DNA of 64,000 nucleotides. It comes from an uncultured Desulfofustis sp. Its GTDB lineage: Bacteria > Desulfobacterota > Desulfobulbia > Desulfobulbales > Desulfocapsaceae. This document shows, piece after piece, positions 1 to 64,000 of this stretch (positions are counted from its first letter, which is position 1; each line of letters begins with the position of its first letter). The notes under the pieces are model-generated. The model ran no database searches. It worked only from the letters and a program-made list of their open reading frames with translations, and was not told the origin of the DNA. Location of the stretch: the NCBI GenBank assembly GCA_964608305.1, contig CAZSOA010000001.1, positions 9,870 to 73,869 of the forward strand. Direction: 5' to 3'. A program made the position numbers and the translations under genes.

Positions 1-871
1 CCTTCTTATCGGTCACCGCCCCGGTAAAGGCGCCTTTGACATGGCCGAACAACTCACTTTCGAGCAAGCTTTCCGGCAGCGCCCCGCAGTTTTCGGCAAC
101 AAACGGTTTGCCTTTCAACGGACCGTTATAATGGATCACTTTGGCGATCAACTCCTTGCCGGTGCCGGTTTCACCTTGGATCAGGACAGACGTAGTGGTG
201 TCCATAACCTTTTCCATGAGGTCGAACATCCGTTTCATCGGTGCGCTCGACCCGATGATTTCATTGAACCGCGAACCGGTCTGCGCCTGTGACAAAAGAA
301 TCCGCCGTTCCCGCTCAAGGGAGGAGAGGTTTTCCCTGAGTTCGCCATAGAGGCGCGCGTTCTCCAGCGCGACGGCGATCGTCCCGGACATGACCTCGAG
401 CAGTTTCTTGTCTCGTTCACAAAACGAGCCTCGTCGTTTGTTAAGCGCGTAAAGCACCCCGAGAAATCCTTTCCTGGTCCGCAGCGGAACACAGATCATC
501 GACCGGGTGGCAAAGTCCTGCAGGGCGTCAAACCCATCGAAGTAGCGTTCGTCACGGGAGACATCGTTAATGAAGACTGCCTGATCATGCTCTCTGACCC
601 AGCCGGCGATACCCCTGTCATCAGGGAAGCGAAACTTCGAGCGGTCCGGCCCGTCTTCACCATAACCGCCTTCAATCATGCGGATAAAATAGAATTCCCG
701 CTCGGCGGGGTCGTGTAAGGCAATGGAAGCTCCTTCAATACCAAAAATTGTCTGAATCTTGTGCAAGATGGTCACCAACATCTCATCCATATCAAGAATC
801 GTATGGAACGACGCGACAACCTCGCAGAACAAGGAGAATTCGTTCTCGGATAAATACCGTTCTTCCGCCAT
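1..871 (-). CDS. Sigma-54-dependent transcriptional activator, N-terminal GAF domain plus start of the AAA+ domain. Partial: it runs off the left edge and is therefore missing from the ORF track.
   Basis: Hand translation of the minus strand from ATG 871..869 gives [15 protein letters not shown]...[16 protein letters not shown] (GAF-like). It continues ...[41 protein letters not shown]...[15 protein letters not shown], which contains the Walker A and GAFTGA signature of bacterial enhancer-binding proteins. An in-frame stop lies upstream at 890..892. Confidence 0.9.
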
Positions 872-1101
872 GTCCGTTGCTTTCATTCGTTCATTTTGTG
901 GTGCAGATACCACGCGGGAAGGAAGCTTTCAGTGTACAGCTATTGTACGTTATCGGCAGAAACATGTCCAACCGATGGACAGCTTTTTTCGTGCCCAACC
1001 ACGCTCACGCCGCCGCTGCTGAGCTCACCTGCAAAGGTATTGCCTGACAAATCAACGGGAAAGAAGAGTGCAGCGTTTTATTTCTGCGCCTCATAGTAGT
1101 C

Positions 1102-1118
1102 TGGCACCCTTTCTGCTT
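1102..1118 (+). promoter_or_regulatory. Sigma-54 (-24/-12) promoter candidate
   Basis: TGGCACCCTTTCTGCTT. GG sits at 1103-1104 and GC at 1115-1116, which is the canonical TGGCAC-N5-TTGC spacing. It is divergent from the sigma-54 activator and lies about 125 nt upstream of the ATG at 1244. Confidence 0.6.
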
Positions 1119-1243
1119 ATTCTCTGACAAGAGCGATGCACCATGAGAAAGTCAGGTGGCCAACGGTTGGTCAAGGGAATCAACCCGGTTTCCAAGAATC
1201 AGCAGGGCCGAATATCGACAACACACGAAAGGGAGATTTGAAC

Positions 1244-1438
1244 ATGTTTGCATTGACCGACTTCATCGTAGCAATGTGGTTCTTCCCGGTAACCCTGTTT
1301 ATCATCGTGCCATTGCTGATGTTGGTGATTCATGCAGCAGTCGGCCTGCTCACGTCGGCCGGGATAGGTGAGCGATCACCGGCAACTCCGCAGGGCAAGC
1401 TTAACGAACAGGCTCCGGCATTGGGGGTCCGGGCCTGA
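1244..1438 (+). CDS. Small (64 aa) hydrophobic membrane peptide, hypothetical
   Basis: Internal ATG of track ORF 1136..1438. A GGGAGA Shine-Dalgarno at 1231-1236 lies 7 nt upstream. Sequence MFALTDFIVAMWFFPVTLFIIVPLLMLVIHAAVGLL = one long TM segment. The ATG at 1136 would sit at or before the predicted sigma-54 transcription start and has no SD. Confidence 0.45.
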   Translation: MFALTDFIVAMWFFPVTLFIIVPLLMLVIHAAVGLLTSAGIGERSPATPQGKLNEQAPALGVRA

Positions 1439-1459
1439 ACACCTCTCCAGAACGGCGTT

Positions 1460-1497
1460 GGCACGGGAATACCGGATTCGCCCCGCGTTCCCGTGCC
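1460..1497. terminator. 10-bp GC-rich hairpin between convergent genes (possible bidirectional terminator)
   Basis: GGCACGGGAA (1460-1469) pairs with TTCCCGTGCC (1488-1497) across an 18-nt loop. There is no clear U-tract on either strand. Confidence 0.35.
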
Positions 1498-1605
1498 GGA
1501 CAGCATCCCCGCCGGTTGCTCCTCCGTACGTTCTTGCCGCCCTGCCTCGTGGCTATTTAGGGCATGTAGTGCCGGGCATCCCCATACGTTGTCGGCAGCA
1601 GCCGC

Positions 1606-2466
1606 TCAGAACAAACCGTTCCTATCCACCCTGATGAACTCGTTCTTCAATGATTCCCGCAAAACAGAAAACGGCACGAGCACCTCCTGGCTGCCGGCCG
1701 CATAGGGGGCAACCTGGTATTCGTCAAACGTGATCAGGAGGCCGTCTTCGGCTAGGTTCCAGCTACGATAGTTCTCCGGGCGCGGGTCGGCCCCGCCGGT
1801 AAAGCCTATCGCAAAACCGATATCACGAGTCGACAGTTCGGTTGTGCAATAATCGGCAATTATCTCCAGATAATCTGTCTCCGGGCGAAACAGCATGCCC
1901 AGATCAAGTTCCTGGCCGGTTTTAAGCGAGAAATTCAACGTCCGGGTAATGTGGTAGGGATGAGCCGCACCGGCATGGTATCCTTCTGCACTGAAACGTA
2001 TGCTGATGATATCACCCGGGGATGTAAACTGCCGGAACGTGACATCAAAAAAACTACGGGCAACAAGATCTGAGCCGACCAGGTCGTTGAACCCGGACCG
2101 GAAATCAGCGACCAGTCCGTGCACAATACCGGCCGCGCGCTGATTGAATACGGCAACACGCGGGTCGCTTGAACCTTTTAGAACCGGAGTGCTCGTTTCC
2201 AGGATAAAGGCCGGTTCATGACCGCTTTCCCGGGTGATCGCCGCCGTGAGCGTCACCGCTGAAAACTGCGACACAGCAGCATTCGGGGATTCTTCAGGCA
2301 GGGCAGTCGCTGCAGCATGCGGGTACGGCTGCAGGGCGGAGAGGCCGAACACCATGAGAAAAGCAGCCAGTGTTCCGGCCGACTGCCCCAACAGCAAACA
2401 AGCACGTTTTCCTTTGCAAATCATGGCATGGTGATGAGCAAGATACTGGTTGATAACCAACGACAA
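1606..2466 (-). CDS. Secreted DUF3298/DUF4163-like (RsiV/PdaC-type) protein. Start uncertain: TTG 2466 or ATG 2424.
   Basis: N-terminal hydrophobic signal-like segment (ACLLLGQSAGTLAAFLMVFGLSAL). The C-terminal ...LLITFDEYQVAPYAAGSQEVLVPF resembles the DUF3298 signature as I remember it. Confidence 0.5.
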   Translation of the reverse strand: MSLVINQYLAHHHAMICKGKRACLLLGQSAGTLAAFLMVFGLSALQPYPHAAATALPEESPNAAVSQFSAVTLTAAITRESGHEPAFILETSTPVLKGSSDPRVAVFNQRAAGIVHGLVADFRSGFNDLVGSDLVARSFFDVTFRQFTSPGDIISIRFSAEGYHAGAAHPYHITRTLNFSLKTGQELDLGMLFRPETDYLEIIADYCTTELSTRDIGFAIGFTGGADPRPENYRSWNLAEDGLLITFDEYQVAPYAAGSQEVLVPFSVLRESLKNEFIRVDRNGLF

Positions 2467-2508
2467 TGCCGACTGCTTTGCCGCCTTTCTACGGCGAGGT
2501 ATATTCCA

Positions 2509-3159
2509 TCATTGACCGGCATTGACCGCAAGAACGTGCAACGCTGCAAGCAGATCAACGAGCCCGCTGTAGGTGCTGTCGTACAGCGTCAATTCGGAGA
2601 CCGACCGCAACCGGGTGGTCCCGACCGGATAACGGGGAAGAAACGAAAGGCGTATCCCGAATTGTTCACCGAGAACACTCCTGCTCACAAACGGCTGCAT
2701 AGTAGCGACGCTGGGCCAGGGAATCTGGTAGACCAACGTCTCTTCCGCCTCGATGACCACCGGCTCACCGTTGACCCAGATCCGTTGTTCAAAAACTTCA
2801 GTCCTGCCAAATGTAAACCCCCATTCATCGGGCAGAAAACTGCGGTAATCGGCCGGATAGCCGCTGCGCGCCTGACGCAGCACGAGCAGCAACGCTTCAT
2901 CGCGGCTCAGGCGATTGGCATAATGACTTTGTCCGGCGATATCTGGTGGGAAATAGGTCCGCCCCGCACACCCGGCGAACAAGCAGACGAGCAGCGGAAT
3001 CAGCGCGAATCGCAGATAACGCAGCCGACACAGTACGGCGATGTTTGCAGGTTTATCCGGGTGTACCAGTCGCCTGCAAGGCCGGTAGTCGATCCACCTG
3101 CAGCCTGCTGGAGCCGGACTATGCCCGCCGTTCGAGCGCAAGGCGCAACCCCAAGGCAA
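2509..3159 (-). CDS. Lipoprotein, hypothetical. The true start is probably well downstream of 3159.
   Basis: Lipobox LLVCLFAGC appears about 50 aa into the track ORF. The first ~40 nt of the ORF overlap the end of the LysE gene. There is no ATG or GTG just upstream of the signal peptide, so the start is unresolved. Confidence 0.5.
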   Translation of the reverse strand: MPWGCALRSNGGHSPAPAGCRWIDYRPCRRLVHPDKPANIAVLCRLRYLRFALIPLLVCLFAGCAGRTYFPPDIAGQSHYANRLSRDEALLLVLRQARSGYPADYRSFLPDEWGFTFGRTEVFEQRIWVNGEPVVIEAEETLVYQIPWPSVATMQPFVSRSVLGEQFGIRLSFLPRYPVGTTRLRSVSELTLYDSTYSGLVDLLAALHVLAVNAGQ

Positions 3160-3748
3160 CGAGCATCACGCCGCTGCAACGATAAAGCCAACGAACGACG
3201 GCGGGCCGGGAACGCAGCCAGCCGGAAAGTACGCCTGCCGTGAAGCCGATCGGCCCCTTGATCAAAAAGGTCAGTCCGGCGAATGTCAGGCCGAGCAGCA
3301 AGAGCGACATCGTCGGATGAGCTGCACCGGCGCTGACAAACTGCGGTAGAAAAGCAAAATAGAAAAGGGCGATCTTCGGGTTGGCGATGTTGGAGAATGC
3401 ACCATCAAAAAACAAGCGCTTCAGCGGTCGGACGCACCCGTTGTGCAGGACGAGTTGAGACGTCCTGCTGCGAAGCATGGTTATACCGAGATAGATAAGA
3501 TAACCGGCCCCGATCAACTTCAACGCAAAGAACAGCCAGACCGAGGTCCGCAAAACAGCCCCGAGACCAAGGGTAGCAAGCAGGGTATGACCAACCAGAC
3601 CAACACTCACACCGGCCGCTGTAACAACACCGGCGGCTGATCCCTGGGTGACCGAGCGGGACATGACGAGGATCAGGTCCTGACCCGGGGTAAGGATAAG
3701 AAGCAACGACGCCGCCAGAAAGACCAGCCAGGATACTTCGATCACCAT
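3119..3748 (-). CDS. LysE/RhtB-family amino-acid exporter
   Basis: 209 aa with multiple TM segments. N-terminus ...LLILTPGQDLILVMSRS and NPKIALFYFAFLPQF are typical of the LysE/RhtB family. Confidence 0.9.
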   Translation of the reverse strand: MVIEVSWLVFLAASLLLILTPGQDLILVMSRSVTQGSAAGVVTAAGVSVGLVGHTLLATLGLGAVLRTSVWLFFALKLIGAGYLIYLGITMLRSRTSQLVLHNGCVRPLKRLFFDGAFSNIANPKIALFYFAFLPQFVSAGAAHPTMSLLLLGLTFAGLTFLIKGPIGFTAGVLSGWLRSRPAVVRWLYRCSGVMLVALGLRLALERRA

Positions 3749-3961
3749 TACCGTTCCGCCCCCATTATCATTCGCCCCTCTTCCCCGGCTTATTCCGCTC
3801 CCATCCAGCCAATCGGCGGTCCTTTATCATTATCCGGATGATCGTCCCGATCCAGCAGAATCATTCATGACCAAAACTGCATACCACATCGCATGCAATC
3901 ATGCCAACATCAGAAAAGAACGAAGAGTGCCGGACGGTTATCAGTCCATCCGAGGTCGATT

Positions 3962-4585
3962 TTAAAACGGCTTATGGTATTCCAGACCCTCTCTACGATA
4001 ACCGGCTGCAAACTCGGGGAGGGCTGCCACCGCATTAATCATTCGCCGGACGTTCTCACCAAGGACGATTCCCGAATCCGGAAAATTTTTCCCCCAACTT
4101 GCATATACCGCCGCCAGATAGTCGACGATGGTCGGCTCATCACCGGTAATAAATCGTTTCGTTTCCAGCTCCTTGTCGACAATCGCCCACAAACTTGACA
4201 CCTGTCCGGCCAATTGTTTGAGCACCCGTGCCCGTTCGCCCTCGTCCATCTCTACCCGGAAACGAATGGCAAGCATCCGCCCATAGGACGGGTGCAGAGT
4301 GGCATAATCAAACATCAGCCAACGCAAGAACTCCGCTTTGCGCCCGAGTTCGGCCGGCAACATCGGCGATTCGTGTTTTTCCAGCAGATACAAAACGATA
4401 GCTGCACCTTCGGTAACAATCTGCCCTTCCGGCGTCTGCAATGCCGGCACCTGGTTGGTCGGCACCAGTTCGGAGTAATTCGGGACATCCTCACGTTTGA
4501 CAGGCGAGTATGATAATTGCAGTTTTTCCATGAGCACGGTTATGCCCGAGGAACATGAACCGGGAATAGTATAGAGAGTGTACAT
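3962..4585 (-). CDS. Glutathione S-transferase family protein
   Basis: 207 aa. Thioredoxin-like N-domain with VPALQTPEGQIVTEGAAIVLYL (the GST G-site pattern) and a helical C-domain. Confidence 0.9.
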   Translation of the reverse strand: MYTLYTIPGSCSSGITVLMEKLQLSYSPVKREDVPNYSELVPTNQVPALQTPEGQIVTEGAAIVLYLLEKHESPMLPAELGRKAEFLRWLMFDYATLHPSYGRMLAIRFRVEMDEGERARVLKQLAGQVSSLWAIVDKELETKRFITGDEPTIVDYLAAVYASWGKNFPDSGIVLGENVRRMINAVAALPEFAAGYRREGLEYHKPF

Positions 4586-4860
4586 CGCATATCCTCCTGA
4601 AAAAGAATCGCATTGCCGGCCGGCGGCTCAGGCGAAGTGGTATGTACCGGAGCAAGTGCTGCAAACCGCGTTCCGGCCAGATAAATACAGTAACTATTCC
4701 CGCCGGATAGACAACCCACCCGGCCAATTGCCCCGTGGCGCCGACGGATAAAGACCCCGGCCCCCAAAATAGGCTTGGCGCAAGAACAGATTGCTGAGAT
4801 CCTGCAGACAAAAAAATCGATGAGGCCACACCAAGTCCGCCTTCTCCCCAAAAAAGAAAA

Positions 4861-4935
4861 AGGACTAACAGCTTGAAATAACTGTTAGTCCTTGTCTTCG
4901 ATCGTGGTCGGAGCGGCAGGGTTCAAACCTTCGAC
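4861..4935 (-). repeat. Degenerate copy of the tRNA-Pro 3' end (31 nt) plus its terminator hairpin; direct repeat of 9263..9337 (att-like islet boundary)
   Basis: Hand alignment of 4861-4935 against 9263-9337 gives 75 nt with 9 mismatches. The T-arm is disrupted in this copy (ggttcaaacctt versus gattcgaacctg). Confidence 0.8.
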
Positions 4936-5123
4936 AAACATTTATTTATCTGAAATGAAACAGTATTATTTTTTGCATGTTAGACATTTATTAAACGTCC
5001 CCCTTGATCAAACCACAATGGAGTAATTTCGGCTCATCCGGATTAAACGTACTTTTTAAATAAAAATGTGGACATACCGTTCCTTTTTTAGAGACGCGAC
5101 TCCACTAAGAAAGGAGACTGCAT

Positions 5124-5342
5124 ATGTCCACGAGCATATTGTATCATGGTTTCGGCATTGTCGGCTACCGTTACAAAGCACCTCGCATCAAGAGGGTGAC
5201 ATGGTCTTCACAATCGGACGGACCGCTTTTTATGCTCCTGAATCCACATGTTGATCAGCTGACCACGCTGAGAAAGGAAACCGGTCTGAGCAAATCCCTT
5301 CGAGGATCTGTTCTCACCGGTTTCCATTCAATCAGCACTTAG
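5124..5342 (+). pseudogene. Decayed N-terminal fragment of an ISL3-family transposase (frameshifted and truncated)
   Basis: MSTSILYHGFGIVGYRYK in frame 1 continues as STSHQEGDMVFTIGRT in the frame of ORF 5066..5254, which implies a 1-nt slip at an A-run. The pattern matches my memory of ISL3 (zf-ISL3) N-termini (MSTSxLYHAFGxxGxxY...xIF). No DDE domain follows. Confidence 0.5.
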
Positions 5343-5344
5343 TG

Positions 5345-5728
5345 TCAAGCTGCTTTGCGAAAGGAGGGCTCAGGCTTGTTGGTCGGAGTAGTGGGCTTGA
5401 AATCGCCGATGATCACCACGCCGCTATTTTTCTCTGCGGCATACGCTGTAAGGCGATCTTTTACCTTCATGACCTTGAAAAAAACAACGGTTGCGGCCGC
5501 CATGACAGCAACTCCGACGAGATCAATCACGGAAACGGGGTTCACAAACAGCCCTACAGAACCGAACGCGAAGAGACCGGTCAACAGCAGGCTCAAGAAA
5601 GTCTCTATGGACGGATGCCGTTTCAAAAAGGTTTGTTTTGGATTTCGATACTGCAACAAGGAGAGAAAGAGCAAAATTACGGCCCCGCAAAGCACAGCGA
5701 AACTCAAGAGAAACATAGCACCCTCCAT
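5345..5728 (-). CDS. Hypothetical 3-TM membrane protein (likely start ATG 5716)
   Basis: Hydrophobic segments FLLSFAVLCGAVILLFLSLL, FLSLLLTGLFAFGSVGLFV and LVGVAVMAAATVVFF. The GGAGGG SD overlaps the first ATG, which favours the second ATG. No family recognised. Confidence 0.55.
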   Translation of the reverse strand: MEGAMFLLSFAVLCGAVILLFLSLLQYRNPKQTFLKRHPSIETFLSLLLTGLFAFGSVGLFVNPVSVIDLVGVAVMAAATVVFFKVMKVKDRLTAYAAEKNSGVVIIGDFKPTTPTNKPEPSFRKAA

Positions 5729-6357
5729 TTCTTGTGAGCGGACTACCCGCTCGTAGACCGAAAGGGTCGGCTCACCCAGCTATGGGGGTGGTTAAGGCTT
5801 GAGCCGCGCCATACTTCCCATGGCACTTTACTGAACAATATATACCACATGAGGCAGTTTACGGCAATGAGAATAATTCTCTTTCGGATCAACAACTTCT
5901 TCTAATTATAATAAAAATGTGAATAGCTGTGGCAATGGAACGAACTGGTAAGTCCAAAAGCAGAGAACCTGTTTAAACTTCCCTTGATGGTCTTTTTAGG
6001 ATGACAATCTGACCTGGAGCCTTGAACCTGATGGGTGATCCCATTTATTGCTTTCTTCTGGTAATTATTGCTCTATCGTGATACAAATTGAATTTCATAA
6101 CGATTGTCTTCAAAAAATCTCCTGAGAGTATGGGAGATATTCTCAAAGCATTTAGTGTCGATTCATTTCCTCATTTGCTAATCCGCCGTTTTATGCCCAT
6201 GCAATCGGCGAGCAGTTTGCTACCACGAAGGTCGGGTAGGAAAGTGCTGAGCATACTGCAACCAGTGTGGATTGTTTGGGGCGATGCTAGGTCCTAATTA
6301 ATAGAACACCGATGAGAACGCCCCATGCGTCATACATGAACGATATAAAGGAAAACC

Positions 6358-7638
6358 ATGAGAGAACCATTACTCCGGGAACCAAGGAATAAAAATGTCA
6401 TGACGTGCAGGAGCGTGCCAAAGAGATTTCCCTGGAAAACGCTGCTGTACACGGTGTTCATGCCATTAGCACTGATTATCACAACTTCTTTCACAACCTT
6501 CGCTGCAGAGGAGCAACACATAGGAATACATGAAGAGGAGAATGGCCATATTGTGCTGCTCGTGCTCTATGTGTTCCTGGCATTGTTTTTTTCGTTTATC
6601 TGTTCCGTCGCCGAGGCGGTGCTGCTTAGCCTGACACCTTCTTACATCGAAGACCAGAAATCGAAGAACCCCAGACTTGCGGGTCTTTTAAAACGATTAA
6701 AGCAGGACAATGTTGATCGATCTCTAGCGGCAATTTTGACCCTCAACACCTTTGCTCATACTCTCGGGGCGATTGGTGCAGGTGCCCAGGCTTCATTCGT
6801 GTTTGGCAGTGCCTGGTTTGGGGTGTTCTCGGCCGCTATGACTCTGATGATCCTCTTTTTGTCGGAAATCGTCCCGAAAACCTTGGGCGCGATTTATTGG
6901 TCAAAATTCGTCCGCCCAACGGCCTTTTTTGTTAATACCCTGGTTTTGGTTCTTTACCCGATCGTTTGGGTATCAGAACAACTAACACAGTTTATTTCTC
7001 GAGGGAAAAACGTCCATATATTCAGTCGCGACGAGATTATCGCCATGGCATCGCTGGGAGTCCAGACCGGTCAGATTCACATTAAAGAATCAAATGTTAT
7101 TCAGAACCTGCTACGCTTTGAGTCACTCAAGGTTGCCGATATCATGACCCCACGGACCGTTATTTCCGCCCTTCCGGAAGATATGACCCTTACAGCATCA
7201 CTCACACAAGTCTCCCAGACCCCATTTTCGCGAATCCCTCTCTATGACTCACATATAGATGAAATTACCGGATTTGTGTTGAAAAATGATGTGCTGATTT
7301 CAGCTACCCAAAATCGTGGGGAAGAAAAACTGCGGGTATTAAAACGTGATATAATCGCCATTCCCATGTCGATATCACTTACTGCCTTATTGGATCTTTT
7401 TCTCAAAAAAAGACAGCATATCTCACTGGTTGTCAATGAATACGGAGGGACTGCCGGGTTGGTTACTCTCGAGGATCTAATTGAGACGCTAATGGGGATG
7501 GAAATCATGGATGAAACCGACGATGTTGAAGATATGCGTCTCCTGGCCAGGAAACAGTGGATTAACCGCGCCAAGGCCATGGGCATTGAAACTGAAGTCG
7601 TAAATGCAGTATCAGCTGTCGACCAAGGAAAGGCCTGA
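6358..7638 (+). CDS. CNNM/DUF21-CBS family transporter (hemolysin/CorC-type, putative divalent-cation efflux)
   Basis: DUF21 TM domain (LFFSFICSVAEAVLLSL...LAAILTLNTFAHTLGAIGAG...FLSEIVPKTLG) followed by a CBS pair (VADIMTPRT...LVVNEYGGTAGLVTLEDLIE). AAGGA SD before the ATG. Confidence 0.9.
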   Translation: MREPLLREPRNKNVMTCRSVPKRFPWKTLLYTVFMPLALIITTSFTTFAAEEQHIGIHEEENGHIVLLVLYVFLALFFSFICSVAEAVLLSLTPSYIEDQKSKNPRLAGLLKRLKQDNVDRSLAAILTLNTFAHTLGAIGAGAQASFVFGSAWFGVFSAAMTLMILFLSEIVPKTLGAIYWSKFVRPTAFFVNTLVLVLYPIVWVSEQLTQFISRGKNVHIFSRDEIIAMASLGVQTGQIHIKESNVIQNLLRFESLKVADIMTPRTVISALPEDMTLTASLTQVSQTPFSRIPLYDSHIDEITGFVLKNDVLISATQNRGEEKLRVLKRDIIAIPMSISLTALLDLFLKKRQHISLVVNEYGGTAGLVTLEDLIETLMGMEIMDETDDVEDMRLLARKQWINRAKAMGIETEVVNAVSAVDQGKA

Positions 7639-7783
7639 TCAAACGTCGTGAAAATTCTCTATGAACGGCGCTGACTTGATGACTTCTGGCTCAACTCATA
7701 CCGGTCACTGCCGACCCTTCGACCATGCAAGCAGAAGATATTTTTCTTGGACCCACCGGTAAACTGCGAATATCACTCCCAAC

Positions 7784-8668
7784 ATGTTTCGCATCCTCCT
7801 CCCCTTTAGCTTGCTCCTGCTAGTCCTGGTTCTGCTCAACTGCCAGCAGCCACCCTCGTCAACCAGCCTCAAAGAGGTGCTCAAACACGAAATCGCTGCG
7901 GTGAAAAAGGAACTTCCCTCCTACCGTTTAACGGTTGGCGCTCACCGCGGATCGTCGGTTAAGTACCCGGAAAATTCCCTGCCGGCGCTATTGGCGGCAG
8001 AGGCGGATGCCAGCTATGCATTTGTTGAATTTGATGTGCAATATACCGGGGATAAGCAGATTGTTTTGTACCATGATCGTCGACTCTTCCGTCGTTTCGG
8101 GAAGAGTGATGCGCTCGGCAAAACCAGCTATGCCGACCTTCTCCAGCTCACAGGCGGTGAGCTTGTCCTCTATCAGGAGGCAATGGCTGTCTTAGGGAAG
8201 AAAATTAATCTAGAGATCAAATCGCAGGGGAATCTGCAGGACGACCAGCGGCTGGCAGATGCAGTTATTGCAGACCTCAAAAAGCGCGGCAGAGAAAAAG
8301 ACGTCATGGTCAGCTCAATCTCCAGCGAGTTGATCCGCTATGTCAGTACAAGCTATCCAGAGATCGAGACTGGCCAGATTTTCTGGCTAACCTGGTCAAC
8401 CTATCTGCACTTTGAAGCACTGACCGAAGGACTGTTTGACAGGTTCAGGAATACGGATGCCGATTACCTGCTGCTGCACGTAGCCAACCTCTGGAACATT
8501 GAGGATCTACTCAAGCTCAAGCCAACCGGAAAAACGATTATGTTCTGGGATTTCGATGATCGGATGTATATGGTGCATAAAGACCTCGGCGACCGATTAT
8601 GGGGCACCTCGGTTATGTCTGAGATCTGGCGGCGGCTGTGTTTTAACCTGATTGAGATGGTCAGGTGA
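7784..8668 (+). CDS. Glycerophosphodiester phosphodiesterase (GDPD) family lipoprotein
   Basis: Signal peptide with lipobox LLNC. GDPD motifs VGAHRGSSVKYPENSLPAL ... VEFDVQYTGDKQIVLYHD. Confidence 0.85.
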   Translation: MFRILLPFSLLLLVLVLLNCQQPPSSTSLKEVLKHEIAAVKKELPSYRLTVGAHRGSSVKYPENSLPALLAAEADASYAFVEFDVQYTGDKQIVLYHDRRLFRRFGKSDALGKTSYADLLQLTGGELVLYQEAMAVLGKKINLEIKSQGNLQDDQRLADAVIADLKKRGREKDVMVSSISSELIRYVSTSYPEIETGQIFWLTWSTYLHFEALTEGLFDRFRNTDADYLLLHVANLWNIEDLLKLKPTGKTIMFWDFDDRMYMVHKDLGDRLWGTSVMSEIWRRLCFNLIEMVR

Positions 8669-8706
8669 TAGCCGGTAACCGCATTCAGCAAGCCACCCGC
8701 ACCGGG

Positions 8707-8940
8707 CTAAACACAGTTTGCAGGTAAATGGTTAGCAACACTGCCGATGAAGAGATGCCTGAGGTTGCTCAGACCGCGGTAACCCATGATAATCATTTTG
8801 CAGTCCTCAGCTTTTTCCACTTCACTGATTGTCTTGCCGGTCGATTCCTCAATCAGCCGCTCTTCGACGCTAATACCGGCATCCCGAAGTCGCTGCAAAA
8901 GGGCTCAAGCAGTTTCTTGTCCCGTACCCTGGTCCTTTTA
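8707..8940 (-). pseudogene. Universal stress protein (UspA) C-terminal remnant
   Basis: ...DCKMIIMGYRGLSNLRHLFIGSVANHL matches a Usp C-terminal ATP-binding region. The N-terminal half is absent, and an in-frame stop lies just upstream of the TTG start used by the ORF track. Confidence 0.55.
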
Positions 8941-8947
8941 ATATTTA

Positions 8948-8977
8948 TTGAATATAAAGGCCGCCTTGAATATAAAG
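8948..8977. repeat. 12-bp direct repeat TTGAATATAAAG x2 separated by GCCGCC
   Basis: Read directly: 8948-8959 and 8966-8977 are identical. Confidence 0.9.
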
Positions 8978-8992
8978 TCAAAATACAAGACT

Positions 8993-9026
8993 TGACCCCC
9001 TATGTTGCGTGACCCCCTATGTTGCG
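8993..9026. repeat. Perfect 17-bp tandem duplication TGACCCCCTATGTTGCG x2
   Basis: Read directly: 8993-9009 equals 9010-9026. It sits at the 5' edge of the XRE remnant. Confidence 0.95.
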
Positions 9027-9193
9027 CTCAGGAACAAATTGCCGAAATGCTGCAGACCAAGAAGAGCAATATTTCAAGATTGGAAAATGTCAACTCGGCC
9101 ATTTCCCCGAAACTCTCAACAATCGAGGAATACGCAAAGGCAGCAGGCTACAAGGTTCAAATCAGATTTGTCCCGCAAAATGGGATAGCCTAA
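9002..9193 (+). pseudogene. Truncated XRE-family helix-turn-helix protein (lacks first helix)
   Basis: AQEQIAEMLQTKKSNISRLEN..SPKLSTIEEYAKAAGYKVQIRF corresponds to helices 2-5 of an HTH_3 domain. The ATG is supplied by the first copy of the 17-bp duplication. A TGA at 8993-8995 closes the frame upstream. Confidence 0.5.
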
Positions 9194-9254
9194 CACTATC
9201 GCCACTCCCATTTTGTTAAACGAGTGTTAAACCAAATCAGCCTTCAGGCCACCA

Positions 9255-9294
9255 AACAAGAAAGGACTAGCAGCCTGAAATAACTGTTAGTCCT
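9255..9294 (-). terminator. Rho-independent terminator of tRNA-Pro
   Basis: On the minus strand: AGGACUAACAG-loop-CUGCUAGUCCU (one A.C mismatch) followed by UUCUUGUUUGG. Confidence 0.6.
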
Positions 9295-9306
9295 CATTTT
9301 CGATCG

Positions 9307-9384
9307 TGGTCGGGGCGGCAGGATTCGAACCTGCGACCTCCTGCTCCCAAGGCAGGCGCGCTAACCAGACTGCGCTACGCCCCG
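9307..9384 (-). tRNA. tRNA-Pro (anticodon TGG), 78 nt with encoded CCA
   Basis: Hand-folded cloverleaf: CGGGGCG/TA/GCGC-AGTCTGGTTA-GCGC/G/CCTGC-CTTGGGA-GCAGG/AGGTC/GCAGG-TTCGAAT-CCTGC/CGCCCCG/A/CCA. Confidence 0.95.
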
Positions 9385-9407
9385 ATGGCGTGTATGAGAA
9401 AAGCCAT

Positions 9408-9436
9408 TTCTTACCCGTTCTTCCTGGGGATGTCAA
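9408..9436 (-). promoter_or_regulatory. Sigma-70-type promoter candidate for tRNA-Pro
   Basis: On the minus strand: TTGACA (9436-9431), a 17-nt spacer, then TAAGAA (9413-9408). It lies about 20 nt upstream of the mature tRNA 5' end. Confidence 0.35.
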
Positions 9437-9631
9437 TCGCCAATGCTTATAGTGCACCGTAGCACCGCCAAGGTTGTTCATTCGGCCTCATCAGAGACGA
9501 ATTAATAGAGGGGCCGGGAAAAATATGCTAAGCTCAGCTTCGGGCCGATAACATACCGTTTCCCCGGCCGCTTTCGCCGCTCATCCGGCAGGGACAGCCG
9601 GCACCCGCAGACAAAGAATCGCCTCAACGAC

Positions 9632-10837
9632 ATGAAACAATCCCCTTTTTTCAACAAACCGTTCCTCGTGTTCATCGTTCTTGCGTTGATCGCCGGAGCC
9701 GTCATCTTTTTCATCACCCGTGACGATCCGGGCGCCGGAACGGGGATGAGCCGGCAGGAGGCGGTGGTCGGCGTCAACATCGCCACCGCCGAGTATCGCG
9801 ACCTTGTCGATATGCACGTTTTCAGCGGTACGCTGATCGCTGAACAGCAATATGACGCCGCCGCGAAAATCAGTGGACGCATCCGGGAAATTGCCGTCAA
9901 CCTCGGGGATTGCGTCCGCCGAGGTGCGCTGCTCGCCCGCCTCGACAGCGAAGAGTACGAACAGCAACGAGCCCAGGCCCAAGCCGAACTCGATGTCGCC
10001 CAGGCCTCCCTGGCCGAGGCGCGCAGCAGTCTGGTGGCCGCTGAACGTGCCTACCAGCGGGCCATGCAGCTCAGAGATCAGAAGGTAGCGTCGGAGGCCG
10101 AACTGGAAACCGCTGAAACCGAGCGACTGGCGCGCCAGGCCGGTGTCAATCTGGCCGAGGCCCAGATCAAACAACGAGAAGCGGCGCTGCGGGCGGCCGA
10201 AGTGCGCCTCTCCTATACGACGCTGACTGCCGACTGGCAAAATGGTGACGACGACACCTGCCGTTATGTGGCACGGCGGCATGTCGACGAAGGCAACACC
10301 ATCGGTGCCAACGCTCCGGTCGTCACCCTGGTCGATCTTACTCGACTCAAAGCGGTGATCAATGTTACCGAACGGGATTACGCCCTGCTGCATATCGGTC
10401 AGCAGGCGCATATCAGTGTCGATTTTCTCGCCGCACACTCCTTTCCCGGCACGGTTGCCCGAATGGCCCCGGTTTTTGCCGAAACCAGCCGGCAGGCCCG
10501 GGTCGAAATCAGTGTACCCAATCCGGAAGGACTGCTGAAAGGCGGGATGTTCGCCCGGGCGCATATCGAGTTAAACCGCGCCGACAACACCCTGGCCGTG
10601 CCGTCTACCGCAGTTATCAGACGGCAGGGCGTTACCGGGGTGTTTCTGGTCAACGAGGAGGGGCGGGCGAATTTCCGCGAAGTTGTGCCGGGCATAGCAC
10701 AGGACGGCTGGACCCAGGTGACCGGACTGGAAGCGGGGCAAACCGTCGTTACCCTTGGTCACCATCTGCTCAGCGACGATGTTCGCGTCTCGACAACGCA
10801 GGCAGCTCATGAGCTTCCCGACCGGGCCGGGGCATAG
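9632..10837 (+). CDS. RND efflux periplasmic adaptor (membrane fusion protein, HlyD family)
   Basis: N-terminal TM, a coiled-coil hairpin (EEYEQQRAQAQAELDVAQASLAEARSSL...) and barrel domains (GMFARAHIEL). Confidence 0.9.
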   Translation: MKQSPFFNKPFLVFIVLALIAGAVIFFITRDDPGAGTGMSRQEAVVGVNIATAEYRDLVDMHVFSGTLIAEQQYDAAAKISGRIREIAVNLGDCVRRGALLARLDSEEYEQQRAQAQAELDVAQASLAEARSSLVAAERAYQRAMQLRDQKVASEAELETAETERLARQAGVNLAEAQIKQREAALRAAEVRLSYTTLTADWQNGDDDTCRYVARRHVDEGNTIGANAPVVTLVDLTRLKAVINVTERDYALLHIGQQAHISVDFLAAHSFPGTVARMAPVFAETSRQARVEISVPNPEGLLKGGMFARAHIELNRADNTLAVPSTAVIRRQGVTGVFLVNEEGRANFREVVPGIAQDGWTQVTGLEAGQTVVTLGHHLLSDDVRVSTTQAAHELPDRAGA

Positions 10838-10849
10838 GAAACAGACAGC

Positions 10850-13800
10850 ATGAATATCAGCGCCTTCACGACCTCCCGGCCGGTATTCACCATCATGGTG
10901 ACGCTGATCGTCATTCTCATCGGTCTCGTCTCTCTGAGCCGTCTGCCCATCGACCTGCTGCCGGAGATCTCCTACCCGACCCTGAGCATTAACACTTCCT
11001 ACGGCAACGCCGCTCCGGAAGAGGTGGAGAAACTCGTTACGGAAGTCATCGAAGGCGCGGTTTCCGCCATTCAGGGCATCAAGGAGATTTCCTCCCAATC
11101 CACCGAAGGAAACAGCCGGGTCCGCGTCTCCTTTACCTGGGGCACCAATCTCGATGCGGCCACCAACGATGTCCGCGACCGACTGGATCGAATCATCAGC
11201 AGTTTACCGGAAGAGATCGATCGGCCTCAGATCCGCAAATTTGACCCTAACAGTGCTCCGATCCTGATCTACGGAGCGGCCTCGAGCCTTGATCCGATCG
11301 AGCTGCGGCGATTAATCGACGACCAGATCAGCTACCGTATCGAACAGGTTCCCGGCGTGGCGGCGCTCGATGTCTGGGGCGGCCTGGAACGGGAAATCCA
11401 GATCGAGGTTGATGCCGATCGGCTACGCGCCCTGCAACTCTCCCTGGACAAGGTGCGCACCGCGATCCGCGATGCCAATATCAGCCTGCCGGCCGGCACC
11501 ATCGAGGCCGGCAATACCGAGATCCGTCTGCGTACTCCCGGGGAGTTGACCAGTGTCGATCAACTGCTCAACCTCGTTGTCGACCGCCGCGACGGCACAC
11601 CCATCTATCTGAAGCAGGTGGCATCCGTCAACGACACCCACTCGGAGATAACCCGGATCGTCCGCATCAACGGCACCCCGGGCGTCTGGCTGGCGATCCG
11701 CAAACAGTCGGGCACCAACACGGTGGAGGTGGCAGAGCAGGCCAAGGCAATCGTCGATCAGATCAATCGCGATTTCCCGCAGATCAATATCATTCCGATC
11801 ATCGACACCTCTGAATATATTCAACGTTCACTGGCCAATGTCGGCAGAACCATCGTCTTCGGCGGGGCGCTGGCCATCATCGTGCTGCTTGCCTTTCTGC
11901 GCAACCTGCGGGCCACCCTGGTGGTGACGACGGCCATTCCGGTGGCTATCATTTCCACCTTTGCGATGATGTATTTCGGCAACCTGACCCTCAATCTGAT
12001 GACGCTTGGCGGCCTGGCGCTCGGCGTCGGGATGATGGTCGACAACTCGATCGTCGTCCTTGAGAATATCCTGCGACGCCACCAGGCATTGCAGGAAAGT
12101 CCGCGAGAAGCCGCGATCAAAGGCGCCCGGGAAGTGGCCGGAGCGATTATCGCGAGTACCTGCACGACCCTTGCCATCTTCTTTCCGATGCTCTTTGCCC
12201 AGGAGATCTCCGGGCTGCTCTTTCGCCAGCTTACCTATGTGGTGGCGTTTTCGCTGATCTGCTCGCTGATTGTCGCCCTCACCCTGGTGCCGATGCTCAC
12301 TCGCCTGTTCCTGGAGATTCAGCAACACAGGGCAACGGGCGGAGCGATTAAAGCGCTGGCCGATCGGATGGCCGTCCTGCATGAACGTCTCAATGGCGTT
12401 TATGCAATGCTGCTTGACGCCGGTTTGCGCAGCCCGGCCCGAACCATTGTCATCGTTCTGGTCATCTTTATTTTGGTTATCAGCTTGGTGCCGCTGATCA
12501 GCACCGAATTCATGCCCGCTTCCGACGAGGGCGAGGTGCGGGTCGACCTGCAGATGGCCGGTGGAACCAGGCTGGAACTGCTCGATGAGACCTTCCGTGA
12601 CGTTGAGGAGATCATCGACGGCTCGATTCCGGAAATGCGGGCCTGGGTGACCAACCTCGGTTCTTCCGGCGGCCGCGGCAACTCCACCGGCGGCAGTATC
12701 CGCATCTCTCTCGTACCGCTTCTGGAACGCGACCGATCAAGCGCCGAGGTTGCAGCGGATCTGCGGCAAAGGATCGGCACGGTTCCCGGTGCCGAGATCC
12801 GGGTTCGCGCCGGGCAGGGGATGTTTTTGCTGTCGCGGCTGATCGGCAGCGGCGGTGACGACAACCTGGAGATCGAGATTCGCGGCTATGATCTTGGCAT
12901 CCTCGACCAGTTTGCGCAGACCGTCGAGGCGCAGATCAAAGACATCCCCGGAGTCACCGATACGCGGCGTGGCCGGGAGGAAGGAGTGCCCCAGACCCTG
13001 CTGGAAATCGACCGCGACCGTGCTGCCGATCTTGGCCTGAGCGTGGCGTCCGTCGCCCGCACCCTGGAGACCGCACTTTCGGGGACCAGGGCCGGGCAAT
13101 TCCGCGACGGCAGCGGTGAGGATGTCGATATCCTCGTACGGGTCAAGGATGCAAAGCTGCTCAGCGTCGAAGAGCTGCTGACCCTGACCATCAACAACGA
13201 GGCCGGAGAGGCCGTATCGCTGCGCAATGTGCTGACCCCGCAGACCGGCATCGGACCGGTGGAAATCGATCGCAAGAACCAGCAACGACTCGTTGCCGTC
13301 AGCGCCAACGTGGCCAACCGACCGCTGGGCGAAGTGGCGGCGGAAGTGCAGGATCGACTGTCCAACATTCCGCGACCCCGTGGTTATGAAATCGTTATGG
13401 CCGGCGACATCGAAGAACAGGCCAAATCGTTCAGGGAAATGATGCTCGGCATCATGCTCGCGGTGATCCTCGTTTATATGGTCATGGCCTCGCTGTATGA
13501 ATCGTTCCTGTCACCACTGGTCGTCATGTTCTCGGTACCGTTGTCCCTGATCGGCGTCGTGCTGATCCTGCTGCTGACCGGGACCACCTTTAATGTCCAG
13601 AGTTTTATCGGCTGCATCATGTTGGTCGGCATCGTCGTCAACAACGCGATTCTGATTGTCGACCGGGCCAACACCCTTTTTCGCGACGATGGCCTGGCCC
13701 TGCTCGAAGCCGTCAGAAAAGCCGGTCGCGATCGGTTGCGCCCGGTGCTGATGACCTCCCTGACCACGGTACTGTCCCTGTCACCGCTGGCACTCGGAAT

Positions 13801-13963
13801 CGGTGAGGGCAGCGACATGCAGGCCCCGCTGGCCCGAACCGTGCTGGGCGGCCTGCTCAGTGCCTCGATGATCACCCTGATCCTCATCCCTGCCATTTTC
13901 CTGCTGTTCAACCGCCGTTTCGAACGCAAACGCGCCGGCTCCATCGCCCACCAATCGCCATGA
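10850..13963 (+). CDS. RND efflux permease (AcrB/AcrD/AcrF family)
   Basis: 1037 aa with 12-TM architecture. N-terminus RPVFTIMVTLIVILIGLVSLSRLPIDLLPE. Conserved LGGLALGVGMMVDNSIVVLENI and IGCIMLVGIVVNNAILIVD. Confidence 0.95.
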   Translation: MNISAFTTSRPVFTIMVTLIVILIGLVSLSRLPIDLLPEISYPTLSINTSYGNAAPEEVEKLVTEVIEGAVSAIQGIKEISSQSTEGNSRVRVSFTWGTNLDAATNDVRDRLDRIISSLPEEIDRPQIRKFDPNSAPILIYGAASSLDPIELRRLIDDQISYRIEQVPGVAALDVWGGLEREIQIEVDADRLRALQLSLDKVRTAIRDANISLPAGTIEAGNTEIRLRTPGELTSVDQLLNLVVDRRDGTPIYLKQVASVNDTHSEITRIVRINGTPGVWLAIRKQSGTNTVEVAEQAKAIVDQINRDFPQINIIPIIDTSEYIQRSLANVGRTIVFGGALAIIVLLAFLRNLRATLVVTTAIPVAIISTFAMMYFGNLTLNLMTLGGLALGVGMMVDNSIVVLENILRRHQALQESPREAAIKGAREVAGAIIASTCTTLAIFFPMLFAQEISGLLFRQLTYVVAFSLICSLIVALTLVPMLTRLFLEIQQHRATGGAIKALADRMAVLHERLNGVYAMLLDAGLRSPARTIVIVLVIFILVISLVPLISTEFMPASDEGEVRVDLQMAGGTRLELLDETFRDVEEIIDGSIPEMRAWVTNLGSSGGRGNSTGGSIRISLVPLLERDRSSAEVAADLRQRIGTVPGAEIRVRAGQGMFLLSRLIGSGGDDNLEIEIRGYDLGILDQFAQTVEAQIKDIPGVTDTRRGREEGVPQTLLEIDRDRAADLGLSVASVARTLETALSGTRAGQFRDGSGEDVDILVRVKDAKLLSVEELLTLTINNEAGEAVSLRNVLTPQTGIGPVEIDRKNQQRLVAVSANVANRPLGEVAAEVQDRLSNIPRPRGYEIVMAGDIEEQAKSFREMMLGIMLAVILVYMVMASLYESFLSPLVVMFSVPLSLIGVVLILLLTGTTFNVQSFIGCIMLVGIVVNNAILIVDRANTLFRDDGLALLEAVRKAGRDRLRPVLMTSLTTVLSLSPLALGIGEGSDMQAPLARTVLGGLLSASMITLILIPAIFLLFNRRFERKRAGSIAHQSP

Positions 13964-15615
13964 AACCATCCGTCTCTATCCTCTTGTTATCCGCCAGCCT
14001 GCTCCTGCTCACCGGCTGCCTGAACCGGCCACCGCACCAGTCGCTCACCCGACCGGTCGATCTGCAGGCAGCAGTGCCGACGACACCCACCCTTGCGGTT
14101 GCTGCCGACAGCGCGTCATCAGCGGAGACCGTTGCCGAACCGTCAATATTCACCAGTGAAAACGGCCAACCGCCGCCCAACCTGTCTGCTGAAGGTACGC
14201 TCGATTTGTCGGTCGAACTGGCCGTGCTGACCGCCATCAGTCGCAACCGGGCACTGGCGGTCGAGTTGTATGCGCCGATCATCGCCGGCACCTTTGTTGA
14301 AACTGAACGGGCGGTATTCGACCCTGTCCTGTTCGCCGAGGCCGGCCTTGATACGTCCCGTGATCGCGCCTATGATACGGCGACGGATCGGTTTTTCTCC
14401 ATTGACGGTGATCAGCTAACCATTCGCGGCGGGGTGGCCAAACGCTTTATCACCGGTACCGATGTCACGATGGACCTGCGCCACACCTACAATCGTCGCG
14501 ACAACACCCAAACAACCGACGATACCAGGCTCGGCCTGAACCTCACCCAAGCATTGCTGCGCGATGCCGGTATGGCTGTCAATCTGGCCGGCATTCGCCG
14601 GGCCGAAGCGGCTGAGTTAGCTTCCGCCTATAGTGTCCGGGGGTTTGCCGAACACCTGGTGGCCACGGTGGAAGAGGCGTATTGGGATTACGCGCTGGCG
14701 CTACGCCAGGTCGAAATTTTCGAAGAATCATTAACACTGGCCAGACGCCAGCGTGACGACATCCACACCCGGATCAGTGTCGGCCAGATCGCCGAAACCG
14801 AAGAAATCGTCGCCAACGCCGAATTGGCTTTACGCGAACAACAGCTTATCGACGCCCGCAGTGCCCGGGAGCGGGCCCGGCTCAGCCTGCTGCGGTTACT
14901 GAATCCGCCGGCTGCCGATGGCTGGGACAGACAGATCAGCCTCAACGAGGAAATCATCGTACCGGAGATCAGTCTCGGCAGTGCGCTGGATCATGAAGCG
15001 CTGGCCGTGCGGCTACGCCCCGACCTCAACGAGGCGCGATTGCAGGCCCGACGCGGCGAGTTGGAAACGGTGCAGACCGCCAACGGCCTGCTGCCCCGCC
15101 TCGATCTCTTCATCAATCTCGGAAAAACCGGCTATGCGCGAAGCTTCGGTGGCAGCATTGAAGACCTCGACGGGACCGGTTATGATGCCGCCATCGGTCT
15201 GGGGTTTGAACTGCCGGTGGAAAACCGTGCCGCCCGGGCGCTGGATCGTCGAGCCCGGGCCGGTTACCGGCAGGCGCTGGACAGCGTCGAGAACCTCAAG
15301 CAACTGATCTCGCTTGAGGTCCGGGTCGCGTTGCTCGAGGTCGAGCGGAACCGGCAACAGATTGAGGCCAGCGCGGCGAGGCGCATCCTGCAGGAAGAAG
15401 TGCTGCGCACCGAAACGGTGCGTTTCCGGGTCGGCACAGCCACCGCCCTCGACGTGGCGCGGGTGCAGCGGGATCTGTTGGAAAGCCGGATCAACGAAGT
15501 TGCCGCGATCGTCCATTACCGCCAGGCTTTGATCAACCTCTATCTCCTTGACGGCACCCTGCTGCTGCGCCGCGGCATTCAGGGGCCGGGCGCAGCAGAG
15601 GTGGTGATTCACTGA
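13960..15615 (+). CDS. TolC-family outer membrane efflux protein
   Basis: Lipoprotein-type signal (LLLLTGC). Two OEP repeats with long coiled helices. 4-nt overlap with the RND gene. Confidence 0.9.
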   Translation: MKPSVSILLLSASLLLLTGCLNRPPHQSLTRPVDLQAAVPTTPTLAVAADSASSAETVAEPSIFTSENGQPPPNLSAEGTLDLSVELAVLTAISRNRALAVELYAPIIAGTFVETERAVFDPVLFAEAGLDTSRDRAYDTATDRFFSIDGDQLTIRGGVAKRFITGTDVTMDLRHTYNRRDNTQTTDDTRLGLNLTQALLRDAGMAVNLAGIRRAEAAELASAYSVRGFAEHLVATVEEAYWDYALALRQVEIFEESLTLARRQRDDIHTRISVGQIAETEEIVANAELALREQQLIDARSARERARLSLLRLLNPPAADGWDRQISLNEEIIVPEISLGSALDHEALAVRLRPDLNEARLQARRGELETVQTANGLLPRLDLFINLGKTGYARSFGGSIEDLDGTGYDAAIGLGFELPVENRAARALDRRARAGYRQALDSVENLKQLISLEVRVALLEVERNRQQIEASAARRILQEEVLRTETVRFRVGTATALDVARVQRDLLESRINEVAAIVHYRQALINLYLLDGTLLLRRGIQGPGAAEVVIH

Positions 15616-15621
15616 AGGGCA

Positions 15622-16527
15622 TTACTGCTTTGAGGCAGCGGCTTGCTCCCTATTGTTGATTCGGGCCAACACCCGATAGAGCCCTTGGGTACCGAGGTTT
15701 TCGTACCCCATGGCCTGGGCGACAATGTAAAACTGATTCACCAGCGCCAGCCCGGGCAGGCTCAGGTTCATCCGCTGCGCTTCGGCCAGGGCGATCCCCA
15801 TATCCTTGACAAAATGCTTGATATAAAAGCCCGGATTGAAATCGCCCTTGGCGATGCGCCGCCCGAGATTATTGATCATCCACGATCGGGCCGCACCCTG
15901 GCCGATCACATCGATCACGGCATCCAGGTCCATGCCCATCCGCTCTGCATAGAGCAGTGATTCGACCGTGCCGATCATCGTACCGGCAACAAGGATCTGG
16001 TTGCACATCTTGGTATGCTGGCCGGCCCCGGCACCACCCATATAAGAGATATTCTCTCCCATTGCCTGAAACAGCGGCCGGACCCGCTCACACACCTCAC
16101 GGTCACCGCCGACCATGATCGCCAGCGTCCCCTCGCGGGCGCCGACATCGCCACCGGAGACCGGTGCATCGAGTGCCGCCACGCCCTGCTTGCCGGCAGC
16201 CTCATAAATGGTCCGGGCCAGTTCCGGGCTTGAGGTAGTCATATCGACAATAATCGAACCGGCTTTGGCACCGGCCAGCACCCCCTGCTCACCAAGCAGG
16301 ACGGTTTCGACATCCGGCGGAAAACCGACGATGGAAAATATGACATCGCAGTTCTGCGCCAGTTCTTTAGGCGAATCACACCAGTGGGCGCCGCGCTCGA
16401 CCAGATTATCGGCCTTGCTCCGCGTACGATTATAGACAAAGAGTTGATGGCCGGCGCTCATCAGGTGCCCGCACATGGCATTGCCCATCACCCCGGTACC
16501 GATCCAACCGAGCTTCATTTGTTCCAT
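15622..16527 (-). CDS. NAD(P)-dependent beta-hydroxyacid dehydrogenase family (3-hydroxyisobutyrate / succinic- or malonic-semialdehyde reductase type)
   Basis: MKLGWIGTGVMGNAMCGHL Rossmann motif. DAPVSGG and a C-terminal 6PGD-like helical domain. AGGAGG SD. Confidence 0.85.
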   Translation of the reverse strand: MEQMKLGWIGTGVMGNAMCGHLMSAGHQLFVYNRTRSKADNLVERGAHWCDSPKELAQNCDVIFSIVGFPPDVETVLLGEQGVLAGAKAGSIIVDMTTSSPELARTIYEAAGKQGVAALDAPVSGGDVGAREGTLAIMVGGDREVCERVRPLFQAMGENISYMGGAGAGQHTKMCNQILVAGTMIGTVESLLYAERMGMDLDAVIDVIGQGAARSWMINNLGRRIAKGDFNPGFYIKHFVKDMGIALAEAQRMNLSLPGLALVNQFYIVAQAMGYENLGTQGLYRVLARINNREQAAASKQ

Positions 16528-16567
16528 GCTCCCCTCCTGTGCTGCTTCGTTTTCCTGGCCTTATTGC

Positions 16568-18337
16568 TTATTGCAGTTTGCCGGCGGCATCCCAACCGCG
16601 AAGCCGATAGTAGTCCTGCAGTAATTGCTCCATTTCCGCGGCCGTCAGGGAACCGCCCTCGGGCAGCACCTCCTTGTGCAGGCGTGCCGGCAGTCGATCA
16701 TCTGCAGCAGTCAGTCCCTCACGCAGATTGAAGCGTCGGGTCATATCAGCTATGGTAGCCGCTTTTTGAACGAGAACCTCTTTGCTCGACGGCTGCCCGG
16801 TGGTCAGGTGGATGGTTTTCTCCAGTTCTTCCCAGCTGTAGAGATCCCGATAGAACCGGCACAGGACCAGGGTGTCGAAAATATTGAGCCGGTTCTCGTA
16901 ATCGATCAGCATTGCCGCTTTGCCTTCGATTTGATCCGGCGGAATCATGCCGGCCAATTCGGGCTTGTAAAAGGTCGTGCGCAGGTGGCAGGCGCCGCGC
17001 GGCGCGGTGCCGAAGGTCAACCCCATGCCCTTGAGCTTGCGCGGGTCATAACCGGCCGGCTCCAGTCCTTTGACATGGATGGCGAGATCCTCGAGCCCAA
17101 AAGTCCGAGCCGCGGCGACGATACCGTCGGCCAGCACAGCGCCGACTCCACGGCGGGCAGCGATGGCCTCAAGGAGTGCCGCCGTCTGGTCGGCGTTGCC
17201 GTACTCGATCTCATAGTCAATACGGCCTTGCTCTTTAGCCTCCATCATCAGCCCGCAAAGATTGCCGGCGGTGATGGTATCCATGCCGAGTCGGTCACAC
17301 AGATCGTTGAGATAGGCAACCTCCTCCATCTCTTTGATCATGCAAAGGCCGCCGAATGAGAAGATGGTTTCGTATTCGGGCCCCTCGAGCTTCAGGCCGG
17401 TATGTCGCCCTTTGCCGATCGTGGCGAGACGGCCGCAGGCCATGAAGCATTTGGCGCATGCATGCGCCTTGACGTCGTGTTCCTTGTGGTACGTCTCACC
17501 GCTGATCTGCTCCCAGTGCTCGCAGGATCCCTGGCTCCAGTATTTCGCCGGAAAGGCCCCGGTGTGATTCATCAGGCCGACCATCATCGTCGTCCCCATG
17601 GCACGATAGGCCTTGACGCCCGGATGCTCATAATTGGCCTGACTGAACGCTTTTGCATAGTCGGCCACCCCGGTGGGATCGGCGTAGACCCGCTTACGAT
17701 CACCCTGGAAGACGATCCCCTTCACCAGCTTGGCGCCGAGCACCGCACCAACGCCGGTGCGGCCGGCACAGCGCCAGGTGTCATTGGCGATGATCGCATA
17801 TTTTACAAGAGCCTCTCCGGCCGGCCCGATGACGAGGGCGCCTGGTTTCCCGTATCCGTCACGATTCGGGGCAAACCGTTTGAGCGCCTCCGCCTCGGCA
17901 GCAAAGGTTTCCATCCCCCAGAGATCGCCGGCCTCATGAAACTCGACACCATCGGGGTGAACGGAGAGGATCAATGGGCGATCGGCTGCGCCGGCCAGCA
18001 ATACCGCATCGAAGCCGGCCGCATCGATCGCCTCCGGCGCCTTGCCCCCGGAGTACGATTCGCTGTAAAAACCGGTAAGCGGCGACTTGGTGAACACCCC
18101 ATAACGGCTGCCGCCCCAGAGACGGCCGCCGCAGAACGGACCGGTAGCAATGATCAGGTGATTCTCCGGTCCGAGCGGGTCGACCCCGGGCGGATTTCGC
18201 TCCAACAGTAAATGGGTGGCCAATCCCTTGCCGCCAAGACTTTTCTCGAGCACCGTGTCCGGCAGATCCTCGATCGTCCAGGAACGATTGCCAAGATCAA
18301 TTGTCAGGATACGATTGTAATAGCCGTGCATAACCAT
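16568..18337 (-). CDS. Aldehyde:ferredoxin oxidoreductase (AOR) family, tungsten/molybdopterin enzyme (start more likely ATG 18331)
   Basis: HGYYNRILTIDLGNRSW...LGGKGLATHLL...ATGPFCGG...SPLTG...AGFDAVLLAGAA is a typical AOR N-domain. The C-terminal AFOR_C region includes CHLR and LVLCRF motifs. SD GGAGG spacing favours the third codon as the start. Confidence 0.9.
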   Translation of the reverse strand: MVMHGYYNRILTIDLGNRSWTIEDLPDTVLEKSLGGKGLATHLLLERNPPGVDPLGPENHLIIATGPFCGGRLWGGSRYGVFTKSPLTGFYSESYSGGKAPEAIDAAGFDAVLLAGAADRPLILSVHPDGVEFHEAGDLWGMETFAAEAEALKRFAPNRDGYGKPGALVIGPAGEALVKYAIIANDTWRCAGRTGVGAVLGAKLVKGIVFQGDRKRVYADPTGVADYAKAFSQANYEHPGVKAYRAMGTTMMVGLMNHTGAFPAKYWSQGSCEHWEQISGETYHKEHDVKAHACAKCFMACGRLATIGKGRHTGLKLEGPEYETIFSFGGLCMIKEMEEVAYLNDLCDRLGMDTITAGNLCGLMMEAKEQGRIDYEIEYGNADQTAALLEAIAARRGVGAVLADGIVAAARTFGLEDLAIHVKGLEPAGYDPRKLKGMGLTFGTAPRGACHLRTTFYKPELAGMIPPDQIEGKAAMLIDYENRLNIFDTLVLCRFYRDLYSWEELEKTIHLTTGQPSSKEVLVQKAATIADMTRRFNLREGLTAADDRLPARLHKEVLPEGGSLTAAEMEQLLQDYYRLRGWDAAGKLQ

Positions 18338-18439
18338 CCTCCCCCCGGCGCCGATGCACGGTTCGTGTCACGGCGATCGGTTTGTTTTCGTTTCAGCCGA
18401 TCCGACCATCCCGGAAGATGACCGGAGGGGCATCTGAGC

Positions 18440-19753
18440 CTACTTCCCGCTGATTGCGGCAAAACCATCTTCAATGATTTTCAAACCCTTGGCCAGTTGC
18501 TCATCAGTGATCACCAGCGGCATCAAGAAGCGTATGACATTACCGTACGTACCGCAGGCGAGGATGATCAGTCCCTGCTCGAAACAATAGCTGACCAAAG
18601 CCTTCGTCTGTTCCGCGGCAGGCTCCTTGGTCGTCCGGTCCTTGACCAGTTCCAGAGCGATCATCGGCCCGAGGCCGCGCACATCGCCAATGATCTCATG
18701 GCGCTGCTGCAGCGCGACAAACCGCTCGCGCAGCGTATTACCGAGTGTTTTGGCACGGCTCAGCAGATCTTCGGATTCAAAAATATCAAATACCGCCAGG
18801 GCTGCCTCACAGGCAAGCGGGTTACCGCCATAGGTCCCGCCGATTCCTGATGGATGTACGGCATCCATGATCTCCTTCTTGCCGACCACGGCGCTGAGCG
18901 GCATGCCCGCAGCAAGGCTTTTGGCGGTCGTCGTGAGGTCCGCTTCCACTCCGTAATATTCCATCGCAAACAGGTAACCGGTTCTGCCGATACCGGTCTG
19001 GATCTCATCGGCGATCAGCAGGATGCCGTGTTTCTTGCAGATCGCTTCAAGCCTTTGAAAATATTCCTGCGGTGGTGTGACAAAACCTCCTTCACCCTGG
19101 ATCGGTTCGAAAATAATGGCCGCGGTCTGCTCCGCCGCCACATGGTTGATGAAGAAATATTCGAGATGATCGGCACAGGCGACCTGGCAGGCAGGATAGG
19201 TCTTGTTGAACGGGCAACGGTAGCAATTGGCAAACGGCATCCGGTACACTTCGGGAGCAAATGGACCGAGACCGAGTTTGTACGGCTTCAGTTTCGAGGT
19301 CAAGGTCATACCCATCAGCGTTCGACCGTGGAAGCCATTGTCAAAGGTGATGATCGCCGGCCGTTTCGTGTAGTACCGGGCGATTTTCACCGCGTTTTCA
19401 ACCGCCTCGGCACCGCTGTTGACAAACATCGCCGCTTTTGCCGCTGTGCCCGGCACAGCAGCGCACAATTTCTCCGCCAATCTGACGGCAGCGGCATAGG
19501 GAGACACCATGAAGCAGGTATGGGTGAACTTCTCCGCCTGGTCCTTGATTGCCTGAACAACTTTAGGATGAGAATGGCCGACGTTCATGACGGCAATGCC
19601 GCCGGCAAAGTCGAGATACTCCCGGCCCTCGACGTCGACGATCACCGCACCCCGAGCGTGGGAGACATAGATACCGGTGGCACTGGAAACTCCTTTGGCA
19701 AGATACGTGGAACGCAGTTCCTGCAATTGTGCATTGGTGTGTGTATTGGTCAT
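18440..19753 (-). CDS. gabT: Class III aminotransferase, 4-aminobutyrate (GABA/beta-alanine) transaminase type
   Basis: 437 aa. ...DFAGGIAVMNVGHSHPKVV...FVNSGAEAVENAVKIAR...LLIADEIQTGIGRTG...TTAKSLAAGMPL is a GabT-like pattern with the PLP lysine in TTAKS. Confidence 0.85.
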   Translation of the reverse strand: MTNTHTNAQLQELRSTYLAKGVSSATGIYVSHARGAVIVDVEGREYLDFAGGIAVMNVGHSHPKVVQAIKDQAEKFTHTCFMVSPYAAAVRLAEKLCAAVPGTAAKAAMFVNSGAEAVENAVKIARYYTKRPAIITFDNGFHGRTLMGMTLTSKLKPYKLGLGPFAPEVYRMPFANCYRCPFNKTYPACQVACADHLEYFFINHVAAEQTAAIIFEPIQGEGGFVTPPQEYFQRLEAICKKHGILLIADEIQTGIGRTGYLFAMEYYGVEADLTTTAKSLAAGMPLSAVVGKKEIMDAVHPSGIGGTYGGNPLACEAALAVFDIFESEDLLSRAKTLGNTLRERFVALQQRHEIIGDVRGLGPMIALELVKDRTTKEPAAEQTKALVSYCFEQGLIILACGTYGNVIRFLMPLVITDEQLAKGLKIIEDGFAAISGK

Positions 19754-19951
19754 CGACTCACCTCATGATTGAAAAAGTGGTTAGGCTAAGAGAACGTGCG
19801 GGTCTGTCATGCATGGTACCATATCTGCTCACTGAAATCCCCGCCAAGCACCATAAAATACATCACCTTGTGAAATTTCAATATCTTTCCAGGAGATTAA
19901 ATCTTTTTTTTAGAGCTCTGCCGGCTACCACAATGTTTCCCAGGAAAATTC

Positions 19952-19980
19952 TTGACACCCCCTCTGGTGTCTGATATATC
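19952..19980 (+). promoter_or_regulatory. Sigma-70-type promoter candidate for mmsA
   Basis: TTGACA (19952-19957), a 17-nt spacer, then TATATC (19975-19980). Confidence 0.45.
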
Positions 19981-20017
19981 ATCAATTGTCACGCACAAAA
20001 TCCAACACAAATCCGAT

Positions 20018-20111
20018 ATGATCGGAGGCTTCCCGTAGAACTTCGTACTATGATCAAGCCAAACCTGTTGTCAAACTCACCACCCGCTCGAATGCCTCCG
20101 ATCATTTTTTT
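20018..20111 (+). promoter_or_regulatory. Terminator-type leader element (candidate attenuator/riboswitch expression platform) in the mmsA 5' UTR
   Basis: ATGATCGGAGGC (20018-20029) is perfectly complementary to GCCTCCGATCAT (20094-20105). The arms enclose 64 nt and are followed immediately by a T7 run (20105-20111). No upstream plus-strand gene exists for it to terminate. Confidence 0.5.
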
Positions 20112-20200
20112 ATTCTCCTGCTGTTGCAGTACGCCACCGGGAATTGTTATATCGACATCGTTTCCCCCACCCAGCAAAACCATGTCACAGGAGTTGAGTC

Positions 20201-21760
20201 ATGCCTGAAATCAAACTGAACAACCCGGTTAAGAACTTTATTCATGGAGAATGGGTAGAAGAAACCGGCGTTGAGATGGTGCCGGTCTTCAATCCGTCAA
20301 CGGGAGAGCAGATCAGTGCTGTTCCACTGTCATCGGAAAAGACCTCTCTGGAAGCGGTCGACTCGGCCTATGGCGCCTACGATTCGTGGCGCCGGCTCTC
20401 GCTCGCCAAACGCATGGCTTATCTCTTCGATCTGCGCCAGGCAATCACCGATCACGAGGAAGAACTGGCGGTCATCATCGCCATTGACCAGGCCAAACAT
20501 ATTAGTGAAGCGCGTGGTGAGGTACGCAGGATCATAGAAATTTTCGAAATGGCCTGCACTATTCCGGCACTGCTGCAGGGTGAGACGCTCAACGGGATCT
20601 CGACAAACATTACCGGCCGGATCATCAAGGAACCGCTCGGGGTCTTCGGCGGGGTTGCCCCGTTTAACTTCCCGGCGCTGGTCTTTGCCTGGTTTGTCCC
20701 CTTTGCCATCGGTGTCGGCAATACCTTTATTTTCAAACCGTCCACTCAGTCACCGTTATTTATGCAGAAAATCGGTGAGCTATTCCAGGCCGTCGGCCTG
20801 CCGAAAGGCGTGGTCAACATCGTGCACGGCAACCGTAGTGTGCCCGGCACCTGGTATGAACACCCGAAAATGAGCGGTGTCTGCCTGGTCGGCTCGACTC
20901 CCACCGCCAAGAAGATGGCCGAAGCGTGCGGACGCGGCGGCAAGCGCAGCATGCTGCTCGGTGGCGCCAAGAACATTCTGGCGGTCATGGAAGATGCCCA
21001 GCCGGACGTGTTCATCGATAACTTTATCCATTCATGCTTCGGTTCCGCCGGCCAACGCTGCCTTGCCGGTTCCATCGTCGCGGTCGTTCCGGAAATCTAC
21101 GATTCATTCCTCGAGAAGATGATCGCAGCCGCCAAAGGTATCAAAACCGGTGACGCCTGTGACCCGGATGTTTACATGGGCCCGGTGATCTCAGCTCAGG
21201 CAAAAAAGAAAATCGAACAATATATCGAGATTGGCCTCAAAGAAGGATCAAACCTGGTTCTCGACGGCCGCAATCCAGTGCTGCCTGAGAAAAACAAGAA
21301 CGGCTACTTTGTCGGCCCGACCATCTTCGAAGGTGTCACCCCCTGCCGGACCATCGCCAAGGAAGAAATTTTCGGACCGGTCGTCTCCGTCATGAAGATC
21401 CGTGATCTCGACGATGTGCTCCAGATCATCAGGGCACAACCGTTCGGCAACGGTGCCTGTATCTTCACGCAGAACCAGTATTACACCGATCAGTTCATCG
21501 CAGAAGCCAATGTCGGGATGGTCGGCGTCAATGTCGGCATCTGTGCACCACATCCTTATCTGCCCTTTGGCGGTATCAAGGATTCTCACCTGGGCACCAA
21601 CAAGGTGCAGGGCAAGGATGGCATCGACTTTTTTACCCAGAATAAAGTCGCCACCATTCGTGTTGCCCCACCGACCGGCCACTACACGGGTGGTGCTGCG
21701 ACCGGTGCGCCAGCAGAGAAAAAGGCGAGCCCGGCCGTACGCAGTTGTGTTGCTCAGTAA
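20201..21760 (+). CDS. mmsA: CoA-acylating methylmalonate/malonate-semialdehyde dehydrogenase (ALDH superfamily)
   Basis: ALDH fold. The catalytic region FGSAGQRCLA and LLGGAKN (instead of ELGGK) are the MmsA/IolA-type signatures. AGGAG SD. Confidence 0.75.
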   Translation: MPEIKLNNPVKNFIHGEWVEETGVEMVPVFNPSTGEQISAVPLSSEKTSLEAVDSAYGAYDSWRRLSLAKRMAYLFDLRQAITDHEEELAVIIAIDQAKHISEARGEVRRIIEIFEMACTIPALLQGETLNGISTNITGRIIKEPLGVFGGVAPFNFPALVFAWFVPFAIGVGNTFIFKPSTQSPLFMQKIGELFQAVGLPKGVVNIVHGNRSVPGTWYEHPKMSGVCLVGSTPTAKKMAEACGRGGKRSMLLGGAKNILAVMEDAQPDVFIDNFIHSCFGSAGQRCLAGSIVAVVPEIYDSFLEKMIAAAKGIKTGDACDPDVYMGPVISAQAKKKIEQYIEIGLKEGSNLVLDGRNPVLPEKNKNGYFVGPTIFEGVTPCRTIAKEEIFGPVVSVMKIRDLDDVLQIIRAQPFGNGACIFTQNQYYTDQFIAEANVGMVGVNVGICAPHPYLPFGGIKDSHLGTNKVQGKDGIDFFTQNKVATIRVAPPTGHYTGGAATGAPAEKKASPAVRSCVAQ

Positions 21761-22145
21761 ACCCGAGAACTGGCAGGATAAAATATCAATCACACATTTT
21801 TATCGTGGGCTTTATTGATTTTTATCGAAAAAATACGGATAATAATCATGGCGCTTTTGGGCCTGATACAATACTGATACGTTTACTCCTTCCACACCGT
21901 TTCCTGAGCGCACCCAAGGAAGCGGTTCGAAGAGCACGAACCATGGGCGACGAGACCGTCTTCGTTCGCTCCGACAATCTTCCAGCAAAACCAGTGGCAA
22001 CGACTTTGGCTGCCCATACCCATAACTATGCAGCGGTCTCCCCGCCGACGATCTCGTGTCGGCGGGAAACCTGATCACCTGATTCGGGGAATTTTTGCAG
22101 ATAATGTCAAAGGTTAACACCAATCGACATATCTCTACCCACCTT

Positions 22146-22182
22146 CTGCCGGTTGCAATCGGCAGATCCGCTTTCTTTTTTC
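22146..22182 (+). terminator. Weak terminator-like hairpin plus T-rich tract inside a 680-bp non-coding gap
   Basis: CTGCCG (22146-22151) pairs with CGGCAG (22160-22165), followed by CTTTCTTTTTTTCTCC. Confidence 0.3.
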
Positions 22183-22440
22183 TCCGACCAGTCGTCATTG
22201 CCGCGCCGGCACCCTCTCCAGCCAACCGGCACGTGCTTGGATTGGCGCGGGCCACGCCGTTTTTAGAAAAACGAATACGGGGCAGTACCTGGTTGATACC
22301 TCCCTGCCGTGCACCGATGCACGACCGACGGCGAAACCCGCGCCCACTCGGGAGATCACCGTTCGTCAACGATTGATGATGCACGGTACAATCCGCGCCC
22401 ATTGACATAGAAGGGAACCACCTACGAGAAAGGAGAAACC

Positions 22441-23748
22441 GTGAGTATTGAAATCATCACCATCCTCTACTTTTTAGTCCTGTTCTTCGCTTTGTTTCTC
22501 GGGCTCCCGGTCGCTCTCGGCTTAGGTGGAACAGCCGTCATCTTCGCAGCATTTTTCGAGCCCCGTTCGCTGCTGGCAATCCCCAGCGCCTTCCACTACA
22601 CCCCGTGGAATCATGTCCTCGTCACGATCCCCCTGTTCCTGTTTATGGGCAGCCTGATCCGCTTTTCCGGTATTGCCGAAGCGGCCTATGATGCCGTCTA
22701 TAAACTGATCGGTCATGTAGCCGGCGGACTGGCCATGGGTACCGTTGCGGTCTGTACCATTTTTGCGGCGATTACCGGCATCACCCCGCCCGCAACGATC
22801 ACCATGGGCCAGATCGCCTACCCGTCGATGATGAAGTACCAATACAACCGGGCCATCGCCATCGGTTCCATCGGCGCCGGCGGCGCCCTGGGTGCACTGA
22901 TCCCGCCAAGCGTACCGTTCATTTTCTATGGGCTGCTCGCCAAGGTGTCCATCGGCGGCCTGTTTCTCGGCGGTGTCCTTCCCGGCCTGATGCTCGCCTC
23001 GTTCTACATCATCTATATCGGCATCCGCTGTAAGATCCAGCCGCACATGGGGCCCGGCCTGCCGGCGGAAGAGTCTTTCACGCTTAAAGAGAAAATCGTT
23101 TCAGTATTCAATATCTGGCCGTTCGTGGTCCTTATCCTGATGGTGCTCGGCGCCATCTGGGGTGGTATCGCAACACCGTCTGAAGCCGCTTCTTTCGGGG
23201 CCGCAGGCGCCTGTCTGATCAACCTCATTTACCGCAAACTGACCTGGCAGGTTTTAAAGGATTCACTGGAGACCACGTTAAAGCTGTCCGGTATGGGCCT
23301 GTGGATTTTGATCGGCGCCAATATCTACCTTAACGTTTTCAACTCAATGGGATGCCAGGAACTGGTAACCAGACTCGTGCTCGGCATGCCCGGCGGTGAA
23401 AACGGCATCCTGCTGATGATGATGTTCATTATCCTGCTGCTCGGAATGTTCATGGACGACTGGGCGATCATCATGCTCTGCACGCCGCTGTATATCCCGA
23501 TAATAAACGAACTCGGTATCGATAAACTGTGGTTCGGCGTCCTGTTTATCGTCAACATCCAGATCGCTTATCTGACGCCGCCGTTTGGTTTCGTGCTGTT
23601 CTGGATCAAGAGTATTCTGCCGCCTGATGTGACCATGGGAGACGTCTATCGGTCGGTCGGGCCCTTTATCGTTTTGCAGATTATCGGCCTCTCGCTCATC
23701 TTCTTCTTCCCGCAGATCGCCCTGTGGTTACCCAGCATGATGAACTGA
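22441..23748 (+). CDS. dctM: TRAP transporter large permease (DctM family)
   Basis: 435 aa polytopic protein, GTG start with AGGAGA SD. The conserved C-terminal motif YLTPPFGFVLF is present. The same motif (FLTPPFGFSLF) occurs in the second dctM at 45585. Confidence 0.9.
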   Translation: MSIEIITILYFLVLFFALFLGLPVALGLGGTAVIFAAFFEPRSLLAIPSAFHYTPWNHVLVTIPLFLFMGSLIRFSGIAEAAYDAVYKLIGHVAGGLAMGTVAVCTIFAAITGITPPATITMGQIAYPSMMKYQYNRAIAIGSIGAGGALGALIPPSVPFIFYGLLAKVSIGGLFLGGVLPGLMLASFYIIYIGIRCKIQPHMGPGLPAEESFTLKEKIVSVFNIWPFVVLILMVLGAIWGGIATPSEAASFGAAGACLINLIYRKLTWQVLKDSLETTLKLSGMGLWILIGANIYLNVFNSMGCQELVTRLVLGMPGGENGILLMMMFIILLLGMFMDDWAIIMLCTPLYIPIINELGIDKLWFGVLFIVNIQIAYLTPPFGFVLFWIKSILPPDVTMGDVYRSVGPFIVLQIIGLSLIFFFPQIALWLPSMMN

Positions 23749-23865
23749 GTCGAGATAGCAAGGAGTTGAAAACACTGAAAGGCAACGAACTATCGGCACC
23801 GCACGACCCATCGATCGCCTGCTGATATCGTATTCTTCAGGAAATATTGCCTGGCGGAGGAACGT

Positions 23866-24372
23866 ATGAAGTTCTGGAACGTGGTACAAAAAATCATCGA
23901 TTTTATATGCGAAGCAATGGGCCGGATCGGCTGGCTGCTTGTCTTGTACTGCATGATTTTCGGCGTCAGCGATGTCTATTTTCGCTACATCCTCAATTCA
24001 CCATCGCTGTGGATCGCCACCACGCTGCAGGTGGCCATGGTTCTGATGGCCTGCATGGGCGGCGCCTATGCCCTGAACCATGATGCCTTCGTTAAGCTCG
24101 ACCTGTTCTATGCACGCTTTTCCAAAAAGAAAAAAGCCGTCTGCGACATCCTTACCGTTCCCTTTTCCTTTCTGTTCCTCGGGGTATTGGTCTGGAAAGG
24201 GTGGGAGGCGGCCATGCTGTCACTCAAATTAAAACAGGTCACCCCGACGAGTATCCCGATCCCACTCTATCCGATCAAAATTTTGATCCCGATAGCCGGA
24301 TTCATTGTCTTGCTCGTCGTCATTAAAAAGCTGGTAAACGATATAATTACGGTGTGCTCAAAGGCTGAGTAA
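23866..24372 (+). CDS. dctQ: TRAP transporter small permease (DctQ family)
   Basis: 168 aa, 4 TM, located between dctM and dctP. GGAGGA SD. Confidence 0.8.
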   Translation: MKFWNVVQKIIDFICEAMGRIGWLLVLYCMIFGVSDVYFRYILNSPSLWIATTLQVAMVLMACMGGAYALNHDAFVKLDLFYARFSKKKKAVCDILTVPFSFLFLGVLVWKGWEAAMLSLKLKQVTPTSIPIPLYPIKILIPIAGFIVLLVVIKKLVNDIITVCSKAE

Positions 24373-24514
24373 TAACTCGTCCAGCGACAGCAACAAACGG
24401 CACCGTCTTTTGTTCTGCTGCGAGACAAGTTATGGGGAGGGGGTTGATTGATCGCATTGACGCAACCTCTAATCTTTCGATGACAAACTGAAGAACAACA
24501 GGAGGGAAAACGCA

Positions 24515-25570
24515 ATGAAAAAGCAGTCTATGAAGTTCCTGGCCGTGATGTCCGCATTCGGCATCATGTCCATGGCCGGCTCCGCACTCGCAGCGGATGC
24601 GTACGGTCCCCCGGACAAGGTAACGACCTTGCTGTTCCAGCCGTGCTTCGACCAGTCCGATGCCGGCTGGCCGCTCGGCGTCGTGCCGTGGATCAAGGCG
24701 GTTGAGGAAGCCACCCAGGGCACCGTCACCTTCAAACTTGAACCTGCCGGCGCCATCACCAGTGGTGACGAGGCGTTTGGCGCAACCATCGCCGGCATGA
24801 TCGATGTCTACGCCGGTTGGGCCACCGTCTACGGCGGCGACATGCCGGAAGGCATGCTGGCCTTTGGCCTGGCCATGGGCGCCAATAACTGGCGTGATGC
24901 CTGGGCCGCCATGTGGGGTGATCCGAAGTACCGGATCGGCGATCTCGTTCAGGAAGCAGCCAAAGAGCGAAACCTGCGCTGGGTCGGTTGGACGAGTCAG
25001 GGCCCCAATGCTATGTTCACCAAATTCCCGGTCAATAAGCTGGAAGACCTGGCCGGCAAGAAAATGCGAGCCGGCGGCCCGCATGCACTCTTCCATGAAG
25101 CCATGGGCGGTGCACCGGTAGCCATGAGCGGTGGCGACATCTACACCGCCATCAAACTCGGCACCATCGACGGAACCTACTGGGATACCGGCGGAATCGA
25201 CGACATGTCATTCCATGAGGTCATCAATTACGCCATCATGCCCGGCTGGTGCCCGGCGCAGCATCAGGAAATCTACATCAATCTCGACAAGTGGAATTCC
25301 CTGACGCAGTGGCAGCGCGACCAGATCGACAGCATCTTCATGCCGACCTATTTCGAGACCAGCCGTCTGCACTGGGAAGGTGTCGAAGAGGCACTGGAGA
25401 TTCTGAAAAACGCCGGCGGCGAAGTCATTCACCTGTCCGAAGAAGAGGTGAAGCGAATGCGCGCGCGGTCGGTCGACGTGGTCTGGCCGAAAGTTGCCGA
25501 GAGGTCCGAGCGTAACGCCAAAGGCGTCGCGCTGTGGAAAGAGTTCCTGGAGGACATTGGCGAGTTATAA
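24515..25570 (+). CDS. dctP: TRAP transporter substrate-binding protein (DctP family)
   Basis: Signal peptide (AGSALAADA). The size and the ...LEDLAGKKMRAGG...YTAIKLGTIDG pattern are typical of DctP-type SBPs (substrate-binding proteins). Confidence 0.85.
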   Translation: MKKQSMKFLAVMSAFGIMSMAGSALAADAYGPPDKVTTLLFQPCFDQSDAGWPLGVVPWIKAVEEATQGTVTFKLEPAGAITSGDEAFGATIAGMIDVYAGWATVYGGDMPEGMLAFGLAMGANNWRDAWAAMWGDPKYRIGDLVQEAAKERNLRWVGWTSQGPNAMFTKFPVNKLEDLAGKKMRAGGPHALFHEAMGGAPVAMSGGDIYTAIKLGTIDGTYWDTGGIDDMSFHEVINYAIMPGWCPAQHQEIYINLDKWNSLTQWQRDQIDSIFMPTYFETSRLHWEGVEEALEILKNAGGEVIHLSEEEVKRMRARSVDVVWPKVAERSERNAKGVALWKEFLEDIGEL

Positions 25571-25620
25571 GTCGTTGTAGCAACGGCTTCTGCAGCAGAT
25601 TTTCTTCAGTTTGTACGTGC

Positions 25621-25680
25621 AAGGCGCGTCCGGTCCTGCCGATTGAACGGCAGTCGGGCGCGCCTTTTGCTGTTTTTTTT
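25621..25680 (+). terminator. Rho-independent terminator of the TRAP operon
   Basis: AAGGCGCG...CTGCCG-ATTGAA-CGGCAG...CGCGCCTT compound hairpin followed by TTGCTGTTTTTTTT. Confidence 0.7.
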
Positions 25681-25707
25681 AGGAAAAACCGATTGATTAT
25701 CAACAAA

Positions 25708-26550
25708 TCAGCTCGTTGCTGTCGGTCGACCTCCACGAGCCAGGCGTGCCTGGATCTCATCGATTACCGGCTCCAACTCGGCAACACTGTCGATGACATA
25801 ATGGGCGCCGGCAGCCGTCAGCTGGCGGCGTGCACTATCCACCAATGCACTGGCGACACGGTCGTCGAGACGGGCGAATTCATCGTGAGACAGACCGCAG
25901 AGATTGCCGGTTCGGGCAACCCCCACGGCCCAGACACCGGCGTTGCTCGCGGTATGCATATCGATGATGGTATCGCCGACATTGACCACCGCCGGTGGGG
26001 GGAAAACCGCCAATCGTTCCATCAGCCGGAAGATCATCCATGGTGCCGGTCGACCGGCGGGAACGTCAGAAGCCGATAGTGACGCATCGGGTATATACCC
26101 CTGGGCAGCTGCCGCTCGGGCAACTACTTCCGCTGCCTCCCGATAATAGCCCGTTGACGCAGCAATCTTCAGACCACGCCGGCGCAACGACGCCACCGTG
26201 TCGACCACACCGGCGATCACCGTCCCATGGTCCTGCAGGGCGTCATCGAGCAGCGGTCCGAAGAGCTGATAGAGATCATCGATATCTTCGCTGGTCGACG
26301 CTCGCCCATGCCTGCAGCGCCAGGCTTCAGCAACTCGATCAATGGCCATAACCGCAGCGATGTGATCCCGTTTTGCCATGCCCATGGGCTCCCGCGCCTC
26401 AGCCATGGTAATGGTCACACCGCGCTTGCGAAACCCTTCAACAAACGCCGCTGCCGGTGCGCAGCAACCGTAGTCAACGGTCGTTCCGGCCCAGTCGAAA
26501 ATAATCAGTTGGACGGTTTGTCCGCTCCCGGGTGCGTTCGACCGACTCAT
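25708..26550 (-). CDS. phnX: Phosphonoacetaldehyde hydrolase (phosphonatase), HAD superfamily
   Basis: LIIFDWAGTTVDYGC (HAD motif I in the PhnX context), EPMGMAKRDHI (Schiff-base Lys region), GRPAPWMIF, and VGDTIIDMHTASNAG. Confidence 0.85.
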   Translation of the reverse strand: MSRSNAPGSGQTVQLIIFDWAGTTVDYGCCAPAAAFVEGFRKRGVTITMAEAREPMGMAKRDHIAAVMAIDRVAEAWRCRHGRASTSEDIDDLYQLFGPLLDDALQDHGTVIAGVVDTVASLRRRGLKIAASTGYYREAAEVVARAAAAQGYIPDASLSASDVPAGRPAPWMIFRLMERLAVFPPPAVVNVGDTIIDMHTASNAGVWAVGVARTGNLCGLSHDEFARLDDRVASALVDSARRQLTAAGAHYVIDSVAELEPVIDEIQARLARGGRPTATS

Positions 26551-26584
26551 CGACCTAACTGGCTGTCAGGCAACGATGCCAACA

Positions 26585-27268
26585 TTAGACGTGGACACCG
26601 TTTTCTTTATAAAACGTGTAAATGAAATCCTTCTGGACCTCAAAGGACCAATGGACATCCTTAAGAATTCTGGCGGCTTCAGCACCGTTGCCCCGTTTCA
26701 TAGCTTCGATCAGGGTCTGGTGTTCAAGGCAATTGCGATACTCCCATTCCGCGATGTAATTCTTGCGCGGAAAGTCGTAGAGCCGATGTTTGATAGGCAG
26801 AATGAACTTCTTGAGCATTCCGTTAACGGAAATATCTACATAGACGTTGTGGAATTGCAGGTTGGTCTTGAAAAAGGTCGAAAAGTCGTTCGCGCTGATG
26901 TCGGCAAACATCTTTTCATTGAGCGACTCCAGTTGCTCAATGTGGTGGGGCCTTATCTTATCGATGCATTCCTCGACGATAAAGGCCTCGACCAGACCGA
27001 TCGCATCGTAGGCATGACGGACATGCTCGAGTTCAAGTTTGTTGACCAGCACCCCCCGACGCGGGATGATGGTCACGAATCCTTCAAGCTCAAGGTGGAT
27101 CAGCGCATCTCGGAGGGGGGTTTTACTGATGCCGAGTTGCTGGGCGATTTCGCCGATATTGATTGTCGACCCCGGCAACAGATCACCTTCATTCATCTGC
27201 CGGCGCAGATAGTCGTAGACCAACTCGCTCAGCGACGAATAATTCAGCGTCTCACTCATCGGCGACAT
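26585..27268 (-). CDS. GntR-family transcriptional regulator (FadR/FCD subfamily)
   Basis: Winged HTH ...GEIAQQLGISKTPLRDALIHLELEGFVTIIPRRGVLV plus a helical FCD-like C-domain. The track ORF starts at 27352, but the GGAGGAGG SD sits just before ATG 27268/27259. Confidence 0.85.
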   Translation of the reverse strand: MSPMSETLNYSSLSELVYDYLRRQMNEGDLLPGSTINIGEIAQQLGISKTPLRDALIHLELEGFVTIIPRRGVLVNKLELEHVRHAYDAIGLVEAFIVEECIDKIRPHHIEQLESLNEKMFADISANDFSTFFKTNLQFHNVYVDISVNGMLKKFILPIKHRLYDFPRKNYIAEWEYRNCLEHQTLIEAMKRGNGAEAARILKDVHWSFEVQKDFIYTFYKENGVHV

Positions 27269-27392
27269 GCCTCCTCCTGCACGCATTGACGTTATACTTT
27301 CCCGATCTGCATTTATGTCATCACAATCTAAACGATTCTGAGTACATGTCAAGCAAACAGGAAAGTATAACGCCGTCGAGGCCGTGCCACGC

Positions 27393-28508
27393 TCAGTTCA
27401 AAAATGTCTCAACTGGTGTATACTCCAGGCCAAACGCTTCAGCAACAGCCTGATAGGTAACCGCGCCGTGGATAACATTGGCGCCCAGTTTGATCTCGTC
27501 GTTTTCCTGCATTGCCTTCTTCCACCCTTTATTGGCAATCTGGAGTGCATAGGGCAGTGTAGCATTGGTCAAGGCGATGGTCGAGGTCCGCGCGACCGCC
27601 CCGGGCATATTGGTCACACAATAGTGTACGACGCCGTCGACGACATAGGTCGGATCGGCATGGGTGGTGGGCTTGGACGTTTCTGAACATCCCCCCTGGT
27701 CAATGGCCACATCGACGATCACCGATCCTTTTTTCATACTGGCGACCATATCCCGGGTGATCAATTTCGGAGCCTTGGCGCCGGGAATCAGCACCGAGCC
27801 GATCACCAGATCTGCCTTGGCCACATATTCGCGGAGCAACGCCGGGTTCGACATGATGGGCACACAATTGGCCGGCATGATGTCATCAAGATAGGATAAC
27901 CGCTCGAGATTGGTGTCAAGAATATAGACCATGGCCCCGAGGCCGCAGGCCATCTTTGCCGCATTGTAGCCGACCACACCGCCACCGATCACCACTACGG
28001 TAGCCGGTTCGACGCCGGTGACGCCGCCGAGCAACACGCCACTGCCTCCCTGGGGCATTTCCAGGCATCGGGCGCCGACCTGAGTGGCCATCCGTCCTGC
28101 CACCTCACTCATCGGCACGAGCAGCGGCAACGAGCCGTTTGTCTTTTTGATGGTCTCATAGGCTATGTTGACCGATTTCGCCTTGATCAGGGCACGAGTC
28201 TGCTCCTCGTCGGCAGCCAGGTGCAGATAGGTGAAGATGATCTGGTCTTCGCGGATCATATCGTACTCTGCCGGCAACGGCTCCTTCACATGCATGACCA
28301 TGTCGCAGGCGCCGTAGATTTCCGCAGGAGTGGCGGCGATGGTTGCGCCGGCAGCGAGATATTCGGCATCCTCAAAACCGGCGCCGGATCCGGCACCGGT
28401 CTCAACGAACACCTGATGGCCGTTGGCAACCATGGTGGCAACACCGGTGGGAACCATACAGACCCGCTTTTCCATAACCTTGATCTCTTTTAATATCCCG
28501 ACTTTCAC
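27393..28508 (-). CDS. ald: Alanine dehydrogenase
   Basis: MKVGILKEIKVMEKRVCMVPTGVATMVANGHQVFVETGAG... and VVIGGGVVGYNAAKMA are the canonical Ald sequence pattern. Confidence 0.95.
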   Translation of the reverse strand: MKVGILKEIKVMEKRVCMVPTGVATMVANGHQVFVETGAGSGAGFEDAEYLAAGATIAATPAEIYGACDMVMHVKEPLPAEYDMIREDQIIFTYLHLAADEEQTRALIKAKSVNIAYETIKKTNGSLPLLVPMSEVAGRMATQVGARCLEMPQGGSGVLLGGVTGVEPATVVVIGGGVVGYNAAKMACGLGAMVYILDTNLERLSYLDDIMPANCVPIMSNPALLREYVAKADLVIGSVLIPGAKAPKLITRDMVASMKKGSVIVDVAIDQGGCSETSKPTTHADPTYVVDGVVHYCVTNMPGAVARTSTIALTNATLPYALQIANKGWKKAMQENDEIKLGANVIHGAVTYQAVAEAFGLEYTPVETFLN

Positions 28509-28603
28509 GTGTATCCTCCATAGCTAATAAAGTGGACAGGTCGGCCCCAACACAGAGCAAGGGAAGCAGGGCCAGTGAAGCAGTTTCTTCATCTCCGGCT
28601 TGC

Positions 28604-30007
28604 TCAGATACCCATTTCTGCGGCCTTGCGAACCGTTGCAACAACCCGATCGATCTGCTCTTTGGTGATGGTCAGTGATGGAGCGAAGTTCATAACCGTA
28701 TTGAGCCCGGTGATGCTGCTGTTGGTCCGGCCGACGATCACGTTTTGGGCAAAGACATTGCCGACGAGTTTGGCCATTTCGCCTTCCGATACCGGTTCCT
28801 TGGTTTTCTTATCGCGCACGAATTCAACACCGCAGAACAGGCCGACGCCGCGGACATCGCCAACCAGCGGCAGATCCAGCAACTCTTTGAGTTTATCCAG
28901 CAGATAGGCGCCTTTTTCACGAGCCTGTTCAATCAGGTTCTCTTCCTCGATAATCCGGGTCGTTTCCAAGGCCGCCGCCATCGGTCCGGCGCATCCGCCA
29001 TATGTGCTGATATCGCGGAAAAAATCCAACCGCTTCGCCGGATCACTCGGATCATTGAGAAAAATTTCGAAAAGACGATCTCGCACCACCATCGCCGACA
29101 ACGGCTCATACGAACTGGCCAACCCTTTGGCCATGGTGACGATATCGGGGTCGACGTCATAATGTTCATGGCCCCAGAACTTGCCGGTACGGCCGAAACC
29201 ACAGACCACTTCGTCCATGATCAGCCAGACATCATGCTTCCTGCAGATTTCCTGAACAATGGGGAAATATTCCGGTACCGGCGGAATGATTCCGCCACCG
29301 GCGGTAATCGGCTCGACAATGAGCCCGCCGACGGTCTCCGGTCCTTCTTTGACGATAATGTCATCGATGACGCGGGCACAGTCGATAGTACAGTTCGGAT
29401 ACGATTTGTCGAACGGGCAGCGATAGCAACAGCAGTTGGGAAATTCGACAAAGCCGGGAACAAGCGGTTCGAAATGCTTCTTGCGCTCGATCTGGCCGGA
29501 TGCGCTCATCGCGCCGAAAGTGGTCCCGTGATAGTCCCGATCGCGGAACATGATTTTGATCTTGTCCTTGCGCTCCGGCGCGATACGGGCCGCCTGGCGG
29601 ATCAACTTGAAGGCCTTCTCGTTTGCTTCAGAGCCGCTGTTGGAAAAATAGACTTTATGGAGACGCGGCAGCTTCTCAAGCAGTTTTCCGGCAAACTTGA
29701 TTGCCGGAACGTTTCCATAGGCACCGGCGAAGTACGGCATCTCCAGCAGCTGCTCATAGACAACTTTGGCAACCGATTCCCGCCCGTAACCGACAATGAC
29801 GCTCCAGACCCCGCCGGACGTAACATCGAGAAATTCCCGCCCTCTGATATCGGTGATCATCAGGCCGTCGGCTTTGACCGGAATCATCTGCTCCGCTGTT
29901 TCAAAAACTTTGTGCGGCTTCAGGTGGTGCCACAAGAAGTCTTTATCGCCTTTGACGATCTCTTCGGTGTTGTATTGAAGCACATCTGATTTACTCATGA
30001 CTCTCAC
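28604..30007 (-). CDS. tpa: Class III omega-aminotransferase, taurine:pyruvate aminotransferase-like
   Basis: 467 aa. FLWHHL..., GGVWSVIVGYGRE, FSNSGSEANEKAFK, LIMDEVVCGFGRTG and TMAKGL (PLP Lys). Its position between xsc and ald is the classical taurine-degradation context. Substrate assignment is by context only. Confidence 0.7.
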   Translation of the reverse strand: MRVMSKSDVLQYNTEEIVKGDKDFLWHHLKPHKVFETAEQMIPVKADGLMITDIRGREFLDVTSGGVWSVIVGYGRESVAKVVYEQLLEMPYFAGAYGNVPAIKFAGKLLEKLPRLHKVYFSNSGSEANEKAFKLIRQAARIAPERKDKIKIMFRDRDYHGTTFGAMSASGQIERKKHFEPLVPGFVEFPNCCCYRCPFDKSYPNCTIDCARVIDDIIVKEGPETVGGLIVEPITAGGGIIPPVPEYFPIVQEICRKHDVWLIMDEVVCGFGRTGKFWGHEHYDVDPDIVTMAKGLASSYEPLSAMVVRDRLFEIFLNDPSDPAKRLDFFRDISTYGGCAGPMAAALETTRIIEEENLIEQAREKGAYLLDKLKELLDLPLVGDVRGVGLFCGVEFVRDKKTKEPVSEGEMAKLVGNVFAQNVIVGRTNSSITGLNTVMNFAPSLTITKEQIDRVVATVRKAAEMGI

Positions 30008-30039
30008 CTCGTTTGATAGTAATACGGTCTTGCGGTATC

Positions 30040-30055
30040 GGCTTCTGCAGTGCCA
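30040..30055 (-). promoter_or_regulatory. Weak sigma-54-like promoter candidate upstream of the aminotransferase gene
   Basis: On the minus strand: TGGCACTGCAGAAGCC, a perfect -24 TGGCAC with GC at the correct -12 spacing but a poor -12 context (AAGCC). It lies 33 nt upstream of ATG 30007. An extended -10 (TGCTACAAT, 30114..30106) is an alternative. Confidence 0.25.
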
Positions 30056-30305
30056 TGCGGATTCTTGTCACCAGACATGGTCGATAACCGTCTTGCAACG
30101 TCCGGATTGTAGCACGAATGCTTGGTTTCGTAACAAAAACCTTGGCAAAAACCAAGCAATTCTATTCGTTCACCGGTAAATCAGGATCTTGCATCTCGAT
30201 GATGCCCCCGGCTTTGAAAAACCAACGACTGCCCAACGGTTCTCCTTCCAATTCAGCTTGATGGCGAGAGAACCGCCGGGCAACCCCACCCCGATCCGGG
30301 GGTCT

Positions 30306-32093
30306 TTACGCTTTCTGCTGCGGTCGCATATCGGCCGCATCGATACCGGCGACCGGAACCGGCGTTTTCATCGCATCTCGGCGGAACGGCTCTCCGAGTT
30401 CCTTGTTGACCAGCACTTCGATAAAGGTTGTTTTCCCCTGCTCCATCTGTGCCTTGATGGCGGCGTTGAGTTTCGCCGTCAGGTCCTCCATCGAGGTGGC
30501 TTGGGTTCCTTCCAGGCCGCAGGCACGGGCAATCGCGGCGTACGAAACATCGGTGTCAAGCTCGGTGCCGACAAAGTTATCCGCATACCAGAGCGTGGTG
30601 TTGCGTTTCTCCGCACCCCACTGGTAATTACGGAAGATCAGCATCGTAATCGGCGGCCAGTTACTGCGGCCGCAGACGGTCATTTCATTCATCGAGATAC
30701 CGAATGCGCCGTCACCGGCCATACCGACGACCGGCACATCCGGACGGGCGATCTTCGCACCAAGGATCGCCGGAAATCCGTAGCCACACGGCCCGAACAG
30801 GCCGGGAGAAAGATATTTTCTGCCTTCTTCGAAGGTTGGGTAGGCGTTGCCGATGGCGCAGTTATTACCGATGTCCGACGAGATGATAGCCTCTTTCGGC
30901 AAGGCCGCCATGATCGCCTGCCAGGCCATCCGCGGCGACATCTTCTCCGGCTCGGTGGTTCGGGCCCGCTCGTTCCAGGTGGTACCCGGGTCGTCGGCCT
31001 CGTGAACGATGGTCTTGAGTTCTTCATCCCAGGCCGCCTTGGTTTTGGCGATCAGCGCTTTTCGCTCTGCCCGGCCGGCATCCCCCGCCGTTTTTGACAA
31101 TTTGCCAAGAATGCCGCTTGCCACTTTCTTGGCATCGCCGACGATACCCACGGTAACCGGTTTGGTCAGACCGATGCGATCCGGGTTCATATCCACCTGG
31201 ATGATCGCCGCGTTTTTCGGCCAGTAGTCGATACCGTAGCCGGGCAAGGTAGAAAACGGGTTGAGCCGCGTGCCAAGAGCCAGTACGACGTCGGCCTTGG
31301 CGATGAGTTCCATTCCGGCCTTGGATCCGTTGTACCCGAGCGGGCCGGCAAACAGCGGATGGCTGCCCGGAAAGGCATCGTTATGCTGGTAGCCGCAGCA
31401 GACCGGCGCATCAAGACGCTCGGCCAGGGCCATGGAATCCTTAATGGCATTACCGAGCACCACGCCGGCGCCGTTGAGAATGACCGGGAATTTCGCATCG
31501 GAGAGCAGCTTTGCGGCACGCTCAATGGCCTCTTCGCCTCCTCCGGGACGCTCGAACTCGATGATGGCCGGCAGCTCGATCTCGATAACCTGGGTCCAGA
31601 AATCCCGGGGAACGTTGATCTGAGCCGGGGCCGACGCCCGCTTGGCCTTCATGATAACCCGGTTGAGGACCTCGGCGATGCGGGCCGGCGTCCGTACCTC
31701 TTCCTGGTAGGCAACCATATCTTTGAACACCGCCAACTGCTCCACTTCCTGAAAACCGCCCTGGCCAATCGTCGCATTGGCAGCCTGCGGCGTTACGAGC
31801 AGGAGCGGAGTATGATTCCAATACGCCGTTTTGACCGGTGTCACGAAGTTGGTGATACCGGGGCCGTTCTGGGCAACGATCATCGACATCGTGCCGGAGG
31901 CCCGGCTGAAACCATCGGCCATCATCCCGGCGTTGCCTTCATGGCCGCAATCCCAGAAGGTGATACCGGCTTTGGGGAACAGATCGGAGATCGGCATCAT
32001 CGCCGAACCGATAATACCGAACGCATGCTCAATCCCGTGCATTTGCAAAACTTTGATAAACGCTTCTTCCGTCGTCATTTTCATGGTAGCCAT
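30306..32093 (-). CDS. xsc: Sulfoacetaldehyde acetyltransferase (ThDP-dependent)
   Basis: MATMKMTTEEAFIKVLQMHGIEHAFGIIGSAMMPISDLFPKAGITFWDCGHEG...NGPGITNFVTPVKTAYWNHTPLLLVTPQA...FRNYQWGAEKRN...ELGEPFRRDAMK closely matches Xsc sequences as I remember them. GGGGAGG SD before ATG 32093; the track start 32144 is probably too long. Confidence 0.9.
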   Translation of the reverse strand: MATMKMTTEEAFIKVLQMHGIEHAFGIIGSAMMPISDLFPKAGITFWDCGHEGNAGMMADGFSRASGTMSMIVAQNGPGITNFVTPVKTAYWNHTPLLLVTPQAANATIGQGGFQEVEQLAVFKDMVAYQEEVRTPARIAEVLNRVIMKAKRASAPAQINVPRDFWTQVIEIELPAIIEFERPGGGEEAIERAAKLLSDAKFPVILNGAGVVLGNAIKDSMALAERLDAPVCCGYQHNDAFPGSHPLFAGPLGYNGSKAGMELIAKADVVLALGTRLNPFSTLPGYGIDYWPKNAAIIQVDMNPDRIGLTKPVTVGIVGDAKKVASGILGKLSKTAGDAGRAERKALIAKTKAAWDEELKTIVHEADDPGTTWNERARTTEPEKMSPRMAWQAIMAALPKEAIISSDIGNNCAIGNAYPTFEEGRKYLSPGLFGPCGYGFPAILGAKIARPDVPVVGMAGDGAFGISMNEMTVCGRSNWPPITMLIFRNYQWGAEKRNTTLWYADNFVGTELDTDVSYAAIARACGLEGTQATSMEDLTAKLNAAIKAQMEQGKTTFIEVLVNKELGEPFRRDAMKTPVPVAGIDAADMRPQQKA

Positions 32094-32593
32094 AGCAACC
32101 TCCCCTGAGATGATGGTTGAGAATTTCTCACGTACGAGCAACAACCGATGGACGCTTCCGCCGCAACACGTTTCGCGCTGGATCGAAGGGGTCAGCGGCT
32201 CTTTGCCGAACTATTATGCGGCGGCAGCCCCCAAGGCCTGAAACCAACCCGCAAACTGGCGAAACGTGGTCGTTTGTGCCGCTTCTTTTTTACTGATACA
32301 TCAAATACCAGGGCCGTGTCAATACAATTTTCACGGTCGTTTCCAACGGTCGGGACAGACTTCTGTAATCTTCTTTTATGTCAGGATGTTTTCATAAACA
32401 TACGAGAATAACAGAAGTGAGATTGTTCCGCTTTCCAGCAGCTGATCGTTGTCCAGAACCTGCCAAGACGACTCCCAGCAATGGTCCGCAGAGAGTGGCG
32501 AAAAAATACCGCCGACAATGAACCATTCGTCTTGAAACAAACACTCAACAGACAACAGACTCCACTGACAACCCACATCACAGGAGACCAGCC

Positions 32594-33469
32594 ATGAAAC
32601 CGTCAACAACAATCTTTGCCATGCTCATCGCCCTTTCTATCGTAATCGGCGGTACCACCGATGAGTGTGCAGCCGAAGTTAATCTTCACTCCTGGGATGA
32701 AAATGGCACCCACTGGATTTTCACCATTTATGATGATGGGTCGATGTATGAATGGGCCTATTACGCTGATGGACGAATAGAAGGAGATGAGATCGGACGG
32801 GACGACGGTTCCGACAGTGGTTCATCAGGTTCAAGGACGACTGCCGATGATATCAAGGACCTTGCCCGCCGCTCCTATCACGGCAAATTGAGCAAGGGTG
32901 TGCAGACGAACAATCCGTTTGCAATCAAGCAAAGCGGCAGCGGCAAAGGGCTCGCACCGCGCTGGAACCCGCCCGGACGGCACTCGAGCGGAGTCGACGG
33001 CACAACCGGCTCGGGGCCGGGCAGCAACGGCGGCGGTACCGGTGAATGGTTCAAGGCAATGGCGAAAAAAGGCAACAGCGACGACGGCGACAACGATTCC
33101 GGCAAAGGCCCCGGAAAACGGCCGGAACTCGGCACCAACGGTTCAATCCGGCCGGAACGGGTCAACCCGGTTCCGAACCTCCATCAGCACCTGCGTCAAT
33201 CGATAGCCGACTCCCGAGCCCTGCGTCAACAGGTCCCCGCCACCGGCGCCAAAGGAACCAAAAACCTGACCACGGTGACCAGCCAGGCACATGAACTGCA
33301 GCGAAAGAATACATCGCTGAAAAAGAGAGGAACCGAAACGCCGGCCGGAAAAACCACGGCGAGTTCCCTTGGCGTCAAAACCAAACAGGGACAACAACTC
33401 CAGACCAGCACGGTTGCGCCACCAGCAGCCAAACGAACCGTCGTTGTCCAGCAATTTGACCGCCGGTAA
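32594..33469 (+). CDS. Secreted low-complexity (Gly/Ser/Thr/Lys/Asp-rich) protein, hypothetical
   Basis: Signal peptide MKPSTTIFAMLIALSIVIGG, a small aromatic N-domain (WDENGTHWIFTIYDDGSMYEWAYYADG), then about 220 aa of disordered-looking sequence. AGGAGA SD. Confidence 0.6.
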   Translation: MKPSTTIFAMLIALSIVIGGTTDECAAEVNLHSWDENGTHWIFTIYDDGSMYEWAYYADGRIEGDEIGRDDGSDSGSSGSRTTADDIKDLARRSYHGKLSKGVQTNNPFAIKQSGSGKGLAPRWNPPGRHSSGVDGTTGSGPGSNGGGTGEWFKAMAKKGNSDDGDNDSGKGPGKRPELGTNGSIRPERVNPVPNLHQHLRQSIADSRALRQQVPATGAKGTKNLTTVTSQAHELQRKNTSLKKRGTETPAGKTTASSLGVKTKQGQQLQTSTVAPPAAKRTVVVQQFDRR

Positions 33470-33545
33470 AGCCTTTGAAAGGAACGAAGATACGGTCAGC
33501 GGATGGACACGGGTCCGTTTTCGATGGCCACCGCCACAGAAGAAC

Positions 33546-33585
33546 CATCAGGGCCCCGTGGGAATCATTCCACGGGGCCCTGATG
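33546..33585. terminator. Perfect 16-bp GC-rich hairpin (probable terminator or structured element)
   Basis: CATCAGGGCCCCGTGG (33546-33561), loop GAATCATT, CCACGGGGCCCTGATG (33570-33585). There is no strong T-tract on plus; GTTCTTCTG follows on minus. Confidence 0.55.
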
Positions 33586-34219
33586 TGAAGAAGAACCGCT
33601 GATTTCAGCGGATGTTCGTTGGCTCCCCCTGGTAAACGCACTCAAGAACTTGTTTGACGAATCGTCGAAGACCTAATCTGACACTATTCTGGTGGCCCAA
33701 TGCGAGTTAAAAGATGGCTTCCTCGACAATAATTAATCGATAGATCGTAAAAAGACGTCAGCCGAGACTCCAGCGGAAATCTGCAGCGGGGATACCCAAC
33801 ACGACTAAGCAACACGGGTAAAGACAGCCAGCAATCTGGGGTTCGTTTTCGGTGATACCGATACCCATTCGAGATCCCCGCATGCTCATTGACGATCCAA
33901 CAGAAAGTTTGGGGACCTACCCGACTCACCCGGTTCGAGACGATCTCCACAAACTGGCGTCTTCCTTTCGACCCGGCGAATGCGAATTGCAAGCTATACG
34001 GTCTGGCGGCATTCCGACGGCTTTTGTAACTATTTTTCTTGAATAGCGTTTATCTGTAATCGTATTTTACTCCACAAACTCGTTTTTTGAGGACTATCCG
34101 GCTTGATCCTGTCCCAAGCGCAAAAACTATTTTCTTGAAAACATCCGATATTGTAACTATAAATTATGAATTATTAAACTATTTAATCATTTTTTGAGAT
34201 CCGTAACGATTTTTGAGTT

Positions 34220-35746
34220 GTGATGATAGTGGAGAGGACCCGACACCGGTTGGCAGGCTATGCGTTTCTGATAGAGCGATACACCGTGAGCGCTCTACCG
34301 AACTGGCACTCGTCCTCAATCAGCCCGACGGGCGCGCTACGCTCGACCATTCAGGATGGGCTGGTGGAATCGGTCTATCCCTCGTCCTACTGGCCCGGAG
34401 ACGGGACGGGAAATCATCTGGAGTTTGCCCTCAAGTATGACGGCGTCAATCTGGGCATCTTGTCGGCCCTTTTTGATGTGCTCCCAGCAGACGAGATAGC
34501 GGCCTGGATCAGCTCAAAACCGACCGGGAAATACACCCGCAGGATCTGGTATCTGTATGAATTGCTGACCGGACGGGAACTCCCGCTGCCGGATCTGACC
34601 AAAGGGAATTACGTTGAGCTGCTTGAGCCGGACCGCTACTACACCGCAGCCCCCGGCCGGCGCGTGCAGCGCCAGAGAGTCGTCGACAATCTGCTTGGCG
34701 GGAGATATTTCTGCCCCATCGTCCGGCGTACCGAAAAGCTCGCCATCATGGAAGGAATCGACCTGCGGAAACGGTGCGAAGAGATCGTAACCTCCTATCC
34801 ACCGGAGTTGCTCAGACGAGCACTCAGCTACCTGTACCATAAAGAGACCAAGTCCTCGTTCGAAATCGAACACGTCAAGCCGAGCGCCTCCCGGACAGAG
34901 AAATTCATCGGTTTGCTGGAGATGGCCGAACACAAGGATTTTTGCGAGAAGCCTCTGCTGATCGACGTGCAGAACCGCATCGTCGATCCCCGATTCCGAG
35001 ACATGGACTACCGGACCAATCAAAACTACGTTGGCCAGTCTGTTTCCTACCAGAAGCAGCTCGTGCACTATGCCTGCCCGAAACCCGGTGACCTCCCGGA
35101 ACTGATGGCGGGACTGCTCGCTGCTCATCACGTCATGAAAGATGGTGCGGTCCCTGCCATTATCCATGCCGCAGCCATCTCCTACGGATTCGTCTTCATG
35201 CACCCCTTTGAGGACGGCAACGGCCGTATTCACCGGTTTCTCATTCACAATATCCTGTTCCTGCGCGGCGAGATCCCGAAAGGGCTCATGTTCCCGGTCT
35301 CTGCCGCCATGCTGAAAAATCCGGCGCTTTACGATCACTCCCTGGAAGCGTTTGCCAACCCGTTGATGCGGCTGGTTGAATACGAACTGGACGATCTCGG
35401 GCAGATGACTGTGCCGGATGCGACCGGACCTCTGTACCGATACATCGACATGACCGCTCAAGCGGAGGCGTTGTATGAATTCGTCAAGCTCACCATCGAC
35501 CACGAACTGGTGGAAGAACTCGATTTTCTGGCGAATTACGACAAAACCAAGCAGGGTATTCAGGAGATCGTGGACATGCCGGACCGCCTCATTGATCTTT
35601 TTATCCAGCTCTATCTGCAAAACCATGGGCGCATTTCGGCGAGAAAAAGGGAATCGCATTTCGGATTTTTGACCGATGACGAGGTGGCCGACATGGAAAC
35701 GGTCGTCAGGAAGGGGTATGCGGGAGGAGGTAGCTCAGAATTCTGA
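34220..35746 (+). CDS. Fic-family protein (AMPylase-type Fido domain), 508 aa
   Basis: Canonical Fic motif HPFEDGNGRIHRFLIHN. An N-terminal Fic_N-like region carries ETKSSFEIEH (an inhibitory-helix-like SxxxE). Start is GTG 34220 or ATG 34223. Confidence 0.9.
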   Translation: MMIVERTRHRLAGYAFLIERYTVSALPNWHSSSISPTGALRSTIQDGLVESVYPSSYWPGDGTGNHLEFALKYDGVNLGILSALFDVLPADEIAAWISSKPTGKYTRRIWYLYELLTGRELPLPDLTKGNYVELLEPDRYYTAAPGRRVQRQRVVDNLLGGRYFCPIVRRTEKLAIMEGIDLRKRCEEIVTSYPPELLRRALSYLYHKETKSSFEIEHVKPSASRTEKFIGLLEMAEHKDFCEKPLLIDVQNRIVDPRFRDMDYRTNQNYVGQSVSYQKQLVHYACPKPGDLPELMAGLLAAHHVMKDGAVPAIIHAAAISYGFVFMHPFEDGNGRIHRFLIHNILFLRGEIPKGLMFPVSAAMLKNPALYDHSLEAFANPLMRLVEYELDDLGQMTVPDATGPLYRYIDMTAQAEALYEFVKLTIDHELVEELDFLANYDKTKQGIQEIVDMPDRLIDLFIQLYLQNHGRISARKRESHFGFLTDDEVADMETVVRKGYAGGGSSEF

Positions 35747-35849
35747 CCTGTCGACAATGGAATGTAGCTCTTTTTCACGAAACATGTGTCGGCTGCGACA
35801 GGTCCCTGGCAGAAAGAGCAGGGCCTCCAGAATGTCCGGTGCCGGGCGC

Positions 35850-35893
35850 ACAAACAAGAAACGGCCCGTCTTCCGCAGAAAACGGGCCGTTTT
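35850..35893 (-). terminator. Rho-independent terminator of tRNA-Asn
   Basis: On the minus strand: AAACGGCCCGU-loop-ACGGGCCGUUU followed by CUUGUUUG. Confidence 0.7.
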
Positions 35894-35899
35894 GATAAC

Positions 35900-35975
<76 letters not shown>

Positions 35976-36073
35976 TTATATCGTGACGAGATACTCTGTC
36001 TTGTACCGCAGAACGGCCTAGAATTCAAGCGACAAACTGCGTGCAGTCAGTCGCCCCAATCTCGTAGGGCGAG

Positions 36074-36102
36074 AATATATCGGGGTGCCTGTCGGGTGTC
36101 AA
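36074..36102 (-). promoter_or_regulatory. Sigma-70-type promoter candidate for tRNA-Asn
   Basis: On the minus strand: TTGACA (36102-36097), a 17-nt spacer, then TATATT (36079-36074). It lies about 90 nt upstream of the tRNA. Confidence 0.5.
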
Positions 36103-36163
36103 CGTTTTTTTCCCGATGGCCTGCACCCAGTGACGCGGTACCCGAGGTTATGCGCACATTTCA

Positions 36164-36733
36164 TCAGGTGACGGCGAAGATGGTGTGTTCACAGAGGATC
36201 TTGACACCGATCAAAATCAGGATGATGCCGCCCGCGATCTCGATCTTTTTCTCGAAAAAGTGGCCAACCCGCCGACCGAGAAGGATGCCGAGGTAGGAGA
36301 GGAGAAAGGTCACCACCCCGATAATGAGCGCCGGGGTGAGGATGGTAATGTTGAGCAGGGAGAAACTGAGCCCGACCGCCAGGGCATCGATACTGGTGGC
36401 CATCGAGAGCAGAAACAGCCGGCCACCGGTCATGCAGAACTCGTCGCAGTGATCCTCTTCCAGCTGAAAAGATTCGTAGATCATCTTGGCGCCGATCGCG
36501 ACCAGCAGCACAAAGGCGAGCCAATGATCATACGCGGCTATGTACTCACGAAAGCCGATACCGGCCAGCCAGCCGATCACCGGCATGATCCCCTGGAACA
36601 GGCCAAAAGACAGGGCGATGGTCACCGTCTGACGCAGTCCCATGGCGGTAATGGTCACGCCGCTGGCCACCGAGACGGCAAAGGCGTCCATGGCCAGACC
36701 AAAGGCGATCACCAGGGTGGAGAGGAAATCCAT
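36164..36733 (-). CDS. mntP: Manganese efflux pump MntP (DUF204)
   Basis: MDFLSTLVIAFGLAMDAFAVSVASG... and a second ...SIDALAVGLSF repeat give the MntP two-repeat architecture. Confidence 0.9.
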   Translation of the reverse strand: MDFLSTLVIAFGLAMDAFAVSVASGVTITAMGLRQTVTIALSFGLFQGIMPVIGWLAGIGFREYIAAYDHWLAFVLLVAIGAKMIYESFQLEEDHCDEFCMTGGRLFLLSMATSIDALAVGLSFSLLNITILTPALIIGVVTFLLSYLGILLGRRVGHFFEKKIEIAGGIILILIGVKILCEHTIFAVT

Positions 36734-36774
36734 GAACGTGTCGTTTCCCTTCTCTTGGTCAAGAGGACCAGAAA

Positions 36775-36808
36775 CAACAGGCGACAGAGTACCTCCTGTC
36801 GCCTGTTG
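36775..36808 (-). terminator. 13-bp perfect hairpin between the Met-rich protein gene and mntP (terminator and/or mntP leader element)
   Basis: On the minus strand: CAACAGGCGACAG-GAGGUACU-CUGUCGCCUGUUG followed by UUUCUGG. Confidence 0.5.
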
Positions 36809-36855
36809 CCATCTCGTGCCCCGCTCGAGATCTTTGCGTCAGTCTCTTCGTCCCG

Positions 36856-37677
36856 TCAGTTGCCGAAAAGACCCTTGAGCGATTTCATCGCCTCTTCCAT
36901 TTTCTTCTGATCCTCAGGAGATATCTCTCCCTGCGGCCCCATCAGCATCGATTTGTTGCTCTTTTTGAACCCTTCCGGATCCTTGAGCATGGCTATCGTC
37001 TGTTCGGCCATCATCTGCGCCATCTGATCGGCCTCGGGGTCCGGTTGCGGTTCGATCCCGGCCGGGAACTGGAAGTGCTGTTCATCGACCGGGTCCTCAC
37101 TGATGGAAGTGGCCTCGCTTTTCATGGTGACGCCCATCATGGTGGAATCGGTGAGCAGCGGGATCGACGTATTGTGGATGGAATAGACGGTTACCCCCAT
37201 CATGGTCGTCCGGTCGCAGGGGTAGCCGAGGATGTCCTGCGCCTGCTCTTCCACCGTCCCCTGCATACCCTGCATGATCGACATCCCCATGGTCCGGGCA
37301 TTCTCGTTCACCGTCTTCTGCTCCGCCGCGGAAAGCTTCTCATACTCCGCCACCATCAGTTTCTGCGGGTTGACCGATTTGCTGCCGGTTTGCTCCTGCA
37401 GGTCAAAGGTGTAGATCCAATCCGGGGTGGTGATCTCCACCTGCTTGGTCTGCATGGTCATACCGAGCATCGACGTACTGGCGGTTCGATAGCTGGCGGT
37501 CCGCTGCCCGTGGTCTTTGATGTAGAGAATCTCTTCGCCATTCTCCATGCCGCTCAGTCGGTAGACAATGGTTGCCTCGGCAAACGGCGCTTTCTGTTGC
37601 CACGGGTTGGCAGCGGCCGTAAACGGCAGCAACAGTGCCAGCAGCACCATAATCAGAAATCTTCTTCCACGTTTCAT
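36856..37677 (-). CDS. Secreted methionine-rich protein, hypothetical
   Basis: Signal peptide MKRGRRFLIMVLLALLLPFTAAA with a GGAGGAG SD. Many Met clusters (MGMSIMQGMQG, TTMMGVT, STMMGVTM, QMAQMMAEQ). No family recognised. Confidence 0.6.
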   Translation of the reverse strand: MKRGRRFLIMVLLALLLPFTAAANPWQQKAPFAEATIVYRLSGMENGEEILYIKDHGQRTASYRTASTSMLGMTMQTKQVEITTPDWIYTFDLQEQTGSKSVNPQKLMVAEYEKLSAAEQKTVNENARTMGMSIMQGMQGTVEEQAQDILGYPCDRTTMMGVTVYSIHNTSIPLLTDSTMMGVTMKSEATSISEDPVDEQHFQFPAGIEPQPDPEADQMAQMMAEQTIAMLKDPEGFKKSNKSMLMGPQGEISPEDQKKMEEAMKSLKGLFGN

Positions 37678-37854
37678 CACTCCTCCTTCACCGATCCGGC
37701 GAACAGACCGGCACATTCCTTGACTCCGTTATAAACCGTCTCCAAACGGCCTCTCCAGACCCTTTCCAACCACCCTGAAAGGGTTCTTTATCCACTATTT
37801 CAAATTCTTATAGATAATGACCGAAAAATCGTTCACGTGCTTTTCCGGCGCTTT

Positions 37855-39021
37855 CTACCTTCTTGCGGCAAGCTCGTTGAAACAGTGAGCGGCCGTTATC
37901 ACCTGCTCATCGTCCAGGTAAAAATGTGGAGCAACCCGCACATAACCGGCCCGTTCGGTAACGATCACATTCCGCCGCGCCAATTGTTTGACCAGGGCCC
38001 CGGCCTCCCGCTCCACGTCGATGCTGAGGATGCCGGAGCGATGCAGCGCATCGAAGCACAGCGGTCGATAGCGTTCGCGATCCAGATGGGCGAGAAACAG
38101 ATCCTGCAGGCGAAAGACCTCATCCCGGATAGCCTCGATCGAATAACGATGAAAGATGTCCTCGACGATAATCGCAAAGGCGGCCACGTGATCCCAGGGA
38201 AGGGTCGAATACTCGAACAGCCGGCCATCGCTGAACGGATTCCAGCGATGATCGAGATAATCGAACTGCTGGCGCATCATGCCCGGCCCGGCCAGCACCG
38301 GCGTCAGTTTTTCCCGCAACTCCTCACTGGTATAGAGGACCGCTGCCCCTTTCGGCCCCAGGAGCCACTTCCAGCCGGAGGCGGCAACCGCCGAGATACC
38401 CCAGGCCTCGGGGTAGAGCGGCAAGCACCCGAGACTCTGAGCGGCATCAACGACCAGGTCGATACCCCGCTCCCGGCAGAAAGAGCCAAGCGCCACCAGA
38501 TCGGCCGCATAACCGCTGGTGAACTGGACGTGGCTGATGGCCACCACCCTCGTTTTCGGCCCGCACACCCGTTCCAGCTCTTCGAGCGACCAGCCCATCG
38601 GCCGCTCTTCGGCAGCAAATGGATCCAGCGGGTTCCGGTTGGGCAGCAGAATCAGCTCGGCACCGCGCCGTTGCTGAATCACCCAGGGAAAGTGGTTGCT
38701 CGGATACTCATGGACATAACTGATGATCTGATCGCCAGGCGCAAAGGGATAGCCGTTGGCCAGTTGGCCGAGGGCCTCGGCCGTGGAATGAACGAAGGAG
38801 ACCTGTTCGGGGCGGGTGCGCATCAGCGCGGCAAAACCATCGCGAAACCGGGGCAGCAAATCGATAAAGGTGGAGAGCGCGGTCAAACCTCCTTCAACCA
38901 TGCTCTGCTGAAACCCGGCAGCGGCAGATGCAGCACCGATATAGAGCGGGGAGACGGCGCAATGACTCAAAAAGCAATAGCGGTCCTTGACCGGAAACAG
39001 CGCCGTCGATTTCTCAAACAT
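37855..39021 (-). CDS. Class V aminotransferase-fold PLP enzyme (cysteine desulfurase/selenocysteine lyase-like)
   Basis: AISHVQFTSGY...VVDAAQSLG...SGWKWLLGPKG (PLP Lys). SD GGAGGGGAAGGGAG before ATG 39021. Confidence 0.85.
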   Translation of the reverse strand: MFEKSTALFPVKDRYCFLSHCAVSPLYIGAASAAAGFQQSMVEGGLTALSTFIDLLPRFRDGFAALMRTRPEQVSFVHSTAEALGQLANGYPFAPGDQIISYVHEYPSNHFPWVIQQRRGAELILLPNRNPLDPFAAEERPMGWSLEELERVCGPKTRVVAISHVQFTSGYAADLVALGSFCRERGIDLVVDAAQSLGCLPLYPEAWGISAVAASGWKWLLGPKGAAVLYTSEELREKLTPVLAGPGMMRQQFDYLDHRWNPFSDGRLFEYSTLPWDHVAAFAIIVEDIFHRYSIEAIRDEVFRLQDLFLAHLDRERYRPLCFDALHRSGILSIDVEREAGALVKQLARRNVIVTERAGYVRVAPHFYLDDEQVITAAHCFNELAARR

Positions 39022-39350
39022 CTCCCTTCCCCTCCGAGGACAGCTCATAGGCGGGACTCACCACCCGTTTCTCCAGCCGCTCTTGTCGCCACGTGATCGT
39101 TCGTCAAACGCATTCTGTGTCATTGTAAAACAAAATCCTTTGAAAACAATCTGCCAACGTGAAATAATGAAACAAATACTTATATTATTGGTCAGAAACC
39201 GATGGCTTTTTCCGCCGCCGGTTTGCCTTGCAGAAGAGAAAAGAAACGGACAACCCGGTTTGGGGCATTTCCGACATCTTTCCTGCACGCTCCCGAGACC
39301 CCGGGCCGGTTTGCTCCATGAGCTGAGGTATGATGCAAAGGAGGATACCC

Positions 39351-41153
39351 ATGACCCGCGCCACCGATATCATCGAATCGTCCGATATCAGCATCCCCAA
39401 ACTCTTTGCAGAACGAGTCAGGCGCAGCCCGGGAAGTCCAGCCTATCATCATTATGTCAGAAAGGAAGAGCGCTGGCACAGTTTGAGCTGGTCCGACACC
39501 GCCGTCCTGGTCGACCGCTGGCGTGCCGGCCTGCAAACGGAGGCGCTGGGCCGCGGTGATCGGGTCGCCGTGCTGCTGCCCAACGGAATCAACTGGGTCT
39601 GCTTCGATCTGGCGGCGCAATCTCTCGGTCTGGTGGTGGTTCCTCTGTACGCCAACGACCGGCCTGACAATATCATCTACATCCTGGAGCAGACCGAATC
39701 CCGGGTGCTTCTCTGCCTCGGGCCATTTTTCCGGGAACGGCTCGCCATGACCCTGGGGTCCCTCCAGACGCTGCAACGCATCATCCTCGTCGAGGAAGAT
39801 CCGGACTCTGCCCCTGCGCCGACAACCGACTCCCGCGTCCTCGAACTGGACACCTGGCTGCCCGTGGACGGCCAGCAATCGGGAACGCTGCCGGCGGCCG
39901 AAGACCTGGCCACCATCGTCTACACCTCCGGCACCACCGGTCGACCGAAAGGGGTCATGCTCAGCCATCGCAACATGGTGAGCAATGCCGCCGCCGGCTT
40001 GAGCTGCATTCCCATCTATCCCGACGATCTGCTCCTTTCCTTTCTGCCTCTGTCCCACATGCTGGAACGGACCGCCGGCTATTACCTGCCGATGATGGCC
40101 GGCGCTTCGGTGGCCTATGCCCGGTCGATCCAACTGCTTTCCGACGACCTGGCCGAACGGCAGCCGACGGTGCTGGTGGCCGTGCCGAAGATCTTTGAAA
40201 AGCTGCACAGCAAGATTCGCATCAAACTGGCCGAGGAATCCCCGGCAAAACAACGGCTGTTCAACCACGCCGCGGATATTGGCTGGCGCAGCTACCTCCG
40301 CCGACAGGGACGAGCGTCCTGGTCGCCGGACCTGCTGCTGCACCCCCTGCTCGATGCCCTCGTCGGCCGCAAGGTCAGGGGCCGACTCGGTGGCCGGCTG
40401 CAGGTCGTCATCAGCGGCGGCGCCGCCCTGTCGTTCGAGGTGGCCCGTACGCTGATCGGGCTTGGTATCACCATCTATCAGGGCTATGGGCTGACCGAGG
40501 CCAGCCCCATCATCAGCGTCAACCGCATCGAAGACAACCGGCCGGAAGGTGTCGGCCGGCTGTTGCCGGGTCTCAGCGCAAAAACGGGAGAGTTCGATGA
40601 ACTGCTGGTCCGCGGCCCCAACGTGATGCTCGGCTACTGGCGAAACCCGGAGGCCACGGCGGCGGTGCTCGACGCCGAAGGCTGGCTGCGCACCGGTGAC
40701 ACCGCCCGGATCGAGGACGGCCATCTGCGGATAACCGGTCGGCTCAAGGAGATCCTGGTTCTGAGCAACGGGGAGAAGGTGTCCCCAACCGATGTGGAGA
40801 CGGCCATCGCCGCCGACCCCCTTTTCGAACAGAACCTGGTCATCGGCGAAGGACGCCCCTACCTGACCGTGCTGGCGGTCCTCAATGCGGAATTGTGGCA
40901 GCAACTGGCCGCCCAGATGGGGGTGCCGGCGGACGAGACGTCACTGGCCGACCGCACCATCCGCGCCATGCTGCTCAAACGGATCGAGGGGTGCCTCAAG
41001 CATTTTCCCGGCTTCGCCTGGATCAAAGATATCCATCTCAGCCTGAAACCGTGGACCATCGAACAAGGGTTTCTGACACCGACCATGAAGCTGCGGCGTA
41101 AAAATATCCTCTCCGCCTTCCACGACGAGGTTGAACGACTCTACCAGGCGTAA
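39351..41153 (+). CDS. Long-chain-fatty-acid--CoA ligase (AMP-forming, FadD15-like)
   Basis: AMP-binding motif IVYTSGTTGRPKGVMLSH, then YGLTE, GWLRTGD and PTMKLRRK. AAGGAGGA SD before ATG 39351. Confidence 0.9.
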   Translation: MTRATDIIESSDISIPKLFAERVRRSPGSPAYHHYVRKEERWHSLSWSDTAVLVDRWRAGLQTEALGRGDRVAVLLPNGINWVCFDLAAQSLGLVVVPLYANDRPDNIIYILEQTESRVLLCLGPFFRERLAMTLGSLQTLQRIILVEEDPDSAPAPTTDSRVLELDTWLPVDGQQSGTLPAAEDLATIVYTSGTTGRPKGVMLSHRNMVSNAAAGLSCIPIYPDDLLLSFLPLSHMLERTAGYYLPMMAGASVAYARSIQLLSDDLAERQPTVLVAVPKIFEKLHSKIRIKLAEESPAKQRLFNHAADIGWRSYLRRQGRASWSPDLLLHPLLDALVGRKVRGRLGGRLQVVISGGAALSFEVARTLIGLGITIYQGYGLTEASPIISVNRIEDNRPEGVGRLLPGLSAKTGEFDELLVRGPNVMLGYWRNPEATAAVLDAEGWLRTGDTARIEDGHLRITGRLKEILVLSNGEKVSPTDVETAIAADPLFEQNLVIGEGRPYLTVLAVLNAELWQQLAAQMGVPADETSLADRTIRAMLLKRIEGCLKHFPGFAWIKDIHLSLKPWTIEQGFLTPTMKLRRKNILSAFHDEVERLYQA

Positions 41154-41192
41154 CCGGATGACTGGCTGGCGGCACGATCCCGCGGACGAGGC

Positions 41193-42308
41193 TCACTCAA
41201 GACGCTGAAAGCTCCGCATGAAGCGGCGGTCGATCCAGTCCTTGATGAAAAAGGCGAGACGACCGCCGAAGAGGATCGACCATTTGTAGAAGATCCCGGT
41301 ACCATCCCCGAGGTTGAAGATCAGCAGATAGCTGCCGCCTGGCTGAAAGGGTCGCAACGGTTCGCCCCGCAAGGCTGCCAGCAGGTTGTCGGCCAGCACC
41401 GAATTCTGCCGTACGGCGTACACTCCCACCTTGTCGAGCGGCTGATCTGCAAAGGAGATGCAATCACCGCCGCCGAAGATCGTCGGATAACCGGTGCTCT
41501 GCAGAAACGCATTGACCAGCATACCGCCATCCGCACCGATCGGCAGCCCCGCCTCGGCGAACAGCAGCGACGGGCGAACTCCCACGGCTACGAAGATAAC
41601 GTCGCAACGATGCGCCTCGCCATCCGCATCCTCAAGTCGACCGGCGCGAATGGCGGTGATGCGCCGCCCCTGACGGATGTCGATGCCGCGCACCTGCAGC
41701 GAAGCACGGGCGCGGCGGCGCACCCCCTCCGGGTGTCTGGGCAGCAGATCACTGCCGGGAAAGAGCGTGATCGACAGCGGCTTCATCCCCGGTTGCCTGC
41801 CGACCCGCCAGACGTTGCCGGCAATCTCCACGGACGACGGGCCGCCGCCAACCACACCGATGCGCACCGGCTGTCGTGATCCCAGCTCGATGATGCGTTG
41901 GCGCGCCGCCGCCAGCCGTTCGATGGGCTTGACCGGAAAGATGTCGTCCGACGGCCCGTCCACCATCTGCTCCGGGACGTGACTGCCGAGATTGCAGGAA
42001 AGCAGGTCGTAACCGATTCGCTCGCCTGAATCCAAGAGCACCGACTGCTCCAGCGGATCGATGGCGGTCACCGCCGCCCGGACAAACCTTCCGCCGAGCT
42101 TCTCGGTCAGCCGCCGGGTGGCAAAACGTATCTCTTCGGGACGATAGAAACCGCCGAGCATACCGGGCCCCATCCCGGAATAGTAATGGTAATCTGAAGG
42201 ACCGATGACGGTCACCCGGTATCCGGCACCGACGAAAGCGCCGATCCGGGACAGGGCCGTCAAGTGAGCATGGCCGCCACCGGCAATGATCAGATGCTTG
42301 CTCATCAT
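41193..42308 (-). CDS. FAD-dependent pyridine nucleotide-disulfide oxidoreductase (NDH-2/SQR-like; resembles the SelD-associated TIGR03169 family)
   Basis: LIIAGGGHAHL...VTVIGPSDYHYYSGMGPGMLGG...LLSCNLGS...VVGGGPSSVEIAG...FGGGDC. Confidence 0.75.
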   Translation of the reverse strand: MMSKHLIIAGGGHAHLTALSRIGAFVGAGYRVTVIGPSDYHYYSGMGPGMLGGFYRPEEIRFATRRLTEKLGGRFVRAAVTAIDPLEQSVLLDSGERIGYDLLSCNLGSHVPEQMVDGPSDDIFPVKPIERLAAARQRIIELGSRQPVRIGVVGGGPSSVEIAGNVWRVGRQPGMKPLSITLFPGSDLLPRHPEGVRRRARASLQVRGIDIRQGRRITAIRAGRLEDADGEAHRCDVIFVAVGVRPSLLFAEAGLPIGADGGMLVNAFLQSTGYPTIFGGGDCISFADQPLDKVGVYAVRQNSVLADNLLAALRGEPLRPFQPGGSYLLIFNLGDGTGIFYKWSILFGGRLAFFIKDWIDRRFMRSFQRLE

Positions 42309-42410
42309 CTCCTCCCGGAATCTTCCGGCACAACCGCAATCGTGTCAGACCAGGCCGCGCTGCCTCCGGACAGACTGATCACCTGAAAACAGCTTTTACC
42401 GGCCAGCACC

Positions 42411-43355
42411 CTAAATGCCACAGTAACGGAGCAGGAACAGGGCAAGCAAATAGGTGACAACCGACAGCAGCGTCGACAGCATGATGATCGATCCCGACAA
42501 TTCGGCATCGGATTTGAGCTGTTGGGCCATGATATAGGCGGCTGTCGCCGTCGGACTGGCCGCCAGGACCACGCCGACCCCGAGTTCCATGCCACGAATG
42601 CCCAACAGCAGTAATACCGCACCAGTGAACAGCGGCATCCAGAAGATCTTGATGCCGCAGGCCAGCAACGCCTTGGTAATCTCGCCGCGCAGATTCGCCG
42701 GAGAAAAAGACGCTCCGATGGAAAGCAGGGCCAATGGCAACGACATACCAGTCAAGATATCGAGCGCCCGATCCAACACCAGCGGCAACGGTATATTGAA
42801 AAAACTCCAGGCGATGCCGACAAACGAAGCGATGATCAACGGGTTGAAGATGAATTGGGCCGCCCAGAACGCCTTGCCGAATTGACGATCCTGACCCTGT
42901 TGCGGCAACAGCAGGGACAAGACGGCCAAGGCGTTGAGCAACGGCACAAGGAAGCCGATCAGGACACCGGCGATGGCAAAACCTTCGGTGCCATAGGCGT
43001 TGAACGCTATGGCCAGGCCGACATAGGCGAGGTTGCCGCGAAACGCACCTTGGGTAAAAGCTCCGCGTGCCGTCACCGGGTAACGGCGCAGCACGGTATA
43101 CAGGTAGCTGATGGCAAACACTGCAACGATCGAAAAGACCATGCCAGCCAGCAGCCGCGGATTGAAGCTCGAGGAAAAATCGGCGGTGGCGATCTTGTAG
43201 AACAGCAGGGCCGGCAACGCCACGTAATAAATCAATCGGTTCAGTTGAAAAAGAAAAGCGCTGTCCACCAGGCCTGAACCTTTCAGGGAAAAACCGAGTC
43301 CCACCACGAGAAAGACCGGCAGAACGATCATCAGGATATCCACCAGCAGCTGCAT
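42411..43355 (-). CDS. AEC (auxin efflux carrier) family transporter
   Basis: 314 aa with about 10 TM. N-terminus MQLLVDILMIVLPVFLVVGLGF...LNRLIYYVALPALLF is typical of the AEC/Mem_trans family. Confidence 0.9.
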   Translation of the reverse strand: MQLLVDILMIVLPVFLVVGLGFSLKGSGLVDSAFLFQLNRLIYYVALPALLFYKIATADFSSSFNPRLLAGMVFSIVAVFAISYLYTVLRRYPVTARGAFTQGAFRGNLAYVGLAIAFNAYGTEGFAIAGVLIGFLVPLLNALAVLSLLLPQQGQDRQFGKAFWAAQFIFNPLIIASFVGIAWSFFNIPLPLVLDRALDILTGMSLPLALLSIGASFSPANLRGEITKALLACGIKIFWMPLFTGAVLLLLGIRGMELGVGVVLAASPTATAAYIMAQQLKSDAELSGSIIMLSTLLSVVTYLLALFLLRYCGI

Positions 43356-43453
43356 GTACGCCTCTCCCCTGTAACAACGGCGCCGGGACTCGTCGGCTCA
43401 GCCCGCTGTCCCAAGTGCAAACGTTTCTCACCGTTTATTCCAATGCTTCTTCT

Positions 43454-43482
43454 TTGTCAATTGATGACAAATGCCGTATCAT
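43454..43482 (+). promoter_or_regulatory. Sigma-70-type promoter with an overlapping 17-bp palindrome (putative operator)
   Basis: TTGTCA (43454-43459), a 17-nt spacer, then TATCAT (43477-43482). The -35 is part of the inverted repeat TTGTCA-ATTGA-TGACAA (43454-43470). Confidence 0.55.
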
Positions 43483-43521
43483 CAGCCTATCACGCTCGCC
43501 CCCTCAACCTCGGAGGAAAAG

Positions 43522-44610
43522 ATGATTCCATTCGCCCCGTATCGCCCGCCGTCATTCGATCAGCCGCCGCTCTGCGACAGCCCCCCCGCCCGGTTGGAGC
43601 CGGCTCCTGCCGACGGCATCGCCCCCGAGCGGTTCCATGCCACCTCCAATTTCCCCGAATACGTCAAGCTGGACGGATACGGCTGGACCATCGCTCCACA
43701 GAGCCGGATGGATGCGGTCCTGGTCGTATCGGCTGGTGCGGTGCAGGTCGTGGAGCCGCGACGGTTGCGACGCGGCGATCTGGTGGTGGTCGGACGGACG
43801 GAAAACGGCGAGGAAGGGATTTTCGTCCATCCGGATGGCTTCGATCGGCCGGAAACGGCTTCCGACAAGTTCACCTTTCGCTCCCGGGGCACCCGAGAAA
43901 CCCCGTTTTCCCGATCCTACGACGAATTGTACCAGATCCTGCGCCATGACCGGGAGCATGGTCACATCGTCTGGGTCCTCGGACCGGCCGTATCTTTCGA
44001 CAAGGACAGCCGCAACGCCATGCAGGGACTGATCGAACACGGTTATTGTCATGCCCTGATGGCCGGGAACGCCCTGGCCACCCACGACCTGGAAGCGGCC
44101 CGTTTCGGCACCGGCCTCGGCCAGGATATCTATACGCAAAACCTGGTCCCCCTGGGCCACTACCACCATCTGGACGTCATCAATGCCGCCCGGGCGGCCG
44201 GCTCCATTGGCGCTTACCTGCGTGACGCCGGGATCACGAACGGCATCATGCATGCCTGCGAGCGGAAGAACATCGCTTACGTGCTGGCCGGTTCGATCCG
44301 CGACGACGGTCCATTGCCCGGGGTTATCGGTGACGCCTATGCGGCCCAGGATGCCATGCGCGACCATGCCCGGCGCGCCACCACGGTCATCGCCATGGCC
44401 ACCCAACTGCACAGTATCGCGTTCGGCAATATGGTGCCGAGCTATCGCGTCGAAGCGGACGGCACGGTGCGCCCGGTTTTCTTCTTCATCGTCGACATGT
44501 CCGAGTTCAGCGCCGACAAGCTGGCCAACCGCGGTTCGGCACAGGCCCAAGCGATCCTGACCAACGCCCAGGATTTCATCGTCAATCTGTGGAACAACCT
44601 GAAATCGTGA
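43522..44610 (+). CDS. LOR/SDH-type (TIGR00300-like) protein, candidate ornithine cyclodeaminase
   Basis: The C-terminal region [13 protein letters not shown]...[18 protein letters not shown]...[17 protein letters not shown] resembles the ArgZ/AgrE C-terminal and archaeal OCD family as I remember it. GGAGG SD before ATG 43522; the track start 43471 lies upstream of the predicted transcription start. Translationally coupled to arginase. Confidence 0.45.
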
Positions 44611-45503
44611 TGGCCACCCAGAAGATCAGGATCATCGGCGTACCCATGGATCTCGGACAGCAGCACCGTGGTGTCGACATGGGCCCGGTGGCGATCCGCT
44701 ATGCCGGCCTGTCGACCGCCCTGCGCGGTCTCGGTTATCAGACCGAGGATATGGGCAACGTCACCATCCCCGGCCACTACACGCTGACCGGGACCAGCTA
44801 CGCGGAGCGCCTGCCGCTCATTTGCGAGGCCTGTGAGGCCACCTATCAACAGGCTCGCGAGGCGGTCCAGTCGGCCACCATCCCGGTGTTCCTGGGCGGC
44901 GATCATTCCGCCGCCATCGGCAGTATCGGCGGGGTTACCCACGATCGGCCGGCCGGAGTCATCTGGATCGATGCCCACGGCGACTTCAACACCCCGGAGA
45001 CGTCGGAGACCTGCAACATTCATGGCATGGCCCTGGCCATCCTGCTCGGCAAGGGCCCGCCCGAACTGGTCAACGCGGGCCGGCCAGGCGCCAAACTGTG
45101 CGGGGACCAAGTGGCGTTGATCGGCGTTCGCGACCTGGACCGGCGGGAAAAACAACTGCTCCGGGAGTCGGGCTGCACCGTGTTCACCATGCGGGATATC
45201 GATGAGATTGGTATGAGCGGGGTCCTCCGGGCGACCCTGAAGGCCTTGGCCGGTATGGACCGGCTGCATGTGAGCCTCGACATGGACAGTATCGACGCCA
45301 ACGAGGCGCCGGGCGTCGGCACCCCGGTGCCGGGCGGTCTGACCTATCGGGAAGCGCAATTACTGATGGAGACCATCTGCGACACCGGCAAGGTCTGTTC
45401 GCTCGACATCATGGAGACCAACCCGATCCTCGACATCAGCAACCGCACCGCCCGGACCGCCGTGGCACTTGCCGCTTCCCTGTTCGGCAAAAGCATTCTG
45501 TGA
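44610..45503 (+). CDS. rocF: Arginase (ureohydrolase family)
   Basis: [46 protein letters not shown] and SLDMDSID are the Mn-binding ureohydrolase motifs. The ATG overlaps the upstream TGA (TGATG). Confidence 0.9.
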
Positions 45504-45584
45504 AATGCTCCCGGTCGCAGATCCGACTTCGTCGATCCTTGACGAAGCCTTGCCGACCATGACCACGCCCACGGCTGACACCAC

Positions 45585-46919
45585 TTAATGGAAACCGTAA
45601 AAGCCGGGAAAGATGATCAGGGACAGGAGCACCATAACCTGTAGCATGATAAACGGAATGACGCCGCGATACAGATCGAGGGTGCGGATTTCCGGCGGAC
45701 AGACTCCTTTGAGATAGAACAGGGAAAAACCGAAGGGCGGCGTCAGAAAGGACGTCTGCAGGTTCATGGCGATAAGGATGGCGAACCACAGCGGGTCCAG
45801 GCCGACAATCGTGGCGATAGGCAGCAGGATGGGCACGACGATATAAGATATTTCTATGAAATCTATGAAAAAACCCAACGCCATGATGACCAGCATGGAG
45901 AGCAGGAGAAACGTCCACTTCTGACCGGGCAGATTGGTCAACACGTCTTCCACCAGATAATCGGCGCCACTGTAGACAAAGACCATGGAAAAGGCGGTCG
46001 CCCCGATCAGGATGGCAAAGACCATGGCCGAGACCTTCACCGTCTCCAGCGCCGATTCCTCCACCACCCGCCAGCTCAGCTTGCGGTATAAAGCGGCCAG
46101 GACCATGGCGCCGATACAACCGACGGCGGCGGACTCGGTCGGTGTTGCAATCCCCGCAAAAATCGAGCCGAGCACCATGACGATCAAGGTGAGCGGCGGG
46201 ATGATGGCAAACAGGGCCCGTCCCAGACTCTGCCCGCGGCTCAGATCCTCGTCCTTGGGCATGGGCGGCGCCACCCGTCGGTCGATCAGGGAAATGACGA
46301 GGATATAGGCGATATAACAGGCAACCAGCATCAACCCCGGCCCCACCGCGGCACGAAACAGATCCCCGACCGGCTGCTGGAAGACGTCACCGAGGATGAT
46401 CAGGACGATCGACGGCGGAATGATCTGTCCCAAAGTCCCGGATGCGCAGATGGTCCCGGTTGCCAGCCGTTTGGCATAGCCGTATTTGAGCATGACCGGC
46501 AAGGAGATTACCCCCATCGCCACCACTGAAGCGCCCACCACACCGGTGGATGCCGCCAGCAAGGTACCGACCAGAACCGTGCTGACCGCCAGACCGCCGC
46601 GGACCCGGCCGAAAAGTGACCCCATCGATTCGAGGAGGCGTTCGGCGAGATCCGAGCGCTGCAGCAGTATGCCCATGAAAATGAAGAGCGGAACGGCAAT
46701 CAGGATGGTGTTTTTCATGATGGCGTAAATGCGAAACGGCATCATGGAGAACATCTGAAAGAACTCGCCGGCGACCAGGGCCGGCGTCGCGTCACCGCCA
46801 AGATAGACGATGGCAGCGATAATTCCGAAAAAGATCGAAACCGAACCAAAGGTAAAGGCCACCGGATAACCGATGGCAAGCAGCGCTAAAGCGGCGCAGA
46901 ACATGACTATGCCGGTCAT
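45585..46919 (-). CDS. dctM: TRAP transporter large permease (DctM family)
   Basis: 444 aa polytopic protein with FLTPPFGFSLFYLKG. 4-nt overlap with dctQ. Confidence 0.9.
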   Translation of the reverse strand: MTGIVMFCAALALLAIGYPVAFTFGSVSIFFGIIAAIVYLGGDATPALVAGEFFQMFSMMPFRIYAIMKNTILIAVPLFIFMGILLQRSDLAERLLESMGSLFGRVRGGLAVSTVLVGTLLAASTGVVGASVVAMGVISLPVMLKYGYAKRLATGTICASGTLGQIIPPSIVLIILGDVFQQPVGDLFRAAVGPGLMLVACYIAYILVISLIDRRVAPPMPKDEDLSRGQSLGRALFAIIPPLTLIVMVLGSIFAGIATPTESAAVGCIGAMVLAALYRKLSWRVVEESALETVKVSAMVFAILIGATAFSMVFVYSGADYLVEDVLTNLPGQKWTFLLLSMLVIMALGFFIDFIEISYIVVPILLPIATIVGLDPLWFAILIAMNLQTSFLTPPFGFSLFYLKGVCPPEIRTLDLYRGVIPFIMLQVMVLLSLIIFPGFYGFH

Positions 46920-47446
46920 GGCTGTACCTCTCGTTTGGTCGCGAAGCTGACCGAACGAATGATATTGACCTGCTTGACCACATAGCCGATGGCGCAGAAA
47001 ATCAGATAGGCAAAAGAGACCGGGATCATGCCCTTGATCAACCAGCGATAGGGCAGCCCGCCCGGATCCTCGGAGATTTCACGGATGACATAGGCATCCG
47101 TGACGTAGTCGAGAGAACCGAACAGCACCAGCAGGGCCAGCGGCACCAGAAAAAAGACGGTCCCGACGATATTGATCAGAGCTTTTTTTCTCAGACTGAA
47201 CCGGTCGTAGATAAAGTCCACCCGCACGTGGCCCTCGTCCAGTAGGGCCACTGACATCCCATAGAGGATGATCAGACCGAACAGATGCCACTCCATCTCT
47301 TGCATGGCCACTGAGCTGTTATGCAGGAAATAGCGCGTCACCACGTCGTAAAAGACGTTGAGCACCATCAGCAGCAAAAGTACCGCCAGGCATTTGCCGG
47401 TTACCCGGTTGAGCCGCATGAACATCCGTTCTATTTTGTCCAGCAT
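46916..47446 (-). CDS. dctQ: TRAP transporter small permease (DctQ family)
   Basis: 176 aa, 4 TM, located between dctP and dctM. Confidence 0.8.
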   Translation of the reverse strand: MLDKIERMFMRLNRVTGKCLAVLLLLMVLNVFYDVVTRYFLHNSSVAMQEMEWHLFGLIILYGMSVALLDEGHVRVDFIYDRFSLRKKALINIVGTVFFLVPLALLVLFGSLDYVTDAYVIREISEDPGGLPYRWLIKGMIPVSFAYLIFCAIGYVVKQVNIIRSVSFATKREVQP

Positions 47447-47522
47447 CCGTTTGCCCTTCCCGCACGGCCGGCCCGGAACACGGCAATGCGTTCCGGACCG
47501 GCGGGAGTGATTTCTGCAGAGC

Positions 47523-48602
47523 TTATTCGCTCACGACATCGGCGGTCTCGAGATAGTATTGCTCCGAAACCTTGGTCCACGGCCGCGCCGTCGCCAGATA
47601 CGCCTTACGGGATTCATAGACTTCCTTGAACTCCGCATTTTCTGCGGCATAGCCTTCCAGAACCTCGTCGGAAGCGGCTTTCATGGCCTTGAGCACCGGT
47701 TCCGGGAAAATCATCATGTTGATGGTCGGCAGTTCGGCCTTCATCTGCTCCCAGGCGCGGGCGTTGGCCTCAAAATTGGCCGCCGTCATCTTCAGGGCGA
47801 TCGCCTGCATGGCGGTGGTCAACACCGCTTGATAGGACTTCGGCAACTTGTCGAAGGCCGCCTTGTTGACCAGGAACTGCAGCTCCGATGCCGGTTCCTG
47901 CCAACCGGCATAGTAATACGGGGTAATCTTGTGAAAGCCCATCTTGATGTCCATACCCGGTCCCACCCACTCCAGGGCGTCGATGGTGCCCCGGTCCAAA
48001 GCGGTATACAATTCGCCGGGAGCGATGTTGGTGACGTTGACCCCGAGTTTCGCGAACACCTCGCCGGCCAACCCGGGGATCCTCATCTTCAGCCCTTTCA
48101 GGTCCTCAAGCGAGGTGATCTCCTTGCGGAACCAGCCACCCATCTGCACCCCGGTATTGCCACCGGGGAAACTGTACACGTCGAATTTACTGTACACCTT
48201 CTGCATCAATTCCAGACCGCCGCCGTAGTAATACCAGCCGTATTGTTCCGCCGCGGTCATATCGAACGGCGCCGTCGTGAAAAAGGTGGTGGTGACATCC
48301 TTGCCCTTCCAGTAGTAGGACGCACTATGCCCCATCTCGAACTGGCCGCCTCTGACCATATCCAGCAGATCCCCCAGCGCCGCCTTGTGCTTTTCCGCGC
48401 CTTCGAACCGGATCTCAAAGTTACCGTCGGTCATGTCACTGACCATCTGCGCCAGCCAGGGGCCGGCCTGGGAAAGAGGCTCCAGGGTACTGGTCCAACT
48501 CATCGCCAGTTTCCATCGTACCTTCTGTTCTTGGGCAAGAGCAGGTACGGCCAGCAGCATCACGGCAGCCAGACACAGCAACATTCGTCCCAGACGATTC
48601 AT
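47523..48602 (-). CDS. dctP: TRAP transporter substrate-binding protein (DctP family)
   Basis: Signal peptide (AVPALAQEQ). ...LEDLKGLKMRIPG...YTALDRGTIDALEW is the DctP pattern. Confidence 0.85.
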   Translation of the reverse strand: MNRLGRMLLCLAAVMLLAVPALAQEQKVRWKLAMSWTSTLEPLSQAGPWLAQMVSDMTDGNFEIRFEGAEKHKAALGDLLDMVRGGQFEMGHSASYYWKGKDVTTTFFTTAPFDMTAAEQYGWYYYGGGLELMQKVYSKFDVYSFPGGNTGVQMGGWFRKEITSLEDLKGLKMRIPGLAGEVFAKLGVNVTNIAPGELYTALDRGTIDALEWVGPGMDIKMGFHKITPYYYAGWQEPASELQFLVNKAAFDKLPKSYQAVLTTAMQAIALKMTAANFEANARAWEQMKAELPTINMMIFPEPVLKAMKAASDEVLEGYAAENAEFKEVYESRKAYLATARPWTKVSEQYYLETADVVSE

Positions 48603-48740
48603 CTGTTGTTCCTCCCGTTCAAAGGGTTATATGGTTTCAGGGTCGAAAAGAATGCCGGCGGACGGCGGCAGGGTCGCACCGTCACCGGTCGTGACAATTG
48701 CTTCTATGTACTATCAAAAGCTCCATATCGCAAGACGAGA

Positions 48741-48928
48741 TAGGTGGTGGCCCGAGTCCGGGGGCAAACCACGACCGCCACCCGCGTCAGCGCCGTTCGG
48801 TGGTCAAATTGTTTGCATTTTCCCACCAACGACTTAGTATTGGTGGCTTGTATGTCTCACGTGGACGATTGAACCGGCTGGGCGGAACCGGCCGCACCTC
48901 GCCCGTGTCAACTGGTGACGGTGGTCGC
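48741..48928 (+). promoter_or_regulatory. Structured leader upstream of cimA with two T-box-like GGTGGT(N2)CC(C)G motifs and alternating GGTGG/CCACC segments (candidate T-box or attenuator)
   Basis: GGTGGTGGCCCG at 48741-48752, complementary GACCGCCACC at 48771-48780, GGTGG at 48797, CCACCAA at 48821, TTGGTGG at 48836 and GGTGGTCGCCG at 48918-48928. Not verified by a covariance model. Confidence 0.3.
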
Positions 48929-49015
48929 CGTGCCGCCGTTGCCGGCAACGGGCAGCAAGCGGCAGCGCCTCATCACGGTAGCAATCCGTCTCTATCCGGA
49001 GGAACAGCAACAGCC

Positions 49016-50611
49016 ATGACCCGGGTCATCGAGGTCTACGACACCACCCTGCGCGACGGTACTCAGGCGGAAAATTTCAACCTCTCCGTCGAGGACAAGG
49101 TGCGCATCACGCTCGCCCTGGACCAGCTCGGGCTAGATTTCGTCGAAGGGGGGTGGCCCGGCTCCAACCCCATGTCCGTGGACTACTTCAGGAAGATCAA
49201 GCACCAGCGACTGAACCACACTCTGATCGCCGCCTTCGGTTCGACCAGGCATATCAAGAACAGCGCCCAGCAGGACCCCAACCTGCAAGCCCTGATCGCC
49301 GCCGAGACGCCGGCGATCACCATCTTCGGCAAGAGCTGGGACATCCATGTCACCGATGCTCTGCACATCAGTCTTGAGGAAAACCTTGAGATCATCGAGG
49401 ACACGCTCTTTTTTCTCCGCTCCCATGTGGATCGGTTGATCTACGATGCCGAACACTTCTTCGACGGTTTCAAACATAACCGCGAATTCGCTCTGGCTAC
49501 CCTGACCCGAGCGGTCCAAGGCGGAGCCGACACACTGGTCCTGTGCGACACCAACGGCGGCACCCTCCCGCACGAATTACCCGCCATTATCGGCGCCGTC
49601 CGACACCACCTGGAGGCGATCAAGGCCTCGGTCAGGCTCGGCATCCACGCCCACAACGACTCAGAAACGGCGGTGGCGAACAGCCTGATGGCCGTCGAAC
49701 AAGGCATCGATCATGTCCAAGGGACCATGAACGGCTACGGGGAGCGATGCGGCAATGCCAACCTCACCTCGATCCTGCCGGCTCTGATCTTTAAGATGAA
49801 ACGGGAATGCCATGCCGGTAAAAACATCGAGGCGTTATACAAGACGTCCCGGCTGGTCAACGAAATGGCCAACCTGCCACATAACCGCTATCAACCGTAT
49901 GTGGGTGAATCCGCCTTTGCCCACAAGGGCGGCATCCATGTCAGCGCCGTTACCCGCAATCCCCTGACCTACGAACATATCGAACCGGAAAAGGTCGGCA
50001 ACAACCGGCGTATTCTCATCTCCGACCAGGCCGGCCGCGCCAACATCCTGCACAAAGCGGGTCAGTGGGGACTGCACCTCAAGGCAGACGACCCATTGCT
50101 GTCGACCATCATCAGCGATCTCAAGGAAAAAGAAAATCAGGGTTACAAGTATGAGGCGGCCGAGGCCAGTTTCGAGCTGTTGATGAGGGAGGCCCTCGGC
50201 CTGCAGCGCAAGTTCTTCCGGGTTGAGGGTTTCCGGGTGATGAACAATAAATACCGGATCGACAAACCACCGCTGACCGAAGCCACCATCAGGCTCTATG
50301 TGGGCGGCCACGAAGTGCATACGGCATCGATGGGAGACGGCCCGGTCAACGCCCTCGACCGGGCGCTGCGTAAGGCCTTGACCAGGTTTTATCCATGCCT
50401 GGAAGAGATGGAGCTTACCGATTACAAGGTTCGGGTCCTGTCCGGTGAGCACGGCACTGAAGCGAAGGTCAGGGTTCTGGTCGAGAGCACCGATGGCAAG
50501 TGCCAGTGGCGGACGGTCGGGGTATCGATCAACATCATCGAGGCCAGTTGGCAGGCCCTGATCGACAGTGTCAACTACAAACTACTCAAAAATGAAGGGC
50601 TCCTTGGCTGA
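49016..50611 (+). CDS. cimA: (R)-citramalate synthase (LeuA/CimA family)
   Basis: MTRVIEVYDTTLRDGTQAENFNLSVEDKVRI...HAHNDSETAVANSL...MNGYGERCGNANL plus a C-terminal LeuA-dimer regulatory domain. GGAGG SD 13 nt upstream. The in-frame upstream extension to 48698 in the track is probably untranslated. Confidence 0.85.
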   Translation: MTRVIEVYDTTLRDGTQAENFNLSVEDKVRITLALDQLGLDFVEGGWPGSNPMSVDYFRKIKHQRLNHTLIAAFGSTRHIKNSAQQDPNLQALIAAETPAITIFGKSWDIHVTDALHISLEENLEIIEDTLFFLRSHVDRLIYDAEHFFDGFKHNREFALATLTRAVQGGADTLVLCDTNGGTLPHELPAIIGAVRHHLEAIKASVRLGIHAHNDSETAVANSLMAVEQGIDHVQGTMNGYGERCGNANLTSILPALIFKMKRECHAGKNIEALYKTSRLVNEMANLPHNRYQPYVGESAFAHKGGIHVSAVTRNPLTYEHIEPEKVGNNRRILISDQAGRANILHKAGQWGLHLKADDPLLSTIISDLKEKENQGYKYEAAEASFELLMREALGLQRKFFRVEGFRVMNNKYRIDKPPLTEATIRLYVGGHEVHTASMGDGPVNALDRALRKALTRFYPCLEEMELTDYKVRVLSGEHGTEAKVRVLVESTDGKCQWRTVGVSINIIEASWQALIDSVNYKLLKNEGLLG

Positions 50612-50622
50612 CCCGCCGGTCC

Positions 50623-52374
50623 TCAGTACGAACCGTCATCCGCGGCCAGTTCCATGATCCGGCGCCCATATTCCTGCCGCAGCCGATCCATATAGTCGCC
50701 GTCCACCACGCCCCGCCAGGTTTTGACCTGGTAGAACCGTTTCGGGATCGTTGTGTCCTCGGGTCGGAACCCGGTGGCAATCCGAGCCTGCCAGCGCCGT
50801 CGTCTGATCCGTTCAGCAGTGCAATCGAGGGATCCGGCAAGCTCGGTGAAACCGGCAGCATCAAGACAAGTTGCTAATTGTTCGGGATGGTAAACCGAGC
50901 GCGCGAAAAGGCAGGCTGTCATGGACGTGAGCAAGGCCCGGTACGGCTCGTCCCGGATGAGAAAATCGACCGCCGCGGCCACATCCTTACTCGGTTCTTT
51001 CTGTTCCCGCGAATAAGCTCCCGTGTCGAGATGGGAGTGGCGAAACCCGAGCGATTGGGCAGCAAAAAACAACTCTCCGGTCGCGTATCCGGCCATCTCT
51101 TGTCCAAGCACACAGGCAAAATCAGCGCCGCCATAGCGCTCGGCTGCCTTCAACGTGCCATTGCCGAGTAAGCGATAGAATTCATTGGCCCCCAAGCCGA
51201 GATACTCAACAGCCGTCTGGTAGCCGACAGCATCGCCAAAGCGCAACGGAACAATGGTCTGTTGCGTACCGATCAGGCCTCGTTCGGTCGCTTCAGTCGC
51301 CCACGCCAACGCCACTCCGCCGGACATGGCATCGACACCGAGCCGTTCGAGATCCTCAAGAATTCGTAAAACATCAAAGCAATCGCTTACCCCAAGCATG
51401 GTACCGGCAGCAAAGATCGGCTCGTAATCATACGGGACCTGGTGGTATAGATAGCGGGCATCCCGCTGAAACCGATCGCGGAAAAATCCGAGATGAATAC
51501 AGCCGACCGGGCAACCGGAACAGGCGCCGTTGCGCAGCAACGTCTTCTCCGCAAAGGCTTCGCCATCAACCTCTGCAATTGCCATATCCGACGTGCTTTG
51601 CAGGTTTCTCCAGGGCAGGGCCTGGATATCGTTCAACCCCCTCAGGTTCGCGGCGGTACCCAGATGATGATACTTATGCATCATGTCGGTACGGCATACC
51701 TGCTCATGCACCGCCTTAAACACCTGCATGTATTTCTTACCCGTCGGCATCTGCCGATGCCCGTCTCCGCACAGAACCAGTCCCTTCAGATTCTTGGCGC
51801 CAAACACAGCACCGCCCCCGAGACGACCGAAATGGCGATAGGTATCAACGTTGATGCAGGCCATTGCCGAGCCGATCTCGCCAGCCGGACCGATCCTGAG
51901 AATGGAGCGGTGCCCGGACGACTTCGGGAACATGCGCCGGAGCAACGTGCCAGTTGCATTAACGTTCATTCCCGCCAAAAAAGAGGCGTCAGACAAGTGC
52001 ACATGACGAGACCCGAGGGACAGGCAACTCAGCGTCCTGGCACGGCCGCTCAGCACCAGAGCATCGTAGCCGGCGAAAAACAGGGCGAGGGCAGATCTTC
52101 CGCCGGCGTGACTCTCGGTATAGTGGCCATGATAAGGGGAAACGAAAGAACAGACCGTCTTGCTCATCAACGGGAAATGGCCGGTCAACGGACCGATGGC
52201 CAAAATTAGCGGCTGCTCCGGATGATCCCAAGGAGCATCCGGCCGACCATAACGGCTGAACAACAGCGCAGCCAAACCGCTGCCACCGGCCACCTCGTTT
52301 CGTCCCCCGATGGTTTCCAAGCTCCCACGACCGTTTTCCAGGTCAACGACCAACACGGTGAACGTATCACTCAT
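50623..52374 (-). CDS. Aldehyde:ferredoxin oxidoreductase family protein (second paralog)
   Basis: MSDTFTVLVVDLENGRG...GGSGLAALLF...IGPLTGHFPLMSKT...AGYDALVLSGRA is an AOR N-domain. The C-terminal AFOR_C carries GCPVGCIH. The start at 52374 overlaps the ferredoxin gene by 8 nt. Confidence 0.85.
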   Translation of the reverse strand: MSDTFTVLVVDLENGRGSLETIGGRNEVAGGSGLAALLFSRYGRPDAPWDHPEQPLILAIGPLTGHFPLMSKTVCSFVSPYHGHYTESHAGGRSALALFFAGYDALVLSGRARTLSCLSLGSRHVHLSDASFLAGMNVNATGTLLRRMFPKSSGHRSILRIGPAGEIGSAMACINVDTYRHFGRLGGGAVFGAKNLKGLVLCGDGHRQMPTGKKYMQVFKAVHEQVCRTDMMHKYHHLGTAANLRGLNDIQALPWRNLQSTSDMAIAEVDGEAFAEKTLLRNGACSGCPVGCIHLGFFRDRFQRDARYLYHQVPYDYEPIFAAGTMLGVSDCFDVLRILEDLERLGVDAMSGGVALAWATEATERGLIGTQQTIVPLRFGDAVGYQTAVEYLGLGANEFYRLLGNGTLKAAERYGGADFACVLGQEMAGYATGELFFAAQSLGFRHSHLDTGAYSREQKEPSKDVAAAVDFLIRDEPYRALLTSMTACLFARSVYHPEQLATCLDAAGFTELAGSLDCTAERIRRRRWQARIATGFRPEDTTIPKRFYQVKTWRGVVDGDYMDRLRQEYGRRIMELAADDGSY

Positions 52375-52807
52375 GATCAAAATACCTTCGCACGTCTCGA
52401 CTATCTTTGAAATCCAGACATTGATGCGGACAAAAGGCCACACAACTCCCGCATTGCAAGCAAACGAAAATATCACCGGCGGCATCTCGGTAAATCGCAT
52501 CGACTGGACAGGCGTCAACGCAGGCGCCACATCTTATGCAGGCATTCCGGCGCAAGACAACGCCGCCGCCAGGCCGCTGCCGCAATGCGCTGCTCGGGCA
52601 GGCGGCCACGCAGGAAGCCGGGTCGCACGCCAGGCAGAGAACCCCGATAAAACCGGTGGACAAACCGCCGGCCGAATGAATCCTGATCCCCGAAGTCGCC
52701 CAAGATAATCGTTTATACACCTGGCGGGCACACGCCAACGAACAGGAATGGCAGCCGATGCACCGGTCCATGCGCGGAGCTGTTAAAATCTTCATACCCT
52801 GTGCCAA
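52367..52807 (-). CDS. 4Fe-4S ferredoxin-domain protein (polyferredoxin partner of AOR)
   Basis: Multiple Cys clusters: CIGCHSCSLAC, CLACDPASCVAACP, CIRCGACVDACP and CLQCGSCVAFCP. The likely start is ATG 52795; 52807 is TTG. Confidence 0.85.
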   Translation of the reverse strand: MAQGMKILTAPRMDRCIGCHSCSLACARQVYKRLSWATSGIRIHSAGGLSTGFIGVLCLACDPASCVAACPSSALRQRPGGGVVLRRNACIRCGACVDACPVDAIYRDAAGDIFVCLQCGSCVAFCPHQCLDFKDSRDVRRYFDHE

Positions 52808-52843
52808 ACGTTCCTGATTGACAAACGCTTCCTCCGGCCGTGG

Positions 52844-53479
52844 TTATCGGTGATCGATCTCAAGCCGGCGCCCGTAGAAGGTTCCCGCGTCCACTTCAAC
52901 CGCTTGAAACGTTATCGTTTCGTCCGCCGAGACACGCCGCTTGATTTTCACAAGGTCTTCAGCTTTGCGAGAGGGTATATCCCGATCGCTGATCATTTTC
53001 TCGATCTCGGCCAACAGCAGCTGTTGTTGCTCTCGACTGCCCGGATTCTTCAACAATTCGTCGGTCAACTTTTCCAGTTGAAAAGGGCGTTCTTCGGTGG
53101 CAATCACAAAAAAGGTCTCCAGTCCTCCGGGGGGAACGAAGGTAAAGGTTCGATCTCCCGGCGGATAATATTTTTGTCCGCGCGGGAAACCGTAATTGTA
53201 ATAGCCCGAGGCCATCGGAAACAAAGTGGCCAATTGATTGCCCCCATCAAGCAAATACAGATAGACATAACAATTGTCCAGATGCTCCAGGTAGAATTGC
53301 ATGGGGGTGCCGGAATAAACGACCGGTCTTTCCGAAAAATCAAGCGCCTGCATGCCCGTTCCCGAATCAGCAAGAATCATCCAGCGAAACTCCACCGCAT
53401 TCGCTGCAGCGACACCAACAAGCGGCCCAGAAAAGCAACTCAACAACAAACATAACAAAATCTTATGAAACAAACCCAT
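52844..53479 (-). CDS. Secreted DUF4384-like protein, hypothetical
   Basis: Signal peptide MGLFHKILLCLLLSCFSGPLVGVAAA with a GGAGAGGGA SD. The core CYVYLYLLDGGNQLATLFP resembles the DUF4384 signature from memory. It lies 36 nt upstream of the ferredoxin gene on the same strand. Confidence 0.5.
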   Translation of the reverse strand: MGLFHKILLCLLLSCFSGPLVGVAAANAVEFRWMILADSGTGMQALDFSERPVVYSGTPMQFYLEHLDNCYVYLYLLDGGNQLATLFPMASGYYNYGFPRGQKYYPPGDRTFTFVPPGGLETFFVIATEERPFQLEKLTDELLKNPGSREQQQLLLAEIEKMISDRDIPSRKAEDLVKIKRRVSADETITFQAVEVDAGTFYGRRLEIDHR

Positions 53480-53739
53480 ATCCCTCTCCGTTAGCAACGA
53501 CGGCCGGACCATGACTGGTATCGTCGTTTGCTCATTCTTTAAAAACCTGCGCTCCGGTATGCAGAGGTAATAACACGCAACCGCCTCACCTGAACCGTCC
53601 TCACAGGAAGATAGCAGAAAATAGCATTTCCATGTTCTTTTGATTTACTATAACATGGGGTTGGGTCGCAACTGCAACCATCGGGTTCTGCTTAGCCGCA
53701 CGACGCCGAGCAGGAGAAACCAAAACGTTCGCGCCACGC

Positions 53740-54672
53740 ATGAGAGAGATGGCAGATACGCAGCACGACAACCTTGTCCAGCGAGTACAAAAACGCCTCA
53801 ATCTCTTCTTCCCCGAAGAAATCCTGACCGCCTCCATGATCGAGGAAGCCCTCGAGGACCGAGAGATCTTCCACAAGCCGACCGACATCCTTCCTTACCT
53901 GCAGACGGCGCTGATCGACGAAAAAATCCTCGAGGTGGAATTGGACGGACTCACCCGCGTCTACTTCAGCCGCCTCTACGACGATCTACCTCCCCTGGAG
54001 GAGGTAGAGGAAAACGGCTCGACGACCACCATCGAGCCACCCTATACCACCGGCGATTACCTTAAACAGATGTCCCATCTGATCTCCCTGCCGTTGGAAC
54101 CCGGTATCGGCAACCTTTATGTCAGGCATTCGAAACGGGTGCTGATCAGATTTTTCACCAATACTTACGCCGTCGAACTGGGAACCGTATTCCAGGATCT
54201 GGCCGATGTACGGGGCTTGCCGGTTCTCCGCCTGGCTTATCCGGCCATCGGCAGAATTGTCCGCGGCGCCCGTGAGTTTCGTGCCAAGGTCCCCGAATCG
54301 ATGCAGCTCATTGTCATGATCATGGGCAAAAGGAAACACGGAACCATTCGCACCAAGGTGGTCGACATCAGCGCCAGCGGCATGGCTTTTTCCATCGCCA
54401 AGGAGCAGCAGGAATTGTTCCGGATAGATGAGAGCCGCACGCTCGAATTCGTTCACCAGGATATGATGCTGGTTCGCCTCAACGGCAAGGTCCGTCACCT
54501 CTCGAAAGTACGTGGCAAGCAAGGGACCGAGTTCATCTGCGGCATCCAGTTCGACCTGGCGACTCGAGCCATCGCCGCCAAGATCGAATCGGTAGTGGCC
54601 ATGGTCCAACGCGCCCATCTCAAAGAGTTGTCCGACCTCTCATCGGAAAGCGGACTAAAACTCATTCTCTGA
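53740..54672 (+). CDS. PilZ-domain protein (c-di-GMP receptor type)
   Basis: RGAREFR (RxxxR) followed by VVDISASGMAF (D-x-S-x-x-G), the PilZ motifs, in the C-terminal half. The N-terminal half is unassigned. Confidence 0.65.
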   Translation: MREMADTQHDNLVQRVQKRLNLFFPEEILTASMIEEALEDREIFHKPTDILPYLQTALIDEKILEVELDGLTRVYFSRLYDDLPPLEEVEENGSTTTIEPPYTTGDYLKQMSHLISLPLEPGIGNLYVRHSKRVLIRFFTNTYAVELGTVFQDLADVRGLPVLRLAYPAIGRIVRGAREFRAKVPESMQLIVMIMGKRKHGTIRTKVVDISASGMAFSIAKEQQELFRIDESRTLEFVHQDMMLVRLNGKVRHLSKVRGKQGTEFICGIQFDLATRAIAAKIESVVAMVQRAHLKELSDLSSESGLKLIL

Positions 54673-54942
54673 GTCATCCCGGCTGAACCGGCCCGTCCGC
54701 ACCACCCCTCCGCTAACCGTTCTTAGCAATAACGCAAACATGAGTTTGCATGACACCCGCCGTGTACGCGGTCGCCGCCTTTTTACGGCTTCTTACCTAC
54801 CGTATTTTCAGTCTATTTTTATTTATCCCAAAAGGCCACAACAGGCATACCGTTTGTATGCAAACCTCCAAAACTCATCCGTGCCCATGGCACGAATACA
54901 AACCACTAACGATGTTCAAAGAAAGAGAAAGGAGGAGCGTTC

Positions 54943-56685
54943 ATGGCGCAATCAGACACCAACGTTGTTGTCGATCGAGCCCAAAGCAAATGGTCAGATC
55001 TATGGACCAAGGAGGATTACCTGGCCATCTGGCTCGGCTTCATCATCATCGCCGTCAGTCTCGTGGCCTATTTCGGATTTGGCCCAAAAGATGAGTTCAC
55101 CGCAAAAATCGCCGCTGCCGATCAAATCCAGCAGGCCGAGGCGGCCAAAGCGCCGTTCAAGACCATCGCCTGGCACGACGCCGCCGCGGACAAGAAGAGC
55201 CTGAAGGCGAGCAGTTCCGCTTTTGGCAAGTTTGTCTCTCATTGGACGAAACGGCCAGGATCGTGGAATGAGAACCCGATCGACTCCTTCATACGCACCG
55301 AGGCCCAGGCCACAGCCATGAACGAGAAGGCCCAACCGGCTTACGATGCCGCCAAACAGGCAACTGTCGCCGCCTTGGCCGCTGCTCAGCAAGCGGAGAC
55401 CGCAGCCGCTGCAGCCAACTTCCAGGATAGCGCCCTCAACGACGAGGCCAAGGCCAAGATTGCCGATTGGCAGGCCGCCAAGAAAAAGGAGTCGTCAGCC
55501 AAAACGAAGGCATCCAACAAACCGTATAATCTTTTCCCAACCCTGATAGGGGTATGCCTGTTTTTCATAGTCGCCTTCGGCGCTGGAATCAAGCTGATGG
55601 GCAAGAGCTTCACGGGCTTTGCCAAAGGGTTCGGTATCGTCTTTATCGTCACGATTCTTGCCTACATGCTCGGCAATCACGCCCTTTCCAAGCACTACGG
55701 CTTTGGCGCCGAGGCCTGGGGCATTCTGCTCGGCATGCTGGTGGCCAACACCCTGGGCACTCCGAGATGGGTCTTGCCGGCCTGTCAGGTGGAGTTTTTC
55801 ATCAAGACCGGCCTCGTTCTGCTCGGTGCCGAAGTACTGTTCGGCAAGATCCTGGCCATCGGCGTTCCCGGTATCTTCGTGGCCTGGGTGGTCACCCCGA
55901 CCGTTCTCATCTGCACCTATATCTTTGGCCAGACCGTTCTGAAAATGCCGTCCAAGACGCTGAACATCGTTGTCTCCGCCGACATGTCGGTGTGCGGAAC
56001 GTCGGCAGCCATTGCCACGGCGGCCGCCTGCCGGGCCAAGAAAGAGGAATTGACCCTGTCCATCGGCATGTCCCTGGTCTTCACCGCCATCATGATGATC
56101 GCCATGCCGGCCTTCATCAAGGCCGTCGGCATACCGGAAATCCTTGGCGGCGCCTGGATCGGCGGCACCATCGACTCCACCGGCGCGGTGGCTGCAGCGG
56201 GTGCGTTTCTCGGCGAGAAGGCCATGTACGTGGCGGCCACCATCAAGATGATCCAGAACGTCATGATCGGCGTCACCGCCTTCTGCGTCGCCCTCTACTG
56301 GACCATGCGGGTTGAGCGGGGAGCCGGTACGCAGGTGGGTGCAGGCGAGATCTGGCACCGCTTCCCGAAATTCGTGCTGGGTTTCCTCGCCGCTTCGATC
56401 CTTTTTTCCGCTCTGGACAGCAGCCTTGGCAAGGACCTGAGCGCTGCCCTGGTTGATCAGGGCGCCGTCCGCGGCGGCACTCAGTTATTGCGTGACTGGT
56501 TCTTCGCCCTGTCGTTCGCCGCCATCGGGCTTTCCACCAACTTCCGGGAACTCGCTGTCTACTTCAAGGGCGGCAAGCCGGTTATTCTCTACGTGTGCGG
56601 GCAAAGCTTCAACCTGCTCCTGACCTTGACCATGGCCTATCTCATGTTTTACGTTGTCTTCCCGGAGATCACCGCATCGATCTAA
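54943..56685 (+). CDS. YeiH/UPF0324 (putative sulfate exporter, PSE) family membrane protein with a ~180-aa Ala/Lys-rich N-terminal insertion
   Basis: The core has ADMSVCGTSAAIATAAAC and GGTIDSTGAVAAAG, typical of the YeiH family. After the first TM there is a long helical Ala-rich segment. AGGAGGAG SD. Confidence 0.7.
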   Translation: MAQSDTNVVVDRAQSKWSDLWTKEDYLAIWLGFIIIAVSLVAYFGFGPKDEFTAKIAAADQIQQAEAAKAPFKTIAWHDAAADKKSLKASSSAFGKFVSHWTKRPGSWNENPIDSFIRTEAQATAMNEKAQPAYDAAKQATVAALAAAQQAETAAAAANFQDSALNDEAKAKIADWQAAKKKESSAKTKASNKPYNLFPTLIGVCLFFIVAFGAGIKLMGKSFTGFAKGFGIVFIVTILAYMLGNHALSKHYGFGAEAWGILLGMLVANTLGTPRWVLPACQVEFFIKTGLVLLGAEVLFGKILAIGVPGIFVAWVVTPTVLICTYIFGQTVLKMPSKTLNIVVSADMSVCGTSAAIATAAACRAKKEELTLSIGMSLVFTAIMMIAMPAFIKAVGIPEILGGAWIGGTIDSTGAVAAAGAFLGEKAMYVAATIKMIQNVMIGVTAFCVALYWTMRVERGAGTQVGAGEIWHRFPKFVLGFLAASILFSALDSSLGKDLSAALVDQGAVRGGTQLLRDWFFALSFAAIGLSTNFRELAVYFKGGKPVILYVCGQSFNLLLTLTMAYLMFYVVFPEITASI

Positions 56686-56709
56686 CCAGGGTACCGAAAA
56701 ACTCAACCA

Positions 56710-56739
56710 CCGGGGGAAGTCCGCTTCCCCCGGTTTCTG
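56710..56739 (+). terminator. Rho-independent terminator after the exporter gene
   Basis: CCGGGGGAAG-TCCG-CTTCCCCCGG followed by TTTCTG. Confidence 0.6.
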
Positions 56740-56744
56740 AATCC

Positions 56745-56981
56745 ATGAAAACAGCAATCAGCCTGACTCGTCGCCTGACCTCGTTCTTCGCAGTTTTGTT
56801 AACCATGCTCACTCTGATTTTCGGGGTGCTTCCGTTGTTGACGAACTCCGTGGACATCCTGCAGAAGATGTCGATAACGCTTGCCGACAACGATATCGAC
56901 CCCAGCCGTTACTACTACACCGATGTGGCCCAGGTGGCCGAGTCGGAGAGCTATCTGGAGACGGCGCTTGCTCGCCGTTAG
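56745..56981 (+). CDS. Small (78 aa) single-TM protein, hypothetical (weak call)
   Basis: ATG at 56745 within track ORF 56595..56981. TM segment FFAVLLTMLTLIFGVLPLL. No clear SD. Confidence 0.3.
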   Translation: MKTAISLTRRLTSFFAVLLTMLTLIFGVLPLLTNSVDILQKMSITLADNDIDPSRYYYTDVAQVAESESYLETALARR

Positions 56982-57010
56982 TCGACCGCTTTCCCTCGTC
57001 CTTTCTTGAA

Positions 57011-64000: not shown

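Follow-up and report, generated by a model that had tools for sequence, protein, structure and literature searches.

The gene for an AOR/WOR-family aldehyde:ferredoxin oxidoreductase (AOR) that follows gabT in an uncultured Desulfofustis sp. belongs to a single AOR clade in which adjacency to gabT has been kept, far beyond chance, across four orders of Thermodesulfobacteriota. The gene was analysed within a stretch of 64,000 nucleotides of contig CAZSOA010000001.1 (the window), and was compared with its relatives in other genomes. We propose that gabT and the AOR gene probably constitute a conserved two-gene catabolic unit in which succinic semialdehyde would be converted to succinate with ferredoxin, the semialdehyde released by GabT being the most likely substrate of the AOR, as read from gene neighbours only. 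More tentatively, and with slightly less than even confidence, we suggest that the clade may represent a dedicated succinic-semialdehyde:ferredoxin oxidoreductase serving a tungsten-dependent, low-potential GABA route of wide occurrence among sulfate reducers and syntrophs.

Organization of the locus

All four ORFs of the locus were found exactly at the coordinates given in the preliminary description (Table 1), and its account of their arrangement holds: gabT, the AOR gene and a β-hydroxyacid dehydrogenase gene are co-directional with short gaps (102 and 40 nt), and mmsA is divergent, lying on the (+) strand across a 447 nt spacer from gabT on the (−) strand. Translation of the AOR probably begins at the second ATG (18331). 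No terminator-like site was found in the gabT–AOR or AOR–dehydrogenase gap, nor any Rfam match within positions 15000–33000 of the window, the gabT–AOR spacer included, and we infer that the three genes are co-transcribed. Within the divergent spacer, a sigma70-like site (20074–20047, (−) strand, 10/12) is directed at gabT and a −24/−12-like element (TGGTAC-N5-CTGCT, 19814–19829, (+) strand) at mmsA, each being a consensus match only. A sigma54 promoter for gabT was considered and rejected, as the sole −24/−12-like match in the spacer points to mmsA instead. The GabR-like activator present in relatives (see below) is not adjacent to gabT in this window.

Table 1. Features of the gabT–AOR locus (positions in the window)
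Feature	Position	Strand	Length	Remarks
NAD(P)-dependent β-hydroxyacid dehydrogenase (HIBADH/TSR family)	15622..16527	-	301 aa	PF03446 NAD_binding_2 + PF14833 NAD_binding_11; third gene of unit
AOR/WOR-family aldehyde:ferredoxin oxidoreductase	16568..18337	-	589 aa	AFOR_N + AFOR_C
gabT–AOR spacer	18338..18439	-	102 nt	GGAGG Shine–Dalgarno ahead of AOR start; no terminator
gabT, class-III PLP aminotransferase	18440..19753	-	437 aa	Aminotran_3; TIGR00700; first gene of unit
gabT/mmsA divergent control region	19754..20200	.	447 nt	Consensus matches only
mmsA, predicted CoA-acylating malonate/methylmalonate-semialdehyde dehydrogenase	20201..21760	+	519 aa	Aldedh; TIGR01722
TRAP dctM	22441..23748	+		Pfam DctM; co-directional with mmsA
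TRAP dctQ	23866..24372	+		Pfam DctQ; co-directional with mmsA
TRAP dctP	24515..25570	+		Pfam DctP; co-directional with mmsA

Sequence features of GabT and AOR

The gabT product scored 567.2 bits against the TIGR00700 GABA transaminase equivalog (cut-off 506.65), the gene being the sole one of GabT type in the genome (one match above the cut-off), and among solved structures the product is closest to E. coli GabT (1SF2, 428 bits). It is predicted to be an aminotransferase of the 4-aminobutyrate:2-oxoglutarate type, TIGR00700 not telling GABA use from 5-aminovalerate or β-alanine use. The GabT family is promiscuous, and both of the latter compounds are also accepted.

The AOR has full-length AFOR_N (PF02730, 7.5e-66) and AFOR_C (PF01314, 4e-111) domains. 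Its best-matching characterised homologue is P. furiosus AOR (1AOR; 326 bits, full-length alignment), and scores to AOR-type chains are 326–331 bits as against 256 bits to FOR 1B25. The [4Fe-4S] ligands are intact, in CAKCFMAC (CxxCxxxC, residues 294–301) and as Cys493 of DTLVLC (488–493), the four cysteines aligning with Cys288, Cys291, Cys295 and Cys494 of P. furiosus AOR, and both pterin-binding Asp motifs, DTLVLC and DRLGMD (348–353), are kept. The segments MGT, EGPEYE, YDPR and RGACH align at Thr243, Glu313, Tyr427 and His448 (P. furiosus AOR numbering), the second-shell residues of aldehyde-oxidizing enzymes (PMC13328260). No gene for a WorS/AorA polyferredoxin, iron–sulfur or FAD subunit lies beside the AOR gene in the window, and none recurs adjacent to clade members; because no partner subunit genes adjoin, we assign the enzyme, on gene context, to Class I (WorL only, single-subunit, ferredoxin type). 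Characterised Class I members all use ferredoxin (PMC13328260), and the single subunit makes ferredoxin the expected electron acceptor of the AOR; the predicted metal is tungsten. The clade has conserved residues of its own (e.g. Tyr266–Trp267, Lys436, Arg483 and Arg494) that are missing from distant paralogues, and the three AOR paralogues in the genome are all without linkage to gabT.

Conservation of the gabT–AOR pair

In the AOR tree, linkage to gabT is held by one clade of 54 AORs (SH-aLRT 99) from Desulfobulbales, Desulfobacterales, Desulfatiglandales and Syntrophobacter, and the basal branches are without it. gabT is adjacent to 39 of the 54 genes and lies within 10 kb of 8 more (47/54 in total); in about 36 of the 39 adjacent cases it is directly upstream and co-directional (74 public loci, four orders of Thermodesulfobacteriota), and the adjacency persists down to about 53 % AOR identity. 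An AOR orthologue (at least 67 % identity) was present in 35 of 101 Desulfocapsaceae genomes, 33 of which also have GabT, with the two genes side by side in about 27 of these 33, although the genomes counted are related by kinship and the counts overstate independent events. The preliminary description had tied the AOR to gabT and had named adjacency kept in no relative as one of the findings that would speak against its reading; many relatives keep the pair, across orders, and the tie is a trait of the clade. A natural fusion of 1072 aa joins a class-III aminotransferase (37 % identical to the window GabT) to an AOR, and cultured carriers of the pair are Desulfofustis glycolicus DSM 9705 (two copies), Desulfoprunum benzoelyticum DSM 28570 and Desulfogranum marinum DSM 2058.

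The flanking genes change in relatives while gabT–AOR stays, and the changing partners fit GABA catabolism. PAS–sigma54–HTH activators, which have the architecture of B. thuringiensis GabR, a regulator responsive to GABA or succinic semialdehyde (PMC4279683), lie directly upstream of gabT in relatives, and a dCache histidine kinase with a sigma54 response regulator lies beside the pair in some. Glutamate dehydrogenase, large or small, flanks the pair in seven loci and is encoded elsewhere in the Desulfofustis genome, and a true gabD lies downstream of the AOR gene in three loci (L036, L039 and L088). These partners bear on the direction of the reaction. Were the AOR to operate backwards, as a carboxylic acid reductase, succinate and reduced ferredoxin would give succinic semialdehyde for the synthesis of GABA or 4-hydroxybutyrate, and a reductase-type dehydrogenase does sit behind the AOR gene in this window; this is highly improbable in view of the catabolic regulators (GabR-like, dCache sensors) and glutamate dehydrogenase partners in relatives, there being no evident consumer of GABA or 4-hydroxybutyrate and no match to 4-hydroxybutyryl-CoA dehydratase (PF11794) in the 95.5 %-complete genome. 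Without a PF11794 match, a 4-hydroxybutyrate branch has no visible continuation. Clostridial GABA fermentation through 4-hydroxybutyryl-CoA was also considered and set aside on this ground.

One clade member (64 % identical, genome G011) lies in an operon of the order TRAP–GntR–TPP enzyme–SDR–Zn-ADH–AOR–Xsc, and no GabT was found in that genome, so that an enzyme of the clade may be able to serve other, probably sulfonated, aldehydes. In a wider version of our proposal, the clade would be specialised for short anionic aldehydes, carboxylated and sulfonated, which would explain the recruitment beside Xsc in this relative.

Relationship of AOR to succinic semialdehyde dehydrogenase

Beside gabT, no ALDH gene lies on the gabT strand in the window, as it would in a canonical gabDT operon; the slot behind gabT is occupied by AOR in about 27 genomes and by gabD alone in two (G224 and G154). 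The AOR had been presented as a replacement for NAD(P)-dependent succinic semialdehyde dehydrogenase (SSADH), a claim that we cannot uphold: the same genome encodes a canonical SSADH (contig C261; 729.7 bits, TIGR01780 cut-off 646), and a true, co-directional gabD follows the AOR gene in the same cluster in at least four relatives (G012, G216, G230 and G235). These genes make the AOR a parallel, ferredoxin-linked branch and, since canonical SSADH is present here and in 16 of 33 gabT–AOR genomes, one without which the pathway can still be completed. About 8 of the 33 relatives have gabT–AOR without an SSADH-like match at E<=1e-150, and only in these is AOR the sole semialdehyde-oxidizing candidate; six GabT-positive genomes have neither an AOR orthologue nor SSADH. 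Phyletic complementarity between AOR and SSADH therefore counts only weakly in favour of our proposal, because the pattern is not clean.

The AOR might instead be a broad-range aldehyde scavenger or back-up with a protective role, the main oxidizer of succinic semialdehyde being GabD or another ALDH. The distribution of SSADH just described, with its gene at times directly behind that of the AOR, is in keeping with such a role, as are the broad-range AORs among the best solved relatives of the enzyme, the recruitment of one clade member into a sulfonate operon and the precedent of phenylalanine catabolism in A. aromaticum, where an NAD(P)-dependent dehydrogenase is the main enzyme and a tungsten AOR clears excess toxic aldehyde (PMC6365974). 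We nevertheless consider it unlikely, given the eight relatives with gabT–AOR and no SSADH-like gene at the above threshold and the conserved place right behind gabT, which belongs to AOR and not to gabD; moreover, lasting attachment to one aminotransferase over four orders is not what one would expect of a general scavenger.

A proposed second module around the pair

MmsA scored marginally above the TIGR01722 MMSDH cut-off (449.6 against 448.5 bits) and matched B. subtilis MSDH 1T90 at 416 bits, MSDHs accounting for 6 of its 10 top solved matches. Its catalytic Cys287 lies in GQRCL, LLGGAKN stands at the ELGG position of hydrolytic ALDHs and the general-base Glu of the latter is absent; MmsA is not expected to act on succinic semialdehyde. 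The dehydrogenase falls below every equivalog cut-off (TSR, 260 versus 340; HIBADH, 198 versus 291), and the likeness to Geobacter succinic semialdehyde reductases previously drawn for it is not borne out, 3PEF and 3PDU (166 and 138 bits) ranking 8th and 14th and higher scores being obtained to 3W6U (247 bits) and tartronate semialdehyde reductase (194 bits). Only 8 of the 74 loci have its gene behind gabT or the AOR gene. The TRAP genes consistently come after mmsA, the order mmsA then dctMQP recurring in five other loci (L013, L016, L027, L029 and L075), and the best solved match of the TRAP binding protein is a lactate binder at only 102 bits, so that the TRAP substrate is not identified by solved relatives.

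It had further been suggested that one semialdehyde has three alternative fates at this locus, but the dehydrogenase and MmsA join gabT–AOR only in Desulfofustis and a few lineages. Together with the TRAP transporter, they look suited to a separate C3-semialdehyde module (β-alanine, 3-hydroxypropionate) joined to gabT–AOR. The role that we infer for this module would most likely be to channel C3 semialdehydes, made by GabT from β-alanine or by the dehydrogenase from 3-hydroxy acids, into acetyl- or propionyl-CoA.

Alternatively, the gabT–AOR unit itself could act on another omega-amino acid, β-alanine (malonic semialdehyde) here and 5-aminovalerate (glutaric semialdehyde) elsewhere, with the AOR oxidizing the corresponding semialdehyde. 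The presence of MmsA, the dehydrogenase and the TRAP transporter around the pair here and in three further loci (L027, L031 and L033) fits malonic or methylmalonic semialdehyde, and the promiscuity of the GabT family favours other omega-amino acids. A proposed action on glutaric semialdehyde also has a precedent in P. furiosus FOR (PMC12096430). However, MmsA and the dehydrogenase are missing in most loci, which have GabR-like activators, glutamate dehydrogenase and SSADH-type gabD instead, a route from malonic semialdehyde to malonate would compare poorly with the one via MmsA, which leads to acetyl-CoA, and no glutarate-CoA genes were seen adjoining the pair, all of which makes this alternative quite unlikely.

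Proposed pathway and its significance

In the pathway that we favour, succinic semialdehyde as the AOR substrate, GabT would use GABA, or a closely related omega-amino acid, as amino donor for 2-oxoglutarate, itself regenerated by glutamate dehydrogenase, and the succinic semialdehyde released would be oxidized to succinate by the single-subunit, tungsten-type AOR, two electrons passing to ferredoxin and not to NAD(P)+. With a potential near −580 mV for the acid/aldehyde couple, the AOR step can reduce ferredoxin for use by a sulfate reducer or syntroph. The NAD(P)-dependent SSADH kept in many genomes would form a parallel, tungsten-independent branch.

A physiological role has been defined for only 5 of the 92 tungsten-oxidoreductase clades in the 2026 classification, which makes no mention of an aminotransferase, GABA or a semialdehyde (PMC13328260). 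Conserved gene context now gives a whole AOR clade a clear, testable substrate prediction and, if this is true, one more of the 92 clades would gain such a role. Strict anaerobes would then gain reduced ferredoxin from GABA-type amino acids when the aldehyde is oxidized, and amino-acid oxidation by sulfate reducers and syntrophs would have a different energy balance. The turnover of nitrogen compounds in sediments would also come to depend in part on the supply of tungsten. The cultured strains that carry the pair make the prediction directly testable. The earlier statement that such a reaction had not been described stands in so far as our full-text literature search found no paper linking gabT, GABA or succinic semialdehyde with an AOR, but not in full, as FOR had already been proposed for glutaric semialdehyde (PMC12096430).

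Comparison with known systems

Like mmsAB and other 3-hydroxypropionate and β-alanine modules, the locus combines a member of the MmsA family with a HIBADH-family dehydrogenase; unlike in mmsAB, the two genes are on opposite strands, with gabT–AOR between them, and the dehydrogenase fits no characterised equivalog. With P. furiosus AOR (1AOR), a Class I tungsten oxidoreductase of peptide fermentation, the window AOR has all cofactor and catalytic residues in common, as well as the predicted single-subunit form. The P. furiosus enzyme handles aldehydes from 2-oxoacid decarboxylation and, to our knowledge, has no genetic tie to a particular aminotransferase, whereas the clade described here is linked to gabT and has conserved residues of its own.

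We know of no genetic link between P. furiosus FOR (1B25/1B4N) and a GabT. FOR is nonetheless the nearest functional precedent, being an AOR-family enzyme with a dicarboxylate semialdehyde as its proposed substrate: oxidation of glutaric semialdehyde has been suggested for it, and its crystal contained bound glutarate (PMC12096430). Among solved structures FOR ranks only fifth as a match to the window AOR (256 bits), which is thus not a FOR orthologue. Of the two P. furiosus enzymes, it is the broad-range AOR to which the window AOR is closer; the one associated with acid semialdehydes is FOR. The AorABC system of Aromatoleum aromaticum (Class III) similarly pairs a tungsten AOR with an NAD(P)-dependent aldehyde dehydrogenase for an amino-acid-derived aldehyde (PMC6365974), but AorABC has iron–sulfur and FAD subunits and reduces NAD+, and no such subunit genes flank the window AOR.

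The gab cluster of B. thuringiensis, controlled by sigma54-GabR, shares with the relatives' loci the same PAS–sigma54–HTH type of activator (PMC4279683). The closest parallel in gene order is the canonical gabDT operon of the GABA shunt (E. coli GabT with NADP-dependent GabD), which has the same GabT and likewise an aldehyde oxidizer, in our case a putative one, right behind gabT. The difference is that the place of the NAD(P)-dependent ALDH-superfamily gene is taken by that of a pterin/[4Fe-4S] ferredoxin-type AOR and that, unlike in canonical gabDT, several relatives have both AOR and gabD in one cluster.

The gabT–AOR locus and its neighbours

The four genes that the preliminary description had placed here coincided exactly with the open reading frames that we found (see table). 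The source organism is a Desulfofustis species of the Desulfocapsaceae, and the nearest public locus is that of D. glycolicus DSM 9705 (AOR identity 84%). The minus-strand gaps are 102 nt between gabT and the aldehyde:ferredoxin oxidoreductase (AOR) gene and 40 nt between the AOR and dehydrogenase genes; as neither gap contains a terminator-like site and GGAGG stands 5' of the AOR start, co-transcription of the three genes is likely. The true AOR start is probably 18331, since the second Met is where solved homologues start.

Features of the window and of related loci
Feature	Location	Strand	Details
RND efflux system (adaptor, AcrB-type pump, TolC-like channel)	9632-15615	+	Convergent with gabT unit; ends 7 nt from dehydrogenase stop
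Dehydrogenase	15622-16527	-	Beta-hydroxyacid dehydrogenase fold, PF03446 + PF14833
AOR	16568-18337	-	Two AOR-family domains, both present
gabT	18440-19753	-	GABA transaminase equivalog, 567 bits (cut-off 506.65)
mmsA	20201-21760	+	CoA-acylating MMSDH, 449.6 bits (cut-off 448.5)
mmsA–dctM spacer	21761-22440		680 nt
Sole ORF of spacer	21812-22408	-	198 aa
Taurine/phosphonate island	25708-32144	-	8 kb away
 PhnX (phosphonoacetaldehyde hydrolase)	in island	-	330 bits (cut-off 220)
 Xsc (sulfoacetaldehyde acetyltransferase)	in island	-	918 bits (cut-off 676)
 GntR/FCD regulator, alanine dehydrogenase (ald), pyruvate-type omega-aminotransferase	in island	-	
Second, distant AOR-family paralogue	50623-52530	-	635 aa; stands alone
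AOR paralogue (568 aa) and same-strand ALDH-family gene	C122:3359-7166 (own genome)		Directly adjoining
L087 operon	G011:C13:8200-28100		Co-directional
 L087 AOR	9946-11724		64% identical to window AOR
Aminotransferase–AOR fusion P0004	L086:265-3483		1072 aa, single ORF
Methyltransferase–gabT–AOR row	L061-L065, ~2000-11800		Desulfobacterales MAGs

Conservation of the gabT–AOR pair

Among 101 Desulfocapsaceae genomes, each at least 90% complete, 35 encode an AOR orthologue (at least 67% identity), and in 33 of these a GabT scoring over the equivalog cut-off is encoded as well. In about 27 of those genomes the two lie side by side on one strand, the non-adjacent cases being mostly contig breaks. 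A wider scan of one genome per species yielded 74 AOR loci; adjacency to gabT extends down to an AOR identity of approximately 53% and includes members of Desulfobulbales, Desulfobacterales, Desulfatiglandales and one Syntrophobacter. Maximum-likelihood phylogeny places the linkage in a single clade of 54 sequences (SH-aLRT 99); gabT is adjacent to 39 of these and within 10 kb of 8 more, and 2 of the remaining 7 lie at contig ends, although such counts are not independent events because the genomes are related. The stronger argument is that the pair persists while all surrounding genes change. Linkage to gabT was absent from the deeper branches (Syntrophus, Syntrophorhabdaceae and Chloroflexota) and from the three other AOR paralogues of the same genome. 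The adjacency, for which conservation in relatives had been named as one test, is thus conserved.

The following partners of the pair all fit GABA catabolism, with the AOR predicted to act on the aldehyde released by GabT. A PAS–sigma54–HTH activator lies immediately 5' of gabT in many loci and shares its architecture with B. thuringiensis GabR, which activates gabT upon GABA or succinic semialdehyde (PMC4279683); other loci carry a divergent dCache histidine kinase and a sigma54 response regulator. Glutamate dehydrogenase, which would recycle GabT's glutamate to 2-oxoglutarate, accompanies the pair in seven loci (five times as the large NAD type ahead of gabT, twice as the small type behind AOR), and a true succinic semialdehyde dehydrogenase (SSADH) follows AOR in L036, L039 and L088. 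In P0004, seen on one 4.5-kb metagenome contig only, a class-III aminotransferase that shares 37% identity with the window GabT is fused to AFOR_N and AFOR_C; the case is single and distant, but it points the same way.

Other arrangements were also observed. In L061-L065 a LacI-type regulator, one or two MttB-family methyltransferases, gabT, AOR and an IlvD/Edd-family dehydratase are consecutive, and demethylation of a quaternary amine may be linked to the pair. In one Desulfocapsaceae subgroup (L015, L017, L019, L020, L050, L074) an SLT/LysM transglycosylase, a small MoaE-like protein, which may be linked to pterin cofactor supply, and a BrkB/YihY-family membrane protein precede it. Proteins P0001-P0003 (1033-1064 aa) fuse AOR domains to iron-type alcohol dehydrogenase domains (PF13685, PF00465, PF25137) and may be one-polypeptide acid-to-alcohol or alcohol-to-acid modules.

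Class and specificity of the AOR

Over its whole length the AOR aligns with P. furiosus AOR (326 bits) and with a newer AOR structure (331 bits), the formaldehyde-type enzyme (FOR) being clearly more distant (256 bits). The [4Fe-4S] ligands (CxxCxxxC and a fourth Cys), both pterin motifs and Thr243, Glu313, Tyr427 and His448 (P. furiosus AOR numbering; PMC13328260) are all kept. That no iron-sulfur or flavin subunit gene adjoins it makes this, as judged from sequence, a Class I enzyme of the 2026 classification, whose characterised members all reduce ferredoxin (PMC13328260). The gabT-linked clade has conserved residues, several of them basic, that are absent from distant paralogues. The genome holds at least four full AOR-family genes (two on contig C1, one each on C7 and C122) and a fragment on C377; the C122 pair is a second case of two types of aldehyde-oxidizing enzyme side by side.

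Evidently this clade also lends itself to use on other aldehydes, which are probably sulfonated. Nested within it is the AOR of L087, in a genome (G011) where GabT was not found; its operon reads dctPQM–GntR–TPP enzyme–SDR–Zn-ADH–AOR–Xsc and may encode a sulfonate route (DHPS, sulfolactate or isethionate-type) in which AOR acts on a sulfonated aldehyde.

A proposed parallel branch to SSADH

The proposal that AOR replaces SSADH was too strong. A canonical SSADH is encoded on the small contig C261 of the same genome (729.7 bits, cut-off 646) and in same-genus genomes; among the 33 gabT–AOR genomes, 16 have SSADH above the cut-off, 9 only a sub-threshold SSADH-like ALDH and 8 no match at E<=1e-150. 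The order is gabT–AOR–gabD on one strand in G012, G216, G230 and G235, and gabT–gabD with no AOR in between in G224 and G154, so that the slot behind gabT is taken by AOR, gabD or both. Six GabT-positive genomes of the Desulfocapsaceae survey had neither enzyme, which makes the phyletic pattern weak support. We read AOR and SSADH as parallel routes that would oxidize one aldehyde, the AOR route being linked to ferredoxin and probably dependent on tungsten, and the SSADH route NAD(P)-linked.

The dehydrogenase, MmsA and TRAP genes

The dehydrogenase lies 3' of AOR in the genus Desulfofustis only, and directly after gabT in L027, L031 and L033; in all these loci mmsA is divergent and dctMQP regularly follows. 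MmsA keeps the catalytic Cys, has LLGGAKN in place of the ELGG of hydrolytic ALDHs and has MSDHs as its best solved relatives, features indicating that it acts on malonic or methylmalonic rather than succinic semialdehyde. The dehydrogenase matched no equivalog and is closer to 3W6U and tartronate semialdehyde reductases than to the Geobacter-type succinic semialdehyde reductase suggested earlier. As 4-hydroxybutyryl-CoA dehydratase was not found in the genome, reduction of succinic semialdehyde to 4-hydroxybutyrate has no visible continuation. The idea of three fates for one semialdehyde is not supported as it was put: CoA-acylating oxidation would be expected for the malonic or methylmalonic compound, but not for succinic semialdehyde. 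Our reading is that dehydrogenase, MmsA and TRAP transporter form a C3-semialdehyde module attached to gabT–AOR, in which beta-alanine via GabT, or 3-hydroxy acids via the dehydrogenase, would reach MmsA, with uptake by TRAP. The transporter could instead serve the taurine/phosphonate island, because the island adjoins the TRAP genes. These are in the unusual order M-Q-P, and the 198-aa ORF preceding them matched neither Pfam nor NCBIfam and has no equivalent conserved among relatives.

Comparison with known systems

In the literature searched, no paper ties gabT, GABA or succinic semialdehyde to an AOR, and aminotransferases and semialdehydes both go unmentioned in a 2026 survey that covers over 4,000 proteins of the family with their gene neighbourhoods (PMC13328260). 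The claim that ferredoxin-coupled oxidation of this kind was undescribed holds to that extent, but P. furiosus FOR has already been proposed to oxidize glutaric semialdehyde (PMC12096430). FOR is the nearest functional precedent, although the window AOR is not its orthologue. A comparable two-enzyme case is the A. aromaticum AOR beside its own phenylacetaldehyde dehydrogenase (PMC6365974). Comparative genomics provides good support for regarding gabT–AOR as a predicted variant of a known pathway.

Follow-up and report, generated by a model that had tools for sequence, protein, structure and literature searches.

A putative taurine dissimilation regulon with a phosphonatase gene at its 3' end in a Desulfofustis-like sulfate reducer

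The xsc cluster described here is read, with a probability of about one half, as a taurine dissimilation regulon, in a Desulfofustis-like sulfate reducer, to which a phosphonatase gene (phnX) has been added at the 3' end, with a proposed phosphonate branch that shares the taurine aminotransferase (Tpa). It is a variant of known pathways, a taurine operon carrying a phosphonatase gene, and is recurrent in nature. The cluster lies in a 64 kb stretch of DNA from an uncultured Desulfofustis sp., referred to as the window. An earlier note on this DNA had listed a minus-strand set of xsc, a class III aminotransferase gene, ald, a gntR of the FCD type and phnX, convergent with dctM-dctQ-dctP, and profile matches agree with this gene set and its positions (Table 1). 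The MMSDH-family aldehyde dehydrogenase (ALDH) gene upstream of dctM is an addition to that list and, judged by sequence, belongs to the same regulon as the xsc cluster. The aminotransferase start is 29998 in public gene calls (464 aa) and 30007 in the earlier note, and the longest possible ORF of xsc extends to 32144. The phnX start lies 34 bp past the gntR stop codon. The hairpin between phnX and dctP, with its T-run on the plus strand, is a predicted terminator for dctP. An ORF at 21812-22408 (minus strand) looks spurious.

Table 1. Features of the xsc cluster and its surroundings, in window coordinates
Feature	Position	Strand	Remarks
beta-hydroxyacid dehydrogenase	15622-16527	-	neighbouring operon
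aldehyde:ferredoxin oxidoreductase (AFOR)	16568-18337	-	neighbouring operon
GABA transaminase	18440-19753	-	neighbouring operon; synteny retained in L003, L004
operator-like 17-mer, second copy, TGGTGTCTGATATATCA	19965-19981	+	ALDH promoter
MMSDH-family ALDH	20201-21760	+	CoA-acylating (methyl)malonate-semialdehyde dehydrogenase family; TIGR01722 449.6 bits (cutoff 448.5)
dctM	22441-23748	+	TRAP transporter, convergent with phnX; PF06808/PF04290/PF03480 matches across the TRAP genes
dctQ	23866-24372	+	TRAP transporter, convergent with phnX
dctP	24515-25570	+	TRAP transporter, convergent with phnX
hairpin, GC-rich, 12-bp stem	25621-25666		between convergent phnX and dctP; T-run after it on the + strand
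phnX, phosphonoacetaldehyde hydrolase	25708-26550	-	TIGR01422 330 bits (cutoff 220)
gntR, regulator with FCD effector domain	26585-27268	-	PF00392 and PF07729 matches
internal gntR promoter	27290-27372	-	TTGACA-16-TAGATT at 27352-27325
ald, alanine dehydrogenase	27393-28508	-	TIGR00518 504 bits (cutoff 392)
tpa-type class III omega-aminotransferase	28604-29998	-	3N5M subfamily; PF00202 299 bits
xsc, sulfoacetaldehyde acetyltransferase, ThDP-dependent	30306-32093	-	TIGR03457 918 bits (cutoff 676); NF005713 1022 bits
operator-like 17-mer, TGGTATTTGATGTATCA	32294-32310	-	xsc promoter; between the TTGACA -35 element and the -10 region, overlapping the -10

Taurine dissimilation by Tpa, Ald and Xsc is known from the Tpa of Bilophila wadsworthia and the Xsc pathway of Desulfonispora, Rhodococcus, Ruegeria and Paracoccus. 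Ald releases ammonium and regenerates pyruvate, and C-S bond cleavage by Xsc yields sulfite along with acetyl phosphate. The window cluster has the same three enzymes and chemistry, with sulfite set free inside a sulfite-reducing anaerobe, and all three TPP_enzyme domains are present in its Xsc. Taurine would be imported, probably by the TRAP system, which is presumed to carry taurine and related 2-aminoethyl acids. The Tpa-type enzyme would then convert taurine to sulfoacetaldehyde with pyruvate as amino acceptor, Ald would restore the pyruvate, and Xsc would act on the sulfoacetaldehyde.

The cluster departs from the classical taurine layout, e.g., tauR / tauABC-...-xsc-yeiH-pta on a Roseateles plasmid, in several ways. 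A GntR of the FCD type, which has a palindromic operator of its own, takes the place of a MocR-type TauR, uptake is of the TRAP type instead of TauABC, pta, tauE and tauZ are missing from the cluster, and phnX and a link to an MMSDH-type dehydrogenase are added. The absence of pta and tauE, already claimed from the sequence, holds for the whole window: Pfam and NCBIfam scans of all its large ORFs returned no pta, ackA, TauE or MocR regulator. Both genes may be dispensable in the cluster because housekeeping AckA/Pta and dissimilatory sulfite reductase would consume acetyl phosphate and sulfite, respectively. The suggestion that sulfite serves as electron acceptor is reasonable for a Desulfofustis-like sulfate reducer, and an orthologous cluster is found in Desulforhopalus singaporensis (L014), for which taurine fermentation is reported (Lie et al. 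1999, cited in PMC5573963).

The aminotransferase carries the active-site fingerprint L29, W68, Y159, R175, G237, G426, T428 (L-W-Y-R-G-G-T), which is identical in the characterised Tpa of Bilophila and Ruegeria (Q9APM5, Q5LVM7). Its closest solved structure is 3N5M (373 bits, 43% identity), it is ~47% identical to Bilophila Tpa as given in a machine-read (OCR) copy of that sequence, and its orthologs are named taurine-pyruvate aminotransferase in JGI and UniRef. On these comparisons, the protein is assigned as a Tpa-type enzyme, in keeping with the taurine route proposed before. A beta-alanine:pyruvate transaminase working with a malonate-semialdehyde dehydrogenase (BauA/MmsA-type) resembles the window in the 3N5M subfamily and the MMSDH-family ALDH of the regulon, and in several relatives (L031, L036, L038, L041, L042) this ALDH is the aminotransferase's only partner. 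However, fingerprint positions 16 and 348 are L and T as in Tpa, where 3N5M has M and N, and the window cluster also has Xsc and PhnX. Beta-alanine is a possible third spoke, in which the MMSDH-type dehydrogenase would handle the malonate semialdehyde. PbfA, an (R)-1-hydroxy-2-AEP ammonia-lyase, likewise has the class III fold and adjoins phnX in 2-aminoethylphosphonate (2-AEP) clusters. This identity was rejected at 248 bits against a PbfA model cutoff of 525, and the fingerprint is that of Tpa. PbfA occurs together with PhnW and does not replace it (PMC8154272).

The phnX gene is what sets the cluster apart. 2-AEP is a common natural phosphonate, analogous to taurine and beta-alanine. In the phosphonatase pathway for 2-AEP, PhnX cleaves the C-P bond of phosphonoacetaldehyde to yield acetaldehyde and phosphate; its usual partner is PhnW, accompanied by the PhnR regulator and PhnSTUV or AepXVW transport. 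The window PhnX is a full member of its family and is 43% identical to the solved Bacillus cereus phosphonatase. All 11 catalytic and substrate-binding positions are kept, as in PhnW-linked enzymes, including the nucleophile Asp12 and the Schiff-base Lys53 (D12, K53, H56, M49, C22, Y128, R160, D186 and D190 among the residues retained). The phnX gene has about three times the evolutionary rate of its neighbours, with 65-67% identity between Desulfofustis genomes against 80-93%; selection is purifying and relaxed roughly threefold. Its dS equals that of the neighbours and omega is 0.15-0.21, so phnX appears vertically kept and functional. The faster evolution could also mean that the enzyme has drifted to another taurine-linked substrate (e.g., another beta-carbonyl phosphonate or an acyl phosphate) or is a functionless juxtaposition. 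This is very improbable given the intact active site, a score well over the equivalog cutoff, an omega far below 1, and an association that recurs independently.

Missing from the window are a class V PhnW, a phosphonate ABC transporter, and a PhnR of the LysR or GntR-UTRA type, and its phnX sits inside a sulfonate operon. A tblastn search of the 64 kb with a bona fide PhnW gave no match, which extends the earlier observation of a missing phnW to the whole window; no phosphonate transporter was found in it either. As phnX lacks its usual partner, the taurine aminotransferase may feed 2-AEP into the pathway: Tpa would transaminate 2-AEP to phosphonoacetaldehyde, which PhnX would hydrolyze. The purpose could be use of 2-AEP as a C, N or P source, or removal of an aldehyde that resembles the Xsc substrate.

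Surveys hold that PhnX requires PhnW (PMC9381506), and the PhnW-independent 2-AEP clusters use FAD oxidases, as in PbfD2-PhnX (Zangelmi et al. 2023, PMC10590968). The latter are a precedent for an unrelated phosphonoacetaldehyde-producing enzyme in place of PhnW. PbfD enzymes use O2, making them unsuitable for a strict anaerobe, and do not oxidise taurine or beta-alanine. The window has no such oxidase, and the sole candidate is the Tpa-type transaminase. Bilophila Tpa is promiscuous, with activities of 250, 95 and 25 mU/mg on taurine, beta-alanine and GABA, respectively (PMC9418295 Table 2); no published Tpa assay including 2-AEP was found in the literature. A putative single Tpa serving taurine and 2-AEP is plausible by analogy with this range. 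When phnX-bearing and phnX-less clusters are compared, no Tpa residue tracks the presence of phnX, so any activity on 2-AEP would be unselected promiscuity.

Conservation across relatives bears on whether phnX belongs with the module. The order xsc-tpa-ald-gntR is kept in ~40 Desulfobacterota loci. The TRAP genes are syntenic with it in L003-L013, L022, L043, L054 and L164 (67-92% identity), with the MMSDH-family ALDH kept beside them (74-92%). Directly 3' of gntR, phnX is found in Desulfofustis (window, L003, L004, L164), Desulfopila-like (L035, L158) and Desulfobacula (L018, L050) loci, and a Desulforhopalus MAG (L043) has it behind a second GntR. Most orthologous clusters lack phnX, which marks it as a dispensable, accessory gene. 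In the PhnX tree the tpa-linked copies are polyphyletic (monophyly in 0/200 bootstraps): 99.5% of bootstraps unite the L043 copy with phnW-linked ones, and the Desulfobacula copies fall outside the main clade in 81%. Thus phnX entered the tpa-ald-gntR module on at least three separate occasions, and phnW accompanies it in none of the tpa-module loci. Such repetition argues for a functional link and not a chance juxtaposition. The earlier note knew of no characterised operon of this kind. No paper naming xsc with phnX was found in the literature; the arrangement itself is not unique, as the neighbourhood comparison places the pairing in several genera.

A PhnW encoded elsewhere in the genome could still supply PhnX, with its place behind gntR due to co-regulation or gene-order drift and Tpa uninvolved in phosphonates. 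PhnW is widespread in other Desulfobacterota, related anaerobes have canonical gntR(UTRA)-phnW-phnX clusters (L075, L159), inspection covered only the window and partial loci, and the aminotransferase has no visible adaptive change. This is nevertheless unlikely: in those canonical clusters phnW and phnX lie start to stop within a few bases, the best 120 PhnW homologues (all at least 59% identical) include none from Desulfofustis, Desulfopila, Desulforhopalus or Desulfogranum, and phnW never came along with the repeated gains. In two relatives with an orphan phnX (L076, L160), phnW is decayed or deleted.

A second xsc and phnX design, tpa-tauR-xsc-pbfD-phnX-tauE-ackA, occurs in other metagenomes, where a taurine operon encloses a PbfD-like/phnX pair (L128, L122, L091). 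In this aerobic-type design a PbfD-like 2-AEP oxidase stands beside phnX although Tpa is encoded in the same cluster, which hints that Tpa by itself may be a poor 2-AEP transaminase.

The regulator would act through a palindromic operator. A palindrome related to the operator-like 17-mer, TGATATCTGATATATCAGATATCA, is kept ~100-190 bp upstream of xsc in ~35 Desulfobacterota loci; the site at the ALDH promoter is shared by L003 and L004, and L005, L008, L011, L013 and L014 have it upstream of dctM. The FCD-type GntR probably represses the regulon and would silence the xsc and ALDH/TRAP promoters through this operator. Its gene follows ald in most related loci, and the regulator type, noted before as unusual, is the norm for the xsc-tpa-ald module in Desulfobacterota. 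An identity as PhnR was rejected (TIGR03338, 90 bits; cutoff 271.5). The gntR start codon is ATG, with GGAGGAGG just before it. The internal gntR promoter lies between the arms of a perfect 13-bp inverted repeat, CGTTATACTTTCC / GGAAAGTATAACG, and both are kept in L003 and L004. It has no operator, suggesting basal expression of gntR and phnX, and phnX would also receive read-through from the xsc promoter.

Basal expression would suit PhnX as a safeguard, clearing phosphonoacetaldehyde that Tpa makes adventitiously from environmental 2-AEP, with 2-AEP not a growth substrate. Phosphonoacetaldehyde is a close sulfoacetaldehyde analogue and might block Xsc or be reactive as an aldehyde, and the relaxed selection on phnX, its patchy distribution, the lack of a phosphonate transporter in the window and the unadapted Tpa are compatible with such a role. 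Yet inhibition of Xsc is a supposition, 2-AEP would still need a way into the cell, and the aerobic-type design joins phnX to a dedicated 2-AEP oxidase, which looks catabolic rather than protective. A purely protective role is therefore doubtful, and the shared-Tpa branch is the preferred reading. A possible sink for acetaldehyde from PhnX is AFOR. Its gene belongs to a GABA transaminase-AFOR-beta-hydroxyacid dehydrogenase operon (15622-19753, minus strand) directly upstream of the ALDH-TRAP genes.

The cluster is composed of five minus-strand genes that face a TRAP transporter (see table). All of its enzymes are already known. What is new is that a Tpa/Xsc operon of strict anaerobes has phnX but no phnW, together with the repeated independent assembly of this arrangement and a conserved, predicted GntR operator. 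Every gene that an earlier note had assigned to the cluster was recovered, at essentially the same coordinates, by an ORF listing and profile searches. Xsc is above its equivalog cutoff and has the three-domain architecture of a ThDP enzyme. The note had also reported that phnW is missing, and this holds for more than the operon: PhnW from a canonical phnW-phnX locus (L075) gave no tblastn match anywhere in the 64 kb of the window, nor in any of the tpa-linked loci, and no PF00266 protein is present among the scanned window ORFs. The same is true of pta, tauE, and a MocR regulator, which are absent from the window's large ORFs, as is ackA. The only transporters in the profile scans of window ORFs are TRAP and RND systems. 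A GC-rich hairpin followed by a plus-strand T-run lies between the convergent dctP and phnX. An Rfam scan (E <= 0.1) of 19000-34500 found no RNA elements, and the sole content of the spacer between the aldehyde dehydrogenase (ALDH) gene and dctM is an Arg-rich opposite-strand ORF, judged spurious.

Features of the window, in order of position
Feature	Position	Strand	Basis or remark
Low-GC stretch	4000-8000		GC 0.47-0.49 vs ~0.58 elsewhere
Operon of GABA:2-oxoglutarate transaminase, tungsten-type aldehyde:ferredoxin oxidoreductase and beta-hydroxyacid dehydrogenase	15622-19753	-	TIGR00700, 567 bits (transaminase); directly upstream of taurine regulon
17-mer, ALDH copy	19965-19981		upstream of ALDH
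MMSDH-type ALDH	20201-21760	+	TIGR01722, 449.6 bits vs cutoff 448.5, borderline
ALDH-dctM spacer	21761-22440		680 bp; no Rfam match
Arg-rich ORF	21812-22408	-	judged spurious
dctM, dctQ, dctP	22441-25570	+	PF06808, PF04290, PF03480
Hairpin	25621-25666
phnX	25708-26550	-	TIGR01422, 330 bits vs cutoff 220
gntR with FCD domain	26585-27268	-	PF00392, PF07729
13-bp inverted repeat	27290-27302, 27360-27372		perfect; brackets gntR promoter
gntR promoter	27352-27325		strong, sigma-70-like
ald	27393-28508	-	TIGR00518, 504 bits
Class III aminotransferase	28604-30007	-	PF00202; public gene calls begin at 29998
xsc	30306-32093	-	TIGR03457, 918 bits vs cutoff 676; PF02776, PF00205, PF02775 all match
17-mer, xsc copy	32294-32310		upstream of xsc
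Secreted low-complexity protein	32594-33469
Fic-domain protein	34220-35746
ArgZ-like arginine dihydrolase C-terminal domain protein and arginase-family protein	43471-48602 and 50623-52530	+	region
Second TRAP dctM	45585-46919	-
Second TRAP dctP	47523-48602	-
YeiH/TauZ-family gene	54943-56685	+	580 aa; C-terminal PF03601 domain

The aminotransferase is, by its sequence, a Tpa of the 3N5M subfamily. Its placement had been left as a check, and the active-site fingerprint L-W-Y-R-G-G-T puts it with the Tpa-type enzymes. Among solved structures its best match is 3N5M of Bacillus anthracis (373 bits). Tpa of Bilophila wadsworthia (Q9APM5) and Ruegeria pomeroyi Q5LVM7 are assigned to this subfamily, and the seven-position fingerprint is M-W-Y-R-G-G-N in 3N5M and L-W-Y-R-G-G-T in both Tpa enzymes (Kollipara et al., PMC9418295). 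These positions (3DM 16/47/129/145/185/346/348) were mapped using the alignment with 3N5M and the supplementary alignment of that paper, and they correspond to L29, W68, Y159, R175, G237, G426, and T428 in the window enzyme, the Tpa pattern. R145 (3DM numbering) is present and the flipping arginine is absent. Of the seven positions, six do not vary among 28 Desulfobacterota orthologs, and the other, position 16, is Leu in 26 of them. Identity to the Bilophila Tpa is ~47%, a lower bound given that the reference was a machine-read OCR copy. Orthologs carry the name taurine-pyruvate aminotransferase in JGI and UniRef, and the gene adjoins xsc and ald in ~40 loci. The predicted reaction is the conversion of taurine and pyruvate to sulfoacetaldehyde and alanine. 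The HAEP ammonia-lyase PbfA was rejected as an identity for this protein (NF049939, 247.8 bits vs a cutoff of 525).

The aminotransferase is most similar to proteins of Desulfofustis genomes (84-87% identity), followed by those of other Desulfocapsaceae, Desulfobacula, Desulfotignum, and further Desulfobacterota. When the window proteins were mapped onto 73 fetched loci, xsc-tpa-ald-gntR was kept as a module in ~40, and in many it extends to dctMQP, the aldehyde dehydrogenase, and a second GntR. One of these loci belongs to Desulforhopalus singaporensis, a sulfate reducer described as able to ferment taurine (Lie et al. 1999, as given in PMC5573963). The FCD-type GntR and the lack of pta and tauE, listed earlier as oddities, are indeed present, but they are not unusual: since the module is conserved across Desulfobacterota loci, these traits and the TRAP transporter are the normal design in the phylum. 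Two isolates, of Desulfopila and Desulforhopalus, have a tandem pair of paralogous FCD-GntR genes behind ald and an additional pair of an ALDH and a Tpa paralog (53% identity) upstream of xsc.

The window has exactly two copies of the 17-mer TGGTRTYTGATRTATCA, each flanked by a TTGACA box on one side and the -10 region on the other. A fuller palindrome, TGATATCTGATATATCAGATATCA, precedes xsc by ~100-190 bp in ~35 related loci, and many loci have it ahead of dctM or the ALDH gene. The simplest reading is that these elements form the operator for the GntR of the cluster. The promoter of gntR itself has no copy of the 17-mer. It is flanked by the repeat CGTTATACTTTCC / GGAAAGTATAACG, which is unlike the xsc/ALDH operator and could serve autoregulation or bind a second regulator. 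Desulfofustis conserves both this promoter and the repeat (the repeat is in the Desulfofustis locus L004). Because phnX starts 34 bp past the end of gntR, its transcripts probably arise both together with gntR and from xsc read-through. There is good support for the taurine route and its regulation. Together, the wide distribution of the module and the conserved candidate operator give a picture of how taurine respiration is organised across Desulfobacterota.

PhnX has 43% identity to the crystallised Bacillus cereus phosphonatase. The nucleophile Asp12 and the Schiff-base Lys53 are kept, as are Ala14, Cys22, Met49, His56, Thr126, Tyr128, Arg160, Asp186, and Asp190, positions that include substrate and Mg ligands. 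All eleven are intact in every other tpa-linked PhnX. The enzyme very likely acts on phosphonoacetaldehyde, and a changed substrate is much less likely. In comparisons with two Desulfofustis genomes, dS for phnX (1.3-1.5) is similar to that of neighbouring genes, dN is about 0.26 vs 0.05-0.13, and omega is 0.15-0.21 vs 0.02-0.08. These values indicate that phnX was inherited in place and kept functional, under constraint ~threefold weaker than that on the adjacent genes, which fits an accessory function. Xenologous replacement, considered for the low phnX identity between Desulfofustis genomes, is ruled out by the matching dS. The gene is missing from most orthologous clusters and is therefore dispensable. 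One rival explanation is that PhnX protects the cell and does not serve its nutrition.

Tpa-linked phnX follows gntR in four Desulfofustis loci (the window, D. glycolicus DSM 9705, L004, and L164), in two Desulfopila-like contigs (L035 and L158) where panC comes next and tauE is adjacent, and in two Desulfobacula MAGs (L018 and L050), directly abutting gntR. The copy in L043, a Desulforhopalus MAG, lies behind the second GntR, after tpa-dctMQP-ALDH. Identity alone is insufficient as proof of independent recruitment because PhnX evolves ~2x as fast as the aminotransferase; tree topology with bootstraps is needed. In a neighbour-joining tree of 42 PhnX sequences (200 bootstraps), monophyly of all tpa-linked copies has 0% support. 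The L043 copy groups with phnW-linked copies (P0171 group; 99.5%), the Desulfobacula copies fall outside the main Desulfobulbales-type clade (81%), and the Desulfofustis copies group with the Desulfopila-like ones (63%). These groupings imply at least three separate recruitments of phnX. In Desulfobacula L018 (14081-18346), an Old Yellow Enzyme-family flavoprotein follows phnX, with an MFS transporter and an AFOR on the opposite strand, the second case of an AFOR near a tpa-linked phnX.

2-Aminoethylphosphonate (AEP) is the most abundant natural phosphonate, and current models hold that PhnX-based degradation requires PhnW, or the PbfD oxidase in aerobes. In the main reading, Tpa would act on AEP to form phosphonoacetaldehyde, on which PhnX would then act. 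This is the leading explanation, at a probability of about one half, with comparative genomics and the known promiscuity of Tpa as its basis. No aminotransferase residue tracks the presence of phnX (7 clusters with vs 21 without). A rival explanation is that PhnW is encoded elsewhere in the genome. Close PhnX relatives do occur in canonical gntR(UTRA)-phnW-phnX clusters (L075 and L159). In a PhnW homolog search, no Desulfofustis protein was among the best 120 matches listed, at identities of at least 59%. Other relatives have phnX by itself: in L160, which is syntenic with L159 minus gntR(UTRA) and phnW, and in a Desulfogranum locus. In L076, an intact phnX sits beside a decayed phnW, an 87-aa remnant just upstream (4072-4335) that matches a portion of PhnW at 63% identity.

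The canonical PhnW-PhnX operon differs from the window cluster in its adjacent class V phnW, PhnR regulator, and ABC transporter, none of which the window has. The window GntR scores 90 bits against the PhnR model TIGR03338 (cutoff 271.5) and has an FCD rather than a UTRA domain. The classical proteobacterial taurine cluster has a tauR-tauABC/KLM-tpa or tauXY-xsc-tauZ/E-pta layout, and its MocR-type TauR, sulfite/sulfate exporter, and pta are all absent from window 15-34 kb. A YeiH/TauZ-family gene is located 23 kb off the taurine cluster, and its product has an additional N-terminal region of ~220 aa. A YeiH-family gene also lies between xsc and pta on a Roseateles plasmid.

Proximity of xsc to phnX (within 3 kb) is seen in 5 of 80 PhnX-centred metagenome loci. 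A second xsc+phnX design is seen in L128, with the order Tpa-like aminotransferase, MocR regulator, xsc, TIGR03364 FAD oxidoreductase, phnX, tauE, ackA. TIGR03364 is the PbfD family. PbfD enzymes convert AEP and N-methyl-AEP to phosphonoacetaldehyde using O2, do not oxidise taurine or beta-alanine, and often stand in PhnW's place (Zangelmi et al., PMC10590968). In the L128 design, phnX thus comes with its own aldehyde-forming enzyme, which calls for caution on whether Tpa suffices. The second design also makes C-S and C-P cleavage in one operon a recurring natural theme. A literature search found no paper mentioning both xsc and phnX, nor one pairing taurine-pyruvate aminotransferase with aminoethylphosphonate. 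The earlier note knew of no characterised operon with this combination. The arrangement is not singular, recurring in several genera and in a second design. In a plasmid collection queried with the window and L128 clusters, only xsc matched, and no record held both genes.

Taurine, AEP, and beta-alanine are the three natural 2-aminoethyl acids. The Bilophila Tpa uses beta-alanine at 38% of the taurine rate (PMC9418295). The window ALDH is, on a borderline score, a member of the CoA-acylating (methyl)malonate-semialdehyde dehydrogenase (MMSDH) family, and in some relatives the aminotransferase is paired with an MMSDH-type ALDH alone. A beta-alanine branch through this enzyme is thus likely. SauS, the acylating sulfoacetaldehyde dehydrogenase, is SucD-type (PMC10413351) and is an unlikely identity for it. 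In the Desulfopila-like loci (regions L035 9063-9968 and L158 2602-4304), panC (pantoate-beta-alanine ligase) follows phnX, another link of the cluster to beta-alanine. Their opposite strand encodes a TauE sulfite exporter, an AsnC regulator, a second Tpa-like aminotransferase, and an ALDH.

A broader and more doubtful proposal is that one Tpa-type aminotransferase and one Ald form a hub with Xsc (taurine), PhnX (AEP), and the MMSDH-type ALDH (beta-alanine) as spokes for the resulting aldehydes, all under one FCD-GntR operator, assembled independently at least three times. Were it true, sulfate reducers of anoxic sediments would mineralise AEP without PhnW, oxygen, or phosphate starvation. Tpa-coupled PhnX would be a third, oxygen-independent entry route and would tie the turnover of organosulfonates to that of organophosphonates in sulfate-reducing sediments. 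Surveys of metagenomes in which co-occurrence of phnW and phnX is the sign of AEP catabolism would miss these organisms. The hypothesis is directly testable, as a strain in culture, Desulfofustis glycolicus DSM 9705, has the same cluster (L003).

Against solved structures, the best match of DctP is a lactate binder (102 bits), and an isethionate binder scores only 31 bits. The operon just upstream of the taurine genes probably encodes an anaerobic GABA/succinate-semialdehyde route, and its GABA transaminase is syntenic in Desulfofustis L003 and L004. A second TRAP transporter lies beside the ArgZ-like and arginase genes, with a second AFOR paralog further along. The low-GC stretch is near a GDPD phosphodiesterase, and the Fic-domain protein is encoded downstream of the secreted low-complexity protein.
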